Source: Oscillospiraceae bacterium (lineage in GTDB: Bacteria > Bacillota > Clostridia > Oscillospirales > UBA929). From it: 64,000 nucleotides of DNA. Below are positions 1-64,000 of this stretch, piece by piece (positions within the stretch are counted from its first letter, which is position 1; each line of letters opens with the position of its first letter). A program made the position numbers and the translations under genes. The notes beneath the pieces are model-generated. The model was not told the origin of the DNA and ran no database searches. It saw nothing but the letters and a program-made list of their open reading frames with translations. The stretch is from the NCBI GenBank assembly GCA_009777475.1, contig WRLU01000006.1, forward strand, positions 5,863-69,862, in the 5' to 3' direction.

Positions 1-595
1 CGGAGGCCTCCTTTTTTCTCAGCAGGCCGCAAAACTCCTGACGGTTCAGCTTTAGGAGGTCAACACCGGCGTTGATCCCTTCCTGCAGAGCCTCGCCCTG
101 GGCATCAAAAAGCACATAACCCTTTGTATTTTTTATTCTTTTTATGATAGTTCTGTAGGTATCGGGCTCGGAACCGCAGGGTAGTGCTCCGGCGAGTACA
201 AAATAACTGCCCTTGCCTCCGCGGTACAAAAGCTTGGCAATTAGCAGCTCCATTTCATGTGCGGAAATCGGCTGGCCCGGCTCGTTAAGCTCGGTCACTA
301 CCCCGCTGGAATCCCGTATTTTTATATTTTCCCTAGTAACAGCCTGTGTGGTTACAAAGTCGCAGGTTAAGCCCTGCTCTATAAGTTTTTTTAAAAATAG
401 CTCACCCGCCGGTCCCCCGGCAAAGCCTACTGCCGCCGACTGACCGTCCAGAGCCAGGATCATCCGGGAGACGTTAACGCCCTTCCCCCCGGCATCCATT
501 GTAATATCGCGCAACCTATTGACCCTGCCGGGAAGGAATTGATCAACATATGCGGATTTGTCGAGAGCGGGATTCAGCGAAAGGGTAACTATCAC
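1..595 (-). CDS. fruK: 1-phosphofructokinase / PfkB-family sugar kinase, N-terminal ~198 codons (3' end outside window)
   Basis: Absent from the ORF track because it runs off the window edge. Reverse-strand reading from GTG at 595 (AGGAGG about 9 nt upstream) gives MIVTLSLNPALDKSAYVDQF..MDAGGKGVNVSRMILALDG..DLLKLNRQEF, a PfkB/FruK N-terminal pattern. The frame stays open to nt 1. Confidence 0.75.
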   Translation of the reverse strand, partial: MIVTLSLNPALDKSAYVDQFLPGRVNRLRDITMDAGGKGVNVSRMILALDGQSAAVGFAGGPAGELFLKKLIEQGLTCDFVTTQAVTRENIKIRDSSGVVTELNEPGQPISAHEMELLIAKLLYRGGKGSYFVLAGALPCGSEPDTYRTIIKRIKNTKGYVLFDAQGEALQEGINAGVDLLKLNRQEFCGLLRKKEAS

Positions 596-698
596 AACAA
601 TCTTCCTCCTTGACGATTTAGGGGATGTCTGAAGGAAGTATATCAAATCGGGGGACTAGTTGTCAAACATAACTATTTATTTGGGCCTCACGGTTTTT

Positions 699-1604
699 TC
701 ATTCCTTAGCGGCACTGGAGTAGCTTTTGCCGGGCTTCAATTTTTTTCCTCGGGCTTCAAACATCTCGCTTACCGTAACAATCCGATAACCTTCGCCGAT
801 CAGCCTGTCAATTATAACAACGGCAGCTTTTACTGATGCTTTATGTATATCGTGCATTAACACAATAGCACCGTCTTGCACTCCGTACGGTTGGGGCTGA
901 TAAGCTTTTTTGATTATTTTCTTCACATTTTTAAGGCGGTAATCCTCGGTATCCACCGACCAAAGTATCGAAACCAGGCCCTGCTCCTTGGCTTCACGGC
1001 GGGACAGCTTGTCCATTGCACCGTAAGGAAAGCGCATAAGACGCGGGGTTTGATCCGTATGTTTTTTTATCAGCCTGGAGCATTGTTTAAGCTCTCGTCT
1101 CATTCTTTTGGGCGAGATACCAATGCCGTAGGGGTGGGTCATGGTATGGTTGCCTATCTCATGGCCATCGTCTGCCATGCGCTTCAGGATCCCGGGGTAT
1201 TTCTCTATACGCTCACCTATTACAAAAAAGCTCACTTTAACGTCCCTCTCCCTAAGGGCGTCCAAAAGGCTTTCTGTATATTTACCGGGTCCATCATCGA
1301 AGGTTAGTGCAATCAGCTTTTGCTCCGGTCCGGCGGGCGGGTTTTTCGGAACACCGAAACTATTGTTATCCGGCATAGGTTCATCGCCAGCTGAGAGTAC
1401 GGAGATTTCAGCCGGTTGGTAGCCTTGATCTGCCTCCATTGCCTCTGCGGCGGCAACAGCCTGCCCGGCCGACAGGCATTGTGACGTTTCATCACTTTTT
1501 ATTGCCGGCGGAGTGAAAAACAACCCTAAAACTATTGGGATTATATAAATCAAAAGTATTGCCGCAGCTACACCCTGCCGCCTTGTTTTCTCCAAAAACA
1601 GCAT
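699..1604 (-). CDS. Polysaccharide (peptidoglycan) deacetylase, NodB-homology domain, N-terminal TM anchor
   Basis: Motifs LTFDDGPG and HEIGNHTMTHP; hydrophobic segment AAAILLIYIIPIVLGLFF near the N-terminus. Confidence 0.85.
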   Translation of the reverse strand: MLFLEKTRRQGVAAAILLIYIIPIVLGLFFTPPAIKSDETSQCLSAGQAVAAAEAMEADQGYQPAEISVLSAGDEPMPDNNSFGVPKNPPAGPEQKLIALTFDDGPGKYTESLLDALRERDVKVSFFVIGERIEKYPGILKRMADDGHEIGNHTMTHPYGIGISPKRMRRELKQCSRLIKKHTDQTPRLMRFPYGAMDKLSRREAKEQGLVSILWSVDTEDYRLKNVKKIIKKAYQPQPYGVQDGAIVLMHDIHKASVKAAVVIIDRLIGEGYRIVTVSEMFEARGKKLKPGKSYSSAAKE

Positions 1605-1661
1605 ACCATCCCCCCATGTAGAGTATACTACAATATGCGGGAGGGTTCAACAGGTTGTGAT

Positions 1662-1700
1662 AAAAAAATTATGCCGGGGCTTTTCCCGGCATAATTTTTT
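1662..1700 (-). terminator. Intrinsic terminator after malQ (bidirectional shape: A-run, 12-bp stem, T-run)
   Basis: aaaaaaATTATGCCGGGgcttttCCCGGCATAATtttttt lies between the malQ stop (1730) and the deacetylase start (1604). Confidence 0.7.
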
Positions 1701-1729
1701 GCTGAGGTATGATTTTACTCTTAGTATAA

Positions 1730-3220
1730 TCATACCCTTTTATACGTCTTGGTCATGTGCAGAAGCTTACCTGCTACCTCGTCATTCAGTGCCTCCTCCC
1801 GTACGCGCCATCTCCAGTTTTGACCGCCCAGAGTGGAGGGGGTGTTAACACGGCTGTCCATGCCAAGTCCTAAAATATCTTGGAGCATTGCCATGGCTAA
1901 TCGGGCGGGGCTACCCCATATGGCTTTTGATGCTCCCCAGCCGTAGCCTTCGTCTTGCCGTAGCCGCAGATAGTCAAAGCATAATTCCCGCTCTTGCTGA
2001 CCGGCTTCCTCCGTAAGCCAGCCCTTAAAGGGCGGCGAGTCATGGGAGGAGGTATACGCCACGCAGTCATGCGGAAAATTATGCGGCAAAAATTCTGAGT
2101 CCTGCCATGGGTCGAAGGCGTATACCAGCACCTTCATCCCGGGCAGTCCCGATTGGCTGAAAAATTCTCGTGTCTTGCCATCAATTTCCCCCAAATCCTC
2201 GGCAATAAGGCTTCCGGGCGGCAGGGCTTTTTTAATTTGCTCAACAAATTGAATGCCAGGCCCCTTTTTCCATTTGCCCGACAAGGCGGTTTCGGCACCG
2301 GCTTTAACTGCCCAGTATGCGTAAAAACCTCTAAAATGGTCAATGCGCACAATGTCAAAGCATCTTTGCGCCCTTTTCAGGCGTGCAATCCACCACTTGT
2401 ATCCGTTTTTTGCATGAGTACCCCAGTTATACAGAGGGTTCCCCCATAGCTGACCTGTTGCGCTGTAATAATCCGGAGGCACCCCCGCTACCAGTGAGGG
2501 TATGGCCGGAGCCTTGAGCATAAACAACTCTGGCCGTGACCAAACCTCTACACTGTCCTCGGAAACATAAATGGGCAGATCGCCAATCATCAGTATGCCT
2601 CTTTCCTTTGCATATAACCTCAAGCTCTTCCATTGTGTCCAGAAAAGATACTGCACAAATTTATGAAAAACGATGCTTTCACTGCACTCTGCCTCTGCCT
2701 TTGCTATTGCGGTTTTTTCCCGGGCAATCAGGCCTTTGTCCTGCCAATCCTTTAACGGTCGCATATCGTATTTTTCTTTGCAGGCCATATATAATGCGTA
2801 GTCGTGCAGCCAGCTTTTATTTTTAGAGGCAAACGCCGCCAATTCAGCGGCAAGCTTCTCTTTCCCTCTATTAAAAGCTGTTCGTAGGATGTCAAGGCGG
2901 GTGGCGTACAGCTTGCCGTAGTCAATATAATCGATGTCATTGATGAAGTCTGGCCTGTCAATGTCACGGCTTGACAGCAGCCCCATATTGCAAAGCTCAT
3001 CTAAATCAATCAAATATGGGTTTCCTGCATCCCCGCAGCAGGATTGATATGGTGAGTCGCCAAATCCGGTAGGACATAGCGGGAGCATTTGCCAATATTT
3101 TTGCCCTCCTGCAACTAAGAAGTCAATAAATTTTCGTGCCGGAGCACCGATAGATCCAATACCATACGGTCCGGGCAGTGATGTTACGGGCAGAACAATT
3201 CCTGATTGACGCTTGTGCAT
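1730..3220 (-). CDS. malQ: 4-alpha-glucanotransferase (amylomaltase, GH77)
   Basis: 496 aa. N-terminus RQSGIVLPVTSLPGPYGIGSIG..YWQMLPL and overall length are typical of MalQ. Confidence 0.9.
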   Translation of the reverse strand: MHKRQSGIVLPVTSLPGPYGIGSIGAPARKFIDFLVAGGQKYWQMLPLCPTGFGDSPYQSCCGDAGNPYLIDLDELCNMGLLSSRDIDRPDFINDIDYIDYGKLYATRLDILRTAFNRGKEKLAAELAAFASKNKSWLHDYALYMACKEKYDMRPLKDWQDKGLIAREKTAIAKAEAECSESIVFHKFVQYLFWTQWKSLRLYAKERGILMIGDLPIYVSEDSVEVWSRPELFMLKAPAIPSLVAGVPPDYYSATGQLWGNPLYNWGTHAKNGYKWWIARLKRAQRCFDIVRIDHFRGFYAYWAVKAGAETALSGKWKKGPGIQFVEQIKKALPPGSLIAEDLGEIDGKTREFFSQSGLPGMKVLVYAFDPWQDSEFLPHNFPHDCVAYTSSHDSPPFKGWLTEEAGQQERELCFDYLRLRQDEGYGWGASKAIWGSPARLAMAMLQDILGLGMDSRVNTPSTLGGQNWRWRVREEALNDEVAGKLLHMTKTYKRV

Positions 3221-3837
3221 TAAGTCAACCTCCCTGTGGGGTATAAATTTGCAGTTTGCAGTAAATCAATCTGCATATATTCTGGTGCTTCTTTTGGAAT
3301 TGCAATTTCATTTAGCGGTATAACCGCACCAAAAAAAGAAAACACATCTCTAAATCGTTCTGCATTTTCACCATAATATACAGCACAGCAAGACATAGGT
3401 GCTCCCTTGTTATCACTGTTTCCCTCAATAATAAATTTTAACCGAGTATCATACAAAAAACATATTGAGCTTGCAAGCGGATATACATATTTTTTCCAAT
3501 GGGATGTATTTGTTGCCACTGGAACTAACGCGATAATTTCAGCGTTGTATTTTTTATACGTATCAGCTATTTTTTCAAACCAGTGACGGATTGCGGTATG
3601 CCGCTCCTTGTCAGCTCCATATGGCGGATTCACATAGATAGTCCTATAGTTCCATTCTTCACGCAATCCATCTGTTTCGGGAAGTAAAAATTCTGTCGTA
3701 GCATTTACAACGGAGTATATGCTTGAGCAAGGGTCTAAATCAATGCTCCCATGGAAAACCCTTTTAACTGCATCGACATATTTTTTTGGAGTACACCAAT
3801 CTTTTATTTCAGTTACAGCTTGCCGCCCAGCCGACAT
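3220..3837 (-). CDS. DNA N6-adenine methyltransferase, phage-Dam-like small MTase
   Basis: 205 aa. WCTPKKYVDAV..IDLDPCSS (motif I-like) and YVNPPYG (motif IV, NPPY). Very AT-rich. The stop overlaps the malQ ATG by 1 nt (TAATG). Confidence 0.75.
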   Translation of the reverse strand: MSAGRQAVTEIKDWCTPKKYVDAVKRVFHGSIDLDPCSSIYSVVNATTEFLLPETDGLREEWNYRTIYVNPPYGADKERHTAIRHWFEKIADTYKKYNAEIIALVPVATNTSHWKKYVYPLASSICFLYDTRLKFIIEGNSDNKGAPMSCCAVYYGENAERFRDVFSFFGAVIPLNEIAIPKEAPEYMQIDLLQTANLYPTGRLT

Positions 3838-3839
3838 AT

Positions 3840-4943
3840 TTAGCCCTCCAATTCACTCAATTTATTTAACATAACTTTCAGCTTATTAATATCCCCTTTA
3901 TTTGGGGAAATAACGTTAAACCATTTTTGAATTTTATCTAAATTTTCTGCAAAATATTTTGTCAAAAGCCTGTCGGCCTGGGTATCCATATTCGTTTTTG
4001 TAAATCTATTGCTTTTCCTTCCTTGTGTATAACTTTGTTGAAAAGCATCTCTTATTTGATAAAATTTTGGATTGTCATCTAAAAGAATATCTTGAATAAA
4101 AGTTGCCAAACCGTTGTCTGTCAAAAAGAGAAGCCAATCATAGGATTGTGCTAAAACCTTTATTTCTTTGTTCTGATTGTTTGACGTAAACCAGTTGCCA
4201 TGATTGCTTACAATCCCAACAGTTAGAATAAAATGTTTTAGAATTTCCTCGTTATATTCAAAAATTGCGTGTTCTATTAATGTATTATAATCATCATAGG
4301 TTTTAAGTTTTCCTCTATGTTCAACAGCACCTGCCATCCTTCCGTCACTCAATCGTATTCTTTGAATGGAAGAAACTGTGCGGGCAACATAAGAACCTTG
4401 CTTTGCCTTTTCTATTGTTTGAGGACCTTTCTTGCAACCATCCTCAACACCGACACGCTTACATTCAAACATTGCAAAAGGCTCATTGCTGAGTTCATAA
4501 AGAAAAATATTTTCCATATCTTTTGAGAAATACGCATTGCAAAACGCTAGATCTGAGAAAGCAACTGTGCAAGCATTTCTAATAGTTCCGTCTTTTAATA
4601 AATTACGGCTAGATGGCTTTTGGAAATTTCCAGAAAGCTTGGCATTGCTAAAAATTCTTGTTGACGTTATGGATTCTTTTTTCGGGGCTTCAAGAGTTCT
4701 AATTAACTTACTGCGATGAAAGGTAAATTCAACATTATGCTTAATTTCTTGGTTAGCATATTCGGGTAAGGGTTTTTCAATCGCTATTTTAAATTCATGC
4801 CCCCAAGCTTTAATCAAATAAAAGCTTATAATTTCAACAATTGTCCCTAACGCTCTTCCAGCAGCTTTTTTTGGAGATTCCACATGAGAAAAGACCTCCT
4901 TAGACATTGCGTTTTGCATTTTATCTATCGACTGATATTTCAT
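3840..4943 (-). CDS. Uncharacterised protein, putative restriction endonuclease partner of the adjacent MTase (PD-(D/E)xK-like D..ECK motif)
   Basis: The track ORF 3840..4976 starts at GTG. I prefer ATG 4943 (MKYQSID..), which is preceded by AGAGGAAGGG and overlaps the serS stop as TAATG. Candidate catalytic segment: KDMENIFLYELSNEPFAMFECKRVG. It ends 2 nt from the MTase start. I recognise no family. Confidence 0.45.
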   Translation of the reverse strand: MKYQSIDKMQNAMSKEVFSHVESPKKAAGRALGTIVEIISFYLIKAWGHEFKIAIEKPLPEYANQEIKHNVEFTFHRSKLIRTLEAPKKESITSTRIFSNAKLSGNFQKPSSRNLLKDGTIRNACTVAFSDLAFCNAYFSKDMENIFLYELSNEPFAMFECKRVGVEDGCKKGPQTIEKAKQGSYVARTVSSIQRIRLSDGRMAGAVEHRGKLKTYDDYNTLIEHAIFEYNEEILKHFILTVGIVSNHGNWFTSNNQNKEIKVLAQSYDWLLFLTDNGLATFIQDILLDDNPKFYQIRDAFQQSYTQGRKSNRFTKTNMDTQADRLLTKYFAENLDKIQKWFNVISPNKGDINKLKVMLNKLSELEG

Positions 4944-6226
4944 TAACACCCTTCCTCTCTTGTTAACCGTCCGCACTTCATATAACCATGCAAAGCTTCA
5001 GGCAGCGCAATGCTTCCATCGGCATTTTGGAAGTTTTCCAAAATGGCAGCAACAGTACGCCCTACGGCTAAACCGGAGCCGTTGAGAGTGTGAACAAATT
5101 TCGTCTTGCCGTCTTCGGCGCGGTAACGTATAGCACCCCTCCTGGCCTGAAAATCTTCAAAATTCGAGCAGGATGAAATTTCTACATACTTTTCATAAGA
5201 GGGCATCCAGACCTCCAGGTCATAGGTTTTCGCACTTGAAAACCCTAAATCCCCGGCACAAAGTGTCACTACACGGTAGGGAAGTCCTAGCATTTGCAAA
5301 ATCCTTTCGGCATCGCCCGTCAGGATATCTAATTCATTATATGAGTTTTCAGGCAGAGAAAATGTCATCAGCTCTACCTTGTTAAACTGGTGCTGACGAA
5401 TCAATCCCCTGGTATCGCGCCCGGCACTCCCCGCCTCGGCACGGAAGCATGGGGTGTATGCACAATAACGTATGGGAAAGTCGTCGGGGGAAAGTATCTC
5501 CTGGCGGTGCATATTGGTCAGGGGAACCTCGGCGGTGGGTACAAGAAAATAATCCGTACCGACAAGCTTAAATGCATCCTCTTCAAACTTGGGGAGTTGC
5601 CCGGTGGCAGTCATTGATTCGCGATTGACCATGTATGGCGGCAGGATCTCGGTGTAGCCGTTTTGAGTGTGGGTATCCAAAAAGAGGTTGTAAAGGCTCC
5701 TTTCTAACCGTGCTCCCTGACCTTTGTAAAAATGAAATCTAGCCCCGGTGACCTTTGCGGCTGCGGCCGGGTCGAGAATACCTAGATCTTTTCCTATCTC
5801 CCAGTGAGGTCTGGGCGTAAAATTAAATTCACGCGGCTCTTGGAATCTTCTAGTCTCAACATTCGATCCTGAATCCGCCCCCTCCGGAATATCTGGGCTG
5901 GGAATGTTAGGGAGCGAGAGCATAAGATGCTCAAGGTCATTCCCTATCTCTCTCAAAGAGCTTTCTAAACCGGGAATTTTTTGAGACAGATCTTTCATTT
6001 GCGCCATGATTTCGTCTGTGTTTTCTTTGGCTTTTTTCATCATGGGAATTCTTTTTCCGGCAGCATTCTGTTCCGCCTTGAGGCTCTCTATCTGGGCTAA
6101 AAATGATCGTTTCTGCCCATCTAACTCTAAAATCCGGTCAATACAATCCGCCAAAGCCTTGCCCCGGCGTGCCAGGCCTGCCTTGAATTGCCCTGGGCTT
6201 TCCCTGATTTGTTTAATATTCAGCAC
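4943..6226 (-). CDS. serS: Seryl-tRNA synthetase
   Basis: 427 aa. N-terminal coiled-coil arm MLNIKQIRESP.. and a class II core (TGQLPKFEEDAF, FRAEAGSAGRDTRGLIRQHQFNKVE, GSGLAVGRT). Confidence 0.95.
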   Translation of the reverse strand: MLNIKQIRESPGQFKAGLARRGKALADCIDRILELDGQKRSFLAQIESLKAEQNAAGKRIPMMKKAKENTDEIMAQMKDLSQKIPGLESSLREIGNDLEHLMLSLPNIPSPDIPEGADSGSNVETRRFQEPREFNFTPRPHWEIGKDLGILDPAAAAKVTGARFHFYKGQGARLERSLYNLFLDTHTQNGYTEILPPYMVNRESMTATGQLPKFEEDAFKLVGTDYFLVPTAEVPLTNMHRQEILSPDDFPIRYCAYTPCFRAEAGSAGRDTRGLIRQHQFNKVELMTFSLPENSYNELDILTGDAERILQMLGLPYRVVTLCAGDLGFSSAKTYDLEVWMPSYEKYVEISSCSNFEDFQARRGAIRYRAEDGKTKFVHTLNGSGLAVGRTVAAILENFQNADGSIALPEALHGYMKCGRLTREEGC

Positions 6227-6243
6227 TGTACTCTCTCCTTTTA

Positions 6244-7089
6244 TTATTCTGCCAGAAGACGCTCGACTAATGCTTCTAAATCATCGGCGTCATAAAATTC
6301 AAGCTCGACCTTGCCCTTTCTGCGCCCGGCCGAAATAGATACCTTGCGTCCCCATTTTTCCGAAAGCTGTTTTTCATGCCCGGCTAAATAATTGACCGGG
6401 GTCTTTGGCTCTTCGGTGTCCTTGTCCAGCTGTTCTGCCAGCTTTTTGGCGTACACCTCCGCCTGGCGTACGCTCATTGCCTGCTCCTCCATACGCCGTG
6501 CCGCACCTTCCCGGCGTTTTTCCGGCAGGCTAAGCAATGGACGGACATGACCCTCCGATAGCTTTCCCTCATGCAGCATTTGCAGCACACCTTGGGGCAG
6601 GGATAGCAATCTGACAGTATTGGCGACTGCCGAACGAGAACGACCAACCTGGGAGGAAACCTCTTCTTGTGTTAAACCGTATTCTTCCATTAGAGTTCGG
6701 TAGCCTTGAGCGATTTCAACTGGGTTCAACCCCTCGCGCTGAAGGTTTTCAATCAGGGCAAGCTCTGTAGCCTGACGGTCGTCCGCCTCATGGACAATAG
6801 CCGGAAGGAGTGTTACTCCCGCCATGCGTGCCGCACGCCATCTGCGTTCACCCGCTATGATTTGATAGGTTCCGCTGGGTTGACGGCGCACCAAAAGCGG
6901 ACTTATTACCCCATGAGTTTTTATGGAGTCGGCTAATTCAGATAACGGCTCCGGTTCAAAGCTCTTGCGCGGCTGGCTTTCATTTGGCTCAATTTCAGAG
7001 AGGCGTAACATAACCGCACCCTCTCCGGGCATTGCGGCACCTTCGCCCAATAACGCACCCAATCCTTTTCCAAGACCCTTGCTTGTCAT
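6244..7089 (-). CDS. parB: Chromosome partitioning protein ParB/Spo0J
   Basis: MTSKGLGKGLGALL start, GERRWRAA box, HTH region. The start is trimmed from track 7209 to ATG 7089, which forms an ATGA overlap with the upstream MATE stop. Confidence 0.9.
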   Translation of the reverse strand: MTSKGLGKGLGALLGEGAAMPGEGAVMLRLSEIEPNESQPRKSFEPEPLSELADSIKTHGVISPLLVRRQPSGTYQIIAGERRWRAARMAGVTLLPAIVHEADDRQATELALIENLQREGLNPVEIAQGYRTLMEEYGLTQEEVSSQVGRSRSAVANTVRLLSLPQGVLQMLHEGKLSEGHVRPLLSLPEKRREGAARRMEEQAMSVRQAEVYAKKLAEQLDKDTEEPKTPVNYLAGHEKQLSEKWGRKVSISAGRRKGKVELEFYDADDLEALVERLLAE

Positions 7090-8465
7090 ATGTTTTTCTC
7101 CTTCCAGTTTGAATTTGACTTTCCATCTTTCCTCATAATCCTGATAAGCGACAGACCTAGCATGACGGATATTCCTGTTGTCAGCATATCGGCCCCCGGT
7201 TGAGCCCACACAAGCCCTTCAAATCCGAATTGGTAACTAAGCAGATATAGCAAAGGTATATAAAACAGAAGCTGCCGCCCCATTGTGATTATCATGGCTT
7301 GAACAGGCTTCCCGAGAGCCTGGAATGAAACCATCAGTGTCATTTGGGGGCCTATAAACGGGAGACCCAGCACAAAAATCTTCATTATGGCAACACCTGC
7401 CTCAATCGTTGGCTCATCGTTTATAAACAGCCTGATAATGTCCTCGCCCAATAATCTCAAAGCAATAGTACCGGCAAGGCAAAGCCCAAAAGAATATATC
7501 AGGGTTACCTTGAAGCCTTTGCTAACCCTGGAGAGTTGGCCGGCTCCATAATTATATCCGGCAAAGGGCTGATAACCTTGGACAAGAGCCAAAACCATCA
7601 TAAAAAACATGCTGCTTATACGCATTTGTACACCGTTACCCGCAATCACATGCTCGCCGTAGCCCGCCAAAACCCGATTCCCTAGAACATTTGAAGCACT
7701 CATAATAATTATGCTTAATCCGGACGGAAGGCCAACTGACAACACCTGAAGCATCATTTTCATGTCGGGCTTCCAGTCGCCAAGGCGTATTGACAAAACT
7801 GTTTTTTTGGATAAAAAATAGTAAACCCCATATCCAAACGACACCATTTGCCCGGTTCCTGTCGCCCATGCCGCACCCTGGGTACCCATTCCAAAGCCTA
7901 ATATCAAAATTGGGCTTAGAATTACATTTGTCACAATGCCGATGAGTTGGAGAATCAGTGCCTTATCAGCCGCACCCTCGCTACGCATTTTTCCGCTCAT
8001 TGCAACCGATGCCGCCGCGAACGCCACAAAGAGGATAAGCACCGAAAAATAATCGCTGGTGTGAGAAAAAGTTGCGTCACTTGCCCCTATAAGCCATATC
8101 ATCGGTGTTTTAATACAAAAGAGAACAGCAGCAAGGATGACCCCAAGGCCAAAAACAGTGTAAAGCGATACAGCAGAGGTGTGCCGGGCGCGTTCGATTT
8201 TATTTGCTCCCAGGAGACGTGATATATAACTCGAACCGCCAACAGCGAATATATTCCCCAAGGCCTGCGACAGCATAAACAATGGAAACGCAAGGGAAAC
8301 TGCCGCTAACATATCGGGGTTGCCTGTCTGTCCTATGAAAAATATATCGGTCATACTGTGAATTGATTGGGCAAGCATTGCTACCATCATGGGCAGTGCA
8401 AGCTGTATAATCGCTCTGCCTGCCGGGGCTGATTTCATCAGATCAATACCACTGCCTCTCAACAA
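7086..8465 (-). CDS. MATE-family multidrug/oligosaccharidyl-lipid efflux transporter
   Basis: 459 aa polytopic membrane protein with a typical MATE N-terminus (GRAIIQLALPMMVAMLAQS). TTG start 8465 has GGAGGG 6 nt upstream; the alternative is ATG 8438. Confidence 0.85.
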   Translation of the reverse strand: MLRGSGIDLMKSAPAGRAIIQLALPMMVAMLAQSIHSMTDIFFIGQTGNPDMLAAVSLAFPLFMLSQALGNIFAVGGSSYISRLLGANKIERARHTSAVSLYTVFGLGVILAAVLFCIKTPMIWLIGASDATFSHTSDYFSVLILFVAFAAASVAMSGKMRSEGAADKALILQLIGIVTNVILSPILILGFGMGTQGAAWATGTGQMVSFGYGVYYFLSKKTVLSIRLGDWKPDMKMMLQVLSVGLPSGLSIIIMSASNVLGNRVLAGYGEHVIAGNGVQMRISSMFFMMVLALVQGYQPFAGYNYGAGQLSRVSKGFKVTLIYSFGLCLAGTIALRLLGEDIIRLFINDEPTIEAGVAIMKIFVLGLPFIGPQMTLMVSFQALGKPVQAMIITMGRQLLFYIPLLYLLSYQFGFEGLVWAQPGADMLTTGISVMLGLSLIRIMRKDGKSNSNWKEKNI

Positions 8466-9220
8466 CTGCCGCCCTCCGCGATTTCAGCCGCTAAGGCATC
8501 ATAAGCCGCCGCACCGCGTGAAGCAGGGTCGTATGCCTGCACCGGCATTCCGTGACTAGGAGCCTCCGAAAGCCGGACATTTCGCGGGACGGTTGTGCAA
8601 TAGACCTTGCCGGGAAAAAATCTTTTGATTTGCTCTGCCACCTGAAATGTGAGGTTAATCCGGGAATCAAACATTGTAAGAAGTACACCCTCTATCTCAA
8701 GCGAACTGTTGAGTCCGCTTGAACGGACAATCCTAACAGTGTGAAGCAATTCCTTCAACCCCTCCAAGGCGTAGTATTCGCATTGTACCGGAATCAGAAA
8801 GCTGTCTGCCGCGCATAGGGCATTCAATGACAACAGCCCCAGTGAGGGGGGGCAATCTATCAAAATATAGTCGTATAGATCCTTAAGCCGGATAAGAACC
8901 TTTGCCAGGCAGTACTCTCTTTCAGGCAATTGAACCATTTCAATATCGGCTCCCGCCAGGTTTCTGCCAGCGGGCATAACATCACAAAATTGTGTGTTAT
9001 GCACAGCACTTTTAGGGTCAATCGGTCTGATTACCGCATCATATGACCCGGGTGCTGTGTTTTGAGAAACCCCCAGCCCCGAGGTGGCGTTCCCCTGGGG
9101 ATCAAAGTCACACAAAAGCACCTTTTTACCCCGCCTGTGCAATCCAAACGCAATGTTGACACAACTTGTTGTTTTGCCAACCCCGCCCTTTTGATTGAAT
9201 ATAGCTATAATTTTTCCCAT
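8459..9220 (-). CDS. parA: Chromosome partitioning ATPase ParA/Soj
   Basis: Deviant Walker A in MGKIIAIFNQKGGVGKTT; 253 aa. Confidence 0.93.
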   Translation of the reverse strand: MGKIIAIFNQKGGVGKTTSCVNIAFGLHRRGKKVLLCDFDPQGNATSGLGVSQNTAPGSYDAVIRPIDPKSAVHNTQFCDVMPAGRNLAGADIEMVQLPEREYCLAKVLIRLKDLYDYILIDCPPSLGLLSLNALCAADSFLIPVQCEYYALEGLKELLHTVRIVRSSGLNSSLEIEGVLLTMFDSRINLTFQVAEQIKRFFPGKVYCTTVPRNVRLSEAPSHGMPVQAYDPASRGAAAYDALAAEIAEGGSC

Positions 9221-9398
9221 GGTTCATCCCCTCGCGCTATGCCTAAATTATTATTGTATGCAGCCACTTACTACGGTATGATAACATATGCAAATAAAAA
9301 AAACAACCCGGAATAATTAGACCTTCACGGAAATTAAATGGTGTGCTATTTTTTCAACGCCGCTTTCTCGTGTCAACCTCATATATTGCGACGTATAT

Positions 9399-9442
9399 AC
9401 AAGCAAAATGAATGTTTCACGTGAAACATTCATTTTGCTTGT
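9399..9442. repeat. 44-bp perfect palindrome (22+22, no loop) that contains the parS core
   Basis: ACAAGCAAAATGAATGTTTCAC|GTGAAACATTCATTTTGCTTGT read directly from the sequence. Confidence 0.9.
9413..9428. promoter_or_regulatory. parS: parS centromere-like site (ParB binding)
   Basis: Exact palindromic 16-mer TGTTTCACGTGAAACA, matching the Firmicute parS consensus TGTTNCACGTGAAACA, about 190 nt upstream of parA. Confidence 0.85.
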
Positions 9443-9563
9443 CGGTATTATGTAGACTAAACCATCTCGGAGGTGCCGGGCAGTAAGCCGTTCATTCCGC
9501 GGCTAAGTGAAGCCAGGTATAAACTAGCCGATTTTTTTGGGTGTAACGGATGTTTTTCCACGT

Positions 9564-10751
9564 CTATGGGACTGCAATCATAACCCCTATTTCTTCAAGG
9601 CATTCTGCTTCCAGCTTCCCTCTAAAAACAGCCCCTTCCGTGTCACAGCTCATCTCACTGCGGAGAATTTTTCCGTCTTTACTGTCATTATCTATTTCCA
9701 AGCTTAAAGAATTTTCTAACGAGCGGGACAATAGCGTTTCAGCTAATTCTTCATCCACCCGATAATTAACCGGTGTGTACTCGGCATAAATCTCCTCAAC
9801 CAGAGTAAGTGGAAATGTAAGCTCGCCGGGAACAGTCAGGGAAGATGACGTTTTAATTTTGTCGTAAAATTCAAAAGGAGTGAAGGGTTCAAAACTTAAG
9901 GGGATTTTTTTTCCAGTGACAATGAGGTATTTATATTCCTTGCTTTTGCCGCTATATTGCTTGCCTTGCGCCGTGGCAGGGAGTACCGCTTCTAGCTCAT
10001 ACCAGGTACGGGCAGTTATATCCGCGTGAGCGTGTACCAGCCGAATCCCCATGGTTTCGGAATCGATGATCCCTGAAACTATTAAATCGCCGGCTTCAAC
10101 CAGGTCGCCCTCAAAAGCCTTTGAAGAACCCTCCATAGCATCAACCTGAGTGATAAGGCCGCTTTTGGCGGCAACAACATTTGTAGGTATATCTTTAGGG
10201 ATTATTTCCGGTTTTTCCTTTCTTTCACGCGCCACCACATGGGCACGGCTGCCGCTGACGTTGACAGTAATCCAGGCCAGCTTGTCTAATTTTTCCAACA
10301 TTTGATTTCTGATGGATACAATGTCAACGTCCCTCACAGGAGAGCCTGTTTTTATGCCGGCCTCACTAAGCGCGCTTAGTATCTCCTCTTGGGTAAGCAC
10401 CTCGTTGCCCTCTACGTCAAACCTCCAGATGTACCGGCTCGAAATCAGCAAAGCAGCGAGACAAAAAACTAAGGAACCTATCAACGCCCAACGATGCTTA
10501 AACCCAGAAAGGAAAAACGGCACGCCGCGTTTTCTCTTTTCGGCTAAATTACACCCGGATTTTTCGGCTAGCCTTTTTGCTTTACGCAAATCCTTGGCGT
10601 TTAGAACTGCCTCCATCCGATGTTCTCCAAGAGTCCGGACAGACCAAAAGGCGATCCCATGCTGAGTGCATATATTGACAAAGCGTTCAGGGAAATCTCC
10701 TACCGCCTCAACCTTTACAAACCCTTGCAGATGATTTACAATTTTATTCAC
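9564..10751 (-). CDS. yqfD: Sporulation protein YqfD
   Basis: About 395 aa with one central TM helix (WALIGSLVFCLAALLI) and YqfD-like layout, directly after yqfC. Preferred start is GTG 10751 (GGGAGG 6 nt upstream); the track start is 10772. Confidence 0.85.
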   Translation of the reverse strand: MNKIVNHLQGFVKVEAVGDFPERFVNICTQHGIAFWSVRTLGEHRMEAVLNAKDLRKAKRLAEKSGCNLAEKRKRGVPFFLSGFKHRWALIGSLVFCLAALLISSRYIWRFDVEGNEVLTQEEILSALSEAGIKTGSPVRDVDIVSIRNQMLEKLDKLAWITVNVSGSRAHVVARERKEKPEIIPKDIPTNVVAAKSGLITQVDAMEGSSKAFEGDLVEAGDLIVSGIIDSETMGIRLVHAHADITARTWYELEAVLPATAQGKQYSGKSKEYKYLIVTGKKIPLSFEPFTPFEFYDKIKTSSSLTVPGELTFPLTLVEEIYAEYTPVNYRVDEELAETLLSRSLENSLSLEIDNDSKDGKILRSEMSCDTEGAVFRGKLEAECLEEIGVMIAVP

Positions 10752-10776
10752 AATATACCTCCCATGGTGCACATTA

Positions 10777-11046
10777 TCAAAAAATGAATTCTAATTTAAG
10801 CAGCAGCCCCTCTAGCCGCAGCTCGCGCGCCGTCATGGCTCGTATTACAAAATCCTCGCCGGTCAGCTTGACAGACCCCTCGCCGCAGCTTATATGTATC
10901 TCCTCCAAGCCGTATTCTAAAAGGCCGTGGTGGTTTTCAATATAAATTTCTCGTACTCCTACAAGCTCAATCTTGGTCAGCCCTGCCATAACCTCCCCGG
11001 GCATATCCATCCGGCGTACAGCCTTCCCCCAAAACCCCTCTTTCAT
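10777..11046 (-). CDS. yqfC: Sporulation protein YqfC (YabP family)
   Basis: About 89 aa with KIELVGVREIYIENHHGLLEY and ELRLEGLLLKLEF. ATG 11046 has GAGGTG 6 nt upstream. Confidence 0.85.
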   Translation of the reverse strand: MKEGFWGKAVRRMDMPGEVMAGLTKIELVGVREIYIENHHGLLEYGLEEIHISCGEGSVKLTGEDFVIRAMTARELRLEGLLLKLEFIF

Positions 11047-11150
11047 AACCAACACCTCATATCAAGCTATGCAAAAGAGCTTTCCGCTATGCACGTCAAT
11101 GCAGAAAAGTCACGGCGTAAATCGTATGCTGAATCGCATAAAAATAGTGC

Positions 11151-11179
11151 TTGACTTATTGTTTGACGTTTGTTATTAT
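11151..11179 (+). promoter_or_regulatory. Sigma-A-type promoter for ptsH
   Basis: TTGACT, 17 nt, TATTAT, about 35 nt upstream of the ptsH ATG. Confidence 0.6.
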
Positions 11180-11214
11180 GAAGGCACGCAATTTGAGAAA
11201 GGGTGTGTTTCAGT

Positions 11215-11478
11215 ATGTATCAAAGGGAAGTAGTTGTCAGTAATCAGGTAGGGTTACACGCTCGTCCGGCCACTTTTTTCATCCAAAAGGCCAACGAGTT
11301 CGCCTGCAGTATCTGGGTGGAAAAGGAAGACCGCAAGGTTAACGCCAAAAGTCTTCTTGGTGTCTTGAGCCTTGGAATTATCAAGGAGACGAGCATCAGC
11401 ATCATAGCCGACGGGCAGGATGAGGAAGCCGCAGTTAACGCTTTGTGCGACTTGATTTCCTCAGAGTCTTTTGAGTAA
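11215..11478 (+). CDS. ptsH: Phosphocarrier protein HPr
   Basis: GLHARPA (His15 site) and NAKSLLGVLSLG (Ser46 site). The start is trimmed to ATG 11215. Confidence 0.9.
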   Translation: MYQREVVVSNQVGLHARPATFFIQKANEFACSIWVEKEDRKVNAKSLLGVLSLGIIKETSISIIADGQDEEAAVNALCDLISSESFE

Positions 11479-11552
11479 AAGCAGAAAAGCCTTGCCTAAA
11501 AACAGTTTTTCTTATAAACGGACCGGAACGTTTGAGCATTGAGCGTCAGATT

Positions 11553-11580
11553 CCGGCACTGCATATGGCGGTGCCGGCTT
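11553..11580 (+). terminator. Weak stem-loop after ptsH
   Basis: CCGGCAC, 11-nt loop, GTGCCGG, then CTTTGGTGTT. The T tract is poor. Confidence 0.35.
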
Positions 11581-11608
11581 TGGTGTTGGCTGATGCTGAG
11601 GTACTAAA

Positions 11609-13429
11609 ATGGAACATTTGGAGCATCTGAGAAAAAAAGCCCTTGGGCTTCCCGAAACACCTGGTGTTTACCTGATGTTAGATAAAAAAGGCTCTGTGAT
11701 TTATGTTGGAAAAGCCAAGCGGCTTAAGCACAGGGTCATTTCCTATTTTCAGTCAGGTGGCATCCAAGACCTTAAAACCCGGCGGTTAGTTACAAATATT
11801 GCGGATTTTGACACTATCGCCACACAAAGTGAGTTTGAGTCGCTTGTGTTAGAGTGCAGCCTGATAAAGTGCCATCAGCCCAAGTACAATATTCTGCTCA
11901 AGGATGGCAAAGGGTATCCCTTTATCCGTCTGCCTAAGGAGCCGTATCCTTCACTCACCGTATCACACAAGCCGGCAAAGGATTCCGCCAGGTACTTCGG
12001 GCCATATGGAGGGACAAGGCTGACCCATCAGGTTATCGAGGCGGTTTGTCAGGCTTTGCGCCTACCTGTTTGCGGCAAGGCTTTTCCTCGTGATATAGGC
12101 AAAGAGCGCCCCTGCCTGCAGTACCACATGAATTGCTGTATCGGTGTATGCAACGGAGATGTATCCCCGGAGGCCTATGCCGTACTTATCCGAAAAGCGG
12201 TAATGCTGCTTGAAGGCAAAACCCCTGGGCTTTTGCGCGAGCTAGAAATTGAAATGAATGAATTGGCTCAAAATCTGGCGTTTGAGGCAGCAGGCTTAAT
12301 CAGGGATGAAATAAGGTCACTTGAGGCCTTGAGCCGTCGTCAGCTTGTGGTGGGCAGTTCGATGGCAGATACTGATGCTATTGCCGTATGCGGCGATGGC
12401 AACCGTGCCGTTGCTGTTGTCCTCCATTTTATGGACGGCAATTTGATTGCGAAGGATTGCGAGGTCATTCGTCGTGAGGGTGCTGAGGATGATATTTTGT
12501 CGTCCTTTGTGACACAATACTATATGTTGAGGGATAGTGTCCCTCGTCATGTTCTTTTATCTCACCCAATTGAGGACAAAGAGCTTTTGGAAGCGTTTTT
12601 TAAGGAAAGGGGCTCTATGGTAACCTTCTTCCTCCCCCAGAAAGGCAAAAAGCGTCAGCTTATAGCCCTGGCACTTGACAATGCACGAAAAACCCTTGAA
12701 CAAACCGCCTCGCGAGAGGAAAAAACACTTGCCCTCTTGAACGAGCTTCAAAGGCTGCTGGAGTTGCCGCACCCTCCGAGGCGCATTGAGGCAGTGGATA
12801 TATCCAACACCGGAAACAGCGAACGAGTAGGTGTGCTGGCTTGCTTCCAAGACGGTAGGCCACTGAAAAAAGCCTACCGTCATTTTACCATCAAGGATAT
12901 CTCAATTGCCGATGACCTTCACTCCATGCAAGAGCTTTTGACCCGCCGTTTTTCCCGGTTGAAAAACGGTGACATGGGGTTTGAAATCCTGCCTGACTTG
13001 CTTTTGGCAGATGGCGGCAAGGCACACGCCGCTATGGCAGAAAGAGTTTTTCGGGAGCTAGGGCTTAATATTCCGGCATTCGGAATGGTAAAGGACAGCC
13101 GCCACCGCACACGCGCCATTATATCTCCTGACGGCAGGGAGGCCGGGCTAGAGGCTAACCCTGCGCTGTTTGCCCTGATTGGGCGCATTCAGGAGGAAAC
13201 GCACAATGCCGCCTTTTCCTTTCACCAAAAACGCCGCTCCTCCTTTACAAGCGAACTTGACAAAATTCCAGGAATAGGTCCCGCCCGGAGACAGGCATTG
13301 CTCAAAAGGTTCAAAAGCATCAAGAGGGTTAGGGCGGCACCCTTTGAGGAGTTGCGGGAGGTTTTAGGCGAGAGTGCCGCCAGGGCAGCTGTTGAATATT
13401 TCGGACAGCCTGAATCCAATGAAGGATAG
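11609..13429 (+). CDS. uvrC: Excinuclease ABC subunit C
   Basis: 606 aa with the GIY-YIG N-terminus PGVYLMLDKKGSVIYVGKAKRLKHRV and a C-terminal HhH. Confidence 0.95.
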   Translation: MEHLEHLRKKALGLPETPGVYLMLDKKGSVIYVGKAKRLKHRVISYFQSGGIQDLKTRRLVTNIADFDTIATQSEFESLVLECSLIKCHQPKYNILLKDGKGYPFIRLPKEPYPSLTVSHKPAKDSARYFGPYGGTRLTHQVIEAVCQALRLPVCGKAFPRDIGKERPCLQYHMNCCIGVCNGDVSPEAYAVLIRKAVMLLEGKTPGLLRELEIEMNELAQNLAFEAAGLIRDEIRSLEALSRRQLVVGSSMADTDAIAVCGDGNRAVAVVLHFMDGNLIAKDCEVIRREGAEDDILSSFVTQYYMLRDSVPRHVLLSHPIEDKELLEAFFKERGSMVTFFLPQKGKKRQLIALALDNARKTLEQTASREEKTLALLNELQRLLELPHPPRRIEAVDISNTGNSERVGVLACFQDGRPLKKAYRHFTIKDISIADDLHSMQELLTRRFSRLKNGDMGFEILPDLLLADGGKAHAAMAERVFRELGLNIPAFGMVKDSRHRTRAIISPDGREAGLEANPALFALIGRIQEETHNAAFSFHQKRRSSFTSELDKIPGIGPARRQALLKRFKSIKRVRAAPFEELREVLGESAARAAVEYFGQPESNEG

Positions 13430-13484
13430 ATGGCAAGGGAACTAATTACGCCAGCGCGGGCGGCTTTCGAGGAGGTATCAATTT

Positions 13485-14024
13485 ATGAGAATCATCACAG
13501 GCACTGCCCGGGGACGCAAGCTAAAAGCCCCTATTGGGGCAGATACCCGCCCAAGCTCCGACAGAATTAAAGAGAATATGTTTAACATCCTTCATTTTCA
13601 TTTGGAAGGCAGGAGGGTTTTAGATCTCTTTGCGGGAAGCGGCCAGCTTGGCCTGGAGGCATTGAGCCGTGGGGCAGCAAGGTGTGTTTTTGTAGACAAC
13701 AATGCCGGAGCTTTGCAGTCAATCAGGGAAAATCTTGCCCATACTCGTCTGCTGGGAGGGGAGGTAGTTGCTTGCGATGCAGTGAAATTTATTGACGGAA
13801 ATCCGGAAAAGTATGATATAATACTTCTGGATCCGCCATACCGTGCTGGGCTATTTTGGAAAACTCTTGAAGCAATCACTGAAAACGACATTTTACACCC
13901 GGGAGGGCTGATTTTAGCCGAATGCGCCTCTGATGAAGCGGTTTTTGAGGCCCCCTCCCCATACTTCCTGCAAAAGAGCTACAACTACGGCTCAAAAAAA
14001 ATTGTACTCTACACAAGGCAATAG
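13485..14024 (+). CDS. rsmD: 16S rRNA (guanine966-N2)-methyltransferase RsmD
   Basis: MRIITGTARGRKLKAP..TRPSSDRIKENMFNIL, then DLFAGSG and LLDPPY. Confidence 0.9.
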   Translation: MRIITGTARGRKLKAPIGADTRPSSDRIKENMFNILHFHLEGRRVLDLFAGSGQLGLEALSRGAARCVFVDNNAGALQSIRENLAHTRLLGGEVVACDAVKFIDGNPEKYDIILLDPPYRAGLFWKTLEAITENDILHPGGLILAECASDEAVFEAPSPYFLQKSYNYGSKKIVLYTRQ

Positions 14025-14070
14025 GGGCGGGTGTAATTTGCCCCATATAGGCTGACTATGGAGGTGTTTA

Positions 14071-14568
14071 GTGTTGAAAACGGCAATCTACCCAGGAAGC
14101 TTTGACCCGGTAACCTTAGGCCATCTTGATATTGCCGAACGTGCATCTAAAATTTTTGACAGGGTGATTGTCACTGTTATGGAAAATCGCCGCAAAAAGT
14201 GCTGGTTTTCCCTCGAACAGAGGATGGGTATGCTGAAAAAGTCCACAGCACATATTCCCAATATCTCAATTGACCGGTCGGATATTCTCTTGGCAGATTA
14301 CTGCTCCGGCAAGGGCGATGTGGTCGTAATCAAGGGCTTGCGGGCACTTTCCGACTTTGAGCTGGAGTTCCAAATGGCTTTGATAAACCGTAAGCTCAAC
14401 GCCCGGCTTGACACCTTGTTTTTAACCACCGGGGAGCGTTTCCAGTACCTAAGCTCCAGCGTAATAAAAGAAATCTGCACCTTAGGCGGCGATGTTTCGG
14501 AATTTATCCCGCGTGAGATTTACGATGATGTATCCCGATGCTCACGCCATCACAAAGAAAAAGTATAA
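14071..14568 (+). CDS. coaD: Phosphopantetheine adenylyltransferase
   Basis: AIYPGSFDPVTLGHLDI (the nucleotidyltransferase H/TxGH motif); 165 aa. Confidence 0.93.
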   Translation: MLKTAIYPGSFDPVTLGHLDIAERASKIFDRVIVTVMENRRKKCWFSLEQRMGMLKKSTAHIPNISIDRSDILLADYCSGKGDVVVIKGLRALSDFELEFQMALINRKLNARLDTLFLTTGERFQYLSSSVIKEICTLGGDVSEFIPREIYDDVSRCSRHHKEKV

Positions 14569-14607
14569 TACTCGGGCAATGCCCGGTTAAAAAAGGAGAG
14601 ATTTACA

Positions 14608-15069
14608 ATGCCGCATGGTATCGAGGAGTCTTTAACTCTTCTGAGGGAGACAATTGAAGAATCGTTTACCCTTCCCTTTGGACGCGACAAGACCTTTGTA
14701 GACAAGGACAAGTGCCTTGGTCTTATTGACGAAATTTTAAGTACGTTGCCGGGGGAGATTAAGCAGGCACGTCACATTACCGCAAACAGGGAAGATATGA
14801 TTGAGGCAAGCAAAAGGGAGTCTGAAGCGATCATCCGCTCTGCCCGGGAGCAGGCAAAGCGAATGATAAGTGAGCAGGAAATTTTGCGCGAGGCAAAGCG
14901 TCAGGCGGCTGAAGTAAGGGCTCAGGCAGAAGCTAAAAAAAGAGAGCTACAGCGCAGCACCAACGAATATGTGGAAACGCGGTTGATAGCCGCCGAAAAG
15001 TCGGTTAGCACCTCCCTAAATGAGCTGCGTCAGGCGCGAAATGATTTGCGCAATACCGCCAGAAAGTAA
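14608..15069 (+). CDS. Coiled-coil protein of unknown function (V-ATPase subunit G/H-like charged helix)
   Basis: 153 aa with a long K/E/R/A-rich helical segment (EAIIRSAREQAKRMISEQEILREAKRQAAEVRAQAEAKKRELQ). GGAGAG RBS. Confidence 0.5.
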   Translation: MPHGIEESLTLLRETIEESFTLPFGRDKTFVDKDKCLGLIDEILSTLPGEIKQARHITANREDMIEASKRESEAIIRSAREQAKRMISEQEILREAKRQAAEVRAQAEAKKRELQRSTNEYVETRLIAAEKSVSTSLNELRQARNDLRNTARK

Positions 15070-15301
15070 TACTCTGTTTCCCCTGGGCTGAACTGTTTGG
15101 AATTCGAGTGATTTTTTCGTCAGGCAAGGCGAAATTTAGCAAATGTGCCTGCATCAGGCAAGGGATTTCAGCGAGGTGTGATGGGAAATCCGGCGAAGGG
15201 TGGGTGCCGGGAGGATGATGGAACAGATTCTAAAAAGGGGGCAGTGTCACCTCTGCAATAGTCCCCTCTTTCGGCTAAGTATGCCCGGAATGAAAATTTG
15301 C

Positions 15302-15330
15302 TTGCACAAAATGACGAAAGAGTATACAAT
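15302..15330 (+). promoter_or_regulatory. Sigma-A-type promoter for lon
   Basis: TTGCAC, 17 nt, TACAAT. Confidence 0.55.
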
Positions 15331-15361
15331 GGGGAAGTAATCCTGATATGTAGTAGGAGAT

Positions 15362-17677
15362 ATGCTTATGCTGTTGCCAATAATAGCCTTGCGGGGACTG
15401 ACTGTTTTTCCTGAAATGTATATACACTTTGATCTTGGGCGACAAAAGTCCGGGTTGGCACTGGATGAGGCTATGCGTGGAAACCAGATGGTTTTTTTGG
15501 TAGCACAACGCGATGTCCGTACCGATGATCCTGATTTACACGAGCTATTTTCAGTTGGTGCCGTTTCGCAAATACGCCAGATTCTCCGGTTACCGAGTGA
15601 TAATGCCCGGGTTTTGGCGGAAGGCAGACACCGTGCCATTTTGAAAACCCTTGTTAAAAGTGAACCCTATCCGGCAGCTGAGGTTGAAATACTGCGCGAT
15701 AAGCCTGGGCGGATTCCTAGGGTGCGTCAAGATGCCCTGTTGCGGGCGATAAGGGGGCTTTTGGAGGAATATATATCTCTTCAGCCCCGCGTGTCGCCTG
15801 AAATCCTGCTAAAAACGGAAGAACTAGGCGACCCGGGTCACATTGCCGATTACATTGCACAAAATATTCCCATACGCCACTCTGAAAAGCAGGAAATTTT
15901 AGAGCTGTCTTCACCCTACAGGCGGCTGGAACGGTTGTATGTGATACTGACCTCTGAAAACGATGTTTTAAGTACGGAGAATGAAATACGGTCAAAGCTC
16001 CAGGATCGGCTTAACAAAAATCAGAGGGAGTATTATTTGAAGGAGCAAATCAAAACCATTCAGCAAGAGCTTGGCGAAGACGAGGACATGGAGAGCGAAT
16101 CGGAGCAATATATAGAAAAAATCGGAAAATTGCAACTTTCCCCGGAGACATCCGTCAAGCTTATTAAGGAGGCGCGGAGATTGGCGCGGCTCTCCTCGTC
16201 CTCCCCGGAAACTGCCCTTGCCCGCACATATTTAGACACATGCCTTGAAATGCCATGGAATAAATACACTAAAGACAGATTAGATATTCCGGCAGTAGAA
16301 AGGGTTCTTAATGCAGACCATTTCGGGTTGACTAAAATCAAAGAGCGTATATTGGAGTTTTTATCGGTCAAGCGTTTAGCCCCCGATGTTAAAGGGCAGA
16401 TTTTATGCCTTGTAGGACCTCCCGGCGTTGGCAAGACCTCCGTTGCACTCTCAATAGCCCGGGCGGCAAAACGCAAATACGCACGCCTTTCTCTGGGCGG
16501 CATACGAGACGAGGCAGATATACGTGGCCACCGGAAAACCTATATTGGAGCGATGCCGGGCAGGATTGTCAACGCGTTGCGTCAGGCCGGCAGTAAAAAC
16601 GCCCTGATACTTTTAGATGAGATTGACAAATTAGGTTCCGACAGTAGAGGCGACCCCGCCTCTGCCCTGCTGGAGGTTTTAGATCCCGAGCAAAATTCCT
16701 CATTTCGTGACCATTATTTGGAGGTTCCATTTGACCTTTCGGATGTGCTGTTCATCACCACAGCCAACACCACTGAAACCATCCCTCGTCCATTGCTTGA
16801 CAGGATGGAGGTATTAGAGCTTACCAGCTACACAGACAGCGAAAAGCTCGAAATCGCCAAGCGTCACCTTATTCCCAAGCAACTGAAAAAACATGGGTTG
16901 ACCCGGGCTAATTTGACATTTGCCCCCGGAGGCCTGCGTGAAATAATCAGCGGTTATACCCGAGAATCAGGGGTGCGTGTGCTTGAACGCAAAATTGCCG
17001 CTGTTTGCCGCAAGACCGCCAAGCGAATAGCCGAAGGGGAAACAGCCAAGGCATCAATTACCGCAGGTACTGCCAGCGGCTTTTTGGGTGTCCGCAAATA
17101 CAAGCCCGAATCATCACGCCCCGGGAATGAGGTCGGCGTAGCCAACGGCTTGGCATGGACTTGCGTTGGCGGCGAGCTTTTGGAGGTTGAGGTCGGCATA
17201 ATGGAGGGCAGCGGCAAGATTGACCTGACGGGGAACTTGGGGGATGTGATGAAGGAATCGTCAAAGGCAGCACTGACTTATATCCGCGAGCGTTCCGAGT
17301 CGCTCGGAATTGAAAAGGATTTTTATAAAACCAAGGATATGCATATCCATTTCCCCGAAGGCGCAACGCCTAAAGACGGCCCTTCTGCCGGTATTACCAT
17401 GGCACTTGCTATGGCTTCCGCCCTGTCCGGCAGGCCTGTGCGCCAGGATATAGCTATGACAGGGGAGATTACCCTGCGGGGCAGGGTGCTCCCTATAGGC
17501 GGCTTGAAGGAAAAGACCATGGCGGCATTTCGCGCCGGCATAAAAACAGTGATTATCCCCGAGGGTAACGAAAAGGATTTGCCTGATATTGATCCAAGTG
17601 TTAAAAACTCTTTGAGCTTTGTATTGGCAGGGCATATGGACAAGGTCCTGGAAACGGGGTTTTGTACGGCTGATTAG
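15362..17677 (+). CDS. lon: ATP-dependent Lon protease (LonA)
   Basis: 771 aa with Walker [10 protein letters not shown] and the protease site [15 protein letters not shown] 15368 is an alternative start. Confidence 0.95.
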
Positions 17678-17752
17678 GAATAGTGTTTAAGGCTCGTAGC
17701 CTTTGGTGTCCTTTGGTGTAATTTATTTGTAGTTTTTGAGAACAAACAAAGG

Positions 17753-17781
17753 TTGAGCTTCAGTTGTGTTTGTGCTACAAT
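17753..17781 (+). promoter_or_regulatory. Sigma-A-type promoter (extended -10) for engB-lysA
   Basis: TTGAGC, 17 nt, TGcTACAAT. Confidence 0.6.
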
Positions 17782-17806
17782 GACGGATATGGGGTGGTGA
17801 GATTTT

Positions 17807-18385
17807 TTGAAGGCTGAGTTTATACTATCTGCCGCCGCAGAGAGGCAGTTTATCCGGGATGATAAGGCTAAAATCGTTTTTGCGGGGCGGTCGAATGTAG
17901 GGAAAAGCTCAGTAATCAATCGGCTGACCGGACGAAAAACGCTCGCAAAGGTAGGAAATTCCCCGGGGAAAACTAAATTTGTGAATTATTTTTTGATAGA
18001 GGATAAATTTTATTTTGTAGATTTGCCGGGTTATGGGTACGCTAAGGTGTCTAAGGGGGAAAAGGACCGTTGGGCGGAACTCATTGACGGTTATTTCCAA
18101 GAAGCCGGGCAGATCACTCTGGGGGTTATGATTGTTGACATCCGCCACCGGCCAAGCAGGCAGGATAAAACAATGGCGGAATATTTCCAGCAAACATGCC
18201 TGCCTTTGATGGTTATCGCCAATAAATCGGACAAGCTGAAGCTCTCGCAGATACAGCACTCCCTCGACTGCATAAGGGAAACGTTGGTTCTTGACCCGGC
18301 TGTTCCGCTTATCCCATTTTCCTGCGAGAAGGGTAACGGTAAGGAGGTTGCTGTAGGAGAAATTATAAAATTCATAAAAAAATAA
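17807..18385 (+). CDS. engB: Ribosome-biogenesis GTPase EngB/YsxC
   Basis: IVFAGRSNVGKSSVINRL (G1) and DLPGYGYA (G3). The conserved lon-ysxC neighbourhood is present. TTG start. Confidence 0.9.
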   Translation: MKAEFILSAAAERQFIRDDKAKIVFAGRSNVGKSSVINRLTGRKTLAKVGNSPGKTKFVNYFLIEDKFYFVDLPGYGYAKVSKGEKDRWAELIDGYFQEAGQITLGVMIVDIRHRPSRQDKTMAEYFQQTCLPLMVIANKSDKLKLSQIQHSLDCIRETLVLDPAVPLIPFSCEKGNGKEVAVGEIIKFIKK

Positions 18386-18404
18386 TTAAAAAGGATGGTT
18401 ATTT

Positions 18405-19730
18405 ATGGATAACAAGAGAAGCTGTTTAGGTGTAAATGATCAAAACCGCCTGACTATAGGCGGTGCGGATGTGGCAGAGCTGGCCAAGGCCTTTGGAACG
18501 CCGTGCTACATCATGGACGAAAACAAAATACGCTCTAACCTCCGGGAGTTTGCTTGCAGCCTGAAAAGGCACTACCCGGAAAAATCACGGATTGCCTACG
18601 CCTCTAAAGCCTTTTCTTGCGCGCATATATATAGCATTTGCGATCAAGAAGGTGTTTGTGCCGATGTTGCTTCGGGCGGGGAGCTATATACCGCCATGAA
18701 GGGGAGATTTCCGGCAAATAATATTTATTTTCACGGCAATAACAAAACCAGCACGGAATTGCGTTATGCCATTAACTTGGGAGTACGTTGCATAGTGGCG
18801 GATCATGCCGATGAAATCAGACAAATTTCAGCTATTGGCAAGGAGTTGGGCAAGACACTCAATATAGGGCTGAGGCTAAAGCCCGGTGTTGAGGCCCATA
18901 CGCATGAATTTATTCAAACCGGGAAGACAGATTCAAAGTTCGGTGCTGACATTGCCTCGGGTGAAGCCCTTGCCCTGGTTAAGGAGATATTAGAGGCTGA
19001 AAATGTAAAGCTAACCACTGTGCATTGCCATATAGGCTCACAGATTTTTGAAGCTGAGCCCTTCGGGTTGGCTGCAATGATTATGATGAAATTTATGGCA
19101 CAGGTTAAAGAAGAGTTAGGATATAAAATTCCTGAGCTGAATTTAGGCGGCGGTTTTGGCATATATTACAGCGGAGATGACAGCCCCAAGGAAATAGCAG
19201 ACATAACAAAAGCTATATCCCACTTTGTGATAAAAGCAGGCAATGAGCTTCATATGCCACTGCCAGAGCTAGTTTTAGAGCCGGGGAGAAGCATTGTAGG
19301 CCCCGCGGGCATAACTGTGTACAAAATCGGCGCGGTTAAAAATATTCCGGGAGGGAAAACCTACCTGTCGGTGGATGGTGGAATGGGCGATAACATCCGC
19401 CACGCGCTGTACGGTGCCACCTATGAAGCAACTCTTCTAGAGGGAGCCTCCAATGAACGCACCGAGATTGTTTCAATAGCGGGGCGGTACTGTGAATCGG
19501 GTGATTTTATCTGCAGGGATATACTATTGCAGCCTGCCAAGGCGGGCGATTTGCTCGCAGTGCTTGACACTGGGGCATACAACTATTCCATGGCAAGCCA
19601 CTACAACCGGGTTCCCAAGCCTCCCGTTGTAATGGTTTCAAACGGTAATCCGTTTGTGGTTGTCAGAAAAGAGTCATGGGAGGATGTAGCGAAATTCGAC
19701 AATGTAATTGCCACTAGAGGGAGATCCTAG
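18405..19730 (+). CDS. lysA: Diaminopimelate decarboxylase
   Basis: 441 aa with the PLP-fold decarboxylase pattern (YASKAF, EPGRSIVG, CESGD). Confidence 0.9.
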   Translation: MDNKRSCLGVNDQNRLTIGGADVAELAKAFGTPCYIMDENKIRSNLREFACSLKRHYPEKSRIAYASKAFSCAHIYSICDQEGVCADVASGGELYTAMKGRFPANNIYFHGNNKTSTELRYAINLGVRCIVADHADEIRQISAIGKELGKTLNIGLRLKPGVEAHTHEFIQTGKTDSKFGADIASGEALALVKEILEAENVKLTTVHCHIGSQIFEAEPFGLAAMIMMKFMAQVKEELGYKIPELNLGGGFGIYYSGDDSPKEIADITKAISHFVIKAGNELHMPLPELVLEPGRSIVGPAGITVYKIGAVKNIPGGKTYLSVDGGMGDNIRHALYGATYEATLLEGASNERTEIVSIAGRYCESGDFICRDILLQPAKAGDLLAVLDTGAYNYSMASHYNRVPKPPVVMVSNGNPFVVVRKESWEDVAKFDNVIATRGRS

Positions 19731-19901
19731 TCAGTCCCTAACCCTTACGGCAGCAGCATATCCGTTTTTTGCCGGACATGCGCAAAAAAAATTTTCTAAT
19801 ATGCTAAAGTTCTGCCGGTGAGTGTACGATAGAGGGAGTAGAGGCACATTTATGGCGCCAAATGAGCTTCAAAATTTAAGCAATGAAGGAGACGTTTAAC
19901 A

Positions 19902-22778
19902 ATGAAAATAACAGCGCACGCGAATACCCGCGGGCAAGCCCGCACGTCAATGAAAATCACCGCATTGACCCTGGCACTGGCGATGACTCTGGCAATGCTG
20001 CCAGGGCTTCCCGGCTTCCCGGCACCCTCCGCGTTAATGGCAGATGCCTCGTACTATTCCGGACCAACCGGAGGCCATTTCATTGACGAAATAGCCCCGC
20101 CCCAGGAAAGCTCCACGCCTATTTCCAACCGAGCCGAGCTGGAGGCTATCAGAAACAATCTCAGCGGCAGGTACCACCTGGTTGCCGATATTGACCTGTC
20201 AGGAGGATATTGGGACCCGATTGGAGATAGCTCTTCAAATGCTTTTACAGGCAATCTGGATGGACAGGGTTATGTTATCCGAAATATGACTATTGTCGGC
20301 AATCATGAATATGCAGGGTTATTTGGATATATTGCGGGCAGTAGTCCAACGATTAGAAACATTGGTTTAGAGAACACATATATTGAGGTGAGTACTCTTA
20401 ACGATGTATATGCCGGCGGAATTTGTGGCTATGCAAAGGTTTTAAGCTCGTCAATCCGAAATTGCTACAATACGGGTGAAGTTGTTGCTGCGGCATCTTC
20501 TAACATATATGTCGGCGGAATTTCCGGATATAGCTCAGGCTTTAGCATCCGAGAGTGTTATAATATGGCAAATATATCGGGCAATGCCTTCATTGGTAAT
20601 AATAGTTTTTTCTCTTATGTCGGCGGAATTTCCGGATATTTAGCTATAGGCTCAACCTCAAACTGCCACAATATGGGCAATATTTCAGGCACAGCCAACT
20701 CACCAGACAATTGGCTTAACTTTTACGTTGGGGGTATTTGCGGCTATAAGCCGGGCACTAGCAGCATCACTGATAGCTACAATACCGGAAGAGTATCCGT
20801 CAACCTTTTCGGTGATAGTTTTTATGAGCCGAATATCAGGATAGGAGGAATCCTCGCCGCAGCCTCTAATGTGGCTATCCGCAATTGTTTCAACCAAGGC
20901 ACGGTAGCTGTAGAAATAAACAACTCTCTCGATATTGAGCCTACTGTTCGTGCAGGCGGAATTTGCGGTGTTCTTGGCGGCTCTAACTCGGGCATTGTAA
21001 AAACCTTTAACACAGGATTTGTGGCTGTTTCAAGTAATTCTAAGTATGGATATTTGTATGCTGCAGGTATTTGTGCCAGCTTTGATGAAGCAATAGAAGA
21101 CTGCTACAATAAAGGGGAAGTGCGTGCCTTTGGAGGAGAGTGGGCTTATGCCGGTGTTGGCGGAATTACCTCAGATACATATGATAGTGCTTCTATAGTT
21201 AACTGTTACAACACAGGTCATCTAGGTGCCGGCAGCGGTACAAATGGCGAGTCACACGTTGGCGGGATTTGTTTATGGCCTCCCTTTGTTGCAAATGCCT
21301 ACTGGAACAGCGACAGCGAGCAGGTGTTAGACTATGCCCCGCAAAACCCCAAAAGAGGTATTTTTGAATCTGAAGACTCGATTGATACAACAACATCTCT
21401 TAACACGCCTCAGATGAAGCTTCAGAGCAACTTTGTGGGCTTTGACTTCGATGATGTATGGGGCATTGACCCGCTTATAAATAACGGTTTTCCCTTTCTG
21501 CGCAATTCACCTAATTGGTATAGTGGTGGTGGGTACAGCACCCCTGGACCTGTTACGCCTACCCCTCCGATAGGTACCCCTCCGGTAACTACTACATACA
21601 CCGTCAATTTCTACTCAGACGGCGGTACACAGGTTGATCCGTACACCGGAGTTGAAAGCGGCTCCACGATTGACATGCCCCTGCCTCTGCCGGAAAAGCC
21701 AGACTTTGCCTTTGTTGGCTGGTTCAAGGATCCTCAGTTAACCGAGCGTTGGGTTTTTGAGCATGACACGGTGACATCGAACATCACCCTGTACGCTTCC
21801 TGGGGAGACATCAGGCACACCGGGATTGACTACAACTATGAGGATTTAATTGTGCCGGGGTCCATAAACGGCACTGAGGTTAGGGATCAATTCCACATCA
21901 ATTTGCGCAGGGAAACCTTCCTGAAGCCAGATAGTTATACTATTAAATCCTACAGCATTGACGGCGGCAACAAGTGGAAGGGAATCAAAAAGGGTAATGA
22001 GTTTGACAACGGCGATAAAAAAGGCTTTGTTAAATTTTTAGGAAAAAACACTACCCTGCATTTGTCGGATAAAGAGATAGACAAGGCGACAAAAAAACCC
22101 GAAGAAGGCGACACCCGCGTGACCTTCCCAACCATTGAGAAGCGTGCCAAGGCCCCCAGGTGTACAATCAACTATCTCCTGGCGGCTGATATGACCGGCA
22201 AAACCACAGGTGAATGGATGCTCTCCGCCAAAAAAGTGGAGGATGTGCCGTTGAAGGCCGGAATTGAGATCGCCGCCTCGGGTTCTAATCCCAAAGAAGT
22301 GGGCGAAATGGGCTACGGTAGGTTTTATTTCCCGGATGACCCCGATATGCGTATTGGCATACCCGTTGAGGTTTCACCCAACGGCAAGGCGGAAACCTTT
22401 GTTTATTTTGTCCGCACCGCCCCTCGTCCCAATGAAGACGGCGTTTCCTACACAGCCGGAAGCAAGCCGAGGAAAACGCTGGCGACAAGCATGGGAAACA
22501 GTGTTAAAAGCATCGGCAAGGCTCCAAGCTACAGCATTAAAAATGATACCATCAAGCTTAAAAAGGGCGACATGATTTTCGCCGGAAGCGAGTCGGAGCT
22601 GGGAGTCGGGCCTGAGATTGTCTCCGGCAGTGCCGGCCTGACCCAGGGTAAGCTCCTGTACGCCAAGGACAACAAGACTGAAATTTCCCTGGCGGATTAC
22701 CCTTCCGGATCAATTATGCTCTGGAAGGCACCCAAGTTAAAAAAAGCGGTCAGTCGCAAGCTGCTGCTGACACCCTGA
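19902..22778 (+). CDS. Large secreted protein: signal peptide, GLUG-motif beta-helix repeats, Listeria-Bacteroides (Flg_new) repeat, unassigned basic C-terminal module
   Basis: 958 aa. Hydrophobic leader ITALTLALAMTLAML. At least 8 repeats of the type YAGGICGY / YVGGISGY. YTVNFYSDGGTQV..FAFVGWFKD..ITLYASW. The C-terminal ~318 aa are homologous to the tail of the 35959..38271 protein. Confidence 0.75.
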   Translation: MKITAHANTRGQARTSMKITALTLALAMTLAMLPGLPGFPAPSALMADASYYSGPTGGHFIDEIAPPQESSTPISNRAELEAIRNNLSGRYHLVADIDLSGGYWDPIGDSSSNAFTGNLDGQGYVIRNMTIVGNHEYAGLFGYIAGSSPTIRNIGLENTYIEVSTLNDVYAGGICGYAKVLSSSIRNCYNTGEVVAAASSNIYVGGISGYSSGFSIRECYNMANISGNAFIGNNSFFSYVGGISGYLAIGSTSNCHNMGNISGTANSPDNWLNFYVGGICGYKPGTSSITDSYNTGRVSVNLFGDSFYEPNIRIGGILAAASNVAIRNCFNQGTVAVEINNSLDIEPTVRAGGICGVLGGSNSGIVKTFNTGFVAVSSNSKYGYLYAAGICASFDEAIEDCYNKGEVRAFGGEWAYAGVGGITSDTYDSASIVNCYNTGHLGAGSGTNGESHVGGICLWPPFVANAYWNSDSEQVLDYAPQNPKRGIFESEDSIDTTTSLNTPQMKLQSNFVGFDFDDVWGIDPLINNGFPFLRNSPNWYSGGGYSTPGPVTPTPPIGTPPVTTTYTVNFYSDGGTQVDPYTGVESGSTIDMPLPLPEKPDFAFVGWFKDPQLTERWVFEHDTVTSNITLYASWGDIRHTGIDYNYEDLIVPGSINGTEVRDQFHINLRRETFLKPDSYTIKSYSIDGGNKWKGIKKGNEFDNGDKKGFVKFLGKNTTLHLSDKEIDKATKKPEEGDTRVTFPTIEKRAKAPRCTINYLLAADMTGKTTGEWMLSAKKVEDVPLKAGIEIAASGSNPKEVGEMGYGRFYFPDDPDMRIGIPVEVSPNGKAETFVYFVRTAPRPNEDGVSYTAGSKPRKTLATSMGNSVKSIGKAPSYSIKNDTIKLKKGDMIFAGSESELGVGPEIVSGSAGLTQGKLLYAKDNKTEISLADYPSGSIMLWKAPKLKKAVSRKLLLTP

Positions 22779-22789
22779 CGCAATACCCG

Positions 22790-22815
22790 CCGCCCGGGGA
22801 AAAATCCCCGGGCGG
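22790..22815 (+). terminator. Stem-loop terminator after the GLUG protein gene
   Basis: CCGCCCGGGGaaaaatCCCCGGGCGG, followed by CTGTTTGCTT. Confidence 0.6.
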
Positions 22816-22913
22816 CTGTTTGCTTAGAGACGCAGAATGAGTGAACCCGAAATAATGCCCATTGACAGACATTGCACAGAGATGATAATATAACCTGGCG
22901 AGGTGGTGAACAG

Positions 22914-23528
22914 ATGATAGGCGTTATTGACTATAAGGCTGGAAATGCCCCCAGCGTGGCAAATGCTTTGCGCCGGGTTGGTGCAAGCTTCAGGATGGTG
23001 TCGTCTCCCGGCGAATTAGAAGAAATGACGGGCCTTATACTTCCGGGGGTAGGATCAGCCCAGGCAACTATGGATTCCCTTGAAGAATTAGATTTAATCG
23101 GGGCTATTAAACGCCATGTAGTATCGGACAGACCTTACTTAGGTATTTGCATAGGCTTTCAGATTTTATTTGAGCGTTCCCAAGAGGGTCATGTACCCTG
23201 TTTGGACCTGTTGCCGGGTCATGTTAAAAAATTTGACCCGGAGTCTGTGCGTGTTCCCCAGATAGGGTGGAACCGCGTGGCATTTGTAAGAGAGGATCCG
23301 ATTTGGGCGAATTTGCCTGCTGCCGATTATTTTTATTTTGTTAACTCTTATTATGTTGAGCCGGATGCCCCTGATTTAGCTCTTGGCAGGACCGAATACG
23401 GTCACCGTTTTTGCAGCATGGCATCGCGTGGCAAGGTGTATGGCACCCAATTTCACTTGGAAAAAAGCGCAGAGGCGGGACTTCAGGTTCTTCGCAATTT
23501 TATATCAATATCGGAGGGGGATAATTAG
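22914..23528 (+). CDS. hisH: Imidazole glycerol phosphate synthase, glutaminase subunit
   Basis: MIGVIDYKAGN, GICIGFQIL (catalytic Cys), GTQFHLEKS. The start is trimmed to ATG 22914 (GAGGTGG RBS). Confidence 0.88.
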   Translation: MIGVIDYKAGNAPSVANALRRVGASFRMVSSPGELEEMTGLILPGVGSAQATMDSLEELDLIGAIKRHVVSDRPYLGICIGFQILFERSQEGHVPCLDLLPGHVKKFDPESVRVPQIGWNRVAFVREDPIWANLPAADYFYFVNSYYVEPDAPDLALGRTEYGHRFCSMASRGKVYGTQFHLEKSAEAGLQVLRNFISISEGDN

Positions 23529-24317
23529 ATGCTGACTAAAAGGCTGATTGCCTGTTTTGACATACGAAACGGCATGGTAACTAAAGCCCATAAATTCCAA
23601 GACAATATCGACATTGCCAAAGCAACCGATATGGCGGAAAAAATGTATCAGGACAAAATTGACGAGATTATTTTTTTTGACATCACCGCAAGCTCCGACC
23701 GCCGCAAAATCGACATTGATACGGTACGTGCCGTTGCCGAAAAGGTATTTGTACCTTTTACGGTAGGCGGCGGTATCAAAACTCTCGAGGATATGACCGA
23801 GGTTCTTAAAGCGGGGGCTGAAAAAATCAGCATTGACTCAATGGCTGTGCGGAATCCCGACTTAATCCGTCAAGGGGCAGAGGCATTTGGGCGGCAGTGC
23901 GTTGTTTTGAGTATGCAGGTGCAAAAGGTAGGTAAATCGGAAAAAATCCCCAGCGGATACGAAATTTTTATTGATGGTGCCCGAACAGCTACAGGGCTTG
24001 ATGCCTTAGACTGGGCAAAACGCGGCGAGGGCTTGGGAGCGGGTGAAATCTGTGTAAACAGCATCGACTGCGATGGAACCCATGACGGTTATGACTTGGA
24101 AATCACAGGGCTGATTGCGGAAAATGTTAATGTTCCGGTGATCGCCTCGGGCGGAGCGGGAGTCCCCGCCCATATAGCCGATGCATTTGGGATTCCCGGT
24201 GTCTCCGCGGCAATTATAAGCTCTATGTTATATTCCCCGCGCATTGCTCGAAATTATTCGGTCAAAGAAATTAAGGAAGAGCTGATAGGTCTCGGCATTG
24301 CCATGCGGCCCTATTAG
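23529..24317 (+). CDS. hisF: Imidazole glycerol phosphate synthase, cyclase subunit
   Basis: KRLIACFDIRNG.., FFDITAS, FTVGGGI, IASGGAG. It immediately follows hisH. Confidence 0.88.
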   Translation: MLTKRLIACFDIRNGMVTKAHKFQDNIDIAKATDMAEKMYQDKIDEIIFFDITASSDRRKIDIDTVRAVAEKVFVPFTVGGGIKTLEDMTEVLKAGAEKISIDSMAVRNPDLIRQGAEAFGRQCVVLSMQVQKVGKSEKIPSGYEIFIDGARTATGLDALDWAKRGEGLGAGEICVNSIDCDGTHDGYDLEITGLIAENVNVPVIASGGAGVPAHIADAFGIPGVSAAIISSMLYSPRIARNYSVKEIKEELIGLGIAMRPY

Positions 24318-24361
24318 GGCAGCCCCTAAAACCCCATTTTCCGGGTTGTTGGAGGGTTGCC

Positions 24362-25306
24362 CTAGATGATGGTAAGCAGCCTGTCCAGATCCATGGCAAA
24401 GCCGATAGCGGGGGCGTCCCTGCCTAGCAGGCCTAATAGGTTGTCGTACCGTCCCCCGGTTAAAACCTCGTATCCTATTCCCGATATGTATCCTTTGAAA
24501 ACAAGCCCCGTATAATATTCGATAGGGTGCAGCATGCCGAGGTCAACAGAAAAACATGATTTGGGCAACAACTCCATCAGCTTGCTAAGCCTCCCCACAA
24601 TATCCCTCGCCGCCTTTGTTCTGCATCCGGCTGCCTGGGCTAAAACCTCTGTGCCCCCCGAAAGGCACATAATATCAATAAGATCCAGTGCCGCCGGTGC
24701 ATCAGAATATGGCTGTAGGGACTCTTTTAGGGCGGCAAAGCTCTTACGAAGAACCAATGCCCGCAGAATATCAGTTTTTTCAGGAGGCAGGCACAGCTCC
24801 TTGCAGAGGGCAGTGAAAATACCTGCCCAGGAAATCTCAATATGTACCTCACGATCACACCAGCTTAGGCATTCGGCACACAGGCTCAGCATATCGGCAT
24901 CGGCTTGTAAGCCCGATTCCCCGATATACTCTACCCCGGCCTGTAGAATCTGGGAACGCGCTGGAGTTCCGGGGGAGATTCCCGAGCGAAAAACCGGCTG
25001 TATATACCACAGCTTAAGCGGAAGGTGTTCTTTAGAGAGCCGTGTGGCTGCAAGCCTTGCAATAGGGGTAGTCGAGTCAGGGCGCAAAACGCAAATCCTG
25101 CCCGAGCTGTCAATAGCTTTAAGCATAAACTGTTCGTTGATTGGTGTCCCGGTGCGCAGAAAAAGATCGTAGTATTCCAAAATGGGTGTGGAAACTTCGG
25201 TAAAACCATGTTTGGCAAAAATCCCTGAAAGTTTTTCCTGACTCTCCCTTAGCTTGCGGCAGTCAATAATATCTCCGGTGCCTTCCGGAACCCCAATGTG
25301 ATTCAT
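24362..25306 (-). CDS. hisZ: HisZ-like protein (HisRS catalytic-core paralog without anticodon-binding domain)
   Basis: 314 aa with VPEGTGDII, FAKHGFTEVSTPILEYYDLF, VLRPDSTTPIARL. No hisG is adjacent. Confidence 0.7.
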   Translation of the reverse strand: MNHIGVPEGTGDIIDCRKLRESQEKLSGIFAKHGFTEVSTPILEYYDLFLRTGTPINEQFMLKAIDSSGRICVLRPDSTTPIARLAATRLSKEHLPLKLWYIQPVFRSGISPGTPARSQILQAGVEYIGESGLQADADMLSLCAECLSWCDREVHIEISWAGIFTALCKELCLPPEKTDILRALVLRKSFAALKESLQPYSDAPAALDLIDIMCLSGGTEVLAQAAGCRTKAARDIVGRLSKLMELLPKSCFSVDLGMLHPIEYYTGLVFKGYISGIGYEVLTGGRYDNLLGLLGRDAPAIGFAMDLDRLLTII

Positions 25307-25320
25307 CTGTTTTCCTCCTC

Positions 25321-26433
25321 CTATGCTTTAAAACCGGTTTCATATGCGGGATTATACGCCGGAATGTCGGAAAGCTCAACTAAATGACGCGGGTATCCTC
25401 CGGCGTAGTCAACACAGGGTGATGAAAATTCTGAAACGCCGGCGGTATCTGCGGGAGAAAACGGCAGGGTGACGGTAAAAACAGCCCCTTTACCTTTTTT
25501 TGAGGAAGCAAAAATACTTCCGCCGTGTTGCTCGGCGTATGCCGCCGCGAGGGGCAATCCTAATCCGGGGGAGATGTTGCGGGGGGAAAACATGCGGTAT
25601 TTTTCAAATAGGCAAGCTCGTGATTCATCATCTAAGCCGCAACCATCGTCTTTTACCTGCAAAATTAAATTCGTCCCCTTCCTTGACAGGCTTATATCTA
25701 TTTTCCCGCCTTCCCTTACAGAGTGGAGGGAGTTGGAAATCAAATTGAACAAAAGCCTCTCTATTTTATCAGCCTCAACATTTGCTAATGGCAGATTGTC
25801 GATGCCGCTGTATGATACACTAATCCCCAATGTGGCGGCAATCCCGGAGGTTTCATCTGCACACCTGCGGCACAAAAGGTCAATGTCGGTTGGCTCCGGG
25901 TCGGCGTAATCAACATTTTCAAAGCAACGAGAGGTGTCATTCAAATTACACGAAAGCCGTAGCAGTGATAAGGCTCCCCGGCGTACCTCGGCAATATATT
26001 TTTTGTTAGGTTCATCGGTGACGTTCCCCGACTTAAGGCTGTCTACTGCCGCCAAGAGGCTTGCTAAGCGATTTCTTATATACACGCTCATGCTCTGCAT
26101 AAAGGGGGGCATAGCATCATCGGCGGAATGTATGGGGATAAATACTAAAAGCATCTGATTGTCCGACACTTTTACATTTACATGGTACTCGGTGCTTTGT
26201 ACCCTAGCCTTGACCCTTCCAGTTTGATGACCGCTGGAAACTAAGTCTTGGATAGCTTCCAGTGCCCCTGAAGAGATAAATTCGCCTAACGGAATCCCCT
26301 GTGAAAAATCTACTTCACCAAGGTCAAAAAAGCACTTGCCTGAGGTATTTGCCATATACGCCAGACCATTTTTTCCAGCTAAGGCCGGATAAGGCATATC
26401 ATGCAGCTGCCTTTGAATTTCTGCGTTAAACAA
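25321..26433 (-). CDS. Soluble histidine-kinase-like protein (HATPase_c) lacking the phospho-acceptor histidine
   Basis: N box LLFNLISNSLHS, G1 DDGCGL, G2 GLGLPL. The DHp-equivalent segment reads FMQSMSVYIRNRLASL where SHELRTPL is expected. No TM segments. Confidence 0.7.
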   Translation of the reverse strand: MFNAEIQRQLHDMPYPALAGKNGLAYMANTSGKCFFDLGEVDFSQGIPLGEFISSGALEAIQDLVSSGHQTGRVKARVQSTEYHVNVKVSDNQMLLVFIPIHSADDAMPPFMQSMSVYIRNRLASLLAAVDSLKSGNVTDEPNKKYIAEVRRGALSLLRLSCNLNDTSRCFENVDYADPEPTDIDLLCRRCADETSGIAATLGISVSYSGIDNLPLANVEADKIERLLFNLISNSLHSVREGGKIDISLSRKGTNLILQVKDDGCGLDDESRACLFEKYRMFSPRNISPGLGLPLAAAYAEQHGGSIFASSKKGKGAVFTVTLPFSPADTAGVSEFSSPCVDYAGGYPRHLVELSDIPAYNPAYETGFKA

Positions 26434-26507
26434 TTTTTTTGCCCTCCTTCTCCTGCTAAGGTATTATACCCAAGTATAAAGAAAAATGTAACTGTGATTC
26501 AGCGTTT

Positions 26508-26999
26508 TTACTTTTTTTCTTGCCTGTCAAATAAATACAAATGATACATTCTGCCTCCATCAAAGACAAGCTTAAATTCATTCAGGCAAAAGCCCATTTT
26601 ATCAAACCCATTTACCATACGCTTATGGCGTGTATGAGGACCTGCTATAAGCCGTTTTTCTTTAAGCCAGGGGGATGCTTGTGCTATGCTGAGGATAGTT
26701 TCCCCGCCTAATCCGGTAATAACCGCAGTATCTATCTGCTCCGGAGTCAGGGCGAGCAACCCATCTGACAGCATCAGGGTGACTTGCCCTTCTAAGCCGT
26801 GAACCTTCAGCAGTCTGCCCGCACGCGCCAGCGGCCCGGATGAAATATCCAGCCCTATTACCGAACGAGCGAGTCCCCGCTGGGTTAAAAATACCGGAAG
26901 CCTGGCATGATCGGTGCCAACATCGGCAACACGGTCTGCTTCGCGGATCCAATCGGCAACCGCCATAAGCCTAGGGCTTAGCGAAATAGGACGTTTCAT
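26508..26999 (-). CDS. trmK: tRNA (adenine22-N1)-methyltransferase TrmK
   Basis: LSPRLMAVADWI..VADVGTDHARLPVFL..GLDISSGPL. The start is trimmed from 27218 to ATG 26999 (GGGGAGG RBS). Confidence 0.8.
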   Translation of the reverse strand: MKRPISLSPRLMAVADWIREADRVADVGTDHARLPVFLTQRGLARSVIGLDISSGPLARAGRLLKVHGLEGQVTLMLSDGLLALTPEQIDTAVITGLGGETILSIAQASPWLKEKRLIAGPHTRHKRMVNGFDKMGFCLNEFKLVFDGGRMYHLYLFDRQEKK

Positions 27000-27158
27000 A
27001 ACAGACCTCCCCGGCAGACACGGCGCATATTGTCTTAATTTGACATTCGTCAATTGAATTGTAGCATAATGCGCGGTTGCCGTCAAGGCTAAATCTTGGG
27101 AAATTTCAAAAATATACAAAATGCCCCCTGGGGAGGGATGGAATGTGAGGCGAATGAT

Positions 27159-28271
27159 ATGACAGTATGCGCTATAATCTGCGAATATAACCCTATGCAT
27201 ATGGGGCATTTGTACCACTTAGAGCAGACACGCGCCGCCTTGGGGACAGATGCTCGCTTTATCGCGGTTATGTCAGGCCATGTTGTGCAGAGAGGCGAAT
27301 TTCCGATACTAACAAAATACGCTCGTGCCAGATTAGCACTTTTGGCAGGGCATGATCTTGTGTTCGAGCTGCCTGCCCCCCACGCCTGCGCCCCGGCAGA
27401 GCGCTTTGCCCGGGGTGCTGTTTCTGTTATATCTAAGCTAGGCTGCGTCACACACCTTTCATTTGGAGCGGAATGCCGCAGCTTAGAGGAGTTACGCTGC
27501 GCTTCCGAAAAAATCACCGCCACTTACCCCAAGGATATATCATTAGCCAGGGCAATGCCCCTGCTTTTTCCCGAACATGCAAAAATTTTTACCCCCAATA
27601 ATATTCTCGGAGCAGAATATCTTCGCGCTTTGCGGGATATAGCACCTCATATAAAGCCCATAATGATTCCTCGTGCCTGTGGCTCAGAGCATGACAGGGA
27701 CGGCTCGGCTATGTATTGGAGAAAAAAACTTTTTGCCAGAGAGGATTGTTCGGGGCTGCCTTTTTACCATGTGTTATCGCAGGCACTTGAAGAAGGGCTT
27801 GCTCCTATAAGCCTGAAAAACGCCGAAAAAGCGGTATTGTCCCATCTGCGCGGATTGTCCCAGGAGGGGTGGGGAGCTATGCCTGATGTCAAGGGCGGTT
27901 TGGCACAGAGAATTTCGTTAGCGGCAAAGGAATCCGTCACACTAGGCGAGCTGTATGCCAACGCTAAAACAAAGCGGTATACTATGGCGCGGATACGCCG
28001 TGTAGTATTATCGGGTTTTTTGGGAATAACCGAACGACAGGCACTTGCGCCGCCTCATATACGCCTGCTGGGAATAGGGAAATACGCCTCTGAGCTGCTT
28101 TCGGCAATACAATGTCCTATAATAAGTCGTCCGGCGGCTCACAAGAGGGCTCTTGGCTTAGAATCTGCCATAACAGATCAGCTAACCCTGTTTATGCCCA
28201 CACCCCAGCCCTCCGGTCTGGAGTGGCGTAGCGGGGTGGTCCGGGGAAAGGACGAAACACCTGCTTTGTAA
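27159..28271 (+). CDS. tmcAL: tRNA(Met) cytidine acetate ligase (YlbM/TmcAL family nucleotidyltransferase)
   Basis: MTVCAIICEYNPMHMGHLYHL is the family N-terminal signature. The start is trimmed to ATG 27159 (GTGAGG 8 nt upstream). Confidence 0.8.
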   Translation: MTVCAIICEYNPMHMGHLYHLEQTRAALGTDARFIAVMSGHVVQRGEFPILTKYARARLALLAGHDLVFELPAPHACAPAERFARGAVSVISKLGCVTHLSFGAECRSLEELRCASEKITATYPKDISLARAMPLLFPEHAKIFTPNNILGAEYLRALRDIAPHIKPIMIPRACGSEHDRDGSAMYWRKKLFAREDCSGLPFYHVLSQALEEGLAPISLKNAEKAVLSHLRGLSQEGWGAMPDVKGGLAQRISLAAKESVTLGELYANAKTKRYTMARIRRVVLSGFLGITERQALAPPHIRLLGIGKYASELLSAIQCPIISRPAAHKRALGLESAITDQLTLFMPTPQPSGLEWRSGVVRGKDETPAL

Positions 28272-28355
28272 GCCCAATTTTCAACGAGATCAGAATCAGT
28301 ATGATAATCGCACCCTTCAAATAATATTTGCAAATTTTGTTCTTTCACAGCGAAA

Positions 28356-28919
28356 TCAATCACCGTTTTCAAATACCATATTTCCGGTATCAGTTACAGT
28401 CTTATCACTTTTCCATGACATCGAAAATTCCCGGCCGGCAAAAAGCGAAGCTAGTCCGCTTATTTGCTTGAGTCGTAAAAGCTCATCGGCATCCATTCCA
28501 ATATTCTTCATAATCCAGCTGTCGCTCAGGCCTGCCTCTGTAAGTTTTGCAATAATATCCACCATCATATCAATATTGTGGGTCCCTCTGGCTCGATTAT
28601 GCCTTATTGTACTCGCTATGCGCTCCGACAAAGGCTTGTCAATGACCGATACAGGAAGATGGTTGCTTTCCCGCTCTGCAATCTCCGGGCAGGTTTTCAT
28701 AACCAGATACCGGTGAAATCCATCCACAATTTCATACATGTCGTCATCTGCGATGTAATAGCAGACAACAGGCATAGTATACCCATCCTCCAATATGGAC
28801 TTTACGAGCAATTTCATTTCCGGGGATGAGACCCTGTTAGGGTTATAGCTGTTTGCCTGTACCTTCTCAATCGGTATCCTCATGACATCATATACAGGAC
28901 TCAGATAATTTTCTTCCAT
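28356..28919 (-). CDS. ParB/sulfiredoxin-fold nuclease-domain protein, IbrB-like
   Basis: 187 aa with IPIEKVQANSYNPNRV, EIVDGFHRYLV (DGxHR-type motif) and STIRHNRARGTH. The start overlaps the upstream gene by 19 nt. Confidence 0.75.
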   Translation of the reverse strand: MEENYLSPVYDVMRIPIEKVQANSYNPNRVSSPEMKLLVKSILEDGYTMPVVCYYIADDDMYEIVDGFHRYLVMKTCPEIAERESNHLPVSVIDKPLSERIASTIRHNRARGTHNIDMMVDIIAKLTEAGLSDSWIMKNIGMDADELLRLKQISGLASLFAGREFSMSWKSDKTVTDTGNMVFENGD

Positions 28920-30214
28920 GATTCCATTGCCTCCTTCTGCTTTTGCAGCTCATCCTTAGTTTGGCTGAAGCCCATATATTTACAGGATGTATCATTCTTT
29001 AAAATAGTGATGCATATCCGTTTATAGCTTGGAATCAACCTAAAATCCTTTGAATATATACGGTCGGGATATTCGTGAAAGCGTACCATCTCATGATCGA
29101 CACTGTATTTCCGATTCCCTAGAGGTTTGCCAAGACGCTCCATTTTAACCCCCATGCTTTCCAGCTCCTCAATAGCTCTGACAGGCAAGGCTCCGCCTTT
29201 TTCCAGCCAGTAATAATGCGAGGTCTCAAACTTCTTCCTGTAAATACTGGCAGTGTGTTCCGGCAATGTACCCAGCAGAAATTCCGCATAGCTTTTCCAT
29301 GTATGCCCTATGGGCAAGGAGATGTCCTTGTTGCCCATAGCCTTCGTCCCGCCGTAAATTGCACCGAAATTCGCTCCGTTTACCCGACCGACCAGCTTGC
29401 CCCAGGTATTCGGTTCAATAGCCCTGTACAGCTTCAGCGCGTCAACGCCGCAGATATGATAAGGGTTGGCAACCCTCATTTTAGCAAGCGGCACACCGGC
29501 CAGATAAAACAGATCATACAATTTGTTGTAGTCAAAGCCATATTGATAATTGGCCGTCCAAATATCCTCTGTCGTCCAGTCATAGAGAGGATAAAAATTA
29601 TAAATATTATCAAATATCCTTGTGCTAAAGGCAGTTCCTTCAAAACAGGTCAAATCATCGTCCCGGGTTACCGCATGGTACCTATTCAGGCTTTCCTGTG
29701 CACGTATTCCAACCAAAATGGCGGTTCTTTTTGCGTTGTTTTTCCCATGTAGCCATTTTCCGAGCTTTGTTTGGAATATGTAATCCGACATCCCGATTTC
29801 AAAAAAATTAAAGATGTGGTTGTCAAATGAGATAGCGTTTTCCGGCATCTCCTTTACCCATATGTCTTTTTCCTCGGGATTCCATGGCACCCAAGCAGAC
29901 TGGTGCATAGAAATGCCACAGGATGCGGAAACCGGCATGCATAAATGGTAATAATCAAAATAAGGATATTTTCCGATACACCTTGATACATAGTCGATGG
30001 TATGCTGATAGTTGCCTTCATAATCAAGGTGATATACCGACACACTGGATGAAGGCTTTTTTTCCATATAATACAGATTTACCAGCTCAAGCAGCACTCC
30101 CGAATCTTTGCCGCCGCTAAATGCCACTACAATATGGTCGAATTTAGAAAAAATGAACTCCATCCGCTCCATAAAAGCGTCCAATACATTTTTTTCACAA
30201 AAAGTCTTTCCCAT
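28901..30214 (-). CDS. PP-loop ATP-pyrophosphatase of the PAPS-reductase fold with long C-terminal extension (DUF3440-like), IbrA-like
   Basis: HIVVAFSGGKDSGVLLELV (SGGKDS PP-loop); about 437 aa. Preferred start is ATG 30214 with AGGAGG 5 nt upstream; the track start 30265 would overlap the regulator gene. Confidence 0.75.
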   Translation of the reverse strand: MGKTFCEKNVLDAFMERMEFIFSKFDHIVVAFSGGKDSGVLLELVNLYYMEKKPSSSVSVYHLDYEGNYQHTIDYVSRCIGKYPYFDYYHLCMPVSASCGISMHQSAWVPWNPEEKDIWVKEMPENAISFDNHIFNFFEIGMSDYIFQTKLGKWLHGKNNAKRTAILVGIRAQESLNRYHAVTRDDDLTCFEGTAFSTRIFDNIYNFYPLYDWTTEDIWTANYQYGFDYNKLYDLFYLAGVPLAKMRVANPYHICGVDALKLYRAIEPNTWGKLVGRVNGANFGAIYGGTKAMGNKDISLPIGHTWKSYAEFLLGTLPEHTASIYRKKFETSHYYWLEKGGALPVRAIEELESMGVKMERLGKPLGNRKYSVDHEMVRFHEYPDRIYSKDFRLIPSYKRICITILKNDTSCKYMGFSQTKDELQKQKEAMESWKKII

Positions 30215-30248
30215 ATCATCCTCCTTGAAAAATTGTGCGATTGTTTTT

Positions 30249-30941
30249 TCACGGTTCAAACGCATATCCTACACCACGCTCAACCCTGATGTGTTCCTTA
30301 GCCGGATAGATTTCTGAGAGCTTGGTACGGATACGGTTCATCGTCCGCCATAATATATCGGTGTCTTTTTCGTTATAATCCTCGCCCCATATCTTCTCCA
30401 TTAGTTCTTTGTGTTCCACAACGCATCCGCTGTCGTCCATTAAATAACACAAGATATCAAATTCTTTTTTTGCTAAGTTAACCTCAGTATTTTTTACAAA
30501 TACTTTTCGGCGAAGCTTTGAAAGGATTATGTCTCCGCCGGTTAGAATTCCTACGTGTTTTTGTGAACGCTTTGTGCGCCGGCTTTGTGCCTTCAATGTT
30601 TCCAGGGCTAAAAGGACATTTTGCTTGGCATATGAAACAAAAGGCTCATAAACATCCGCCCCGAGATTCATGGCCTTAATCTTTTTATCAATCGTATATG
30701 TCGAAGTCACAATGAAGATTGGCATATCTGTTGCATCGCGCATGATCGGCAATTGTTTCATAAAATCGCATATGGTGTCCTCGTTTATGACGACAAAAAG
30801 AAACTCTTCGCCTGCCACAAGCCTGCCAATCGCGTCATTTATCGTGTTGACACGCCGCGTGCCAATACCGTATTTTGCCCATTCTGCGGTGTGTTCCTCA
30901 TGTATGGCGATGTCTGTATCTACCGCCAGTATTCGCTCCAT
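30249..30941 (-). CDS. Orphan OmpR/PhoB-type winged-helix regulator with atypical receiver domain
   Basis: 230 aa. Receiver-like N-terminus ILAVDTD..FVVINED..IFIVTST..GADVYEPF (E where the conserved Lys is expected). C-terminal wHTH KKEFDILCYLM..RVERGVGYAFEP. No kinase is adjacent. Confidence 0.75.
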   Translation of the reverse strand: MERILAVDTDIAIHEEHTAEWAKYGIGTRRVNTINDAIGRLVAGEEFLFVVINEDTICDFMKQLPIMRDATDMPIFIVTSTYTIDKKIKAMNLGADVYEPFVSYAKQNVLLALETLKAQSRRTKRSQKHVGILTGGDIILSKLRRKVFVKNTEVNLAKKEFDILCYLMDDSGCVVEHKELMEKIWGEDYNEKDTDILWRTMNRIRTKLSEIYPAKEHIRVERGVGYAFEP

Positions 30942-31169
30942 ATGTACCCTCCGCTTTTTTCGGAGATTGGGGTGAAAATAGATAAAAACACTTTAAGAGC
31001 ATCCCATAAACATCTCTTATCATTTCTATTTAATCACCGCATAGCTCCCCTTTACCTTTCTATGTAAGGATAGCATAAATCTGTGTTACAATTATTCCTG
31101 CAAACATCCTTTATAACTCCTATTAAGCACTTATAGGCAATATACCACAAATTGGCATCCGCGCGGCTA

Positions 31170-31230
31170 CTGGCATACCCCTTCCGCTTCGGTCAATCAA
31201 CCCGGAGCGGAAGGTGGCTTTTGTTCTGTT
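31170..31230 (+). terminator. Strong plus-strand-oriented hairpin with T-rich tail and no plus-strand gene upstream
   Basis: CCTTCCGCTTCGG, 9 to 10-nt loop, CCGGAGCGGAAGG (13-bp stem, 1 mismatch), followed by TGGCTTTTGTTCTGTT. Confidence 0.45.
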
Positions 31231-31235
31231 CAAAT

Positions 31236-31631
31236 TTAACCTTTTACCCTAATTCTCCTCACTGCTTTGCCGCACAGGATCACAATACAGCTTAAAACAC
31301 ACCATATAATTGAAAAATCAGGACAAACCTGTCCCCAAGCGTGAAATGCCCTGCCGGAGTAATCCCAAACACCCCACCCAAGCCACAGATTGACAATGCA
31401 GCCTGTTATCAACTCAACGGCAGTAATGCAAAGCCCCCCCATAATGCTCAGTGGCAGCCAGTGTGCAGATTTTTCGGACAAACGGCAGAGAATCCAGAAG
31501 CAAATTCCTCCGGCCAACAGCATTGAAAAATGCGTATATCCCCGCCATAAAACTTCGATCATTCCATACGCCGCGCCCCCGCAAAGAAATTCTGTAGCGT
31601 GAAACAGCAGCGGTCTTTTTTGTCTGGTCAT
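31236..31631 (-). CDS. Small polytopic membrane protein (resembles the 'putative ABC-transporter type IV' / DUF1113-type family)
   Basis: 131 aa with about 4 hydrophobic helices (GGAAYGMIEVLWRGYTHFSMLLAGGICFWIL..). 4-nt overlap with the upstream small gene. Confidence 0.55.
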   Translation of the reverse strand: MTRQKRPLLFHATEFLCGGAAYGMIEVLWRGYTHFSMLLAGGICFWILCRLSEKSAHWLPLSIMGGLCITAVELITGCIVNLWLGWGVWDYSGRAFHAWGQVCPDFSIIWCVLSCIVILCGKAVRRIRVKG

Positions 31632-31873
31632 TCCCTAAATTCCCCTGAACCATGATCCCGCAGGCAGGCAACGGTATCTATGATTTTATTCTCAGCCTCC
31701 TGCCCTGCTTGGGCAGCTTGGATATTGCTTATGAGCTTTGTTTTTTCTTGGACATTCAGTTCGCCGAAGGCGGTCATTGCTCTAGGCTCCTGCATAAGCC
31801 GCATGCCTAGCCCTAGAGGCAATTCCACTCCATCAGACCCGCGTTCTATGCCTGCATGTGGTAGCTTGTTCAT
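31628..31873 (-). CDS. Small hypothetical protein (81 aa)
   Basis: ATG 31873 (MNKLPHAGIERG..) is preferred over track GTG 31921, which has no RBS. Translationally coupled to the membrane protein gene. I recognise no family. Confidence 0.4.
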   Translation of the reverse strand: MNKLPHAGIERGSDGVELPLGLGMRLMQEPRAMTAFGELNVQEKTKLISNIQAAQAGQEAENKIIDTVACLRDHGSGEFRE

Positions 31874-32149
31874 TATTGTGAGCACCCCTCTCAAAGACTT
31901 TTTATGTATGTAATATGTCACTATTTGTGCAGGCTTATAACATCAAGGGCTAAATTCAAAAAATTCCCGGTTGTCCGGAAGGAGCTAAGCAAAAAAATGC
32001 CCGAGTAAATATTGACGAGTGAGGATTTTTCTGCTACACTGTACCAGCCAGACTGTTTATAGGTCTGCAGGGCTTGCCTCCATTTATAATTTTCCCCGCC
32101 GCAGATGGGGTGAATTATAAGAACACAAAATTGAAAAGGGGTTTTTGCA

Positions 32150-33187
32150 ATGGTAGGATTTCCCGGTTTGGGCATCGGCGAATTCGCGCTACGTCCTTCT
32201 GTATTTGAAGGAGGAAGTTTTCTGCACTGGTACGGTTTAATTATAGCCGCGGGATTTTTAGCGGCAGTGCTTTACTGTATACGCTTATCTAAGAGCTTTA
32301 AGATAAGCGGCGATGAGATTACCGATATGCTTCTTTGGGCAGTTCCAAGCGGCATTATCGGTGCCAGGCTTCTCTCGGTAATATTCAATTGGAGTCTTTA
32401 CAGCTCCGAGCCGGTATCAGTTCTGTATATCTGGGAGGGGGGATTAGCTGTCTACGGTGCCATCATAGGTGCCTGTACTGCTTGTGTTTTGTTTTGCCGA
32501 AGCAGGAAAATTCATCCGGGTGCCATGCTTGACCTGACCGCCTTCGGGCTGTTGCTTGGCCAGGCAATCGGTCGCTGGGGGAATTTTGTGAACATTGAGC
32601 TTTACGGCACTGAAACTTCATTGCCTTGGAGAATGTCGGTAAACGGCACCGATGTACACCCCTTGTTTTTATATGAGTCGCTTTGGAACATAGCGGGGTT
32701 TGCCCTGTTGCACATATTCCTTAAAAACAGACGGTTTAACGGTCAGATTTTCACAGCTTATGTTGCTTGGTACGGTTTGGGCAGGGGATTGCTCGAGGGT
32801 CTGCGTCCCGATGAATTTTCCCTCACTGCCGGAGGGTTGCCGGCCATGCAGGTGCTGGCGTTTGCTTCGCTTGCCGGAGCACTGATTTACCTGATTGTGA
32901 TGCTGTCAAAATCCCAACCCCCCAGTCTTTACGGCTGGACAAATGCCCGGGATGAGTTTTTAGTTATCAGGCAAGCAGGTAAAGACGGCCTGCCGTTTTC
33001 CCCGCCGGATTACGATGGAATAGATTTCTCGCAGGGGGACCATGAAGACTTAGAATCTGACGGCCAGGGACCTCTTGACGACCCGCTTGAGGAATTTCAG
33101 CAGAAGTCTCTCCTGGATGAAGCGGAGGATTCTTCTGACGGCAATTTCTTTGCAGGTGAACACGAGAAAGGCTCCGGCGAAGGTTAA
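32150..33187 (+). CDS. lgt: Prolipoprotein diacylglyceryl transferase with ~85-aa acidic C-terminal tail
   Basis: HWYGLIIAAGF and GRWGNFVNIELYG motifs. 345 aa, versus the roughly 270 aa I recall as usual. Confidence 0.88.
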   Translation: MVGFPGLGIGEFALRPSVFEGGSFLHWYGLIIAAGFLAAVLYCIRLSKSFKISGDEITDMLLWAVPSGIIGARLLSVIFNWSLYSSEPVSVLYIWEGGLAVYGAIIGACTACVLFCRSRKIHPGAMLDLTAFGLLLGQAIGRWGNFVNIELYGTETSLPWRMSVNGTDVHPLFLYESLWNIAGFALLHIFLKNRRFNGQIFTAYVAWYGLGRGLLEGLRPDEFSLTAGGLPAMQVLAFASLAGALIYLIVMLSKSQPPSLYGWTNARDEFLVIRQAGKDGLPFSPPDYDGIDFSQGDHEDLESDGQGPLDDPLEEFQQKSLLDEAEDSSDGNFFAGEHEKGSGEG

Positions 33188-33200
33188 GAGGTGATTTCAG

Positions 33201-34115
33201 ATGGCTGTAATTATGGACGGCAAGGGTCTTGCCTCAAAAATCAGATCAAGTCTTGCTGAAAAAGTGAACAAGCTTTCCCGGAAGGGCATTCGCCCCGGCT
33301 TGGCTGTGGTTTTAGCCGGAAATGACCCCGCCTCGGCAATTTATGTAAAAAACAAAAAAGCAGACTGTGCCGAGTGCGGCATTGAGAGCTTTGAATATCT
33401 CTTGCCTGACGGTACACCTCAGGGAGAGCTGACAAGCTTAATCGCCGAACTCAATGCCAACGGCAAAATACACGGAATATTAGTACAGTTGCCACTGCCG
33501 AGGGGCTTGAATGAGGCGGAGGTTATCGCATCCATTGACCCGTGCAAGGACGTAGATGCTTTTCACGCCGAGAATGTGGGGCTGATATGTCAAGGGACAC
33601 CGCGCTTTCTCCCATGTACCCCCGCCGGGGTAATGGCGTTGCTTGACGAGTATAAGATTGACCCGGCGGGAAAGCACTGTGTTGTTGTAGGCCGCTCAAA
33701 TATTGTGGGTAAGCCTCAGGCACTTTTACTGCTGCACCGTCACGGCACGGTTAGCATCTGCCACAGCCGCACCCCCGGTTTAGGGAGCATTACACGCCAA
33801 GCAGATATTTTGGTTGCGGCGGCGGGGAAGGCGGGATTAATTACCGGGGAAATGATCAAGCCGGGTGCCATTGCCATTGATGTTGCTATGAACCGCAATG
33901 AGCAAGGAACTCTATGCGGTGACATGGTTTTTGATGAAATTGAGCCTATTGCCGCCTATATCACCCCGGTTCCCGGCGGAGTAGGACCAATGACCCGGGC
34001 AATGCTTATGCAAAATACACTAACGGCCGCGGAAAGTACAATGAATGGGCGGCCTGTGAGGCTTTGCGGCACTTCCCCAGACGTAGTGCAGGGTTCAACA
34101 CGGAGGAGGTATTAG
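33201..34115 (+). CDS. folD: Bifunctional methylene-THF dehydrogenase / methenyl-THF cyclohydrolase
   Basis: MDGKGLASKIR, YVKNKKK-type motif (IYVKNKKADC), GILVQLPLP, VVGRSNIVGKP, TPVPGGVGPMT. Confidence 0.93.
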   Translation: MAVIMDGKGLASKIRSSLAEKVNKLSRKGIRPGLAVVLAGNDPASAIYVKNKKADCAECGIESFEYLLPDGTPQGELTSLIAELNANGKIHGILVQLPLPRGLNEAEVIASIDPCKDVDAFHAENVGLICQGTPRFLPCTPAGVMALLDEYKIDPAGKHCVVVGRSNIVGKPQALLLLHRHGTVSICHSRTPGLGSITRQADILVAAAGKAGLITGEMIKPGAIAIDVAMNRNEQGTLCGDMVFDEIEPIAAYITPVPGGVGPMTRAMLMQNTLTAAESTMNGRPVRLCGTSPDVVQGSTRRRY

Positions 34116-34116
34116 T

Positions 34117-35718
34117 TTGACTGACATACAAATTGCCCAATCAGCCGCCCCTCTGCCCATAGCTGAAATTGCAGGCAAATTGGGCTTATGTGATTCCGAA
34201 TGGATACCATACGGCAGGCACAGCGCGAAGGTTGTGCGTACACCGGATTCCGCCCCCAGGGGCAAGCTGATTTTGGTGACTGCCGTTAACCCGACTCCTG
34301 CGGGAGAGGGAAAAACTACCGTCAGCGTTGGTTTGGCTGATGGGCTGTCTCGCATTGGGCAAAAAACTGCCCTCTGCCTTAGGGAACCCTCGCTTGGCCC
34401 AGTATTCGGAATGAAGGGCGGTGCGGCAGGAGGCGGCAAATCTCAGGTAATCCCGATGGAGGACATCAATCTGCACTTTAACGGTGATTTGCACGCGGTA
34501 TCCTCAGCGAATAATTTGCTGTCCGCCGCCATTGACAACCATATACATTTTGGCAATTCCCTTAGGATTGATCCCCGCCGAGTTTCATGGCGGCGTTGCA
34601 TGGATATGAATGACCGTGCCTTGCGGAATATAACAATAGGCTTAGGCGGCCCGGTTCACGGCATGCCGAGGGAATCAGGGTTTGATATTACTGCCGCCAG
34701 CGAGGTCATGGCGATACTGTGCCTGGCCAAGGATTTGCGTGATTTGCGAGAGAGACTGGGCAAAATTATAATAGCTGCGGATCAAGACGGTAAAGCAGTC
34801 ACCTGTGCCGATCTTAGAGTGCAGGGTGCCATGACGGCTCTACTGCAAAACGCCATTTACCCTAATTTAGCACAGACGTTGGAATACACCCCCACCTTGA
34901 TTCACGGCGGAGCATTTGCAAATATAGCTCATGGCTGCAACACCCTGATTGCAACCAGGACTGCCATGAGCCTTGCCGACATTACTGTGACAGAGGCAGG
35001 CTTCGGTGCGGATTTGGGTGCCGAAAAGTTTTTGAACATCAAATGTCGTCAGGGCGGGTTATGGCCAGGAGCGGTTGTTATTGTTGTTACTGCAAGAGCT
35101 GTACGCCATCACGGCGGCTTTGACAACCTTGGCAGGCATATACACAATGTCCGCAATGGCTTTGGGCTTCCGGCTGTGGTCGCCGTTAACCAATTTACTG
35201 ATGATACACAGGAGGAATTGGAGAGCATCCTCTCTTATTGCCGCGACCGTGGGGTCGCAGCCGTTTTGGCCAGCGGCTGGGCGGAGGGCGGTGCTGGCTG
35301 TGAAGCTTTGGCCAGGCAGGTGCTTTCCTCGGCGCAGAGAAGCACCCCTAAATTTACCTATGCCCTGGAGGAAACCTTCGAGGAGAAGATTCGCGCTTTG
35401 GCGCAAGAAATATATGGTGCCGAAAATGTAGATTTTTCCCCGGCGGCTAAGAAATCCATGACTCAATTTGAGGATATGGGTTTTGGTAGCCTGCCGGTTT
35501 GCATGGCAAAAACTCAGTACTCGCTGTCGGACGACCCCAAAAAAAACGGTGCGCCAAGAGGCTTTACTCTTTTTGTCAGAAGCTTCAAGGTGAGCGCGGG
35601 GGCTGGGTTTGCCGTTGCCATGACAGGTGAGATTTTGTCAATGCCGGGTCTGCCCAGAACTCCTTCATATGAGCAGGTTGATATTGGTGAGGATGGCAAG
35701 CTCTCCGGATTGTTCTAA
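34117..35718 (+). CDS. fhs: Formate-tetrahydrofolate ligase
   Basis: TDIQIAQSA..PIAEIAGKLGL and PTPAGEGKTTVSVGL. TTG start with a GGAGGAGG RBS, 1 nt after the folD stop. Confidence 0.93.
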   Translation: MTDIQIAQSAAPLPIAEIAGKLGLCDSEWIPYGRHSAKVVRTPDSAPRGKLILVTAVNPTPAGEGKTTVSVGLADGLSRIGQKTALCLREPSLGPVFGMKGGAAGGGKSQVIPMEDINLHFNGDLHAVSSANNLLSAAIDNHIHFGNSLRIDPRRVSWRRCMDMNDRALRNITIGLGGPVHGMPRESGFDITAASEVMAILCLAKDLRDLRERLGKIIIAADQDGKAVTCADLRVQGAMTALLQNAIYPNLAQTLEYTPTLIHGGAFANIAHGCNTLIATRTAMSLADITVTEAGFGADLGAEKFLNIKCRQGGLWPGAVVIVVTARAVRHHGGFDNLGRHIHNVRNGFGLPAVVAVNQFTDDTQEELESILSYCRDRGVAAVLASGWAEGGAGCEALARQVLSSAQRSTPKFTYALEETFEEKIRALAQEIYGAENVDFSPAAKKSMTQFEDMGFGSLPVCMAKTQYSLSDDPKKNGAPRGFTLFVRSFKVSAGAGFAVAMTGEILSMPGLPRTPSYEQVDIGEDGKLSGLF

Positions 35719-35825
35719 ATGTTCCCTTGGAGGCTAGCTTTCCCTGGCCATTCGTCAAGTTGCACATATACACACATATATTTATTGTGCATAACGCCCA
35801 TAATCTTGACAAAAGCAAAAATAAG

Positions 35826-35854
35826 TTGACAAATGAAGAATGGGAGAACATAAT
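35826..35854 (+). promoter_or_regulatory. Sigma-A-type promoter for the 35959-40140 operon
   Basis: TTGACA, 17 nt, CATAAT. A second TTGACA lies 20 nt upstream. Confidence 0.6.
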
Positions 35855-35958
35855 AAGAATAGGACGACTGTCTGAGTTGGTGCCAAAGGATGCTTAGGTT
35901 AAGCGGCAAAACCCTCACTATAGGCTGACGTATGAGGGAAAACAAGGAGGAAAATGCA

Positions 35959-38271
35959 ATGATTAGGCAAGCAAAAAGAAACACAAGGAGCAAACTGGCG
36001 ATCATCACTGCGTTGGTGATGATATTATCCCTGTTCCCGGCCCCTTTCGGGTCGTGGGCAGACCTTATTCCTTCCGCGATGGGAATAACCTACCCGGGTA
36101 CAGCTGTGACCGGGAGGCCCGCCAGCGAATTTGAGTATCTCAACGCAGAAATAGACCAAGCTTCGGTAGTTGCCAACGCCGTTCAAAGCAACGGCGGTGC
36201 ACATGGCAATGGTTACGCTGCGCTGGATGGATATGACAGCACCACCTGGAACACTGGTGATACTGTTGGTATGTGGTCAGCAAGCGGAGGAACCTCATCC
36301 GTCACCATGACAGATGGTAAGAGTCATGGTGCCATGCCCGGCGTTCGGTTTAATACCCACAAGGTTCTCTTTTTCGCCTTTAATTCGCCTCAGAAGGTTG
36401 ATGAAATCTGGCTTTCGTTGCCCTATACCCTTGAAACCTTCCCTGATGGTCACGTTATTCAGGTGCAGGGAAGCAATGTTCTTCCAGGCACTCCTCCTCC
36501 GGGCGTTGTTTCATCCATAGGTGTTAACCCGAGCGTTGACCAGCAGCTGTCCAACAATTTGGCCGCCGCAACAAATGATACTCCCTCCACGAGTCCGCCC
36601 GGAGCCTTATCGGCTGCTTATTTGCCTGATGACTGGGATATAATTGGCGAGAGATACGCCGGAACCGGAACTGGATGGCAGCCTCTGGTTGACGTTACCC
36701 AGGGCAAAAGCTACCGCTACATACGAGTTGTTGTGACAGGCAGATGGGGAATGACCCTTGATGTTGCTGCATTTATATCTGAAATTGCTTTTTATACCGA
36801 TGAAAAGGTGCCGCCTGTGGCTAATCATGTCACCTATAATGCCAATACAAGCGTACCTGTAATCAATATGCCGGAAAACGGAACAAAACACGATGGAGCT
36901 GCATACACAATCCTCGGCACAACCGGCTCATTACCCATAAGAACAGACGGCTATATCTTCACAGGCTGGGCGGTATCGCCTGACGGTGCTGTGGCGTATC
37001 CGGCAGAGCAGGTCCATATTTACAACACAAACGCAGATCTTGACTTGTATGCGATTTGGGAGGAGGCCGATATTCTCTGGACTGTCAGCTACCGTGAGGG
37101 GAGTGTTGAAGGTATTGAGATAGGAATAGCCCCTTCAAGCGGTGCATATGGTGCCGCCGCCGGCACGGTAATAGACCAGAGTCTTCATAATGTTGTAGAT
37201 AATGTACCGATAGGCTATGATCTTATGAATCTGCCAAATTCAATAACTATTGTAAGCGGACCTGCTTTGGTTCTGAATGTGGCAGTCGGCCAAGGTACCC
37301 CGCTCCATTCGGAGGAGCCGGGGAATACAGCTGAACCGACACCAACAGAGCGTCCCGAAATTGTAGCCTTTCCCTCATACAAGCCGTGCGAAAATGATAC
37401 CGGGGAGTGCTGTATTGACTACAGCGAACCCAAGCAGGGGGTTGAGGTTATTGTCCCCGGGTCCGTAGGTGGCGCGGAAATCAACCTGACGCTGGAAACC
37501 ATTAGCTTAGGCGGATTTGCACCGTCTCAGTATAACATCGGTAATGGGAAATGGAAATCTGTTGGAAACGTCTTAAGCGACAAGAAGAAGTTCGCAAAGC
37601 TGCTCAACAAGGGCATGACCTTAAGCCTGAGGGATGCGGCAGGCCAAGAGATAACCTTCCCGCAAATCAACCCCCGCCCGAGGAATCCGAGGCTGAGCAT
37701 AAACTACTCTATCACCGAAGACAAGACCGGTGCGTCTCCCGGTGCGTGGGTGCTTGCTGAAAAGAGCAGCTTAACTGCGGCCAAGGAAAAAATACAGATA
37801 GCCGTTTCCACAGCGGCAAGCAAGGGCAAGGAGCCTAACGAGCATGGCTGGGGTAAATTTTATCCGGGAGATACAAGTAACGGCATCTGCGTGAAGCCGT
37901 TGCCGGATAACAATAAGGTTGGAAAAACAGCGTATATTTACCGAATCGCCCCCAGCGGAAATACCACGGAGGGATACAGCCCGGCAAGTAAGCAAAGAAA
38001 GGTTAATGCCACAAGCGAGCTGAGGAAGCCCAACATACGCGTAAAAATCAAGGAGAAAAAAGGCAGTGTTATTTCAGCCACCCTCCGGGTCAAAAAGGGT
38101 ATGTATGTGCGCTCATATTTCAATAGGATAGGCGAGGAAACCCTTTTGCCCCGCGCGGAAAAGTACGATATTAGCATGGTGCAGATCAGCGGGCCGGTTG
38201 AGGTGTGGATGGGAGCAAGGCCGAAAAAATCTGCCAGCGCGAAAAATTGGCTCTGGGAATCAGCGGGGTAA
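35959..38271 (+). CDS. Large secreted protein: signal peptide, discoidin (F5/8 type C)-like domain, Flg_new repeat, unassigned basic C-terminal module
   Basis: Start at ATG 35959 (AAGGAGG 8 nt upstream). Leader KLAIITALVMILSLFPAPF. YAALDGYDSTTWNTG..SYRYIRVVVTGRW..ISEIAFY. YIFTGWAVSPDG..LDLYAIW. The C-terminal ~285 aa are homologous to the tail of the 19902..22778 protein. Confidence 0.75.
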   Translation: MIRQAKRNTRSKLAIITALVMILSLFPAPFGSWADLIPSAMGITYPGTAVTGRPASEFEYLNAEIDQASVVANAVQSNGGAHGNGYAALDGYDSTTWNTGDTVGMWSASGGTSSVTMTDGKSHGAMPGVRFNTHKVLFFAFNSPQKVDEIWLSLPYTLETFPDGHVIQVQGSNVLPGTPPPGVVSSIGVNPSVDQQLSNNLAAATNDTPSTSPPGALSAAYLPDDWDIIGERYAGTGTGWQPLVDVTQGKSYRYIRVVVTGRWGMTLDVAAFISEIAFYTDEKVPPVANHVTYNANTSVPVINMPENGTKHDGAAYTILGTTGSLPIRTDGYIFTGWAVSPDGAVAYPAEQVHIYNTNADLDLYAIWEEADILWTVSYREGSVEGIEIGIAPSSGAYGAAAGTVIDQSLHNVVDNVPIGYDLMNLPNSITIVSGPALVLNVAVGQGTPLHSEEPGNTAEPTPTERPEIVAFPSYKPCENDTGECCIDYSEPKQGVEVIVPGSVGGAEINLTLETISLGGFAPSQYNIGNGKWKSVGNVLSDKKKFAKLLNKGMTLSLRDAAGQEITFPQINPRPRNPRLSINYSITEDKTGASPGAWVLAEKSSLTAAKEKIQIAVSTAASKGKEPNEHGWGKFYPGDTSNGICVKPLPDNNKVGKTAYIYRIAPSGNTTEGYSPASKQRKVNATSELRKPNIRVKIKEKKGSVISATLRVKKGMYVRSYFNRIGEETLLPRAEKYDISMVQISGPVEVWMGARPKKSASAKNWLWESAG

Positions 38272-38282
38272 ATAGGCAGTAA

Positions 38283-38642
38283 ATGAGGAAATATCTGCTC
38301 TATCTTATCCGGTGGCAGCTGAGTACACCTATTTTGGCATTGGTACTCTATTTGCTTGCAGGACTGAACCCGGTTTGGGTTACCGTTATAGCCAATTTAA
38401 TCGGAGGATTGATTTTCTTCTGGGTAGACAGGTTCATTTTCCGTTCGCTGTCAGCCAACCCTCTGTGGGAAATTAGAGACGATGTAGAATGCTTTGACTG
38501 CGGCTGCCGGGGACGGGGCTACCGGATTGCCGAATGGCTCGGCTACGATCGCAAGAAAGACAAAAGCCCTCAATTCCGCTGTGAGGGCTGCAAGGATAAA
38601 AAAACCCTTGAGGTTTCTGTAAGGGTAAAGAAAAAAGGCTAG
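38283..38642 (+). CDS. Small membrane protein: two TM helices plus cytoplasmic CxxC..CxxC zinc-ribbon-like tail
   Basis: 119 aa with LSTPILALVLYLLAGL and VWVTVIANLIGGLIFFWV, then ECFDCGCRGRGYRI...FRCEGCKDKK. 11 nt after the upstream stop. Confidence 0.6.
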   Translation: MRKYLLYLIRWQLSTPILALVLYLLAGLNPVWVTVIANLIGGLIFFWVDRFIFRSLSANPLWEIRDDVECFDCGCRGRGYRIAEWLGYDRKKDKSPQFRCEGCKDKKTLEVSVRVKKKG

Positions 38643-38688
38643 GAGGATATTAGGGTTGCAAAGTAAGGTGAATAAGGAAGGCTTTACC

Positions 38689-40140
38689 ATGAAGAACACT
38701 GTAGGACCGAAAAAACTAACCGCGCTTATTATTGTAGTAGCTATGCTGCTTGCACTGCTGCCCGGCATTTCGGGTATGCCCCTGTACGCCGCCGGCGGTG
38801 ACGCTAAGTGGGACGGCCAGTCGGGCATTGCCCAGATTGCGGCTGGCAGCGAGCATGCCGTGGCACTGAAGGATGACGGAACGCTGTGGGCTTGGGGACG
38901 GAATTGGGCAGGTCAGCTGGGCGATGGCACAACGGACAGAAAAGACGCTCCGGTACAGGTGGGCGGTGACGATAACTGGGCAAGCGTTGCGGCTGGCGGC
39001 GACCATAACGTGGCACTGAAGTCTGACGGCACCCTGTGGGCATGGGGATATAATTATTACGGTCAGCTGGGCGATGGCACATCAGGCCGCAAAACCACCC
39101 CGGTACAGGTTGGCGGGGACGAGGACTGGGCAAGCGTTTCAGCTGGCTACAACCACACTCTGGCACTGAAGGACGATGGTACCCTGTGGGCATGGGGACG
39201 TGGTGATCGGGGTCAGCTGGGCAACAGCTCAACGGACAGCCAAATCACCCCTGTGAAGATTGGTAATGACACAGACTGGGCCAGCGTTTCAGCTGGCTAC
39301 GACCACACCCTTGCGCTCAAGGATGACGGCACGCTGTGGGCGTGGGGAGTTAATGGCTACGGCCAGCTGGGCGATGGCACAACGGACGACAAAGACGCCC
39401 CTCTGAAGGTTGGTGATGACACAGACTGGGCAAGCGTTGCGGCTGGAAACGAGCACACTATGGCACTAAAAAAAGATGGGACCCTGTGGGGCTGGGGAGT
39501 TAATGAGAACGGTCAGCTTGGTGACGGCACAACGGACGACAAAACCCTTCCGGTGCAGGTTGGCGATGACGAGGACTGGGTAGGCGTTTCTGCTGGCGGC
39601 TACCATACCATGGCACTCAAGGGTAACGGCACACTGTGGGCCTGGGGAAATAATTATTACGGCCAATTGGGCGACGGCTCATTTGCTGGGGTGGGGGCTT
39701 ACGAAACCACCCCTGTGAAGATTTTTACCCCAGAGAAGAAGCTGAGTCCATCGCCGGATCCATCCACCGCACCGACCAGCGCGCCAACCTCCGCACCCAC
39801 ACCCGCGCCGACCCAAAAGCCGGCTGCGGCAAAGGCGGCTAAGCCTAAGGTCACCAGCCCTAAAAAAACCAAAATCAGTGTAAAAAGAAAGAAAAAGCTG
39901 ACGCTGAAAATCAAGGCCAAAAACATGGGCAAGGGCGGCAAGCTTACATACCAATGGCAGTCCAGCAAAAAACAAAAAAGCGGCTTTAAAAATATCAAGG
40001 GCAAAGCGGCAAAGAAGAAAAACTACAAGCCTTCCACAAAGAAAAAGGGCAGAGTATTTTACCGCTGCCGGGTTACTCACGCTGTGGGTAAAACGAAGAA
40101 GAACAGGGCTTCTAAGGTGTTTAGGGTTACGGTGAAATGA
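38689..40140 (+). CDS. Secreted RCC1-repeat beta-propeller protein with P/T/A linker and lysine-rich Ig-like C-terminal domain
   Basis: Start at ATG 38689 (AAGGAAGG RBS). Leader LTALIIVVAMLLALLPG. Six GTLW(A/G)WG..GQLG(D/N) repeats. Tail KLTYQWQSSKKQKSGFKNIKG..VFYRCRVTH. Confidence 0.8.
   Translation: MKNTVGPKKLTALIIVVAMLLALLPGISGMPLYAAGGDAKWDGQSGIAQIAAGSEHAVALKDDGTLWAWGRNWAGQLGDGTTDRKDAPVQVGGDDNWASVAAGGDHNVALKSDGTLWAWGYNYYGQLGDGTSGRKTTPVQVGGDEDWASVSAGYNHTLALKDDGTLWAWGRGDRGQLGNSSTDSQITPVKIGNDTDWASVSAGYDHTLALKDDGTLWAWGVNGYGQLGDGTTDDKDAPLKVGDDTDWASVAAGNEHTMALKKDGTLWGWGVNENGQLGDGTTDDKTLPVQVGDDEDWVGVSAGGYHTMALKGNGTLWAWGNNYYGQLGDGSFAGVGAYETTPVKIFTPEKKLSPSPDPSTAPTSAPTSAPTPAPTQKPAAAKAAKPKVTSPKKTKISVKRKKKLTLKIKAKNMGKGGKLTYQWQSSKKQKSGFKNIKGKAAKKKNYKPSTKKKGRVFYRCRVTHAVGKTKKNRASKVFRVTVK
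38827..39690 (+). repeat. In-frame tandem coding repeats (~150-nt period) encoding the RCC1 blades
   Basis: Recurrent DNA strings gacggcaccctgtgggcatgggga / ggtcagctgggcgatggcac. Confidence 0.8.
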
Positions 40141-40154
40141 AATAACACAAAGCA

Positions 40155-40185
40155 CCCCCCCGCGCCTGGTATTGGGCGCGGGGGG
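40155..40185. terminator. GC-rich bidirectional stem-loop between convergent genes
   Basis: CCCCCCGCGCCtggtattGGGCGCGGGGGG, flanked by aaagca / tgcttt. Confidence 0.65.
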
Positions 40186-40195
40186 TTGTTGTGCT

Positions 40196-40864
40196 TTACC
40201 TAGTCACCGCCCACACCACTCCTAGAAGCACCGGCTGGTGAAGCAGGTAAATTAGGAGTGTCCTTCGGCCTATCCAAGGGAAAACAGGTATGCTGAGACT
40301 GTAAAACCAGTCTGGGAATTTACCTTGCTTTATGGGGACGCCCAGAAACACCCCGAAGAAAAACAAAAACCCCCATGGCACTATAGGGAAATAATCGGCA
40401 GAAGCAACAACCGGAAAGCGGGTTATTTCAAAATAGGAGAGCAAGAAGCCCGCAAGCAGCACTGCCGGCAGGGTAAGGCGAAGCTTTTCCAGTAAAGCAT
40501 ACAGCAAAACGCAGGCCGTCAGAAGGTGCAGAATGCCAAAGGTAATAAGGCTTCCGGCAAACAGGCTGGCCGCTGTGACTAAAAGTGCCGCCGCTGTGAG
40601 AACAAGGGCGCGCTTGAGGTTGTTTTTTGAAAGCTGCGAGGATACACCGGCAAGCAGAATAAACAGCCCGGCAAAAAACGGCTGAAAAAATGCCAGAACC
40701 GGGTTAGCCAAAATCTCATAAGGCAAAATCCCCGCAACAACCAAGTCATAGCCAAAATGGTAGGCTACCACCAATAAAATAGACAGCCCCCGCAGGGCAT
40801 CCAGCAGCTGGATTCTCTCCCCTGGGGGAGCTTTAAGCGGAGGGGTGTACGGCATTGCGGGCAT
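40196..40864 (-). CDS. DUF1624-type membrane protein (heparan-alpha-glucosaminide N-acetyltransferase-like acyltransferase family)
   Basis: ERIQLLDALRGLSILLVVAYHFGYDL N-terminal signature; multi-pass. The start overlaps the hpf stop. Confidence 0.65.
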   Translation of the reverse strand: MPAMPYTPPLKAPPGERIQLLDALRGLSILLVVAYHFGYDLVVAGILPYEILANPVLAFFQPFFAGLFILLAGVSSQLSKNNLKRALVLTAAALLVTAASLFAGSLITFGILHLLTACVLLYALLEKLRLTLPAVLLAGFLLSYFEITRFPVVASADYFPIVPWGFLFFFGVFLGVPIKQGKFPDWFYSLSIPVFPWIGRRTLLIYLLHQPVLLGVVWAVTR

Positions 40865-41403
40865 CAGCCTTCTTCAATCATGCCGTATCCGCCGCCCTCG
40901 CGCACATAGACAACGGCAAAGCCGCCGCCGTTTGAAAAGTTGCGGAAAACGAAAAATTTATGGTGCAGAAGATTCATTTGCAAAATAGCCTCCTCAGGTG
41001 TCATGGGCTTTAGGCTAAACCGCTTTGTGCGGATAATTTCAAATTCCTTCTCCTCGTCCACTGACGGAGCCGGCTCGCTTTCACGCCTGTCAAAGGCTCC
41101 CTGCCGGAGCTTTTTCTCCAGCCGTGTTTTGTTCTTGTGGATCTGCCGCTCGATTGCTGAAACCGCGTGATCGACAGAGGCGTACAAATCCTCTCCTGTT
41201 GCGCGTGTGCGGTAGAAAACACCATCGTTGTTGATTGTGACTTCAAAAACCCGGCGTCCCTTGTCCTGTCCCTCGGCTGAAAACATTACCTGCGCATCGG
41301 CTTCTTTTTTGAAGTACTTTTCCAGCTTGCCTATCTTTTTCATGGCGTAATCCTTGACATCCTCTTCGACGTCTATGCGTTTCTCCGCGAATTGAAATTT
41401 CAT
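40864..41403 (-). CDS. hpf: Ribosome hibernation-promoting factor (long HPF)
   Basis: 179 aa with an S30AE-type N-domain (KIGKLEKYF, AVSAIERQIHKNKTRL) and a C-terminal dimerisation domain (IIRTKRFSLKPMTPEEAILQMNLLHHKFFVFRN). Confidence 0.9.
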   Translation of the reverse strand: MKFQFAEKRIDVEEDVKDYAMKKIGKLEKYFKKEADAQVMFSAEGQDKGRRVFEVTINNDGVFYRTRATGEDLYASVDHAVSAIERQIHKNKTRLEKKLRQGAFDRRESEPAPSVDEEKEFEIIRTKRFSLKPMTPEEAILQMNLLHHKFFVFRNFSNGGGFAVVYVREGGGYGMIEEG

Positions 41404-41671
41404 AAATACACATCTCCTTTTCTGCCTTAAAATTAGTACAGGTATTGCCTGAGTACATTATACATTGTTCCTGACTAAAATGGAAGGGGCGATTTTTTTA
41501 TTTGTCACGCCGTCCCTCAGGCCCATCATCTGCTGAATTTGTTCAAGCACGGCACGGCGTTATTTCCCTCAAAAGTCGCTGGGCATTGCTTACATCGGAC
41601 TGATAATTGGTCATGTTGCACAAAAAGTATGTGCCTATTATGTATAATTCGTGGAAAATTAGAATGAGGTA

Positions 41672-41700
41672 TTGACATGGGGGGTGCTTTGCGGTAAGAT
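41672..41700 (+). promoter_or_regulatory. Sigma-A-type promoter for the 41842-46170 gene
   Basis: TTGACA, 17 nt, TAAGAT, leaving a leader of about 135 nt. Confidence 0.55.
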
Positions 41701-41841
41701 GGCAGTGAACCCCTTTGATCGGCTAAGGGGCTGGTGTCAAAATTTTCAGCTATGTTTCAGCTATGAGTATACATATTAAGGGGAGTAAGTAAGGATGCTG
41801 TGCGGCGTTGGGCCGCTTCAAACCGGAAGGGGGAACCGGAA

Positions 41842-44800
41842 ATGAAAAAATTTATACGCGGTAGGGTGACATTTTCGCGCAGGCTGTGTCTGCGGGCGTT
41901 CTGTTTTGCTGTGGTTTTTGCCATGCTTGCAGGGCTGCCTGCCGATACTCTTTTGCACAGCTCGGCGTTATTGCAGTCCCAGTCGCTGACAGCTCTTGCT
42001 GATGTAACGGCGGGTGCCACAGCCTCTGCCTGTTCTGTCAACGGATCCAACACAGCTAACCGTGCACTCACGGCTGCCGATGAGTGGTGGGAGAGTGCCA
42101 ACTCTTGGGGCCACAAGGTTTTGTGCGTTGACCTAGGTGCCGTATATACGGTCAGCTCAATGCAAATATGGGTCAACTATGACCCTCACCGCATTTCAAT
42201 ACAGTCAAGCGTTGATGGTCCATCAGACGTCAGCAACGGCGGACAGGGCGGCACAGGAGCAAACCTTACCTCAAACGGTCATCTTCCCTCCGGCTATGAG
42301 CAGAGGGTAAATAACACACAATATACAAACGGTGCATTGCGTGATGTGCCTTCGTTTGCAAGCTTTCAGGCACGGTACATACGGCTTGTTATCACAGAAC
42401 GCTGGAGCGGTAATGCCGATGTTGCGGCGGTTATCCGCCAGGTTGTTGTCATGGGTGAGGAGCTCATCGGCGGCGGCTCGTCCGGTCAGCCGGTTGAGTG
42501 GAATTTCCTGACGGCTGACGGCAGCATGAACGGAACCGTTGCCGCCCCGGGCGTGACATATGGCACTGCAAGAAACAACGATGCAAACAAAGATGCCCCT
42601 ATTACAGGCACATCCACCACATACTATTGGGATGGCTCAAATGGAACGAACAGATACTGGGACATATGGGCTGTTTGCCTTCCTGAGCCTCAAAACATTA
42701 AAAGAATAGAATGGGTTACGTCAGGCGTAGGCAAAGGAGCGACGAACGAAATTTACATTGCCGCCGAACACAATGGTTTAAATAACAGCAATAATTCCTG
42801 GAACAACGGAGACAGCCCGCCTCCCGCACCCTTTACCCGGATATACAACTGGAACCATAATGAGGATTTTGGTATGTCCGGGAAGTCAGTTCCCCCGGGA
42901 ATGACTTGGGATCCCCCGGGTTACCAAAAGGAAGGCGAGGTTACCATCAGCTTTGACGTTAACCAGGAAATACAGGCAGTTGCACTGAGAGGTATTGGCT
43001 TAACAGTAAAGCAAGTCAGGATAATTGGCGAAAAAATTTCAAATATTGAGCCAACACCCGATACCGCGCCTCCCGGCGTAAACCTGGCACTCGGCAGGGG
43101 GAATACCTCCTGGAGCAACGGCAACTCGTTTAACAACGGTCCTCGTAACGCGTTTGACGGAAACACCGGAACAGAATGGCAGTCCAACAGCAGGGGTGCC
43201 AACCGTGTACTCGGCGTTGACCTGGGAGAAACCTATGGAATAGGCGAAATTGTGCTGAAAACAGACGAAAGAAACTGGGCAGACAGACCGCTGGAAATGC
43301 GTTTTCGTGTGGATGTTGCGGTGGATGCCGGTGCTGTTTCGGGAACAACGATGAACATTACCAATAATGACAACGGTAACGGCACAGGAGTAGATACAGC
43401 AACAGGCTCCAATGGCTGGACTACTGTTTTGTCCGACACAGGTGTGCTGAGCTTTAACTCCGGCAACGGATGGGAACGTTCCATAGGGCTTCCCGGAAGC
43501 CCCCATACGGCACGGTATGTGCGTGTTGTCAGCATTGGCGATGCAACAACCAATGCAAACGATAACGTTGTGTGGCTTGCTGAATTTGAGGTTTACGGAG
43601 CGGCTGCCGAACCAACTGCCGAGCCTGAGCCCACACCGCAATTAGAATGGACAGATATAACCGCCCTGGCAGTCAAAACGCCGCCCGCCAAAATGAGCTA
43701 CACAGCGGGCGAACGGCTGGATCTTAACGGTTTAGAGGTTACTGTTACATACAACGGTGAACATATGGTTGATGTGCCGCTTGATGAATTTGCCTTACAC
43801 GCCCTCGCGGTCAGTCCCGCAAGCCGCACAATATTGACTCCTGATTTCGATGGCACTCGTATAGCTGTAACACACAGCACCGGACTCATGGCGCAGACGG
43901 ATCCCTTAACCGTGAAGTCTGTTACAGGCATAGCTGTGCTTGATCAACCCGGCAGACTGGAATACTCCTTGGACGAAAGGCTTAGTCTGGCAGAGCTTAA
44001 GGTCGGGCTTACATACAGCGACAGCAGCACAGAGGAGGTTACCTACTCAGCCAATAGATTTGCCGCCCGGGGTCTGCTAACCGAACCTGCAAACGGCACC
44101 CAGCTGTCAATTGAACACAACGGCTTACCTGTAAGGATTTATTGCAGGTGGGACAGTGCGGAGGGATTTACGAATAATCTGTCTGTGACCGCCCCGGCTT
44201 CCGGCTCCCAGGATATTTGGACGGGAACGTTCGATTATTCCATATCCGATGACGGATACAGTTACGGCGGGCTGAAGACAGGTGCTGACATAAACATAAC
44301 GCAAAACCGGCGTTTCATGGGCTTTGAGCTGGAAAACCCCTCGGTAAACTGGCGTACCCTGACCCTGAACTTCGAAAGAGACATCAACTCACCCGGGGCG
44401 GATACAAACACACACGAGGGCAACACCAATCCAGACAGGAACAAGCTCATACGTCTGTTTGACTTTACACTGTATAACTCGGATGGGCAGATTATTAACG
44501 GACTTGACCTGGGCGGCGTTTCGCAAACGGTATATATCGATCTTCATCAATACAACGGCCGCGCCGGGTTTGGCGAGAGCCATGACATCAACATAGCCAG
44601 AACAGGCTTGTCTGACAGCAGTAATCACCTCAGGTCATTCCACAGAAACGGCAATCTCGGACCGAGAGGACAGGGTACAGTTACCCGGATATTCCTGACC
44701 GACAGTCTGCCGGGCGGACTGACAAGGCTGGCTGAACCCGAGATAATCAGAAATCCCAGCTTCACCATACCAGCGCCCTTCCTGGGCGATGCGCCGATTA

Positions 44801-46170
44801 CCGACCCTCAGGAAATAGAAAGCATATACGATGATCCAAGATATAAGATTAACGCCATATACTGGGGTGCTGAAGGCGACCCATCCTGGAACCCCCAGAC
44901 AGATGTGTTCCTAAACGGTGTGGAATATACTCTCACGGTTGAGTTCTGGGTGACAAACGGCTATGTCTTCACCGAGGAAACTAATATGCGGGTCAACGGC
45001 ATGATACCTAAGCACGATGCCAAGCAAATAAGCCTGACCAGCTTTGAAATGAGCCATACCTTCCTGTCGCTGCTCCCGGAGGAGCTTGTAGGGATTGAGG
45101 TGGAGCGTCAGCCCGGGCTGGTGTATGAAGAGGGCGATGCTCTTGACCTGGATTTGCTTAGAGTGGCACTTCTATACGACAGCGGCAGACAGGAGCTTGC
45201 TGAGTTTAGCAGGTTTGGGGAATACAACCTCACTGCCAGTCCCGGCGGCGGCACTGTGCTGACTGTGGCGGAACATCACGGCAGACAGGTAACAGTAACC
45301 CACAGCCACGGTTTCTCCGATAAAACTCAAAGCCTGACCGTTACCGCCGTCCTTCCCACGCCAACACCTACTCCTACGCCGACCCCAACGCCAACACCGA
45401 CCCCAACGCCAACTCCAACTCCCACACCTACTGAGGAACCAACCGCGGCTCCAACGGAGGCACCCACACCAACGCCGGCTCCGAACATCCTGGGTATCAA
45501 TTTAGATGTAACCGCTCCCATCATTGGAACAATGCCAGACAATAATATGGGCAATATTGTTATAGATGATGGAAACATTGATAAATGTTACATTTCAAAT
45601 TTGAGCTGGAACACTAGTACAGCGTTCAAGGGCAATATGCAGTACACGGTTTCTATCTCAATGCGACCCAACCCGGGATTTACTTTTACTGGGCTGACAA
45701 AAGAAAATGTAACCGTCAACATGGGTCCAGGACGAAAAGGCGGGGGGTCGGCGTTTTCCATCCTCAACATGGGCTCAGTAGTCGCAATACAGTATACTTT
45801 CCCGCCAATTAAGCTGAACAATCCTGACATTGACATTGACATTACCGCCCCTGTCGTTGGTGAAAACAAAGAAACCAACCCGGGCAATATTGAGCTTCCT
45901 GAAAATGCGCCGTATAAGGTCAGCCTGCTGGAAAACTCAATCTTTTGGTCCCCGACCGCCGGATCATTTAGTAAAGGCAGGGACTACACTGTGTGGATTG
46001 TTTTGGAAATCAAAGATGAAATGACCGGAGAAGCTCGGGGTATTGGAGATCCGGAGGGCTATACCTTCATTGGTCAGAAAACAGCCAAGATTAATGGAAT
46101 GGATGCTTCTATTTCCAATATCAGCGACACATTTGCCTGCGTAAGCGTTACCTTCCCGGCATTAGATTAG
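41842..46170 (+). CDS. Giant secreted multidomain protein: signal peptide, discoidin-like domains, bacterial Ig-like domains, (PT)n linker, repeated ~100-aa beta modules
   Basis: Start at ATG 41842 (GAAGGGGGA RBS). Leader [28 protein letters not shown] and [31 protein letters not shown]. Three YxxGExLDLxGLxVxxxY-type Ig modules. Four modules of the pattern APxxGxxP...YxV..I.W.P...F..G..YT. Confidence 0.75.
45355..45483 (+). repeat. Low-complexity coding repeat: (Pro-Thr)x13 followed by a PT/A/E-rich linker
   Basis: CCN ACN dicodon run read in frame (PTPTPT...[18 protein letters not shown]). Confidence 0.9.
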
Positions 46171-46317
46171 GCAGAATTCCCGCGTGGGCCGGGAACTCCC
46201 GGTACCGGAAACTGCTTTGTGCGCGAGCTGAAACCCCTTCTCGTCAGCGGGAGGGGGGCGGTAAGGGGGAACCGCGCTTTACATAGACAGCAAAATATTA
46301 TGGGAAAATAAGAAAGG

Positions 46318-46920
46318 ATGAAGAAAATGACAAAAAATAGAAAACGCTTAATGGCACTGATGATAGCATTCATGTTCCTGTTTGTCATCGGTGCGGCCTA
46401 TGCCACAACAGCCGGATCCCTGACGTGGAATACAACAATAAGCCTAAGCGGAGTCGTAAAGGTTTCCATATCCGCAGGGGTTTTTGACAGCTCACAGGCT
46501 AGCGACACAAGTACCAATCTTGCCGATTGGATTGATGCAAGTGGTAGCCACAACGGCAACGATAGCGGCAATCTTAACGCAGGAAAGACCCTTACCGCCG
46601 ACCTTCTTCAAAAGGATGGTTTCATCATTTACGCTCTTAAGGTCAAAAACGAGAGCTCTTATGACATTACGTTGACAGGTGTTAGCGGGCTACCAAGCAC
46701 AACTGCTGATATAGAGGTTTTTCCACCAAGCTTTACCAATCTCAAAGTAGACAAAGCCGGGGGGACAGCAGATATATTTATCGGGTTCAAGAGACTTACT
46801 GATGGGGGCACGAGTAACGTGACCAGTTCTATTGCAGTGGGCTACACGATAGATGATATCGGATCTGCTCCTGATGCAATGCCGGCTTTGCCCACCCCAG
46901 TAGCAGAACCGGCACCATAA
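46318..46920 (+). CDS. Small secreted protein of unknown function
   Basis: 200 aa. Basic N-region plus hydrophobic core KNRKRLMALMIAFMFLFVIGAAYA. S/T/G/D-rich mature part with a Pro-rich C-terminus. Confidence 0.55.
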   Translation: MKKMTKNRKRLMALMIAFMFLFVIGAAYATTAGSLTWNTTISLSGVVKVSISAGVFDSSQASDTSTNLADWIDASGSHNGNDSGNLNAGKTLTADLLQKDGFIIYALKVKNESSYDITLTGVSGLPSTTADIEVFPPSFTNLKVDKAGGTADIFIGFKRLTDGGTSNVTSSIAVGYTIDDIGSAPDAMPALPTPVAEPAP

Positions 46921-46953
46921 CAGCATCGTCAGCTGAATTTTGCACATGCATAG

Positions 46954-46989
46954 CCCCCCGGGACGGACACCCCTATCCGTCCCGGGGGG
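46954..46989 (+). terminator. GC-rich stem-loop terminator
   Basis: CCCCCCGGGACGGAcacccctaTCCGTCCCGGGGGG, followed by TTGCTGG. Confidence 0.6.
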
Positions 46990-47051
46990 TTGCTGGTACC
47001 CCAAGGCAAGCCGGCCAGAGGCACCCGGGAAAAACAATTTTGCGCCTGGGG

Positions 47052-47081
47052 TTGACAAAGGGGCATAGCTATGTATATACT
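47052..47081 (+). promoter_or_regulatory. Sigma-A-type promoter for yceD-rpmF
   Basis: TTGACA, 16 to 18 nt, TATATA/TATACT. Confidence 0.55.
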
Positions 47082-47143
47082 GTCTCTGCGGGGGGAGACG
47101 CCCTTCCGCAAATGTTTCTGATTACTGGCGTTGCAGGTGAATT

Positions 47144-47647
47144 ATGAAGCTGGATACTCGTTGTTTGTCAGAGGGTGAGCCTCTCGTTTTCCGGCATTCC
47201 CTTGATTTGTCCGGTCTCTTGTTTTCAGGGCAAAGGGTTTTCTCCGTGCCCATTGACATAGAGGGCTCCTTGGAAGGGCGGGCAAATGGCTTGATTCTGA
47301 AGGGGACATACCGTACCGTGCTGTCATTGGTCTGTGATCGTTGCGCGCTTTTGTTCAGCAGAGAGCATTCGGGGTGCCTGGAGGCTGTGCTGCAGGATGA
47401 CCCGCCGCAGCAGGACAGGGAGGATATTGTCCTTTTGCAAAACGGTGTTTGCGATTTGGATGAAATTTTTACGCCGGCAATAATCCTCTCCCTTGACACA
47501 AAAAACCTATGCAAGCCAGACTGCCGGGGGATTTGCGTTTCCTGCGGCCAGGATTTGAATCGGCAGAGCTGTATCTGCGGCCCCCGGCCCACTGACCCCC
47601 GCCTGGAGGCCCTGCGCAGGCTTTTGCAGGACGGCGGCGATGCCTGA
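47144..47647 (+). CDS. yceD: DUF177 protein YceD (23S rRNA accumulation / L32-associated)
   Basis: Cys-rich C-terminus CKPDCRGICVSCGQDLN, with the conserved position directly upstream of rpmF. Confidence 0.85.
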   Translation: MKLDTRCLSEGEPLVFRHSLDLSGLLFSGQRVFSVPIDIEGSLEGRANGLILKGTYRTVLSLVCDRCALLFSREHSGCLEAVLQDDPPQQDREDIVLLQNGVCDLDEIFTPAIILSLDTKNLCKPDCRGICVSCGQDLNRQSCICGPRPTDPRLEALRRLLQDGGDA

Positions 47648-47688
47648 AGCCGGGACCCATGACTTTAAAAAAAGGTGGTGTATAGAAC

Positions 47689-47880
47689 ATGGCAGTACCA
47701 AAAAGGAGAACCTCCAAGCAACGCCGCAAGCTGCGCCGCAGCAATGTTTGGCGTCTGGTTCCCCCGAACCTTATAAGCTGTCCTAAGTGCGGCGAGCTTA
47801 AGCTGTCACATAGGGTATGTAAGGCATGCGGGACGTATGATGGGCGGGAGGTCATTGTGAAGAAGGAAAAGAAAGCATAG
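47689..47880 (+). CDS. rpmF: 50S ribosomal protein L32
   Basis: [35 protein letters not shown]. Confidence 0.95.
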
Positions 47881-47890
47881 TATTCCTCTA

Positions 47891-47912
47891 AAAACCGCCG
47901 TCAGGCGGTTTT
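47891..47912 (+). terminator. Intrinsic terminator after rpmF
   Basis: AAAACCGCCgtcaGGCGGTTTT. Confidence 0.7.
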
Positions 47913-47960
47913 GGGTTATTATGGCAGCCGATATGCGCGTTCGGCTCACGGGAGGTTTGT

Positions 47961-49391
47961 ATGAAAAAGCTTGTCGAGCAGATCACTTCACGGGAGGATG
48001 ATTTTGCGGCATGGTATACCGATGTTGTCAAAAAAGCCGGGCTGATTGATTATTCCAGTGCCAAGGGCTTTGTGGTGCTACGTCCTTATGCCTATGCTAT
48101 TTGGGAAAACATTCAATCTATAGCAGATAAAATGTTTAAGGATACAGGGCATGAGAATGTTTATATGCCGCTCATTATACCCGAAAGCCTTTTGCAAAAG
48201 GAAAAGGATCATGTGGTGGGGTTTGCCCCTGAGGTTGCCTGGATTACCCATGGCGGCACCGAGGAATTGAGCGAGCGGTTCTGCATACGCCCTACCAGCG
48301 AAACCCTTTTTTGCGAGCATTATTCACATGTTGTGCAGTCTTGGCGGGATTTGCCCAAGCTGTATAACCAATGGTGCAGCGTGGTACGCTGGGAAAAAAC
48401 AACCCGCCCATTTTTACGCAGCCGCGAATTTTTGTGGCAGGAGGGTCATACTATCCATGCCACCAGCCAGGAGGCTCAGGATGAGGCCCTGCGTATGCTA
48501 GACATATATACCAACCTCGCCGAGGAATACCTGGCAATGCCCGTTGTCCGGGGCAGAAAAACCGAGGGCGAAAAATTCGCCGGGGCAGTGTCAACCTACA
48601 CAATGGAGTGCATGATGCACGATGGCAAGGCTCTTCAGTCCGGCACAACACACTTTTTCGGCGATGGTTTTTCCAAGGCTTTTGACATACAGTTTACCGA
48701 TAAGGAAAACAAACTTTCATATCCATTCCAGACCTCGTGGGGATTTTCAACGCGGCTTATCGGCGGCATTATAATGACCCACGGCGATGATTCGGGACTG
48801 GTGCTTCCCCCTGCGGTCGCCCCCATACAGGTTATAGTTATACCCATAGCGCAGCATAAACCGGGTGTTTTGGAAAAATGCCGGGAGGTTTGTGAAAAAC
48901 TCAAAAATGCCGGGATCCGCGCCAGGATTGACGATTCCGACTATTCGCCAGGCTGGAAATTCGCCGAATATGAAATGAAAGGCGTTCCGGTACGTTTGGA
49001 ATTAGGGCCGAGGGATATAGAGGCGGAACAGTGTGTTTTAGCTAAAAGAACCGGGGGCAAGGCTACAGCTCCGATAAATGGGGTAACCGATGCCGCGGCG
49101 GACGTTTTGAAGGATGTTCAAGCCGAGCTGCTTGCTAGTGCCCGGCAAAATCTCAAGAACCGCTCATCTCAGGCGTTTTGCCTCGATGAAATGGTTCAAA
49201 TCGCCAAAACCAAGGGCGGCTTCATTACAACAATGTGGTGCGGCGGCGGCGGGTGCGAGAATACAGTGAAGGAGGCCACCGATGGGGTTAAATCTCGTTG
49301 CCTTCCCTTTGATCAGTCCCCAATAGCCGATGTGTGTGCCGTGTGCGGCGAAAGGGCTGATCGTGTACTGGTTTGGGGTTATCAGTATTAG
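47961..49391 (+). CDS. proS: Prolyl-tRNA synthetase (archaeal/eukaryote-like type, no INS editing domain)
   Basis: 476 aa with DFAAWYTDVVKKAGLIDY, RPTSETLF, FLWQEGHT and a C-terminal Zn-binding-type domain. Confidence 0.9.
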   Translation: MKKLVEQITSREDDFAAWYTDVVKKAGLIDYSSAKGFVVLRPYAYAIWENIQSIADKMFKDTGHENVYMPLIIPESLLQKEKDHVVGFAPEVAWITHGGTEELSERFCIRPTSETLFCEHYSHVVQSWRDLPKLYNQWCSVVRWEKTTRPFLRSREFLWQEGHTIHATSQEAQDEALRMLDIYTNLAEEYLAMPVVRGRKTEGEKFAGAVSTYTMECMMHDGKALQSGTTHFFGDGFSKAFDIQFTDKENKLSYPFQTSWGFSTRLIGGIIMTHGDDSGLVLPPAVAPIQVIVIPIAQHKPGVLEKCREVCEKLKNAGIRARIDDSDYSPGWKFAEYEMKGVPVRLELGPRDIEAEQCVLAKRTGGKATAPINGVTDAAADVLKDVQAELLASARQNLKNRSSQAFCLDEMVQIAKTKGGFITTMWCGGGGCENTVKEATDGVKSRCLPFDQSPIADVCAVCGERADRVLVWGYQY

Positions 49392-49573
49392 AGCCTGTTC
49401 CCCATGACCTCCTGCCACGCTTGCCGCTGAAATTTCTTGCCGGGAGCAGGTTCGTCTGCGGGATTTGGCCTTGCTTGGCGAAAATTTACTCGAAATCTGA
49501 ATCAGCCCAGTCTAGGGGGCTTGGCACCGCAAAAAACATACGCGATTATAAAAGTGAACAGGAGATTTTGCAT

Positions 49574-50974
49574 ATGTTCGGGAAAACCACAAAAGAAACA
49601 TGGGTCTGTATGATTTTGGTACTGTCAATGCTGTTTCCCTTGCTATTATCGGCTGAGGGAGCTGAGAAAAAACCAAAGGTTCGCGCCAAATCAGCTATAT
49701 TAGTGTACGCCGGTGATAACGAGGATAGCGATGAGGTTATCTATTCCCGCAATGAGCATGAACGCAGGGAGCCTGCCAGCATTACTAAAATTATGACCGT
49801 GCTTTTGGCCTTGGAATTTGCCGAAACGGATGCCAAAGGGCTTGATGCCGTTGTCACGGCCAAAAAATCTGACTTAATCACTCTGCGCCCTGGCGGCAGT
49901 AACGCCGGGATTCAGGTTGGTGAGAAAATGAGCCTTGAAGATTTAATTTACTGTTCCATGATAAAATCCGCCAATGATGCCTGCAACATCATTGCCCGCT
50001 ATGTCGCGGGAAGTGTTCCTGAGTTTATGAATATGGTAAATAATCGCCTTGCAGAAATCGGTTGCCGAAACAGCAAGTTTACAGATCCATACGGCTGGCC
50101 TGATACCGAAAAGGGCCAGGAGCATTACACCACGGCGCATGACCTTTACCTTATGATTAAAGAGTGCATGAAAAATCAAAAATTCCTTGAAATTGCCCAC
50201 ACTGAGAGATATACTGTGCCTCCTACCAACAAAACCCCTGAGGGGAGAGCCTACAGAACCACTAATAAACTTATATCATCACCGGATGATCCTGATTCAC
50301 TCTACCCCTATGCTCGTGGAATCAAAACCGGGTTTACAAATAATGCGGGTCATTGCTTAGCCTCCTTAGCCGAAAAGGACAATATGAAGCTTATAAGCGT
50401 GGTACTAGGGGCAACGAAGAACTCTAAAACGGGAGTCAATCGTAGCTTTGTGGAAACCAAGGCGTTGTTTGAATGGGGGTTTGCGAATTTCCAAAAGCGA
50501 AAGATTATACCGCGCAACGATATTGTGGCGAGTACTAAGGTCGAAATGGGTATAGATCAATATGAGGTCGAATTAGTTACCGAAGAAGCACTGGAGGCGT
50601 TAGTCCCTAAGAATCTTGATATTGCTGAAATTGAAAAAAAAGTTGCTCACAAGTATCCTGATGGTATTACCGCACCGGTCAAAAGAGGCCAGGAAATGGG
50701 GACACTTACCCTTATCCATGACGGGCGTGAATTAGGCTCGGTGCAATTACTTGCCAGCAAGGATATACAAAGGGATCTGCCAAAGCATATAGAGCGTGAG
50801 GTTAAAGGCTTTTTCAGCAAGCCGTTGATTAAGGCAATAGTTATAATAGTGGTCATTTTTATTGCCGGGTATGCTGTGCTTCTTATACGGCTGTATATAC
50901 GGCATAGAAATCGCAAGCGAAACAAAAGGGGGGCAAACTACCGCGGCTCCCGAAATAAACGGAGGCGTTTATGA
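49574..50974 (+). CDS. D-alanyl-D-alanine carboxypeptidase (S11, PBP5/DacB-DacF-like) with C-terminal membrane anchor
   Basis: SxxK (ASITKIM), SxN (IKSANDA), KTG (GIKTGFT). The start is trimmed to ATG 49574 (GGAG RBS). C-terminal helix KAIVIIVVIFIAGYAVLLI. Confidence 0.88.
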   Translation: MFGKTTKETWVCMILVLSMLFPLLLSAEGAEKKPKVRAKSAILVYAGDNEDSDEVIYSRNEHERREPASITKIMTVLLALEFAETDAKGLDAVVTAKKSDLITLRPGGSNAGIQVGEKMSLEDLIYCSMIKSANDACNIIARYVAGSVPEFMNMVNNRLAEIGCRNSKFTDPYGWPDTEKGQEHYTTAHDLYLMIKECMKNQKFLEIAHTERYTVPPTNKTPEGRAYRTTNKLISSPDDPDSLYPYARGIKTGFTNNAGHCLASLAEKDNMKLISVVLGATKNSKTGVNRSFVETKALFEWGFANFQKRKIIPRNDIVASTKVEMGIDQYEVELVTEEALEALVPKNLDIAEIEKKVAHKYPDGITAPVKRGQEMGTLTLIHDGRELGSVQLLASKDIQRDLPKHIEREVKGFFSKPLIKAIVIIVVIFIAGYAVLLIRLYIRHRNRKRNKRGANYRGSRNKRRRL

Positions 50975-52008
50975 GACTTAGCCTGCTGTTTTTACTGTTG
51001 TTCATTTGTGCATCCTGCCACGGCACCAACATGCCCTCAGACGACCAATGGGAAGCAACAGCCGGGGAACGCTTGCCCGGGAGCTTGCCTCTTCTGACTA
51101 TTGACAAGATACCCATATCCGATCCCGAGGTGAATTACGTCATAAGCAGGACCATAGAAAATGAAATACAGGAAAACCCGGAGCTTGCCAGCGGCGCACC
51201 GGATAGGGATGACTGGGATTATATCCTCAAAAAAACCCTTGAAGCAATAACCTCAAGCCGCATACTTGACAATAACGCAAAAAAACTGGGATATGGCCTG
51301 GACGGTGCCCAAGAGAGAGAAATTGACGAATTCATTCAATGGGAAATTCAAGAAGCAGGAGGCAGAGATGCTTTTGACGTTATGATAGACAGTATGGGAG
51401 GCAGCATGGAGCTGTTCAGGTTCTATGAATACACCGTGCCGATCCTTCAGCAAAAACTGATAGAGAGCTTATTTCAGCCTGGTGCGCCTTATGCCCCCGA
51501 TTCCAGCACACTTGGCGAGCTGTATGAACAGGCATTTACTAATGCAAGCTATATACTCATTCAAAACCGTGACAACGAGTGGAACCTATTAAGCGGGGGA
51601 CAGTTAGAGCGTCAGAGAGCCATTGCCCAGGTCCTCAGAGACAGGGCAATAGCCGGGGAGGATTTTGCCTCTCTTATTGTCGAATATGGCTGCGATGCCG
51701 AGATGAATGACAATCCTGGCGGTTTTCCAATACCAAGAGGACACTTAGGCAGCAATTTCGATAAAGCTCTTGCCGCGCTGGAGGAGGGGGAGATTTCTCC
51801 GGTTGTTGAGTCCGATGATGGCTTTTATATAATTAAACGCCATCCGCCGGACGCTGAATGGGGCAAAGAAAATATAGAGATTATTGAAGCACTGTATGCA
51901 GAGGAAACATATGAGAGCTTGCTCGGTGAGTGGCATGAAAATGCCGCTATAGCAGTTAATGATGAGTTTTGGGCTATAGATGCGGGCAGCTACGCGCCTG
52001 TGGGGTAA
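50971..52008 (+). CDS. Lipoprotein peptidyl-prolyl isomerase (SurA-N-like plus PpiC/parvulin domain, PrsA-like)
   Basis: Lipobox-like LLLFICASC. Parvulin-like GGFPIPRGHLGSNFDKALAALEEGEISPVVESDDGFYIIKR. ATGA overlap with the upstream stop. Confidence 0.7.
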   Translation: MRLSLLFLLLFICASCHGTNMPSDDQWEATAGERLPGSLPLLTIDKIPISDPEVNYVISRTIENEIQENPELASGAPDRDDWDYILKKTLEAITSSRILDNNAKKLGYGLDGAQEREIDEFIQWEIQEAGGRDAFDVMIDSMGGSMELFRFYEYTVPILQQKLIESLFQPGAPYAPDSSTLGELYEQAFTNASYILIQNRDNEWNLLSGGQLERQRAIAQVLRDRAIAGEDFASLIVEYGCDAEMNDNPGGFPIPRGHLGSNFDKALAALEEGEISPVVESDDGFYIIKRHPPDAEWGKENIEIIEALYAEETYESLLGEWHENAAIAVNDEFWAIDAGSYAPVG

Positions 52009-52039
52009 ATGAGGAAGATATTTAAAGGGAGGGCCATGA

Positions 52040-53611
52040 TTGATAACTCAAGCTAAAATTAAATTATGTGCCGCAGGGCTTGCCGGCCTGTGCCTAATAT
52101 GCCTTGCAGGGTGTGATGCCGACTTTTTTTATCCCGATATTTTAGAGCCGGCTGCAACTCCGTCACCTGAAATCATCACTCCTATTCCGGCGGCTTTACC
52201 CGATCAAAAGCCAAATATCAACGCCTTTGGAATTGCATATACTCCGCCGCTGAAAAAAGGCTTTGACCCTCTTGGCGATGACCGCCCTTATAACGGAATG
52301 GCGGCACGGCTGTGCTATGAGGGATTGTTTGAACTGAATGAAAATCTTGCACCTGTACCCCTTTTAGCAGAAGGGTATGCCACCGAAGATAATATAACCT
52401 ATACAGTAAAAATCAAAAAAACGGCAGCTTTTTGGGACGGAAGCCCGGTTAGGGCAGATGATGCGGTATATTCCCTGAACAAAGCAAAGGAAGGCAAGCG
52501 TTACTCCGAACGCCTTGCCAATATGGCCTCCGCCCAGCCAGACGGAAAAAACAGCCTTATTATCACTATGAATGCCCCGGTATTTAACGCTATGGCTCTC
52601 CTTGATGTGCCTATCGTTAAAAAGGGCTCATCGGGCAACAGCGTAGGATCAGGGCCATACCGGCTTAGCAAGGGGGAGGATGGTGACTTTTTGCTGGCAA
52701 ATAAACGCTGGCACCTGAGTCAAGAGCCTCTTGCCATAGGGCGGATTGAATTAATCAAAGCACATAAACCGGACGATTTGGCACGAGGATTCAGCCAAAA
52801 GCACATCAGTGTGCTGTCTATAGACCCATATGCGACTGTTTCGCCCGGTATTCAGGCAGGTGACAGAAGATCATATCATATTCCGGCAATACAGATTATC
52901 GGCTTTAATTTCAAAAAAGCCTCACTGGGCAACTCTCCCGCCCTGCGGAGGGGCCTGACCCTGGCAACAGACCGCCAAGGGCTTATGCAGCAGGTCTACG
53001 GCGGCTATACTCTGCCATGCGGAATACCGTTCCCCCCATACTCCGAATTTTATAACGCCGAGGGGGATGATAAAACGCGATTTCAGCTAAATAAAGCAAA
53101 GGAATTGCTTTCCGGATTTTCAGGACAGCTGGATTTAATTGTAGACAACTCCAGCCCATACCGCATACAAGCCGCCGAGCTGTACGCATCCATGATGAAA
53201 AAACAGCTTAAAATCAGCATAAACGTAAGGGTTTTAGGTTGGGATGCTTTTCAGCAGGCACTAAACAGCGGGGGCTTTGATATGTATTTCGCCGAAATAA
53301 ATATTTCCCCCAATTTTTCTCCCAGAACTCTGCTCTCGCCGCAAGGGGCCGGAGGAATTCTTAATTTCGGCAAATATGGATCCAAAGAGATGAACAAAGC
53401 AATACACGCTTTAGAAACAGCTGTAGGCAAAAAGGCATTGGTAGACGCTGTGGAGGCTTTTACAAGCCTGTTCGCCGACCAAGCACCGTTTATAGTCCTC
53501 GGATTCCGCAAAGGTCAGGTTTTCAGCCAGTTTGGTCAAACCGAAGGCTTAGAGCCCTCCTATTGCAACCCATACCGAAATTGGCAGAATGTTAGCGTAA
53601 ATTTGAGGTGA
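52040..53611 (+). CDS. Lipoprotein, ABC-transporter family-5 (peptide/nickel type) substrate-binding protein, orphan
   Basis: Lipobox LICLAGC; 523 aa with SBP_bac_5-like layout. No permease or ATPase genes are adjacent. TTG start with a GGGAGGG RBS. Confidence 0.7.
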   Translation: MITQAKIKLCAAGLAGLCLICLAGCDADFFYPDILEPAATPSPEIITPIPAALPDQKPNINAFGIAYTPPLKKGFDPLGDDRPYNGMAARLCYEGLFELNENLAPVPLLAEGYATEDNITYTVKIKKTAAFWDGSPVRADDAVYSLNKAKEGKRYSERLANMASAQPDGKNSLIITMNAPVFNAMALLDVPIVKKGSSGNSVGSGPYRLSKGEDGDFLLANKRWHLSQEPLAIGRIELIKAHKPDDLARGFSQKHISVLSIDPYATVSPGIQAGDRRSYHIPAIQIIGFNFKKASLGNSPALRRGLTLATDRQGLMQQVYGGYTLPCGIPFPPYSEFYNAEGDDKTRFQLNKAKELLSGFSGQLDLIVDNSSPYRIQAAELYASMMKKQLKISINVRVLGWDAFQQALNSGGFDMYFAEINISPNFSPRTLLSPQGAGGILNFGKYGSKEMNKAIHALETAVGKKALVDAVEAFTSLFADQAPFIVLGFRKGQVFSQFGQTEGLEPSYCNPYRNWQNVSVNLR

Positions 53612-53634
53612 GGGGCATATGGGAGCGTGTCCCG

Positions 53635-54417
53635 CTATCGGCCATCTGAAGCCTGCACCCAGATACCCTTGCTGTCTTCAGTCAAATCAATTTCCCGGTT
53701 GCGGCACATTTCTAAAACCGCTAGAAATGCAGCTACCGTTTCCGAACGCCCTGCTGCCCCGGCAAGGAGGTTTCTCAGAAGCACTTTGCCCCTGCTCCGC
53801 AGTTTTTTGAAGATATACGAGATTTTTTCCCCTATGGGATAAGGCTCTTTGCCTACAATACCGGCGAATGCCTCAGGCGGAGGTGGCATTCGCCTTTCCG
53901 AACGCTCGAATAGCTCACCTAAAGCACACAAAAGCTCGGCAGGATCATGCAATCTATCATACGGCTTTTCCTTTTCCGGAATACATGGAGGTTTTGTTAC
54001 AATTCCCCGGCAAAGTTCGGCGCGTGGGGCTAAAAACTCTCTGAGCCGCTCTAATCTGCCTCGTTCCTCCTCCAGCAAACGCTGCTCCAATTGGAGCTTT
54101 AGCTCGTCAATCTCTTCATTGGCTTGCTCCCCCACCGTTAAAAGATTTTTGCTTTTAATATAGACCAAGTGAGCCGCCATGGCGATGAATTCGCTGGCAA
54201 CTTCTATCTCAAGTGACTGCCGGGCATCAAGCCATTCTAAAAACTGGCGGCACAGGAGTGATATCCGCAGGTCCTGAATTTCTATCTTATTTTTTGAAAG
54301 CAGGAACAGAATAACATCAAGAGGTCCCTCGAAATCCTCCATGACCTCCTGCTTTGACTGCACCACTTTTTCCAAGTAAAAGGTTGGTGCTGCATTTGAA
54401 GGTATGTCCACAAACAC
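53635..54417 (-). CDS. scpA: Segregation and condensation protein A
   Basis: FEGPLDVILFLLSKNKIEIQDLRISLLCRQFLEWL; 260 aa. Confidence 0.88.
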   Translation of the reverse strand: MFVDIPSNAAPTFYLEKVVQSKQEVMEDFEGPLDVILFLLSKNKIEIQDLRISLLCRQFLEWLDARQSLEIEVASEFIAMAAHLVYIKSKNLLTVGEQANEEIDELKLQLEQRLLEEERGRLERLREFLAPRAELCRGIVTKPPCIPEKEKPYDRLHDPAELLCALGELFERSERRMPPPPEAFAGIVGKEPYPIGEKISYIFKKLRSRGKVLLRNLLAGAAGRSETVAAFLAVLEMCRNREIDLTEDSKGIWVQASDGR

Positions 54418-54614
54418 TCGCTCCCCATTTTTCTGTTAATCTGTACATAATCAACACCCATGGGATATAATACTGCAGATTGTGCCGGATGTCAAATTTA
54501 GAGCGGGGTCTGCCTTGAAAATTTTATCCCTTACACAGCGAAAAAAATATTTACACCTTCGGTTTATTGTGCTAGAATAGAATTCATGAAATACAAAAGG
54601 AGGAACTGAGTTTT

Positions 54615-57600
54615 ATGTACAAGCAAACTATGGACGGAAACACCGCCGCGGCGCACGTTTCCTACGCTTTTACCGAGGTGGCCGGGATTTACCCTATTAC
54701 ACCCTCTTCGGTAATGGCTGAGCTGACAGACAAATGGTCGGCTGATGGACGCAAAAACATCTTCGGACAGCAGGTCAAGGTCGTTGAGATGCAGTCGGAG
54801 GCGGGTGCGGCAGGCACGGTGCACGGCAGCTTGGCTGCAGGTGCGCTAACCACCACATACACAGCCTCACAGGGTCTTTTGCTAATGATTCCCAATATGT
54901 TCAAAATGGCGGGTGAATTGCTTCCGGGCGTTATACATTGCTCGGCGCGTGCCCTGGCAAGCCATGCTCTCTCTATTTTCGGAGACCATTCCGATGTTAT
55001 GGCGTGCCGCCAAACGGGATTTGCCATGATGGCAGCTACAAATCCGCAGGAGGTCATGCACCTTGGGGCGGTATCTCATCTTTCGGCCATAAAGGGAAGG
55101 GTTCCATTCCTGCATTTCTTTGATGGGTTCCGCACATCCCATGAAATGCAGAAAATTGATGCTTGGGATAACGAAGAGCTGGCTGAGATGTGTGATTTTG
55201 ATGCGGTGCAGAAATTCCGGGACAATGCCCTCAATCCCGAACACCCGGTACTCAGGGGTACAGCTCAGAATCCGGATATTTTCTTCCAAGCAAGAGAAGC
55301 CTGCAACTCGTACTACGATAATTTGCCCTCTGTAGTAGAAGAGTACATGGATAAGGTCAACAAAAAATGCGGCACCGATTACAAGCTGTTTAACTACTAC
55401 GGCGCACCGGATGCCGACCGTGTGATTATCGCCATGGGCAGCGTTTGCGATACTATTGAGGAAACAATTGACTTCATGCTGGCACGCGGCGAAAAGGTCG
55501 GATTGGTTAAGGTCAGGCTGTACCGCCCATTTGTAGCTGAGAAATTTGCCGCTACCCTCCCCAAAACTGTTAAAAAAATTGCTATTCTAGACAGAACTAA
55601 AGAACCGGGTTCCTTGGGCGAACCGCTCTACCTTGACGTTGTTGCCGCTCTCAGCGAACAGGGCATAACGGGAGTAACCGTAGCTGGCGGGAGGTATGGC
55701 TTGGGTTCCAAGGATACCCCTCCGTCGAATATCCTGGCGGCTTACAAAAATTTGAATGCCGCCAGCCCCAAAATGAAATTTACCGTTGGCATTAACGATG
55801 ATGTGACAAATCTGTCACTCAACCTTGACGAAAACCCGGACACCACTCCCAATGATGTTATGTCCTGCAAATTCTGGGGTCTTGGTGCTGACGGTACGGT
55901 AGGGGCCAACAAAAACTCAATTAAAATCATAGGAGACCATACGCCAAAGAATGTCCAGGCGTATTTTGCCTATGACTCAAAAAAATCAGGCGGAGTGACC
56001 CTTTCTCATCTGCGTTTTGGCGAGTCTCCCATCAAGTCCACCTATTTTGTAAAGAAAGCCGATTTTGTTGCCTGCCATAGTCCCAGCTATGTTGACAAGT
56101 ACAAAATGGCAGAAGACATCAATCCGGGAGGAACCTTCTTGCTCAACTGCCACTGGGATATTGACGAGCTTGACACGCGTTTGCCTAATTCCATGAAAAA
56201 ATATCTAGCCGAAAACAACATCAAGGTGTATACCATTGACGGCATAGGCTTGGCGCGGGGCATCAACAAGCGCGGCTTGGGCGTAAACATGATTCTTCAG
56301 GCAGCATTTTTCAAGCTGACCGGAATCCTGCCCCTTGATGTTGCTGTTAAAGCCATGAAGGAGGCCGCGACAAAGGCATACAAAAGCAAGGGCGACAAGG
56401 TGGTTGAGGATAACCATAGGTGTATTGATGCCGGAATTGAAAATATCAACGAAATTGCTGTTCCTTCAGAATGGAAAAACATTTCGGGCGGCGATATGAA
56501 AAAGAAGGTCTCGGGCTCCAGAAAAGAAATGGTCGGGTTTATTGAGAATATGCTTATTCCAATCAACGCCTACCATGGGGACGACTTGCCTGTTTCGGCG
56601 TTTTCCGGCGTTGAAGACGGCACATTCCCCCAAGGATCTTCCGCTTATGAAAAGCGCGGTATCGCGGTAGACATTCCTGAGTGGGTCCCTGAAAACTGCA
56701 TACAGTGCAATCGTTGTGTGTATTTCTGTCCCCACGCGGTGGTGCGTCCCGCTGTTTTAGATGAGTCCGAGGTCAAGGCACTCCCCGCCGGGGCCAAGAC
56801 TATAAAAATGAACGGAAAAGGTCTGGAAAAATATCAATATATCCTAACCATGTCTCCCTTAGACTGTACCGGTTGCTCTGTTTGTGCCAGCGTTTGCCCT
56901 GCCAAGCAAAAAGCACTGGTTATGAAACCTTCTGATACACAAATTCCCAAACAAAAGGAATTTGATTATATCGTGGAGAATGTAACCGAAAAACCGGAGG
57001 TCAGCGAGGCCTTTAAGATTGAAACAGTTAAGGGGAGCCAGTTTAAACAACCCTTGCTTCAGTTCTCGGGAGCCTGCACAGGTTGCGGGGAGACCCCATA
57101 CGCCAAGCTGGTTACACAGCTTTACGGAGACAGGATGTATATAGGCAACGCCACCGGATGTTCCTCCATTTGGGGCGGTAGCGCACCATCAACACCATAT
57201 ACTGTGAATAAAGACGGAAAAGGCCCGGCTTGGGCAAACAGCCTCTTTGAAGATACAGCCGAATACAGCTATGGTATGGTGTTGGGCGTAAATCAGCGGC
57301 GTCAGCGGTTGGCTGAAAAGGTTAAAGCCTTAATTGCGCTTGATGTCTGCGGACCTGTCGAGGAAGCCGGGAAAGAATGGCTTGATGCCTTTAATGACGG
57401 AACAAGAACCCAGGCTGCCTCTAAAAAATTCATGGAAGCATTGGAGGCTTGTCCCTGCAAAAACGAGGATAAGCCTGAAATTGTTGGATTAGCCAAAGAG
57501 ATATTAACCGCCAGGGATGTATTGATTAAAAAGTCAATTTGGGCATTCGGCGGCGATGGTTGGGCATATGACATAGGCTTTGGCGGCCTTGACCATGTAA

Positions 57601-58187
57601 TAGCTTGTGAGGACGATATCAATATGCTGGTTTTCGACACCGAGGTGTATTCCAACACCGGAGGCCAGGCGTCAAAGGCCTCTCAAATCGGCCAGGTGGC
57701 TCAGTTCGCCTATTCGGGCAAGGTTCAGGCAAAAAAAAGTCTGGCGCAGATTGCCATGAGCTACGGCACGGTGTATGTGGCGCAGATCGCCATGGGTGCT
57801 GACTTCAACCAGACAATCAAAGCCATTACCGAAGCCGAAAGCTACCCAGGTCCTTCGATAGTTATAGCTTACTCGCCCTGTATTAACCATGGTATGAAGG
57901 GCGGTCTGAGCAACTGGGCAGAGCAGACCAAGCGAGCAGTTGAAGCGGGTTACTGGCATATGTTCCGTTTTGACCCAAGGCTCAAGGCTCAAGGAAAAAA
58001 CCCATTCCAGCTAGACTCAAAGGCTCCCAGCATGTCTTATAGGGATTTTATAGACAGCGAGGTTCGTTACACCAGATTGGCAAGGCAATTTCCGGAACGC
58101 GCCGAGGAGCTGTTTGCCAAGGCGGAAAAAGAGGCTCAGGAAAAATGGAAGGTCATCTCCAAATACGGCAAGCTGTTTGAAGATTGA
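54615..58187 (+). CDS. nifJ: Pyruvate:ferredoxin (flavodoxin) oxidoreductase
   Basis: 1190 aa with MDGNTAAAHVSYAFTEVAGIYPITPSS, two 4Fe-4S motifs (CIQCNRCVYFCP, CTGCSVCASVCP) and a TPP domain GGDGWAYDIG. Confidence 0.95.
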   Translation: MYKQTMDGNTAAAHVSYAFTEVAGIYPITPSSVMAELTDKWSADGRKNIFGQQVKVVEMQSEAGAAGTVHGSLAAGALTTTYTASQGLLLMIPNMFKMAGELLPGVIHCSARALASHALSIFGDHSDVMACRQTGFAMMAATNPQEVMHLGAVSHLSAIKGRVPFLHFFDGFRTSHEMQKIDAWDNEELAEMCDFDAVQKFRDNALNPEHPVLRGTAQNPDIFFQAREACNSYYDNLPSVVEEYMDKVNKKCGTDYKLFNYYGAPDADRVIIAMGSVCDTIEETIDFMLARGEKVGLVKVRLYRPFVAEKFAATLPKTVKKIAILDRTKEPGSLGEPLYLDVVAALSEQGITGVTVAGGRYGLGSKDTPPSNILAAYKNLNAASPKMKFTVGINDDVTNLSLNLDENPDTTPNDVMSCKFWGLGADGTVGANKNSIKIIGDHTPKNVQAYFAYDSKKSGGVTLSHLRFGESPIKSTYFVKKADFVACHSPSYVDKYKMAEDINPGGTFLLNCHWDIDELDTRLPNSMKKYLAENNIKVYTIDGIGLARGINKRGLGVNMILQAAFFKLTGILPLDVAVKAMKEAATKAYKSKGDKVVEDNHRCIDAGIENINEIAVPSEWKNISGGDMKKKVSGSRKEMVGFIENMLIPINAYHGDDLPVSAFSGVEDGTFPQGSSAYEKRGIAVDIPEWVPENCIQCNRCVYFCPHAVVRPAVLDESEVKALPAGAKTIKMNGKGLEKYQYILTMSPLDCTGCSVCASVCPAKQKALVMKPSDTQIPKQKEFDYIVENVTEKPEVSEAFKIETVKGSQFKQPLLQFSGACTGCGETPYAKLVTQLYGDRMYIGNATGCSSIWGGSAPSTPYTVNKDGKGPAWANSLFEDTAEYSYGMVLGVNQRRQRLAEKVKALIALDVCGPVEEAGKEWLDAFNDGTRTQAASKKFMEALEACPCKNEDKPEIVGLAKEILTARDVLIKKSIWAFGGDGWAYDIGFGGLDHVIACEDDINMLVFDTEVYSNTGGQASKASQIGQVAQFAYSGKVQAKKSLAQIAMSYGTVYVAQIAMGADFNQTIKAITEAESYPGPSIVIAYSPCINHGMKGGLSNWAEQTKRAVEAGYWHMFRFDPRLKAQGKNPFQLDSKAPSMSYRDFIDSEVRYTRLARQFPERAEELFAKAEKEAQEKWKVISKYGKLFED

Positions 58188-58208
58188 TTTAGTTAGCGTC
58201 AAAGGACC

Positions 58209-58244
58209 GGCGGCGCAGTGAGTCCCATTGCGCCGCCGCTTTTT
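58209..58244 (+). terminator. Intrinsic terminator after nifJ
   Basis: GGCGGCGCAgtgagtcccatTGCGCCGCC, followed by GCTTTTT. Confidence 0.75.
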
Positions 58245-58293
58245 CGGCAAAATCCCCCTGCCTGAGTATGTTACATTAGGGGTTGACATCAGG

Positions 58294-59412
58294 CTATTCT
58301 CCTGGCAGATACCCATTGTAAATATAATCGCACAGCAAACCGGCAGGATCGGCAGGAACAAATTTCTTAGCGGCATTTCTCATATTTTCCAATAGCTGGG
58401 GCTGCTCGATGACCATCATGCACAACTCGTGTACAGGCATGTTTTTTGTCGCCTGCATAGCTAATCCGGCATTAACAAGATAGTCGCTGTTTTCTTCCTC
58501 CTGCCCTGGGATGGGTGCTGTCAAAATCAGCCCTTTGCCCTTGCTGAGTGCCTCTGAGGATGAAAGACCCCCAGGCTTAGTTACAACAAAATCGGAAGCA
58601 TCAAGCATAACATCAATGTTTTCAGCAAATCCATAGACATGAACGGGAACCGGGTGTAAGCTGTTTTCCAGCATAATCTTCTGCTTGATATTCCTCCCGC
58701 AAACACATAATATCTGCAAATCATGGCCGCACCCGGCAATCCGGGCAACGGTGGCTGCCATGTTACCAAAGCCCATACTTCCTGACATAATCAATGCGGT
58801 GGGAAGCTCGGTGTTTACGCCAAGCAGCTGACGCGCACGTTCCTTGGGTATGCTTTGGGTGAACCTCTTTTCAATCGGGATGCCGATAGGCAGTAAAATT
58901 TCAGAAGGAAGCCCTCTTTGACGGCAACGAGGAAGTATTAACTCACCGCACACTGCTAACTTTTCTATATTTTTTACGTCCTCCCAGAATGGATGGAGGG
59001 TGTAGTCGGTGACAATACCTATGTGCCGCACAGAAAAAGGTTTTTTTTGAATCATCTTGTCTAAGATTAATGCTCCTAGAACATGAGTGGTAATGATAAC
59101 ATCAGGCTTGCCGTCCCGAAAACAGCTGTATAACTTATTGGAGAAAAGAGGGGTTTTAGTGATGGTGGATATAATGCTTCGCACTGAGCTGTCTTTTTGC
59201 AGTGCGTGGTAAAAGTGACCGAATTGCCTTGGAATACGCTGTATGCCTATTCTGTATCCTTGATCCACTGTTGTGTACAGAGGTTTTCCCAAGTATTTGA
59301 GAATATCCATGACCTCGACCATAGCACCCCGGCTTTCAAACTCCTGCTTGATAGCCTGGGCGGCGGCATGGTGTCCCTGTCCGGCAGTGACAGAAAGAAT
59401 CAGTACCTTCAT
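58294..59412 (-). CDS. Diacylglycerol glycosyltransferase (MGDG-synthase / GT28 family, UgtP-like)
   Basis: MKVLILSVTAGQGHHAAAQAI N-terminus plus a C-terminal GT28 domain (VTKPGGLSSSEAL). Confidence 0.8.
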   Translation of the reverse strand: MKVLILSVTAGQGHHAAAQAIKQEFESRGAMVEVMDILKYLGKPLYTTVDQGYRIGIQRIPRQFGHFYHALQKDSSVRSIISTITKTPLFSNKLYSCFRDGKPDVIITTHVLGALILDKMIQKKPFSVRHIGIVTDYTLHPFWEDVKNIEKLAVCGELILPRCRQRGLPSEILLPIGIPIEKRFTQSIPKERARQLLGVNTELPTALIMSGSMGFGNMAATVARIAGCGHDLQILCVCGRNIKQKIMLENSLHPVPVHVYGFAENIDVMLDASDFVVTKPGGLSSSEALSKGKGLILTAPIPGQEEENSDYLVNAGLAMQATKNMPVHELCMMVIEQPQLLENMRNAAKKFVPADPAGLLCDYIYNGYLPGE

Positions 59413-59448
59413 AAAATCACATCCTTTCTATACCAATTATTTAAAAGA

Positions 59449-59490
59449 GGGCGTTTTCCCTCCGCGTACAATAGCTTCGGGAAAACGCCC
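59449..59490 (-). terminator. Intrinsic terminator after spoVG
   Basis: On the minus strand: GGGCGTTTTCCC, 18-nt loop, GGGAAAACGCCC, followed by TCTTTTAAA. Confidence 0.7.
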
Positions 59491-59534
59491 GTTGCATGGA
59501 ACCCCTTTTTATTCCCTCAGCCAAAGATTTTTTT

Positions 59535-59906
59535 TCAGACATCTTCAGGTGTGTCATCTGTTTTTTCTTCAGCTTCTTCGCCCTCGCTAGCTTCATTGCC
59601 GGACATATCCGGTTGGCCTTGGGTCTGTTCCTGTTTTTGAGCCTTTTCCTGCTCCTGCATCTGCGAAAATTGTTCCAGTATGCTTTGCTCCAAAGCGGTG
59701 CGTGCCTCTGCATTGATGGGATGTACTATGTCCCGGAATGTTCCGTCCGGCATTTTTCTTGATGGCATGGCTAAAAAACACCTCTCGGGACCGTCAATGA
59801 TTTTTACATCATGTACAACAAACGCATTGTCAAAGGTAACTGAAACAACAGCTCTCATGCGTCCGCCTTCCGGGGTTTGGGTGATTTTAACTTGAGTAAT
59901 ATTCAT
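59535..59906 (-). CDS. spoVG: Septation/regulatory protein SpoVG with acidic C-terminal tail
   Basis: MNITQVKI..MRAVVSVTFDNAFVVHDVKIIDG..FLAMPSRK..DGTFRDIVHPIN. Confidence 0.93.
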   Translation of the reverse strand: MNITQVKITQTPEGGRMRAVVSVTFDNAFVVHDVKIIDGPERCFLAMPSRKMPDGTFRDIVHPINAEARTALEQSILEQFSQMQEQEKAQKQEQTQGQPDMSGNEASEGEEAEEKTDDTPEDV

Positions 59907-60008
59907 AAGCGTATCCTCCTAAATGTTTTTTCTCCCGGCAATTTTTATTTTTTTGGGTAACCGGGGTGGTAGTTTTCCCTAATTGCCATATTCTATGTAT
60001 ACAACAAT

Positions 60009-61409
60009 TTGCTTTGGGAAGGTGATTTTTTGGAAAAGACTGAAATCAGAAGGCTCCTTGCACCGGGCAACCGGGTGCATCTGATTGGTGTGGGCGGGGT
60101 ATCCATGTCTGCGTTGGCTGAGGTTTTACAAAGACGAGGGCTGATTGTGACCGGTTCCGACCGTTGCCAGAGGCAAGCCCTTGAACGGCTTACCGAGATC
60201 GGTTTGAGGATTGCTATGGGCGAGAGGCCTTCACTTATTGCCGGCTGCGCCGCCGTAATACGGACGGCTGCCGCCAAGGATGACAATCCGGAGGTGATAG
60301 AAACCCGCCGCCTAAACCTGCCTCTGCTGGAACGGGCAGAGGCCTGGGGAGCTTTGATGTTAGAGTACGAGAGTGCCGTTTGTATAGCGGGAACTCACGG
60401 AAAAACAACAACCACAGGGATGCTTGCACACATCACGATAGGTGCCGGACTTGACCCTACCATTATGCTTGGGGGACACCTCCCGCTGCTTGGCGCAGGG
60501 CATAGGGTGGGACGAGGTAATACCATTATACTTGAGTCATGTGAATATTGCAACTCTTTTCATCATTTTTCTCCAAACGTTGCCGTATTACTAAATATAG
60601 AACCCGACCATATGGATTTTTTTACTGGACTGGAGGACATATTGAAATCGTTTCGGACCTTTGCCGGGTCAGTTGGTAACGGTGGATTTTTAATCGGAAA
60701 CGGTGATGATGAAAATGTTCGTTCCGTGCTAGAGGGCTTTAGCTCTGTCATATGGTTTGGAACGGAAGACAGTGCCGATATTACCCTTGAGGATGTAAAA
60801 ATCATTGATGGCTGCTGGCAATTCAGGGTAGTGTCAAAGGGCAGTTATTACGCGGAGGTTTTCCTGAAGGTACCGGGCCGGCACAATGCACTGAACGCCT
60901 TAGCCGCCGCCGCTGTGGGATACGCTTTGGGTTTGCCGGGGAAAGAGGTTGGCGAGGGCATCTCCTGCTTCACCGGGGTGTCACGGCGCATGGAATACGT
61001 GGGGCAGATAAACGGTGCCGATATTTATGATGATTACGCCCATCATCCGACCGAAATAAAAGCCGCACTAGAGACAGTCCGATCAATGGGTAAAAAAAGG
61101 GTTATTTGCGCCTTCCAGCCCCACACATATACACGTACAAAGACCTTTTTCAACGATTTCGTAGATATCCTTAGTGTGTGCGACAAGTTGTATCTTTCCG
61201 AAATCTACGCCGCCCGGGAGCTTAACCCGGGTGACATTTCTTCCGATATGTTAGCCGAAAAAATACCCGGTGCCCAGAGCTTTAACGACTTTGACGCCTT
61301 GGCGGATGCCATACGCCGGGAAGCCGGGGCAGGAGACATAATACTCACAGCCGGGGCAGGAGACATTAACAAGGTCGCGCAGATGCTGAGTGAAACCTAC
61401 CGGAGTTAA
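60009..61409 (+). CDS. murC: UDP-N-acetylmuramate--L-alanine ligase
   Basis: HLIGVGGVSMSALAEVL and GTHGKTTTTGML. Track TTG start is 60009; the alternative is TTG 60030 (GGAAGGTG RBS). Confidence 0.92.
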   Translation: MLWEGDFLEKTEIRRLLAPGNRVHLIGVGGVSMSALAEVLQRRGLIVTGSDRCQRQALERLTEIGLRIAMGERPSLIAGCAAVIRTAAAKDDNPEVIETRRLNLPLLERAEAWGALMLEYESAVCIAGTHGKTTTTGMLAHITIGAGLDPTIMLGGHLPLLGAGHRVGRGNTIILESCEYCNSFHHFSPNVAVLLNIEPDHMDFFTGLEDILKSFRTFAGSVGNGGFLIGNGDDENVRSVLEGFSSVIWFGTEDSADITLEDVKIIDGCWQFRVVSKGSYYAEVFLKVPGRHNALNALAAAAVGYALGLPGKEVGEGISCFTGVSRRMEYVGQINGADIYDDYAHHPTEIKAALETVRSMGKKRVICAFQPHTYTRTKTFFNDFVDILSVCDKLYLSEIYAARELNPGDISSDMLAEKIPGAQSFNDFDALADAIRREAGAGDIILTAGAGDINKVAQMLSETYRS

Positions 61410-62353
61410 TCGGAGCTGCTTGACGGGCTTTTCTTTTTGCTGTAGTCGCCAATAATTAAATCAAGGTTTTCCCCAGCCATGACCTCGGGAAGAACGCCGT
61501 CCCATTTTTCATAAAAGGTCTGGCGCAGCATAGCATCCTTTACCTCGGCTGACAGCTTGCTCCAAGCAGATTGCATGATTTGCAGAGCCTCGGCGTCTCC
61601 ATTGGCTTTTGCCACAGCAGCTAATGCTTCTCTTTCTGCTACCTCTAACTGTTCGTCAGCTTTGATTATGGCACGTTCCTTGTCATATTCGCTCCTGAGC
61701 TTTTCCTGTTCAGCAACCATTTTCTGCTCAACTGCATTTTCAAAGGCTTCATTGAATGAAATATCCTCCAAGGCTACAGTGCCTATTGTGACATGATAGG
61801 CACCTAAGGACGATTCAATCCTCTCTTTAATCTCGCCGCTTAAGGCTGAACGGCTTTCCACAATCAGCATGGCACCCTTGTCGGAAAATACGCTTTTAGC
61901 GCGCTCGACAATAATTGCCTTGAGTTTTTCCTCCAATACGGCAATTGTACCGTACTGCCGGTTGATTTCAATAACCTTATCCTGCTCTATCTGATACTGG
62001 ACAGCTAATCTTCCTGTAACAGTTTGTGCATCCTTGCTATACGCCTGAAGCGATTCCAGGTCAATTTGACGAGTTTTAACATCGTAAATATCTATCGTAT
62101 CGGTTAGCCATAGCCTGAAGTTTATGCCGGGGTGTACTGTGCTTTTTGCTTCGCCGAATACCTTGACTACCCCTATTTCACCTGTATTAACAGAAAAAAT
62201 AGACATAGGCACAACCGCCAGCAATACAAGGAAAACAGCAGACAGGACTGTTAGAGTATTTCGCTTCGGCCCCCTGTCGGCCTTATAGGCTAACGCAAAG
62301 CCCCCTGCCGTAAGCACGATTAAGATAAACGAGATTATAAATTTTATAGCCAT
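61406..62353 (-). CDS. SPFH/band-7 (prohibitin-family) membrane protein
   Basis: N-terminal TM helices, an SPFH core (GEIGVVKVFGEA.., VTIGTVALEDISF) and a coiled-coil tail. Confidence 0.8.
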   Translation of the reverse strand: MAIKFIISFILIVLTAGGFALAYKADRGPKRNTLTVLSAVFLVLLAVVPMSIFSVNTGEIGVVKVFGEAKSTVHPGINFRLWLTDTIDIYDVKTRQIDLESLQAYSKDAQTVTGRLAVQYQIEQDKVIEINRQYGTIAVLEEKLKAIIVERAKSVFSDKGAMLIVESRSALSGEIKERIESSLGAYHVTIGTVALEDISFNEAFENAVEQKMVAEQEKLRSEYDKERAIIKADEQLEVAEREALAAVAKANGDAEALQIMQSAWSKLSAEVKDAMLRQTFYEKWDGVLPEVMAGENLDLIIGDYSKKKSPSSSSD

Positions 62354-62382
62354 GTGTTTTTACGCTCCTTTTTGTTGGATTA

Positions 62383-64000
62383 TTATTCTGCTGATGATGA
62401 TGAGGTTGGCGAGGGCGGTGGGGTTTCCGGCATTTTTGTTGGAGGAATGACTGTTTGGACTGGCGGATTTACCGTTGGCTTTGGCGAGGGATTAGGTTTT
62501 TTTGGCTTTGGAGTTGGTTTAGGCTTGGGGGATGGTTTGGGTTTGGGAACCTTTTTTTTGTCTTTTTTAGGCTCTGGAGTTGGGGGTGGCAGTTTCATAA
62601 TGTCGAGTGGATTTAATGATGACCGGAAAGAAATTACTCCATTTTTTTCAACTGCTACTCTCCAAACATTTCTGACAGACCCCTTGTGAAGTGTGATTCG
62701 GTCGGCTGTGCCGTCTAGAGAGAGAGGCTCGGGGTCAATGGCATATTCTTCAGTTATCTTGAATTCATTTTTTTTGGCATCACCCTTTGCTTTTTTCTCG
62801 TCACCCTTAGTTTTCGGCAAGGGGGTGGGAATAGGGATTTCCAGACCTTTTCGTGCCGTGAATACTTTTTTCTTATCTATATCATGAAATACCAAAAGGC
62901 TTACCCCATCATTAACGGCAAATCCAATAGGGCGGAGCCTTAGAGAGCCATCCACCGTCAAAAGCTTCTCGGCATGGCGGCCATCTAAACGGACACGGTG
63001 AATAGCCTGGCCTTTAGACTCCTTAACGGTATAAAGCAACCAAGGGGTATCCCCCTCCATTGCCAAAAGCGGCCAATGGGCATCCTGGCCACTAGGGGTA
63101 ATGGGGGCTTGCTTTACCAGGGACATCTCCCTGTCGGGACGCAAGGAGCTAAGAAGATAAATACCCTTCTCATAACCTATTCCGCCCGAGGCAAAATAAG
63201 TATTGCCGCCGGGCAATGTCAAGGTACTTAGCCAGCTAAAGTTACGAGGGTCATCAACAAAAATATCCCCCGGCATGGGGTAAGGGCCTTGCACTGAATT
63301 TCCGGGACCCACATAGTAAACAATTCTGTCTTTACTCGTTTTTTGATAATAATAGGTTTTGCCGGTTGAGGCACTGTATCCAACGGTCGTCTGTCTTGCC
63401 GGAATTTCAGATAAATTTTTCTGATCAGGTATTTTGTAGGCCTTTTGTTTTTGGTTGAGGGAAAAAGTGACCTTGGGCATCTTTTCGTGAGGACGCAGAC
63501 GGCGGGCATGTACCACAAACCGGGCATCTGCCAAGCTTGAAACATAGTCACAGGTTGACAGGGTAATAATTCGGTCATCCGGCGTGACCTCCAGGTCGCA
63601 GTTAAAGCTGCTGCGGGAACGCATGTCTTTGATCATGGAGTCAAAGGCTTTTTTGTCTTTCCCAATATCTGTGTATCCGGCGGACATTTCACAGGTATAT
63701 GCGGAAAAAATAATCCAGCTTGTTTTCCCGGTAAGGCTGTCAAGCTCTAAAATGTGTGAACGTTGAAGATTGTTAAGCGAGGCTTGGTTTTTTTGCTTGT
63801 AAGCGCGGGTAAGCGCACCGAACATCTTGCCGCTCCGCATATGATGGGCGTAGAGCAGGGTGTTTCTGTCCATTAAAAGCGGATCATTGCGCCAATCCAT
63901 GAAAACAACGCCGAAGGCATCGTTTTTTTTCTCTATGTTACGGTATAAGTAATAATCATTGTCTCTGCCCTGGACAAACGGAAGTGCTGACATAATCCCG
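62383..64000 (-). CDS. Class B sortase domain fused to a ~370-aa C-terminal extension ending in a Pro/Lys-rich tail (5' end outside window)
   Basis: VQGRDNDYYL, LLYAHHMRSGKMFG and ITLSTCDY (catalytic Cys) are SrtB-type motifs. The reading frame is still open at nt 64000. The extension has no family I recognise. Tail: PPPTPEPKKDKKKVPKPKPSPKPKPTPKPKKPNPSPKP. Confidence 0.7.
   Translation of the reverse strand, partial: GIMSALPFVQGRDNDYYLYRNIEKKNDAFGVVFMDWRNDPLLMDRNTLLYAHHMRSGKMFGALTRAYKQKNQASLNNLQRSHILELDSLTGKTSWIIFSAYTCEMSAGYTDIGKDKKAFDSMIKDMRSRSSFNCDLEVTPDDRIITLSTCDYVSSLADARFVVHARRLRPHEKMPKVTFSLNQKQKAYKIPDQKNLSEIPARQTTVGYSASTGKTYYYQKTSKDRIVYYVGPGNSVQGPYPMPGDIFVDDPRNFSWLSTLTLPGGNTYFASGGIGYEKGIYLLSSLRPDREMSLVKQAPITPSGQDAHWPLLAMEGDTPWLLYTVKESKGQAIHRVRLDGRHAEKLLTVDGSLRLRPIGFAVNDGVSLLVFHDIDKKKVFTARKGLEIPIPTPLPKTKGDEKKAKGDAKKNEFKITEEYAIDPEPLSLDGTADRITLHKGSVRNVWRVAVEKNGVISFRSSLNPLDIMKLPPPTPEPKKDKKKVPKPKPSPKPKPTPKPKKPNPSPKPTVNPPVQTVIPPTKMPETPPPSPTSSSSAE

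Follow-up and report, generated by a model that had tools for sequence, protein, structure and literature searches.

A chromosomal IbrA/IbrB gene pair behind an OmpR-type regulator gene in an Oscillospiraceae bacterium

Described IbrA/IbrB systems and layout of the locus

IbrA and IbrB of E. coli ECOR-9 are reportedly both required for expression of the prophage eib genes. To our knowledge, they are the only members of their family with a reported phenotype. By annotation and domain architecture the ECOR-9 proteins are judged to belong to the same two-protein family as the pair described here, but they are carried on an island in a Gram-negative, pathogen-associated context, whereas the DNA analysed here shows no evident eib-like target. 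Two later papers (PMC6008420, PMC8065619) cite Sandt et al. 2002 (J Bacteriol 184:3640) for this part of IbrAB in eib activation. In E. coli K-12 the corresponding locus (citR(ybdO)-ybdN-ybdM) is repressed at ybdNM by CitR, as found by ChIP-exo and RNA-seq, and in Enterobacteriaceae the locus keeps its place beside the citrate lyase genes (PMC9068703). Phages contribute many family members, with 226 phage records and at least 584 IMG/VR contigs, and the pair occurs on hundreds of phages and plasmids; the annotation of phage homologues at ~50% identity reads 'co-activator of prophage gene expression IbrA/IbrB'. An example is the module of Streptococcus phages CHPC877, PY7 and 36L, in which an IbrA ~50% identical to the one described here is followed by an overlapping IbrB, and an SNF2-family helicase (~405 aa) and a small uncharacterised protein come before it. 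The DNA-modification systems DndB/DndC, SspD and DpdB likewise pair a PP-loop enzyme of the PAPS-reductase fold with a partner of the ParB fold.

The locus was analysed within a 64,000-nt stretch of contig WRLU01000006.1 (the window). It carries, on the chromosome, one copy of the widespread gene pair IbrA/IbrB (YbdN/YbdM in E. coli) and is a real, fairly ordinary member of that known family. Three intact co-directional ORFs lie on the minus strand in the order regulator, IbrA-like, IbrB-like (Table 1), and their identities as an atypical OmpR-type regulator, an IbrA-like PP-loop protein with DUF3440 and an IbrB-like ParB-fold protein are those proposed in the earlier note on this DNA, whose motifs SGGKDS, NSYNPNRV, VDGFHRY and HNRARG were all located in the translations. 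The islet is flanked on one side by hisZ, a kinase-like gene, trmK and tmcAL and on the other by a CmpB-like membrane gene, lgt, folD and fhs. Inspection of the neighbouring genes found no integrase, transposase, desulfurase, SMC-like ATPase or nuclease beside the islet, as had been claimed. The E. coli K-12 locus shares this layout, with a transcription factor, a PAPS-reductase/DUF3440 protein and a short ParB-like protein encoded co-directionally in that order; its transcription factor is of the LysR type whereas that of the window is an OmpR-type pseudo-receiver protein. Compared with the phage modules, the window has the regulator instead of the upstream genes and no helicase.

The ribosome-binding site ahead of ibrA (AAGGAGG) is placed 5 nt before the ATG, and a terminator scan of the spacer behind the regulator gene found none; with a gap of 34 nt (35 nt in the earlier note, whose 19-nt overlap of the next two genes was accurate), this arrangement is consistent with co-transcription of the regulator gene and ibrA. 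The genes ibrA and ibrB are translationally coupled, the first 19 nt of ibrB lying within the end of ibrA; in E. coli K-12 ybdN and ybdM overlap by 28 nt. Among the comparison loci (L numbers), ibrA is also immediately upstream of, co-directional with and overlapping ibrB in L003-L009, L016-L018, L037-L039 and L122. Retention of the overlap across the loci examined fits an IbrA-IbrB complex.

Table 1. Features of the locus, with positions counted from the first nucleotide of the window
Feature	Position	Strand	Size	Remarks
Leader/promoter region	30942..31125	-		Conserved, non-coding, upstream of regulator gene
Regulator gene	30249..30941	-	230 aa	Pseudo-receiver, OmpR-type winged helix
Regulator-ibrA intergenic spacer	30215..30248	-	34 nt	AAGGAGG ribosome-binding site, without terminator
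ibrA	28901..30214	-	437 aa	PP-loop PAPS-reductase fold and DUF3440
ibrB	28356..28919	-	187 aa	Short ParB-family protein
Scar of lost fourth cassette gene	28178..28372	-	64 codons	XRE/HTH_3

The IbrA-like and IbrB-like proteins

IbrA was read from MGKTF, a start common to all homologues, the longest ORF beginning at 30265. It matched the Pfam models PAPS_reduct (PF01507; residues 45-252, 1.2e-14) and DUF3440 (PF11922; residues 257-441, 1.2e-73, 181/182 profile positions), and phrog_2302 at 2.1e-101. At least 7988 homologues were found at E<=1e-10, and E. coli YbdN (b0602) aligned over the full length with 31% identity in 419 columns (E=1e-62). In the family alignment the PP-loop SGGKDS and 117 other positions are invariant, and cysteines C92, C99, C255, C401 and C411 are conserved. 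The N domain of an AF2 model resembles PAPS reductase, NcsA, TtuA and TilS, and a structure search with the DUF3440 domain of the model returned no PDB match. Any substrate proposed for IbrA is a guess.

The match to Pfam PAPS_reduct could be taken to mean that IbrA is an assimilatory sulfate-reduction enzyme of the CysH/CysD type, but CysH and CysD models cover only 40-60 residues of the protein and score 17-26 bits against cut-offs of 154-414. IbrA was thus rejected as CysH (TIGR00434, 19.4 bits against 165 and residues 220-255 only; PRK02090, 20 against 154) and as CysD (16.6-25.6 bits against cut-offs of 195-414). The 185-residue DUF3440 domain is moreover missing from CysH and CysD. End-to-end alignment with these enzymes and sulfate-assimilation synteny, which the earlier note had listed together as counting against its reading, were both looked for and neither is present. 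A toxin-antitoxin assignment of the pair derives from TASmania, in which the Listeria DUF3440/ParB pair (L. monocytogenes lmo1309/lmo1310) is listed by guilt by association only (PMC7020466), but neither IbrA nor IbrB matches a toxin or antitoxin family. Profile scores effectively refute both proposals, and we give them practically no chance of being correct.

IbrB matched Pfam ParB_N (PF02195) at 4e-6, with 27.2 bits against a cut-off of 26.3, and phrog_2159 at 1.2e-72; no Pfam match to ParB_C or HTH_ParB was obtained. It is ~70% identical across Firmicutes and 47% identical to E. coli YbdM (E=3e-52), an unusual degree of conservation that is in keeping with a substrate itself conserved, for instance DNA or a nucleotide. 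Its motifs NxYNPN, DGFHR, RHNRARG and LRLKQIxGL are invariant in 39 sequences, and YbdM keeps all of them (the third as TIRHNRARG). The AF2 model of IbrB (pLDDT 78) matches KorB, Noc and ParB over ~160 of 187 residues, the best PDB matches being 8qa9 (KorB), 7nfu/7ol9 (Noc) and 6t1f/6sdk (ParB), and shows a predicted ParB/KorB-like fold with a nucleotide-binding-type N domain and an HTH. From this predicted fold and by motif analogy, IbrB would bind both DNA and nucleotide. A canonical CTPase clamp of the ParB/Spo0J, Noc or KorB type was rejected: the clamps share the predicted N-terminal domain and HTH with IbrB, but IbrB has DGFHR for GERRxR, as in sulfiredoxin and DndB-type proteins, and is without their C-terminal dimerisation domain. 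The DGFHRY of IbrB aligns with the GERRW of Noc and of the genome's own canonical ParB (6244-7209), which carries all three domains.

The Dnd/Ssp/Dpd theme of a PP-loop PAPS-reductase fold with a ParB-fold partner invites the reading of IbrAB as a nucleic-acid modification module, serving defence or phage counter-defence, with the regulator controlling expression only. IbrB would then act like DndB or DpdB in targeting DNA or loading on it, and IbrA would adenylate a backbone or base position like DndC, SspD and QueC-type enzymes. Further points in its favour are that IbrA has weak local matches to DndC and BrxP, that its five conserved cysteines could hold an Fe-S cluster or persulfide, that phages and plasmids carry the pair very often, and that in 45 of 48 viral loci the gene directly upstream of the pair encodes an SNF2-family helicase (closest PADLOC models ZorD, DrmD, DpdE and BrxH). 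Membership in Dnd phosphorothioation was nevertheless rejected, the DndC equivalog TIGR03183 scoring 23.4 bits against a cut-off of 290.4 and matching only residues 179-238, and DndC lacks DUF3440. PADLOC DndC models gave 26-28 bits, again partial; in PADLOC-DB v2 no system model was satisfied, the regulator and IbrB matching no families and IbrA only DndC/BrxP, weakly and in part. The locus has no DndA/D/E, SspA/B/C or DpdA partners; a desulfurase, DndD/E, SspB/C, the DpdA transglycosylase and a nuclease effector are all absent nearby, and the flanks are housekeeping genes and not a defence island. The family's only reported genetic phenotype is also transcriptional and not one of DNA chemistry. 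On balance a modification module appears unlikely here, though with a real chance of being right. The defence link drawn in the earlier note did not survive the PADLOC search and the housekeeping flanks, and its description of the islet as the best candidate for an uncharacterised system holds only insofar as the IbrAB family as a whole lacks biochemical characterisation.

The regulator, the cassette and its composition

The regulator matched Pfam Trans_reg_C over residues 152-228 (1.4e-18, 67 bits against a cut-off of 26), and no Pfam Response_reg match was found at E<=0.01. NCBIfam response-regulator models align with it full length at scores far under their cut-offs. Aligned against canonical response regulators, the protein has N53 in place of the phospho-acceptor Asp, T9 in place of the second acidic residue and E99, with a 2-residue deletion, in place of the conserved Lys, while T79 is retained. 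Among 19 aligned family members N53 is all but invariant (at least 90%) and position 99 is E or D throughout. As judged from these residues, the protein is an OmpR-type winged helix with a degenerate receiver, predicted to be non-phosphorylatable. With the acceptor Asp, the Lys and the second acidic residue lost and no kinase gene adjacent, a canonical OmpR/PhoB two-component response regulator was rejected. A receiver-like fold without phospho-acceptor chemistry, combined with an intact winged helix, is shared with the phosphorylation-independent OmpR/PhoB-family proteins NblR, HP1043/HsrA, ChxR and GlnR, but the regulator fits none of these equivalogs; the NblR model is among the full-length NCBIfam alignments, yet the score is 56.7 bits against a cut-off of 300. 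The regulator forms its own small family, of which 49 proteins were found, all metagenomic.

A leader of ~200 nt is alignable among the window, L006 and L120 despite differing upstream genes and probably marks, on this alignment, the left border of a cassette. Inside it, ~70 nt before the regulator start codon, is a GATG-N7-GATG direct repeat which could, by inference only, be an operator. The preceding CmpB-like gene is ended by a hairpin at 31180-31214. The leader region matched no Rfam family, and a search of the window for conserved palindromes and parS-like sites gave none.

The order regulator-IbrA-IbrB is shared by the window, L006, L037/L038 and L120/L121, in four different upstream contexts, and by L007, whose contig ends within the regulator gene. 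A rough neighbour-joining tree places the IbrAB-linked regulators in one clade. It could be supposed that the adjacency is incidental, the regulator being one of a lineage-specific expansion of orphan pseudo-receiver proteins that control other genes, beside which IbrAB happened to land. Regulator-family members at 48-68% identity do lie beside a ferredoxin, large uncharacterised proteins, a hybrid kinase and a sortase-pilin cluster (L010-L013, L015), and IbrAB homologues at 70-76% identity are without the regulator in L008, L009, L016-L018 and L039. Against this, the same gene order is seen in each of four different flanking contexts, its gaps measuring 17-51 nt, the leader moves together with the cassette, and a second, more divergent member of the regulator family stands directly upstream of IbrAB in L037/L038. 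Incidental adjacency is therefore considered improbable, and the coupling of regulator and IbrAB is real but narrow. Other small DNA-binding genes found beside IbrAB encode XRE (L008/L009), PerC (an E. coli plasmid) and the LysR-type CitR (K-12). The earlier note knew of no described function for the coupling to a regulator; since citR-ybdN-ybdM shares the layout and CitR represses ybdNM, a dedicated adjacent regulator is not new.

In L006, L007, L038 and L120 a fourth gene, encoding an XRE-type HTH protein of 123-133 aa, overlaps ibrB by 4 nt, and in L008 and L009 a homologous HTH_3 gene of 114-115 aa lies ~40 nt downstream of ibrB; E. coli K-12 citR-ybdN-ybdM is without an XRE gene. At the corresponding place in the window is an ORF of 64 codons that retains only the first three residues of the relatives' protein (LKT) and continues antisense into the 3' end of tmcAL. 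The DNA alignment with relatives loses homology 10-20 nt past the start of the fourth gene, and the IbrB tail reads ENGD* here against ENGEESS..NFF in relatives, with the last ~11 codons deleted. By these alignments, the XRE-type fourth gene and the last ~11 codons of ibrB have been lost in the window.

G+C of the islet is 43.4% against 48.6% for the whole window, ~2 sd low among windows of the same size (sd 2.6%; 4.9% as low or lower). Third-codon-position G+C is 0.47-0.49 for the three islet genes and 0.47-0.54 for the neighbours. The AT-richness thus stems from amino-acid composition and not from foreign codon usage, and with GC3 equal to that of host genes the composition does not show recent transfer. 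Of the G+C values first quoted for single lines of sequence, 35% and 50% were reproduced, and 42% was counted as 40%. The proposal of horizontal acquisition was borne out in part: the cassette is found in differing genomic contexts among relatives, and the abundance of the pair on phages and plasmids indicates mobility over evolutionary time, but the host-like GC3 gives no sign of a recent event. A search of close relatives for a cassette-free counterpart of the locus found none lacking the cassette. The phage-rich family and the deletion of the fourth gene and the IbrB tail might suggest a decaying remnant of a phage or plasmid module without a current host role. This is highly improbable given that the three ORFs are intact with every invariant family residue retained, that GC3 is fully host-like, that identical proteins occur on two independent metagenome contigs and that other phage genes are absent nearby.

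Proposed role and meaning for the family

The reading we put forward, tentatively and as somewhat short of an even call in its entirety, mechanism included, is of an IbrAB module run as an operon behind a lineage-specific, non-phosphorylatable OmpR-type regulator, with DNA-bound, ATP-dependent control of gene expression as its most likely role. IbrB would bind DNA via its HTH, and its DGFHR/RHNRARG pocket would bind nucleotide, like ParB, KorB, Noc and sulfiredoxin. IbrA would form a complex with IbrB and spend ATP, by PP-loop adenylation, on a substrate at or near the IbrB-bound DNA, and the output would be altered expression of target genes, as in E. coli ECOR-9, where IbrAB is reportedly needed to switch on prophage eib. 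The pseudo-receiver regulator would be the operon's own transcription factor, binding the conserved leader without phosphorylation, by analogy with CitR and ybdNM. Loss of the XRE gene is proposed to leave the window's copy with one control layer missing. Some observations pull in other directions. DNA transactions or DNA modification would account for the usual position of the phage pair behind an SNF2 helicase no less well than transcription control, members of the regulator family are found apart from IbrAB and could regulate other genes, and many IbrAB pairs (L016-L018, L039) are without any adjacent regulator. A bolder variant, which we consider distinctly improbable, would make IbrB a nucleotide-gated clamp that recruits IbrA for an as yet undescribed ATP-dependent chemical step on DNA or a chromatin protein, switching on silenced or foreign genes; the regulator would then be the specificity or signal-sensing subunit of a three-part epigenetic switch and not a mere operon regulator.

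The source organism is uncultured and E. coli K-12 ybdNM is a far better experimental handle, so that the value of the locus is comparative and does not lie in the discovery itself. IbrA/IbrB (YbdN/YbdM) is among the larger two-gene modules still lacking an assigned biochemistry, although present in E. coli K-12, in Listeria and on hundreds of plasmids and phages, and the conservation of IbrB between a gut clostridial genome and E. coli (47% identity) is unusual. In one gut-metagenome clostridial clade the pair travels as a four-gene cassette, with an OmpR-type regulator ahead and an XRE-type protein behind, and different lineages pair IbrAB with different small DNA-binding proteins (LysR, PerC, XRE, OmpR-like). 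These varied partners, together with the SNF2 helicase of phages, suggest that the pair works while bound to DNA and that its transcription is tightly controlled, and the comparative facts from the window give concrete hypotheses for IbrAB.

Organization and composition of the islet

The islet consists of three co-directional genes, as the earlier note had described, and every motif quoted there was present. The MGKTF start of IbrA is the start common to all homologues. The regulator gene and ibrA are separated by a 34-nt spacer that holds an AAGGAGG ribosome-binding site and in which no terminator was found, and a 19-nt overlap links ibrA to ibrB. Total G+C of the islet was 43.4%, versus 48.6% for the window (~2 sd lower; values this low or lower occur in 4.9% of windows of equal size). 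The claimed AT-richness held for total G+C but not at third codon positions, where the islet genes (GC3 0.47-0.49) did not differ from their neighbours (0.47-0.54). Since third-position G+C equals that of the neighbours, the AT-richness is attributed to amino-acid composition and bears no signature of recent transfer; composition was discarded as evidence for such transfer, and the proposed horizontal acquisition was not borne out as a recent event. Searches for parS-like palindromes and for terminal or direct repeats bounding the islet returned short, chance-level matches only, and no tRNA integration site was found, the window being without any tRNA. A metagenome scan with TmcAL for comparison of the tmcAL-lgt interval returned 18 loci, the closest 55-63% identical and lying on short contigs with unrelated downstream genes.

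A far more foreign-looking islet lies between malQ (1730-3220) and serS (4943-6226), with a G+C of 35-38% and a GC3 of 0.29 versus ~0.50 in its neighbours. Possibly it is an insertion of a small restriction-modification system or of an orphan methylase.

In the relative loci L006, L007, L038 and L120, ibrB is followed with a 4-nt overlap by an XRE/HTH_3 gene of 123-133 aa, and in L008 and L009, which carry no regulator, a homologous 114-115 aa gene begins ~40 nt past ibrB. DNA homology in the window ends 10-20 nt past the start of the relatives' XRE gene, and the acidic ...NFF tail is missing from the window's IbrB. Because homology stops inside the XRE gene and the tail is missing, the window holds a truncated four-gene cassette (roughly 28320-31125), the acidic C-terminal tail of IbrB and the XRE gene having been lost in the same event.

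Features of the window and of the E. coli K-12 comparison locus
Feature	Location	Strand	Description
Regulator	30941-30249	minus	230 aa; Pfam Trans_reg_C only
IbrA-like	30214-28901	minus	437 aa from MGKTF start; Pfam PAPS_reduct and DUF3440
IbrB-like	28919-28356	minus	187 aa; Pfam ParB_N, just over cut-off
Scar of deleted XRE/HTH_3 gene	28178-28372	minus	ORF shares first three codons only, then runs antisense into tmcAL
Kinase-like protein	25321-26433	minus	370 aa; HATPase_c only, no HisKA match; between hisZ and trmK
Canonical ParB/Spo0J	6244-7209	minus	ParB_N, HTH_ParB and ParB_C
Foreign-looking islet	3220-4976	minus	Between malQ and serS
Dam-like N6-adenine methyltransferase, phage-type	within 3220-4976	minus	205 aa; PF05869 (8e-14); PADLOC 'orphan methyltransferase'
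378-aa protein	within 3220-4976	minus	No Pfam family; faint type II restriction/methyltransferase matches only
Large protein, apparently secreted	19902-22778	plus	958 aa; GLUG and Listeria-Bacteroides repeat domains
Large protein, apparently secreted	35932-38271	plus	779 aa; no Pfam family
citR(ybdO)-ybdN-ybdM (E. coli K-12, L122)	NC_000913.3 634747-637618		Regulator, IbrA-like, IbrB-like; same order as window triplet

The regulator and its coupling to IbrAB

Alignment of the regulator with canonical response regulators from the loci examined placed Asn53 at the phospho-acceptor Asp and Glu99, with a two-residue deletion, at the conserved Lys; Thr9 occupies the position of the acidic pair's second residue. 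The regulator's family is small (49 proteins, all metagenomic, each with Trans_reg_C alone), and within it Asn53 is nearly invariant and all aligned members have Glu or Asp at position 99. By these substitutions, the regulator is a pseudo-receiver winged-helix protein that must work without canonical phosphorylation. The window's kinase-like gene, which no response regulator adjoins, was rejected as its partner because the regulator has no phospho-acceptor Asp and the kinase lies beyond the cassette.

The order regulator-IbrA-IbrB was found in the window, in two contigs nearly identical to it, and in the relative loci L006, L007, L037/L038 and L120/L121. The known upstream contexts of these loci are four different ones: a CmpB-like gene with lgt, GntR with an ABC transporter, MntP with DUF2975 and an HTH gene, and an aldo-keto reductase with DUF4143. 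A leader of ~200 nt is conserved along with the cassette; an Rfam search of it gave no match at E<=1, and a structured RNA or riboswitch was rejected on that result. The IbrAB-linked regulators form one clade in a neighbour-joining tree, and L038 encodes a second, more divergent member of the regulator family, likewise linked to IbrAB. Regulator relatives at 48-68% identity adjoin unrelated genes, and IbrAB homologues at 70-76% identity occur without such a regulator. The coupling is real, yet because the regulator family is also found away from IbrAB and many IbrAB pairs have no regulator it is narrow, a clade-specific acquisition and not a general property of the IbrAB family.

We know of no earlier description of the regulatory architecture of the locus, which is lineage-specific, but E. 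coli K-12 offers a close precedent. In K-12 the LysR-type CitR adjoins the pair in a co-directional layout like that of the window, and CitR represses ybdNM, as determined by ChIP-exo and RNA-seq (PMC9068703). The small DNA-binding proteins attached to IbrAB differ by lineage: PerC, beside a fimbrial operon, on an E. coli F-type plasmid, XRE in Lachnospiraceae and the OmpR-like protein in the window.

The IbrA/IbrB family and known modification systems

The locus clearly belongs to the IbrA/IbrB family. At least 7988 homologues of IbrA were found in a clustered database at E<=1e-10, named 'DUF3440 domain-containing protein' or 'predicted PAPS sulfurtransferase'; at 50% clustering there were 268 clusters (E<=1e-30). 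IbrA matched phrog_2302 (2e-101) and IbrB matched phrog_2159 (1e-72). The pair occurs in 226 phage records (e.g. Streptococcus phages), where it is annotated as 'co-activator of prophage gene expression IbrA/IbrB', and in 728 plasmid records with Klebsiella, E. coli and Enterococcus among the hosts; an IbrA relative is encoded on at least 584 IMG/VR contigs. The neighbourhood census of the loci consists of exact-protein look-ups; a genome-collection scan with IbrA returned only 4 loci, its single-protein patterns being too specific. In E. coli K-12, YbdN is homologous to IbrA over its full length (31% identity, E=1e-62), as is YbdM to IbrB (47% identity, E=3e-52). IbrB is strikingly conserved across Firmicutes (~70% identity), and IbrA has five conserved cysteines (C92, C99, C255, C401, C411). 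In the literature searched, DUF3440 is mentioned in only 4 papers, and a biochemical activity is reported for neither IbrA nor IbrB.

Two database proteins could be genuine fusions, or else artefacts of assembly or frameshifting: P0170 (323 aa) combines an IbrB-like portion (68% identity) with a PF03235 (DUF262-type) domain, and P0169 (315 aa) combines the C-terminal part of the regulator (82% identity) with a DUF3440 segment. The pair adjoins DUF916/DUF3324 cell-surface genes on Enterococcus faecium plasmid pDMEA1 (L003) and an F4/K88-type fimbrial operon with a PerC regulator on E. coli plasmid p12A2 (L005), neighbours that echo the reported eib (surface protein) phenotype of ECOR-9. The window's two large, apparently secreted proteins are recorded because surface-protein genes lie close to IbrAB-type pairs in E. 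coli and Enterococcus.

The earlier note had held that end-to-end alignment with CysH/CysD would count against its reading; the CysH/CysD and DndC models covered only 40-60 residues of IbrA at about one-tenth of their cut-offs, and both identities were rejected. PADLOC returned only weak, partial DndC and BrxP matches to IbrA, and no Dnd, Ssp or Dpd partner genes are present at the locus. With neither a full-length model match nor partner genes, the suggested kinship to Dnd, Ssp or Dpd systems failed as system membership. The locus holds no evidence for defence or recent transfer. The main rival explanation, a role of the pair in DNA modification, defence or counter-defence, was raised by the Dnd/Dpd-like domain theme of IbrA/IbrB and by phage loci, which differ in having an SNF2-family helicase directly upstream of ibrA (45 of 48 examined); we consider this rival less likely than a role in gene expression. 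The helicase is ~405 aa (e.g. L041:4770-6011, among IMG/VR viral contigs L040-L119), and its gene follows that of a 105-131 aa protein to which Pfam assigns no family. A literature search found no prior description of this three- or four-gene phage SNF2-IbrA-IbrB module.

Predicted structures and proposed mechanism

In the AlphaFold model of IbrB (pLDDT 78), ~160/187 residues can be overlaid on KorB, Noc and ParB, a span predicted to comprise an N domain of the nucleotide-binding type and an HTH domain for DNA binding; IbrB has no C-terminal dimerisation domain. IbrB carries an invariant DGFHR where ParB has GERRxR, like sulfiredoxin and DndB-type members. A canonical ParB/Spo0J is encoded ~21 kb from IbrB, so the genome has a partition ParB of its own, and the window may be close to the origin of replication. 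Profile comparison of IbrB with this ParB aligned the N-domain alone at low probability. The N domain of IbrA (model of moderate quality, pLDDT 70) has a predicted adenine-nucleotide alpha-hydrolase fold, its closest matches being PAPS reductase, NcsA/TtuA and TilS. In the fold search the N-terminal domain alone was matched, the DUF3440 domain giving no structural match, and searching the PDB by sequence with IbrA (single sequence and profile) found no solved relative.

IbrB would be a nucleotide-dependent, ParB/KorB-like DNA-binding protein and IbrA, its partner, a PP-loop ATP pyrophosphatase linked to it by translational coupling, the two acting together on DNA-associated targets to alter gene expression. 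The pseudo-receiver protein, by analogy with CitR, would regulate its own operon independently of phosphorylation. This gene-expression mechanism, whose steps we infer, is the best-supported reading, and it fits the one phenotype reported in the family, activation of the prophage eib genes (Sandt et al. 2002, as cited by later papers). What the earlier note saw in the sequence is confirmed, and its interpretation is supported in part: the assignment to the IbrA/IbrB family holds, no evidence was found for defence or recent transfer, and the regulator coupling has a precedent in K-12.

Because the K-12 layout matches the window triplet and repression of ybdNM by CitR is published, K-12 is the obvious experimental model for the IbrA/IbrB family, and what IbrAB does chemically is better attacked in E. 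coli than at this locus.
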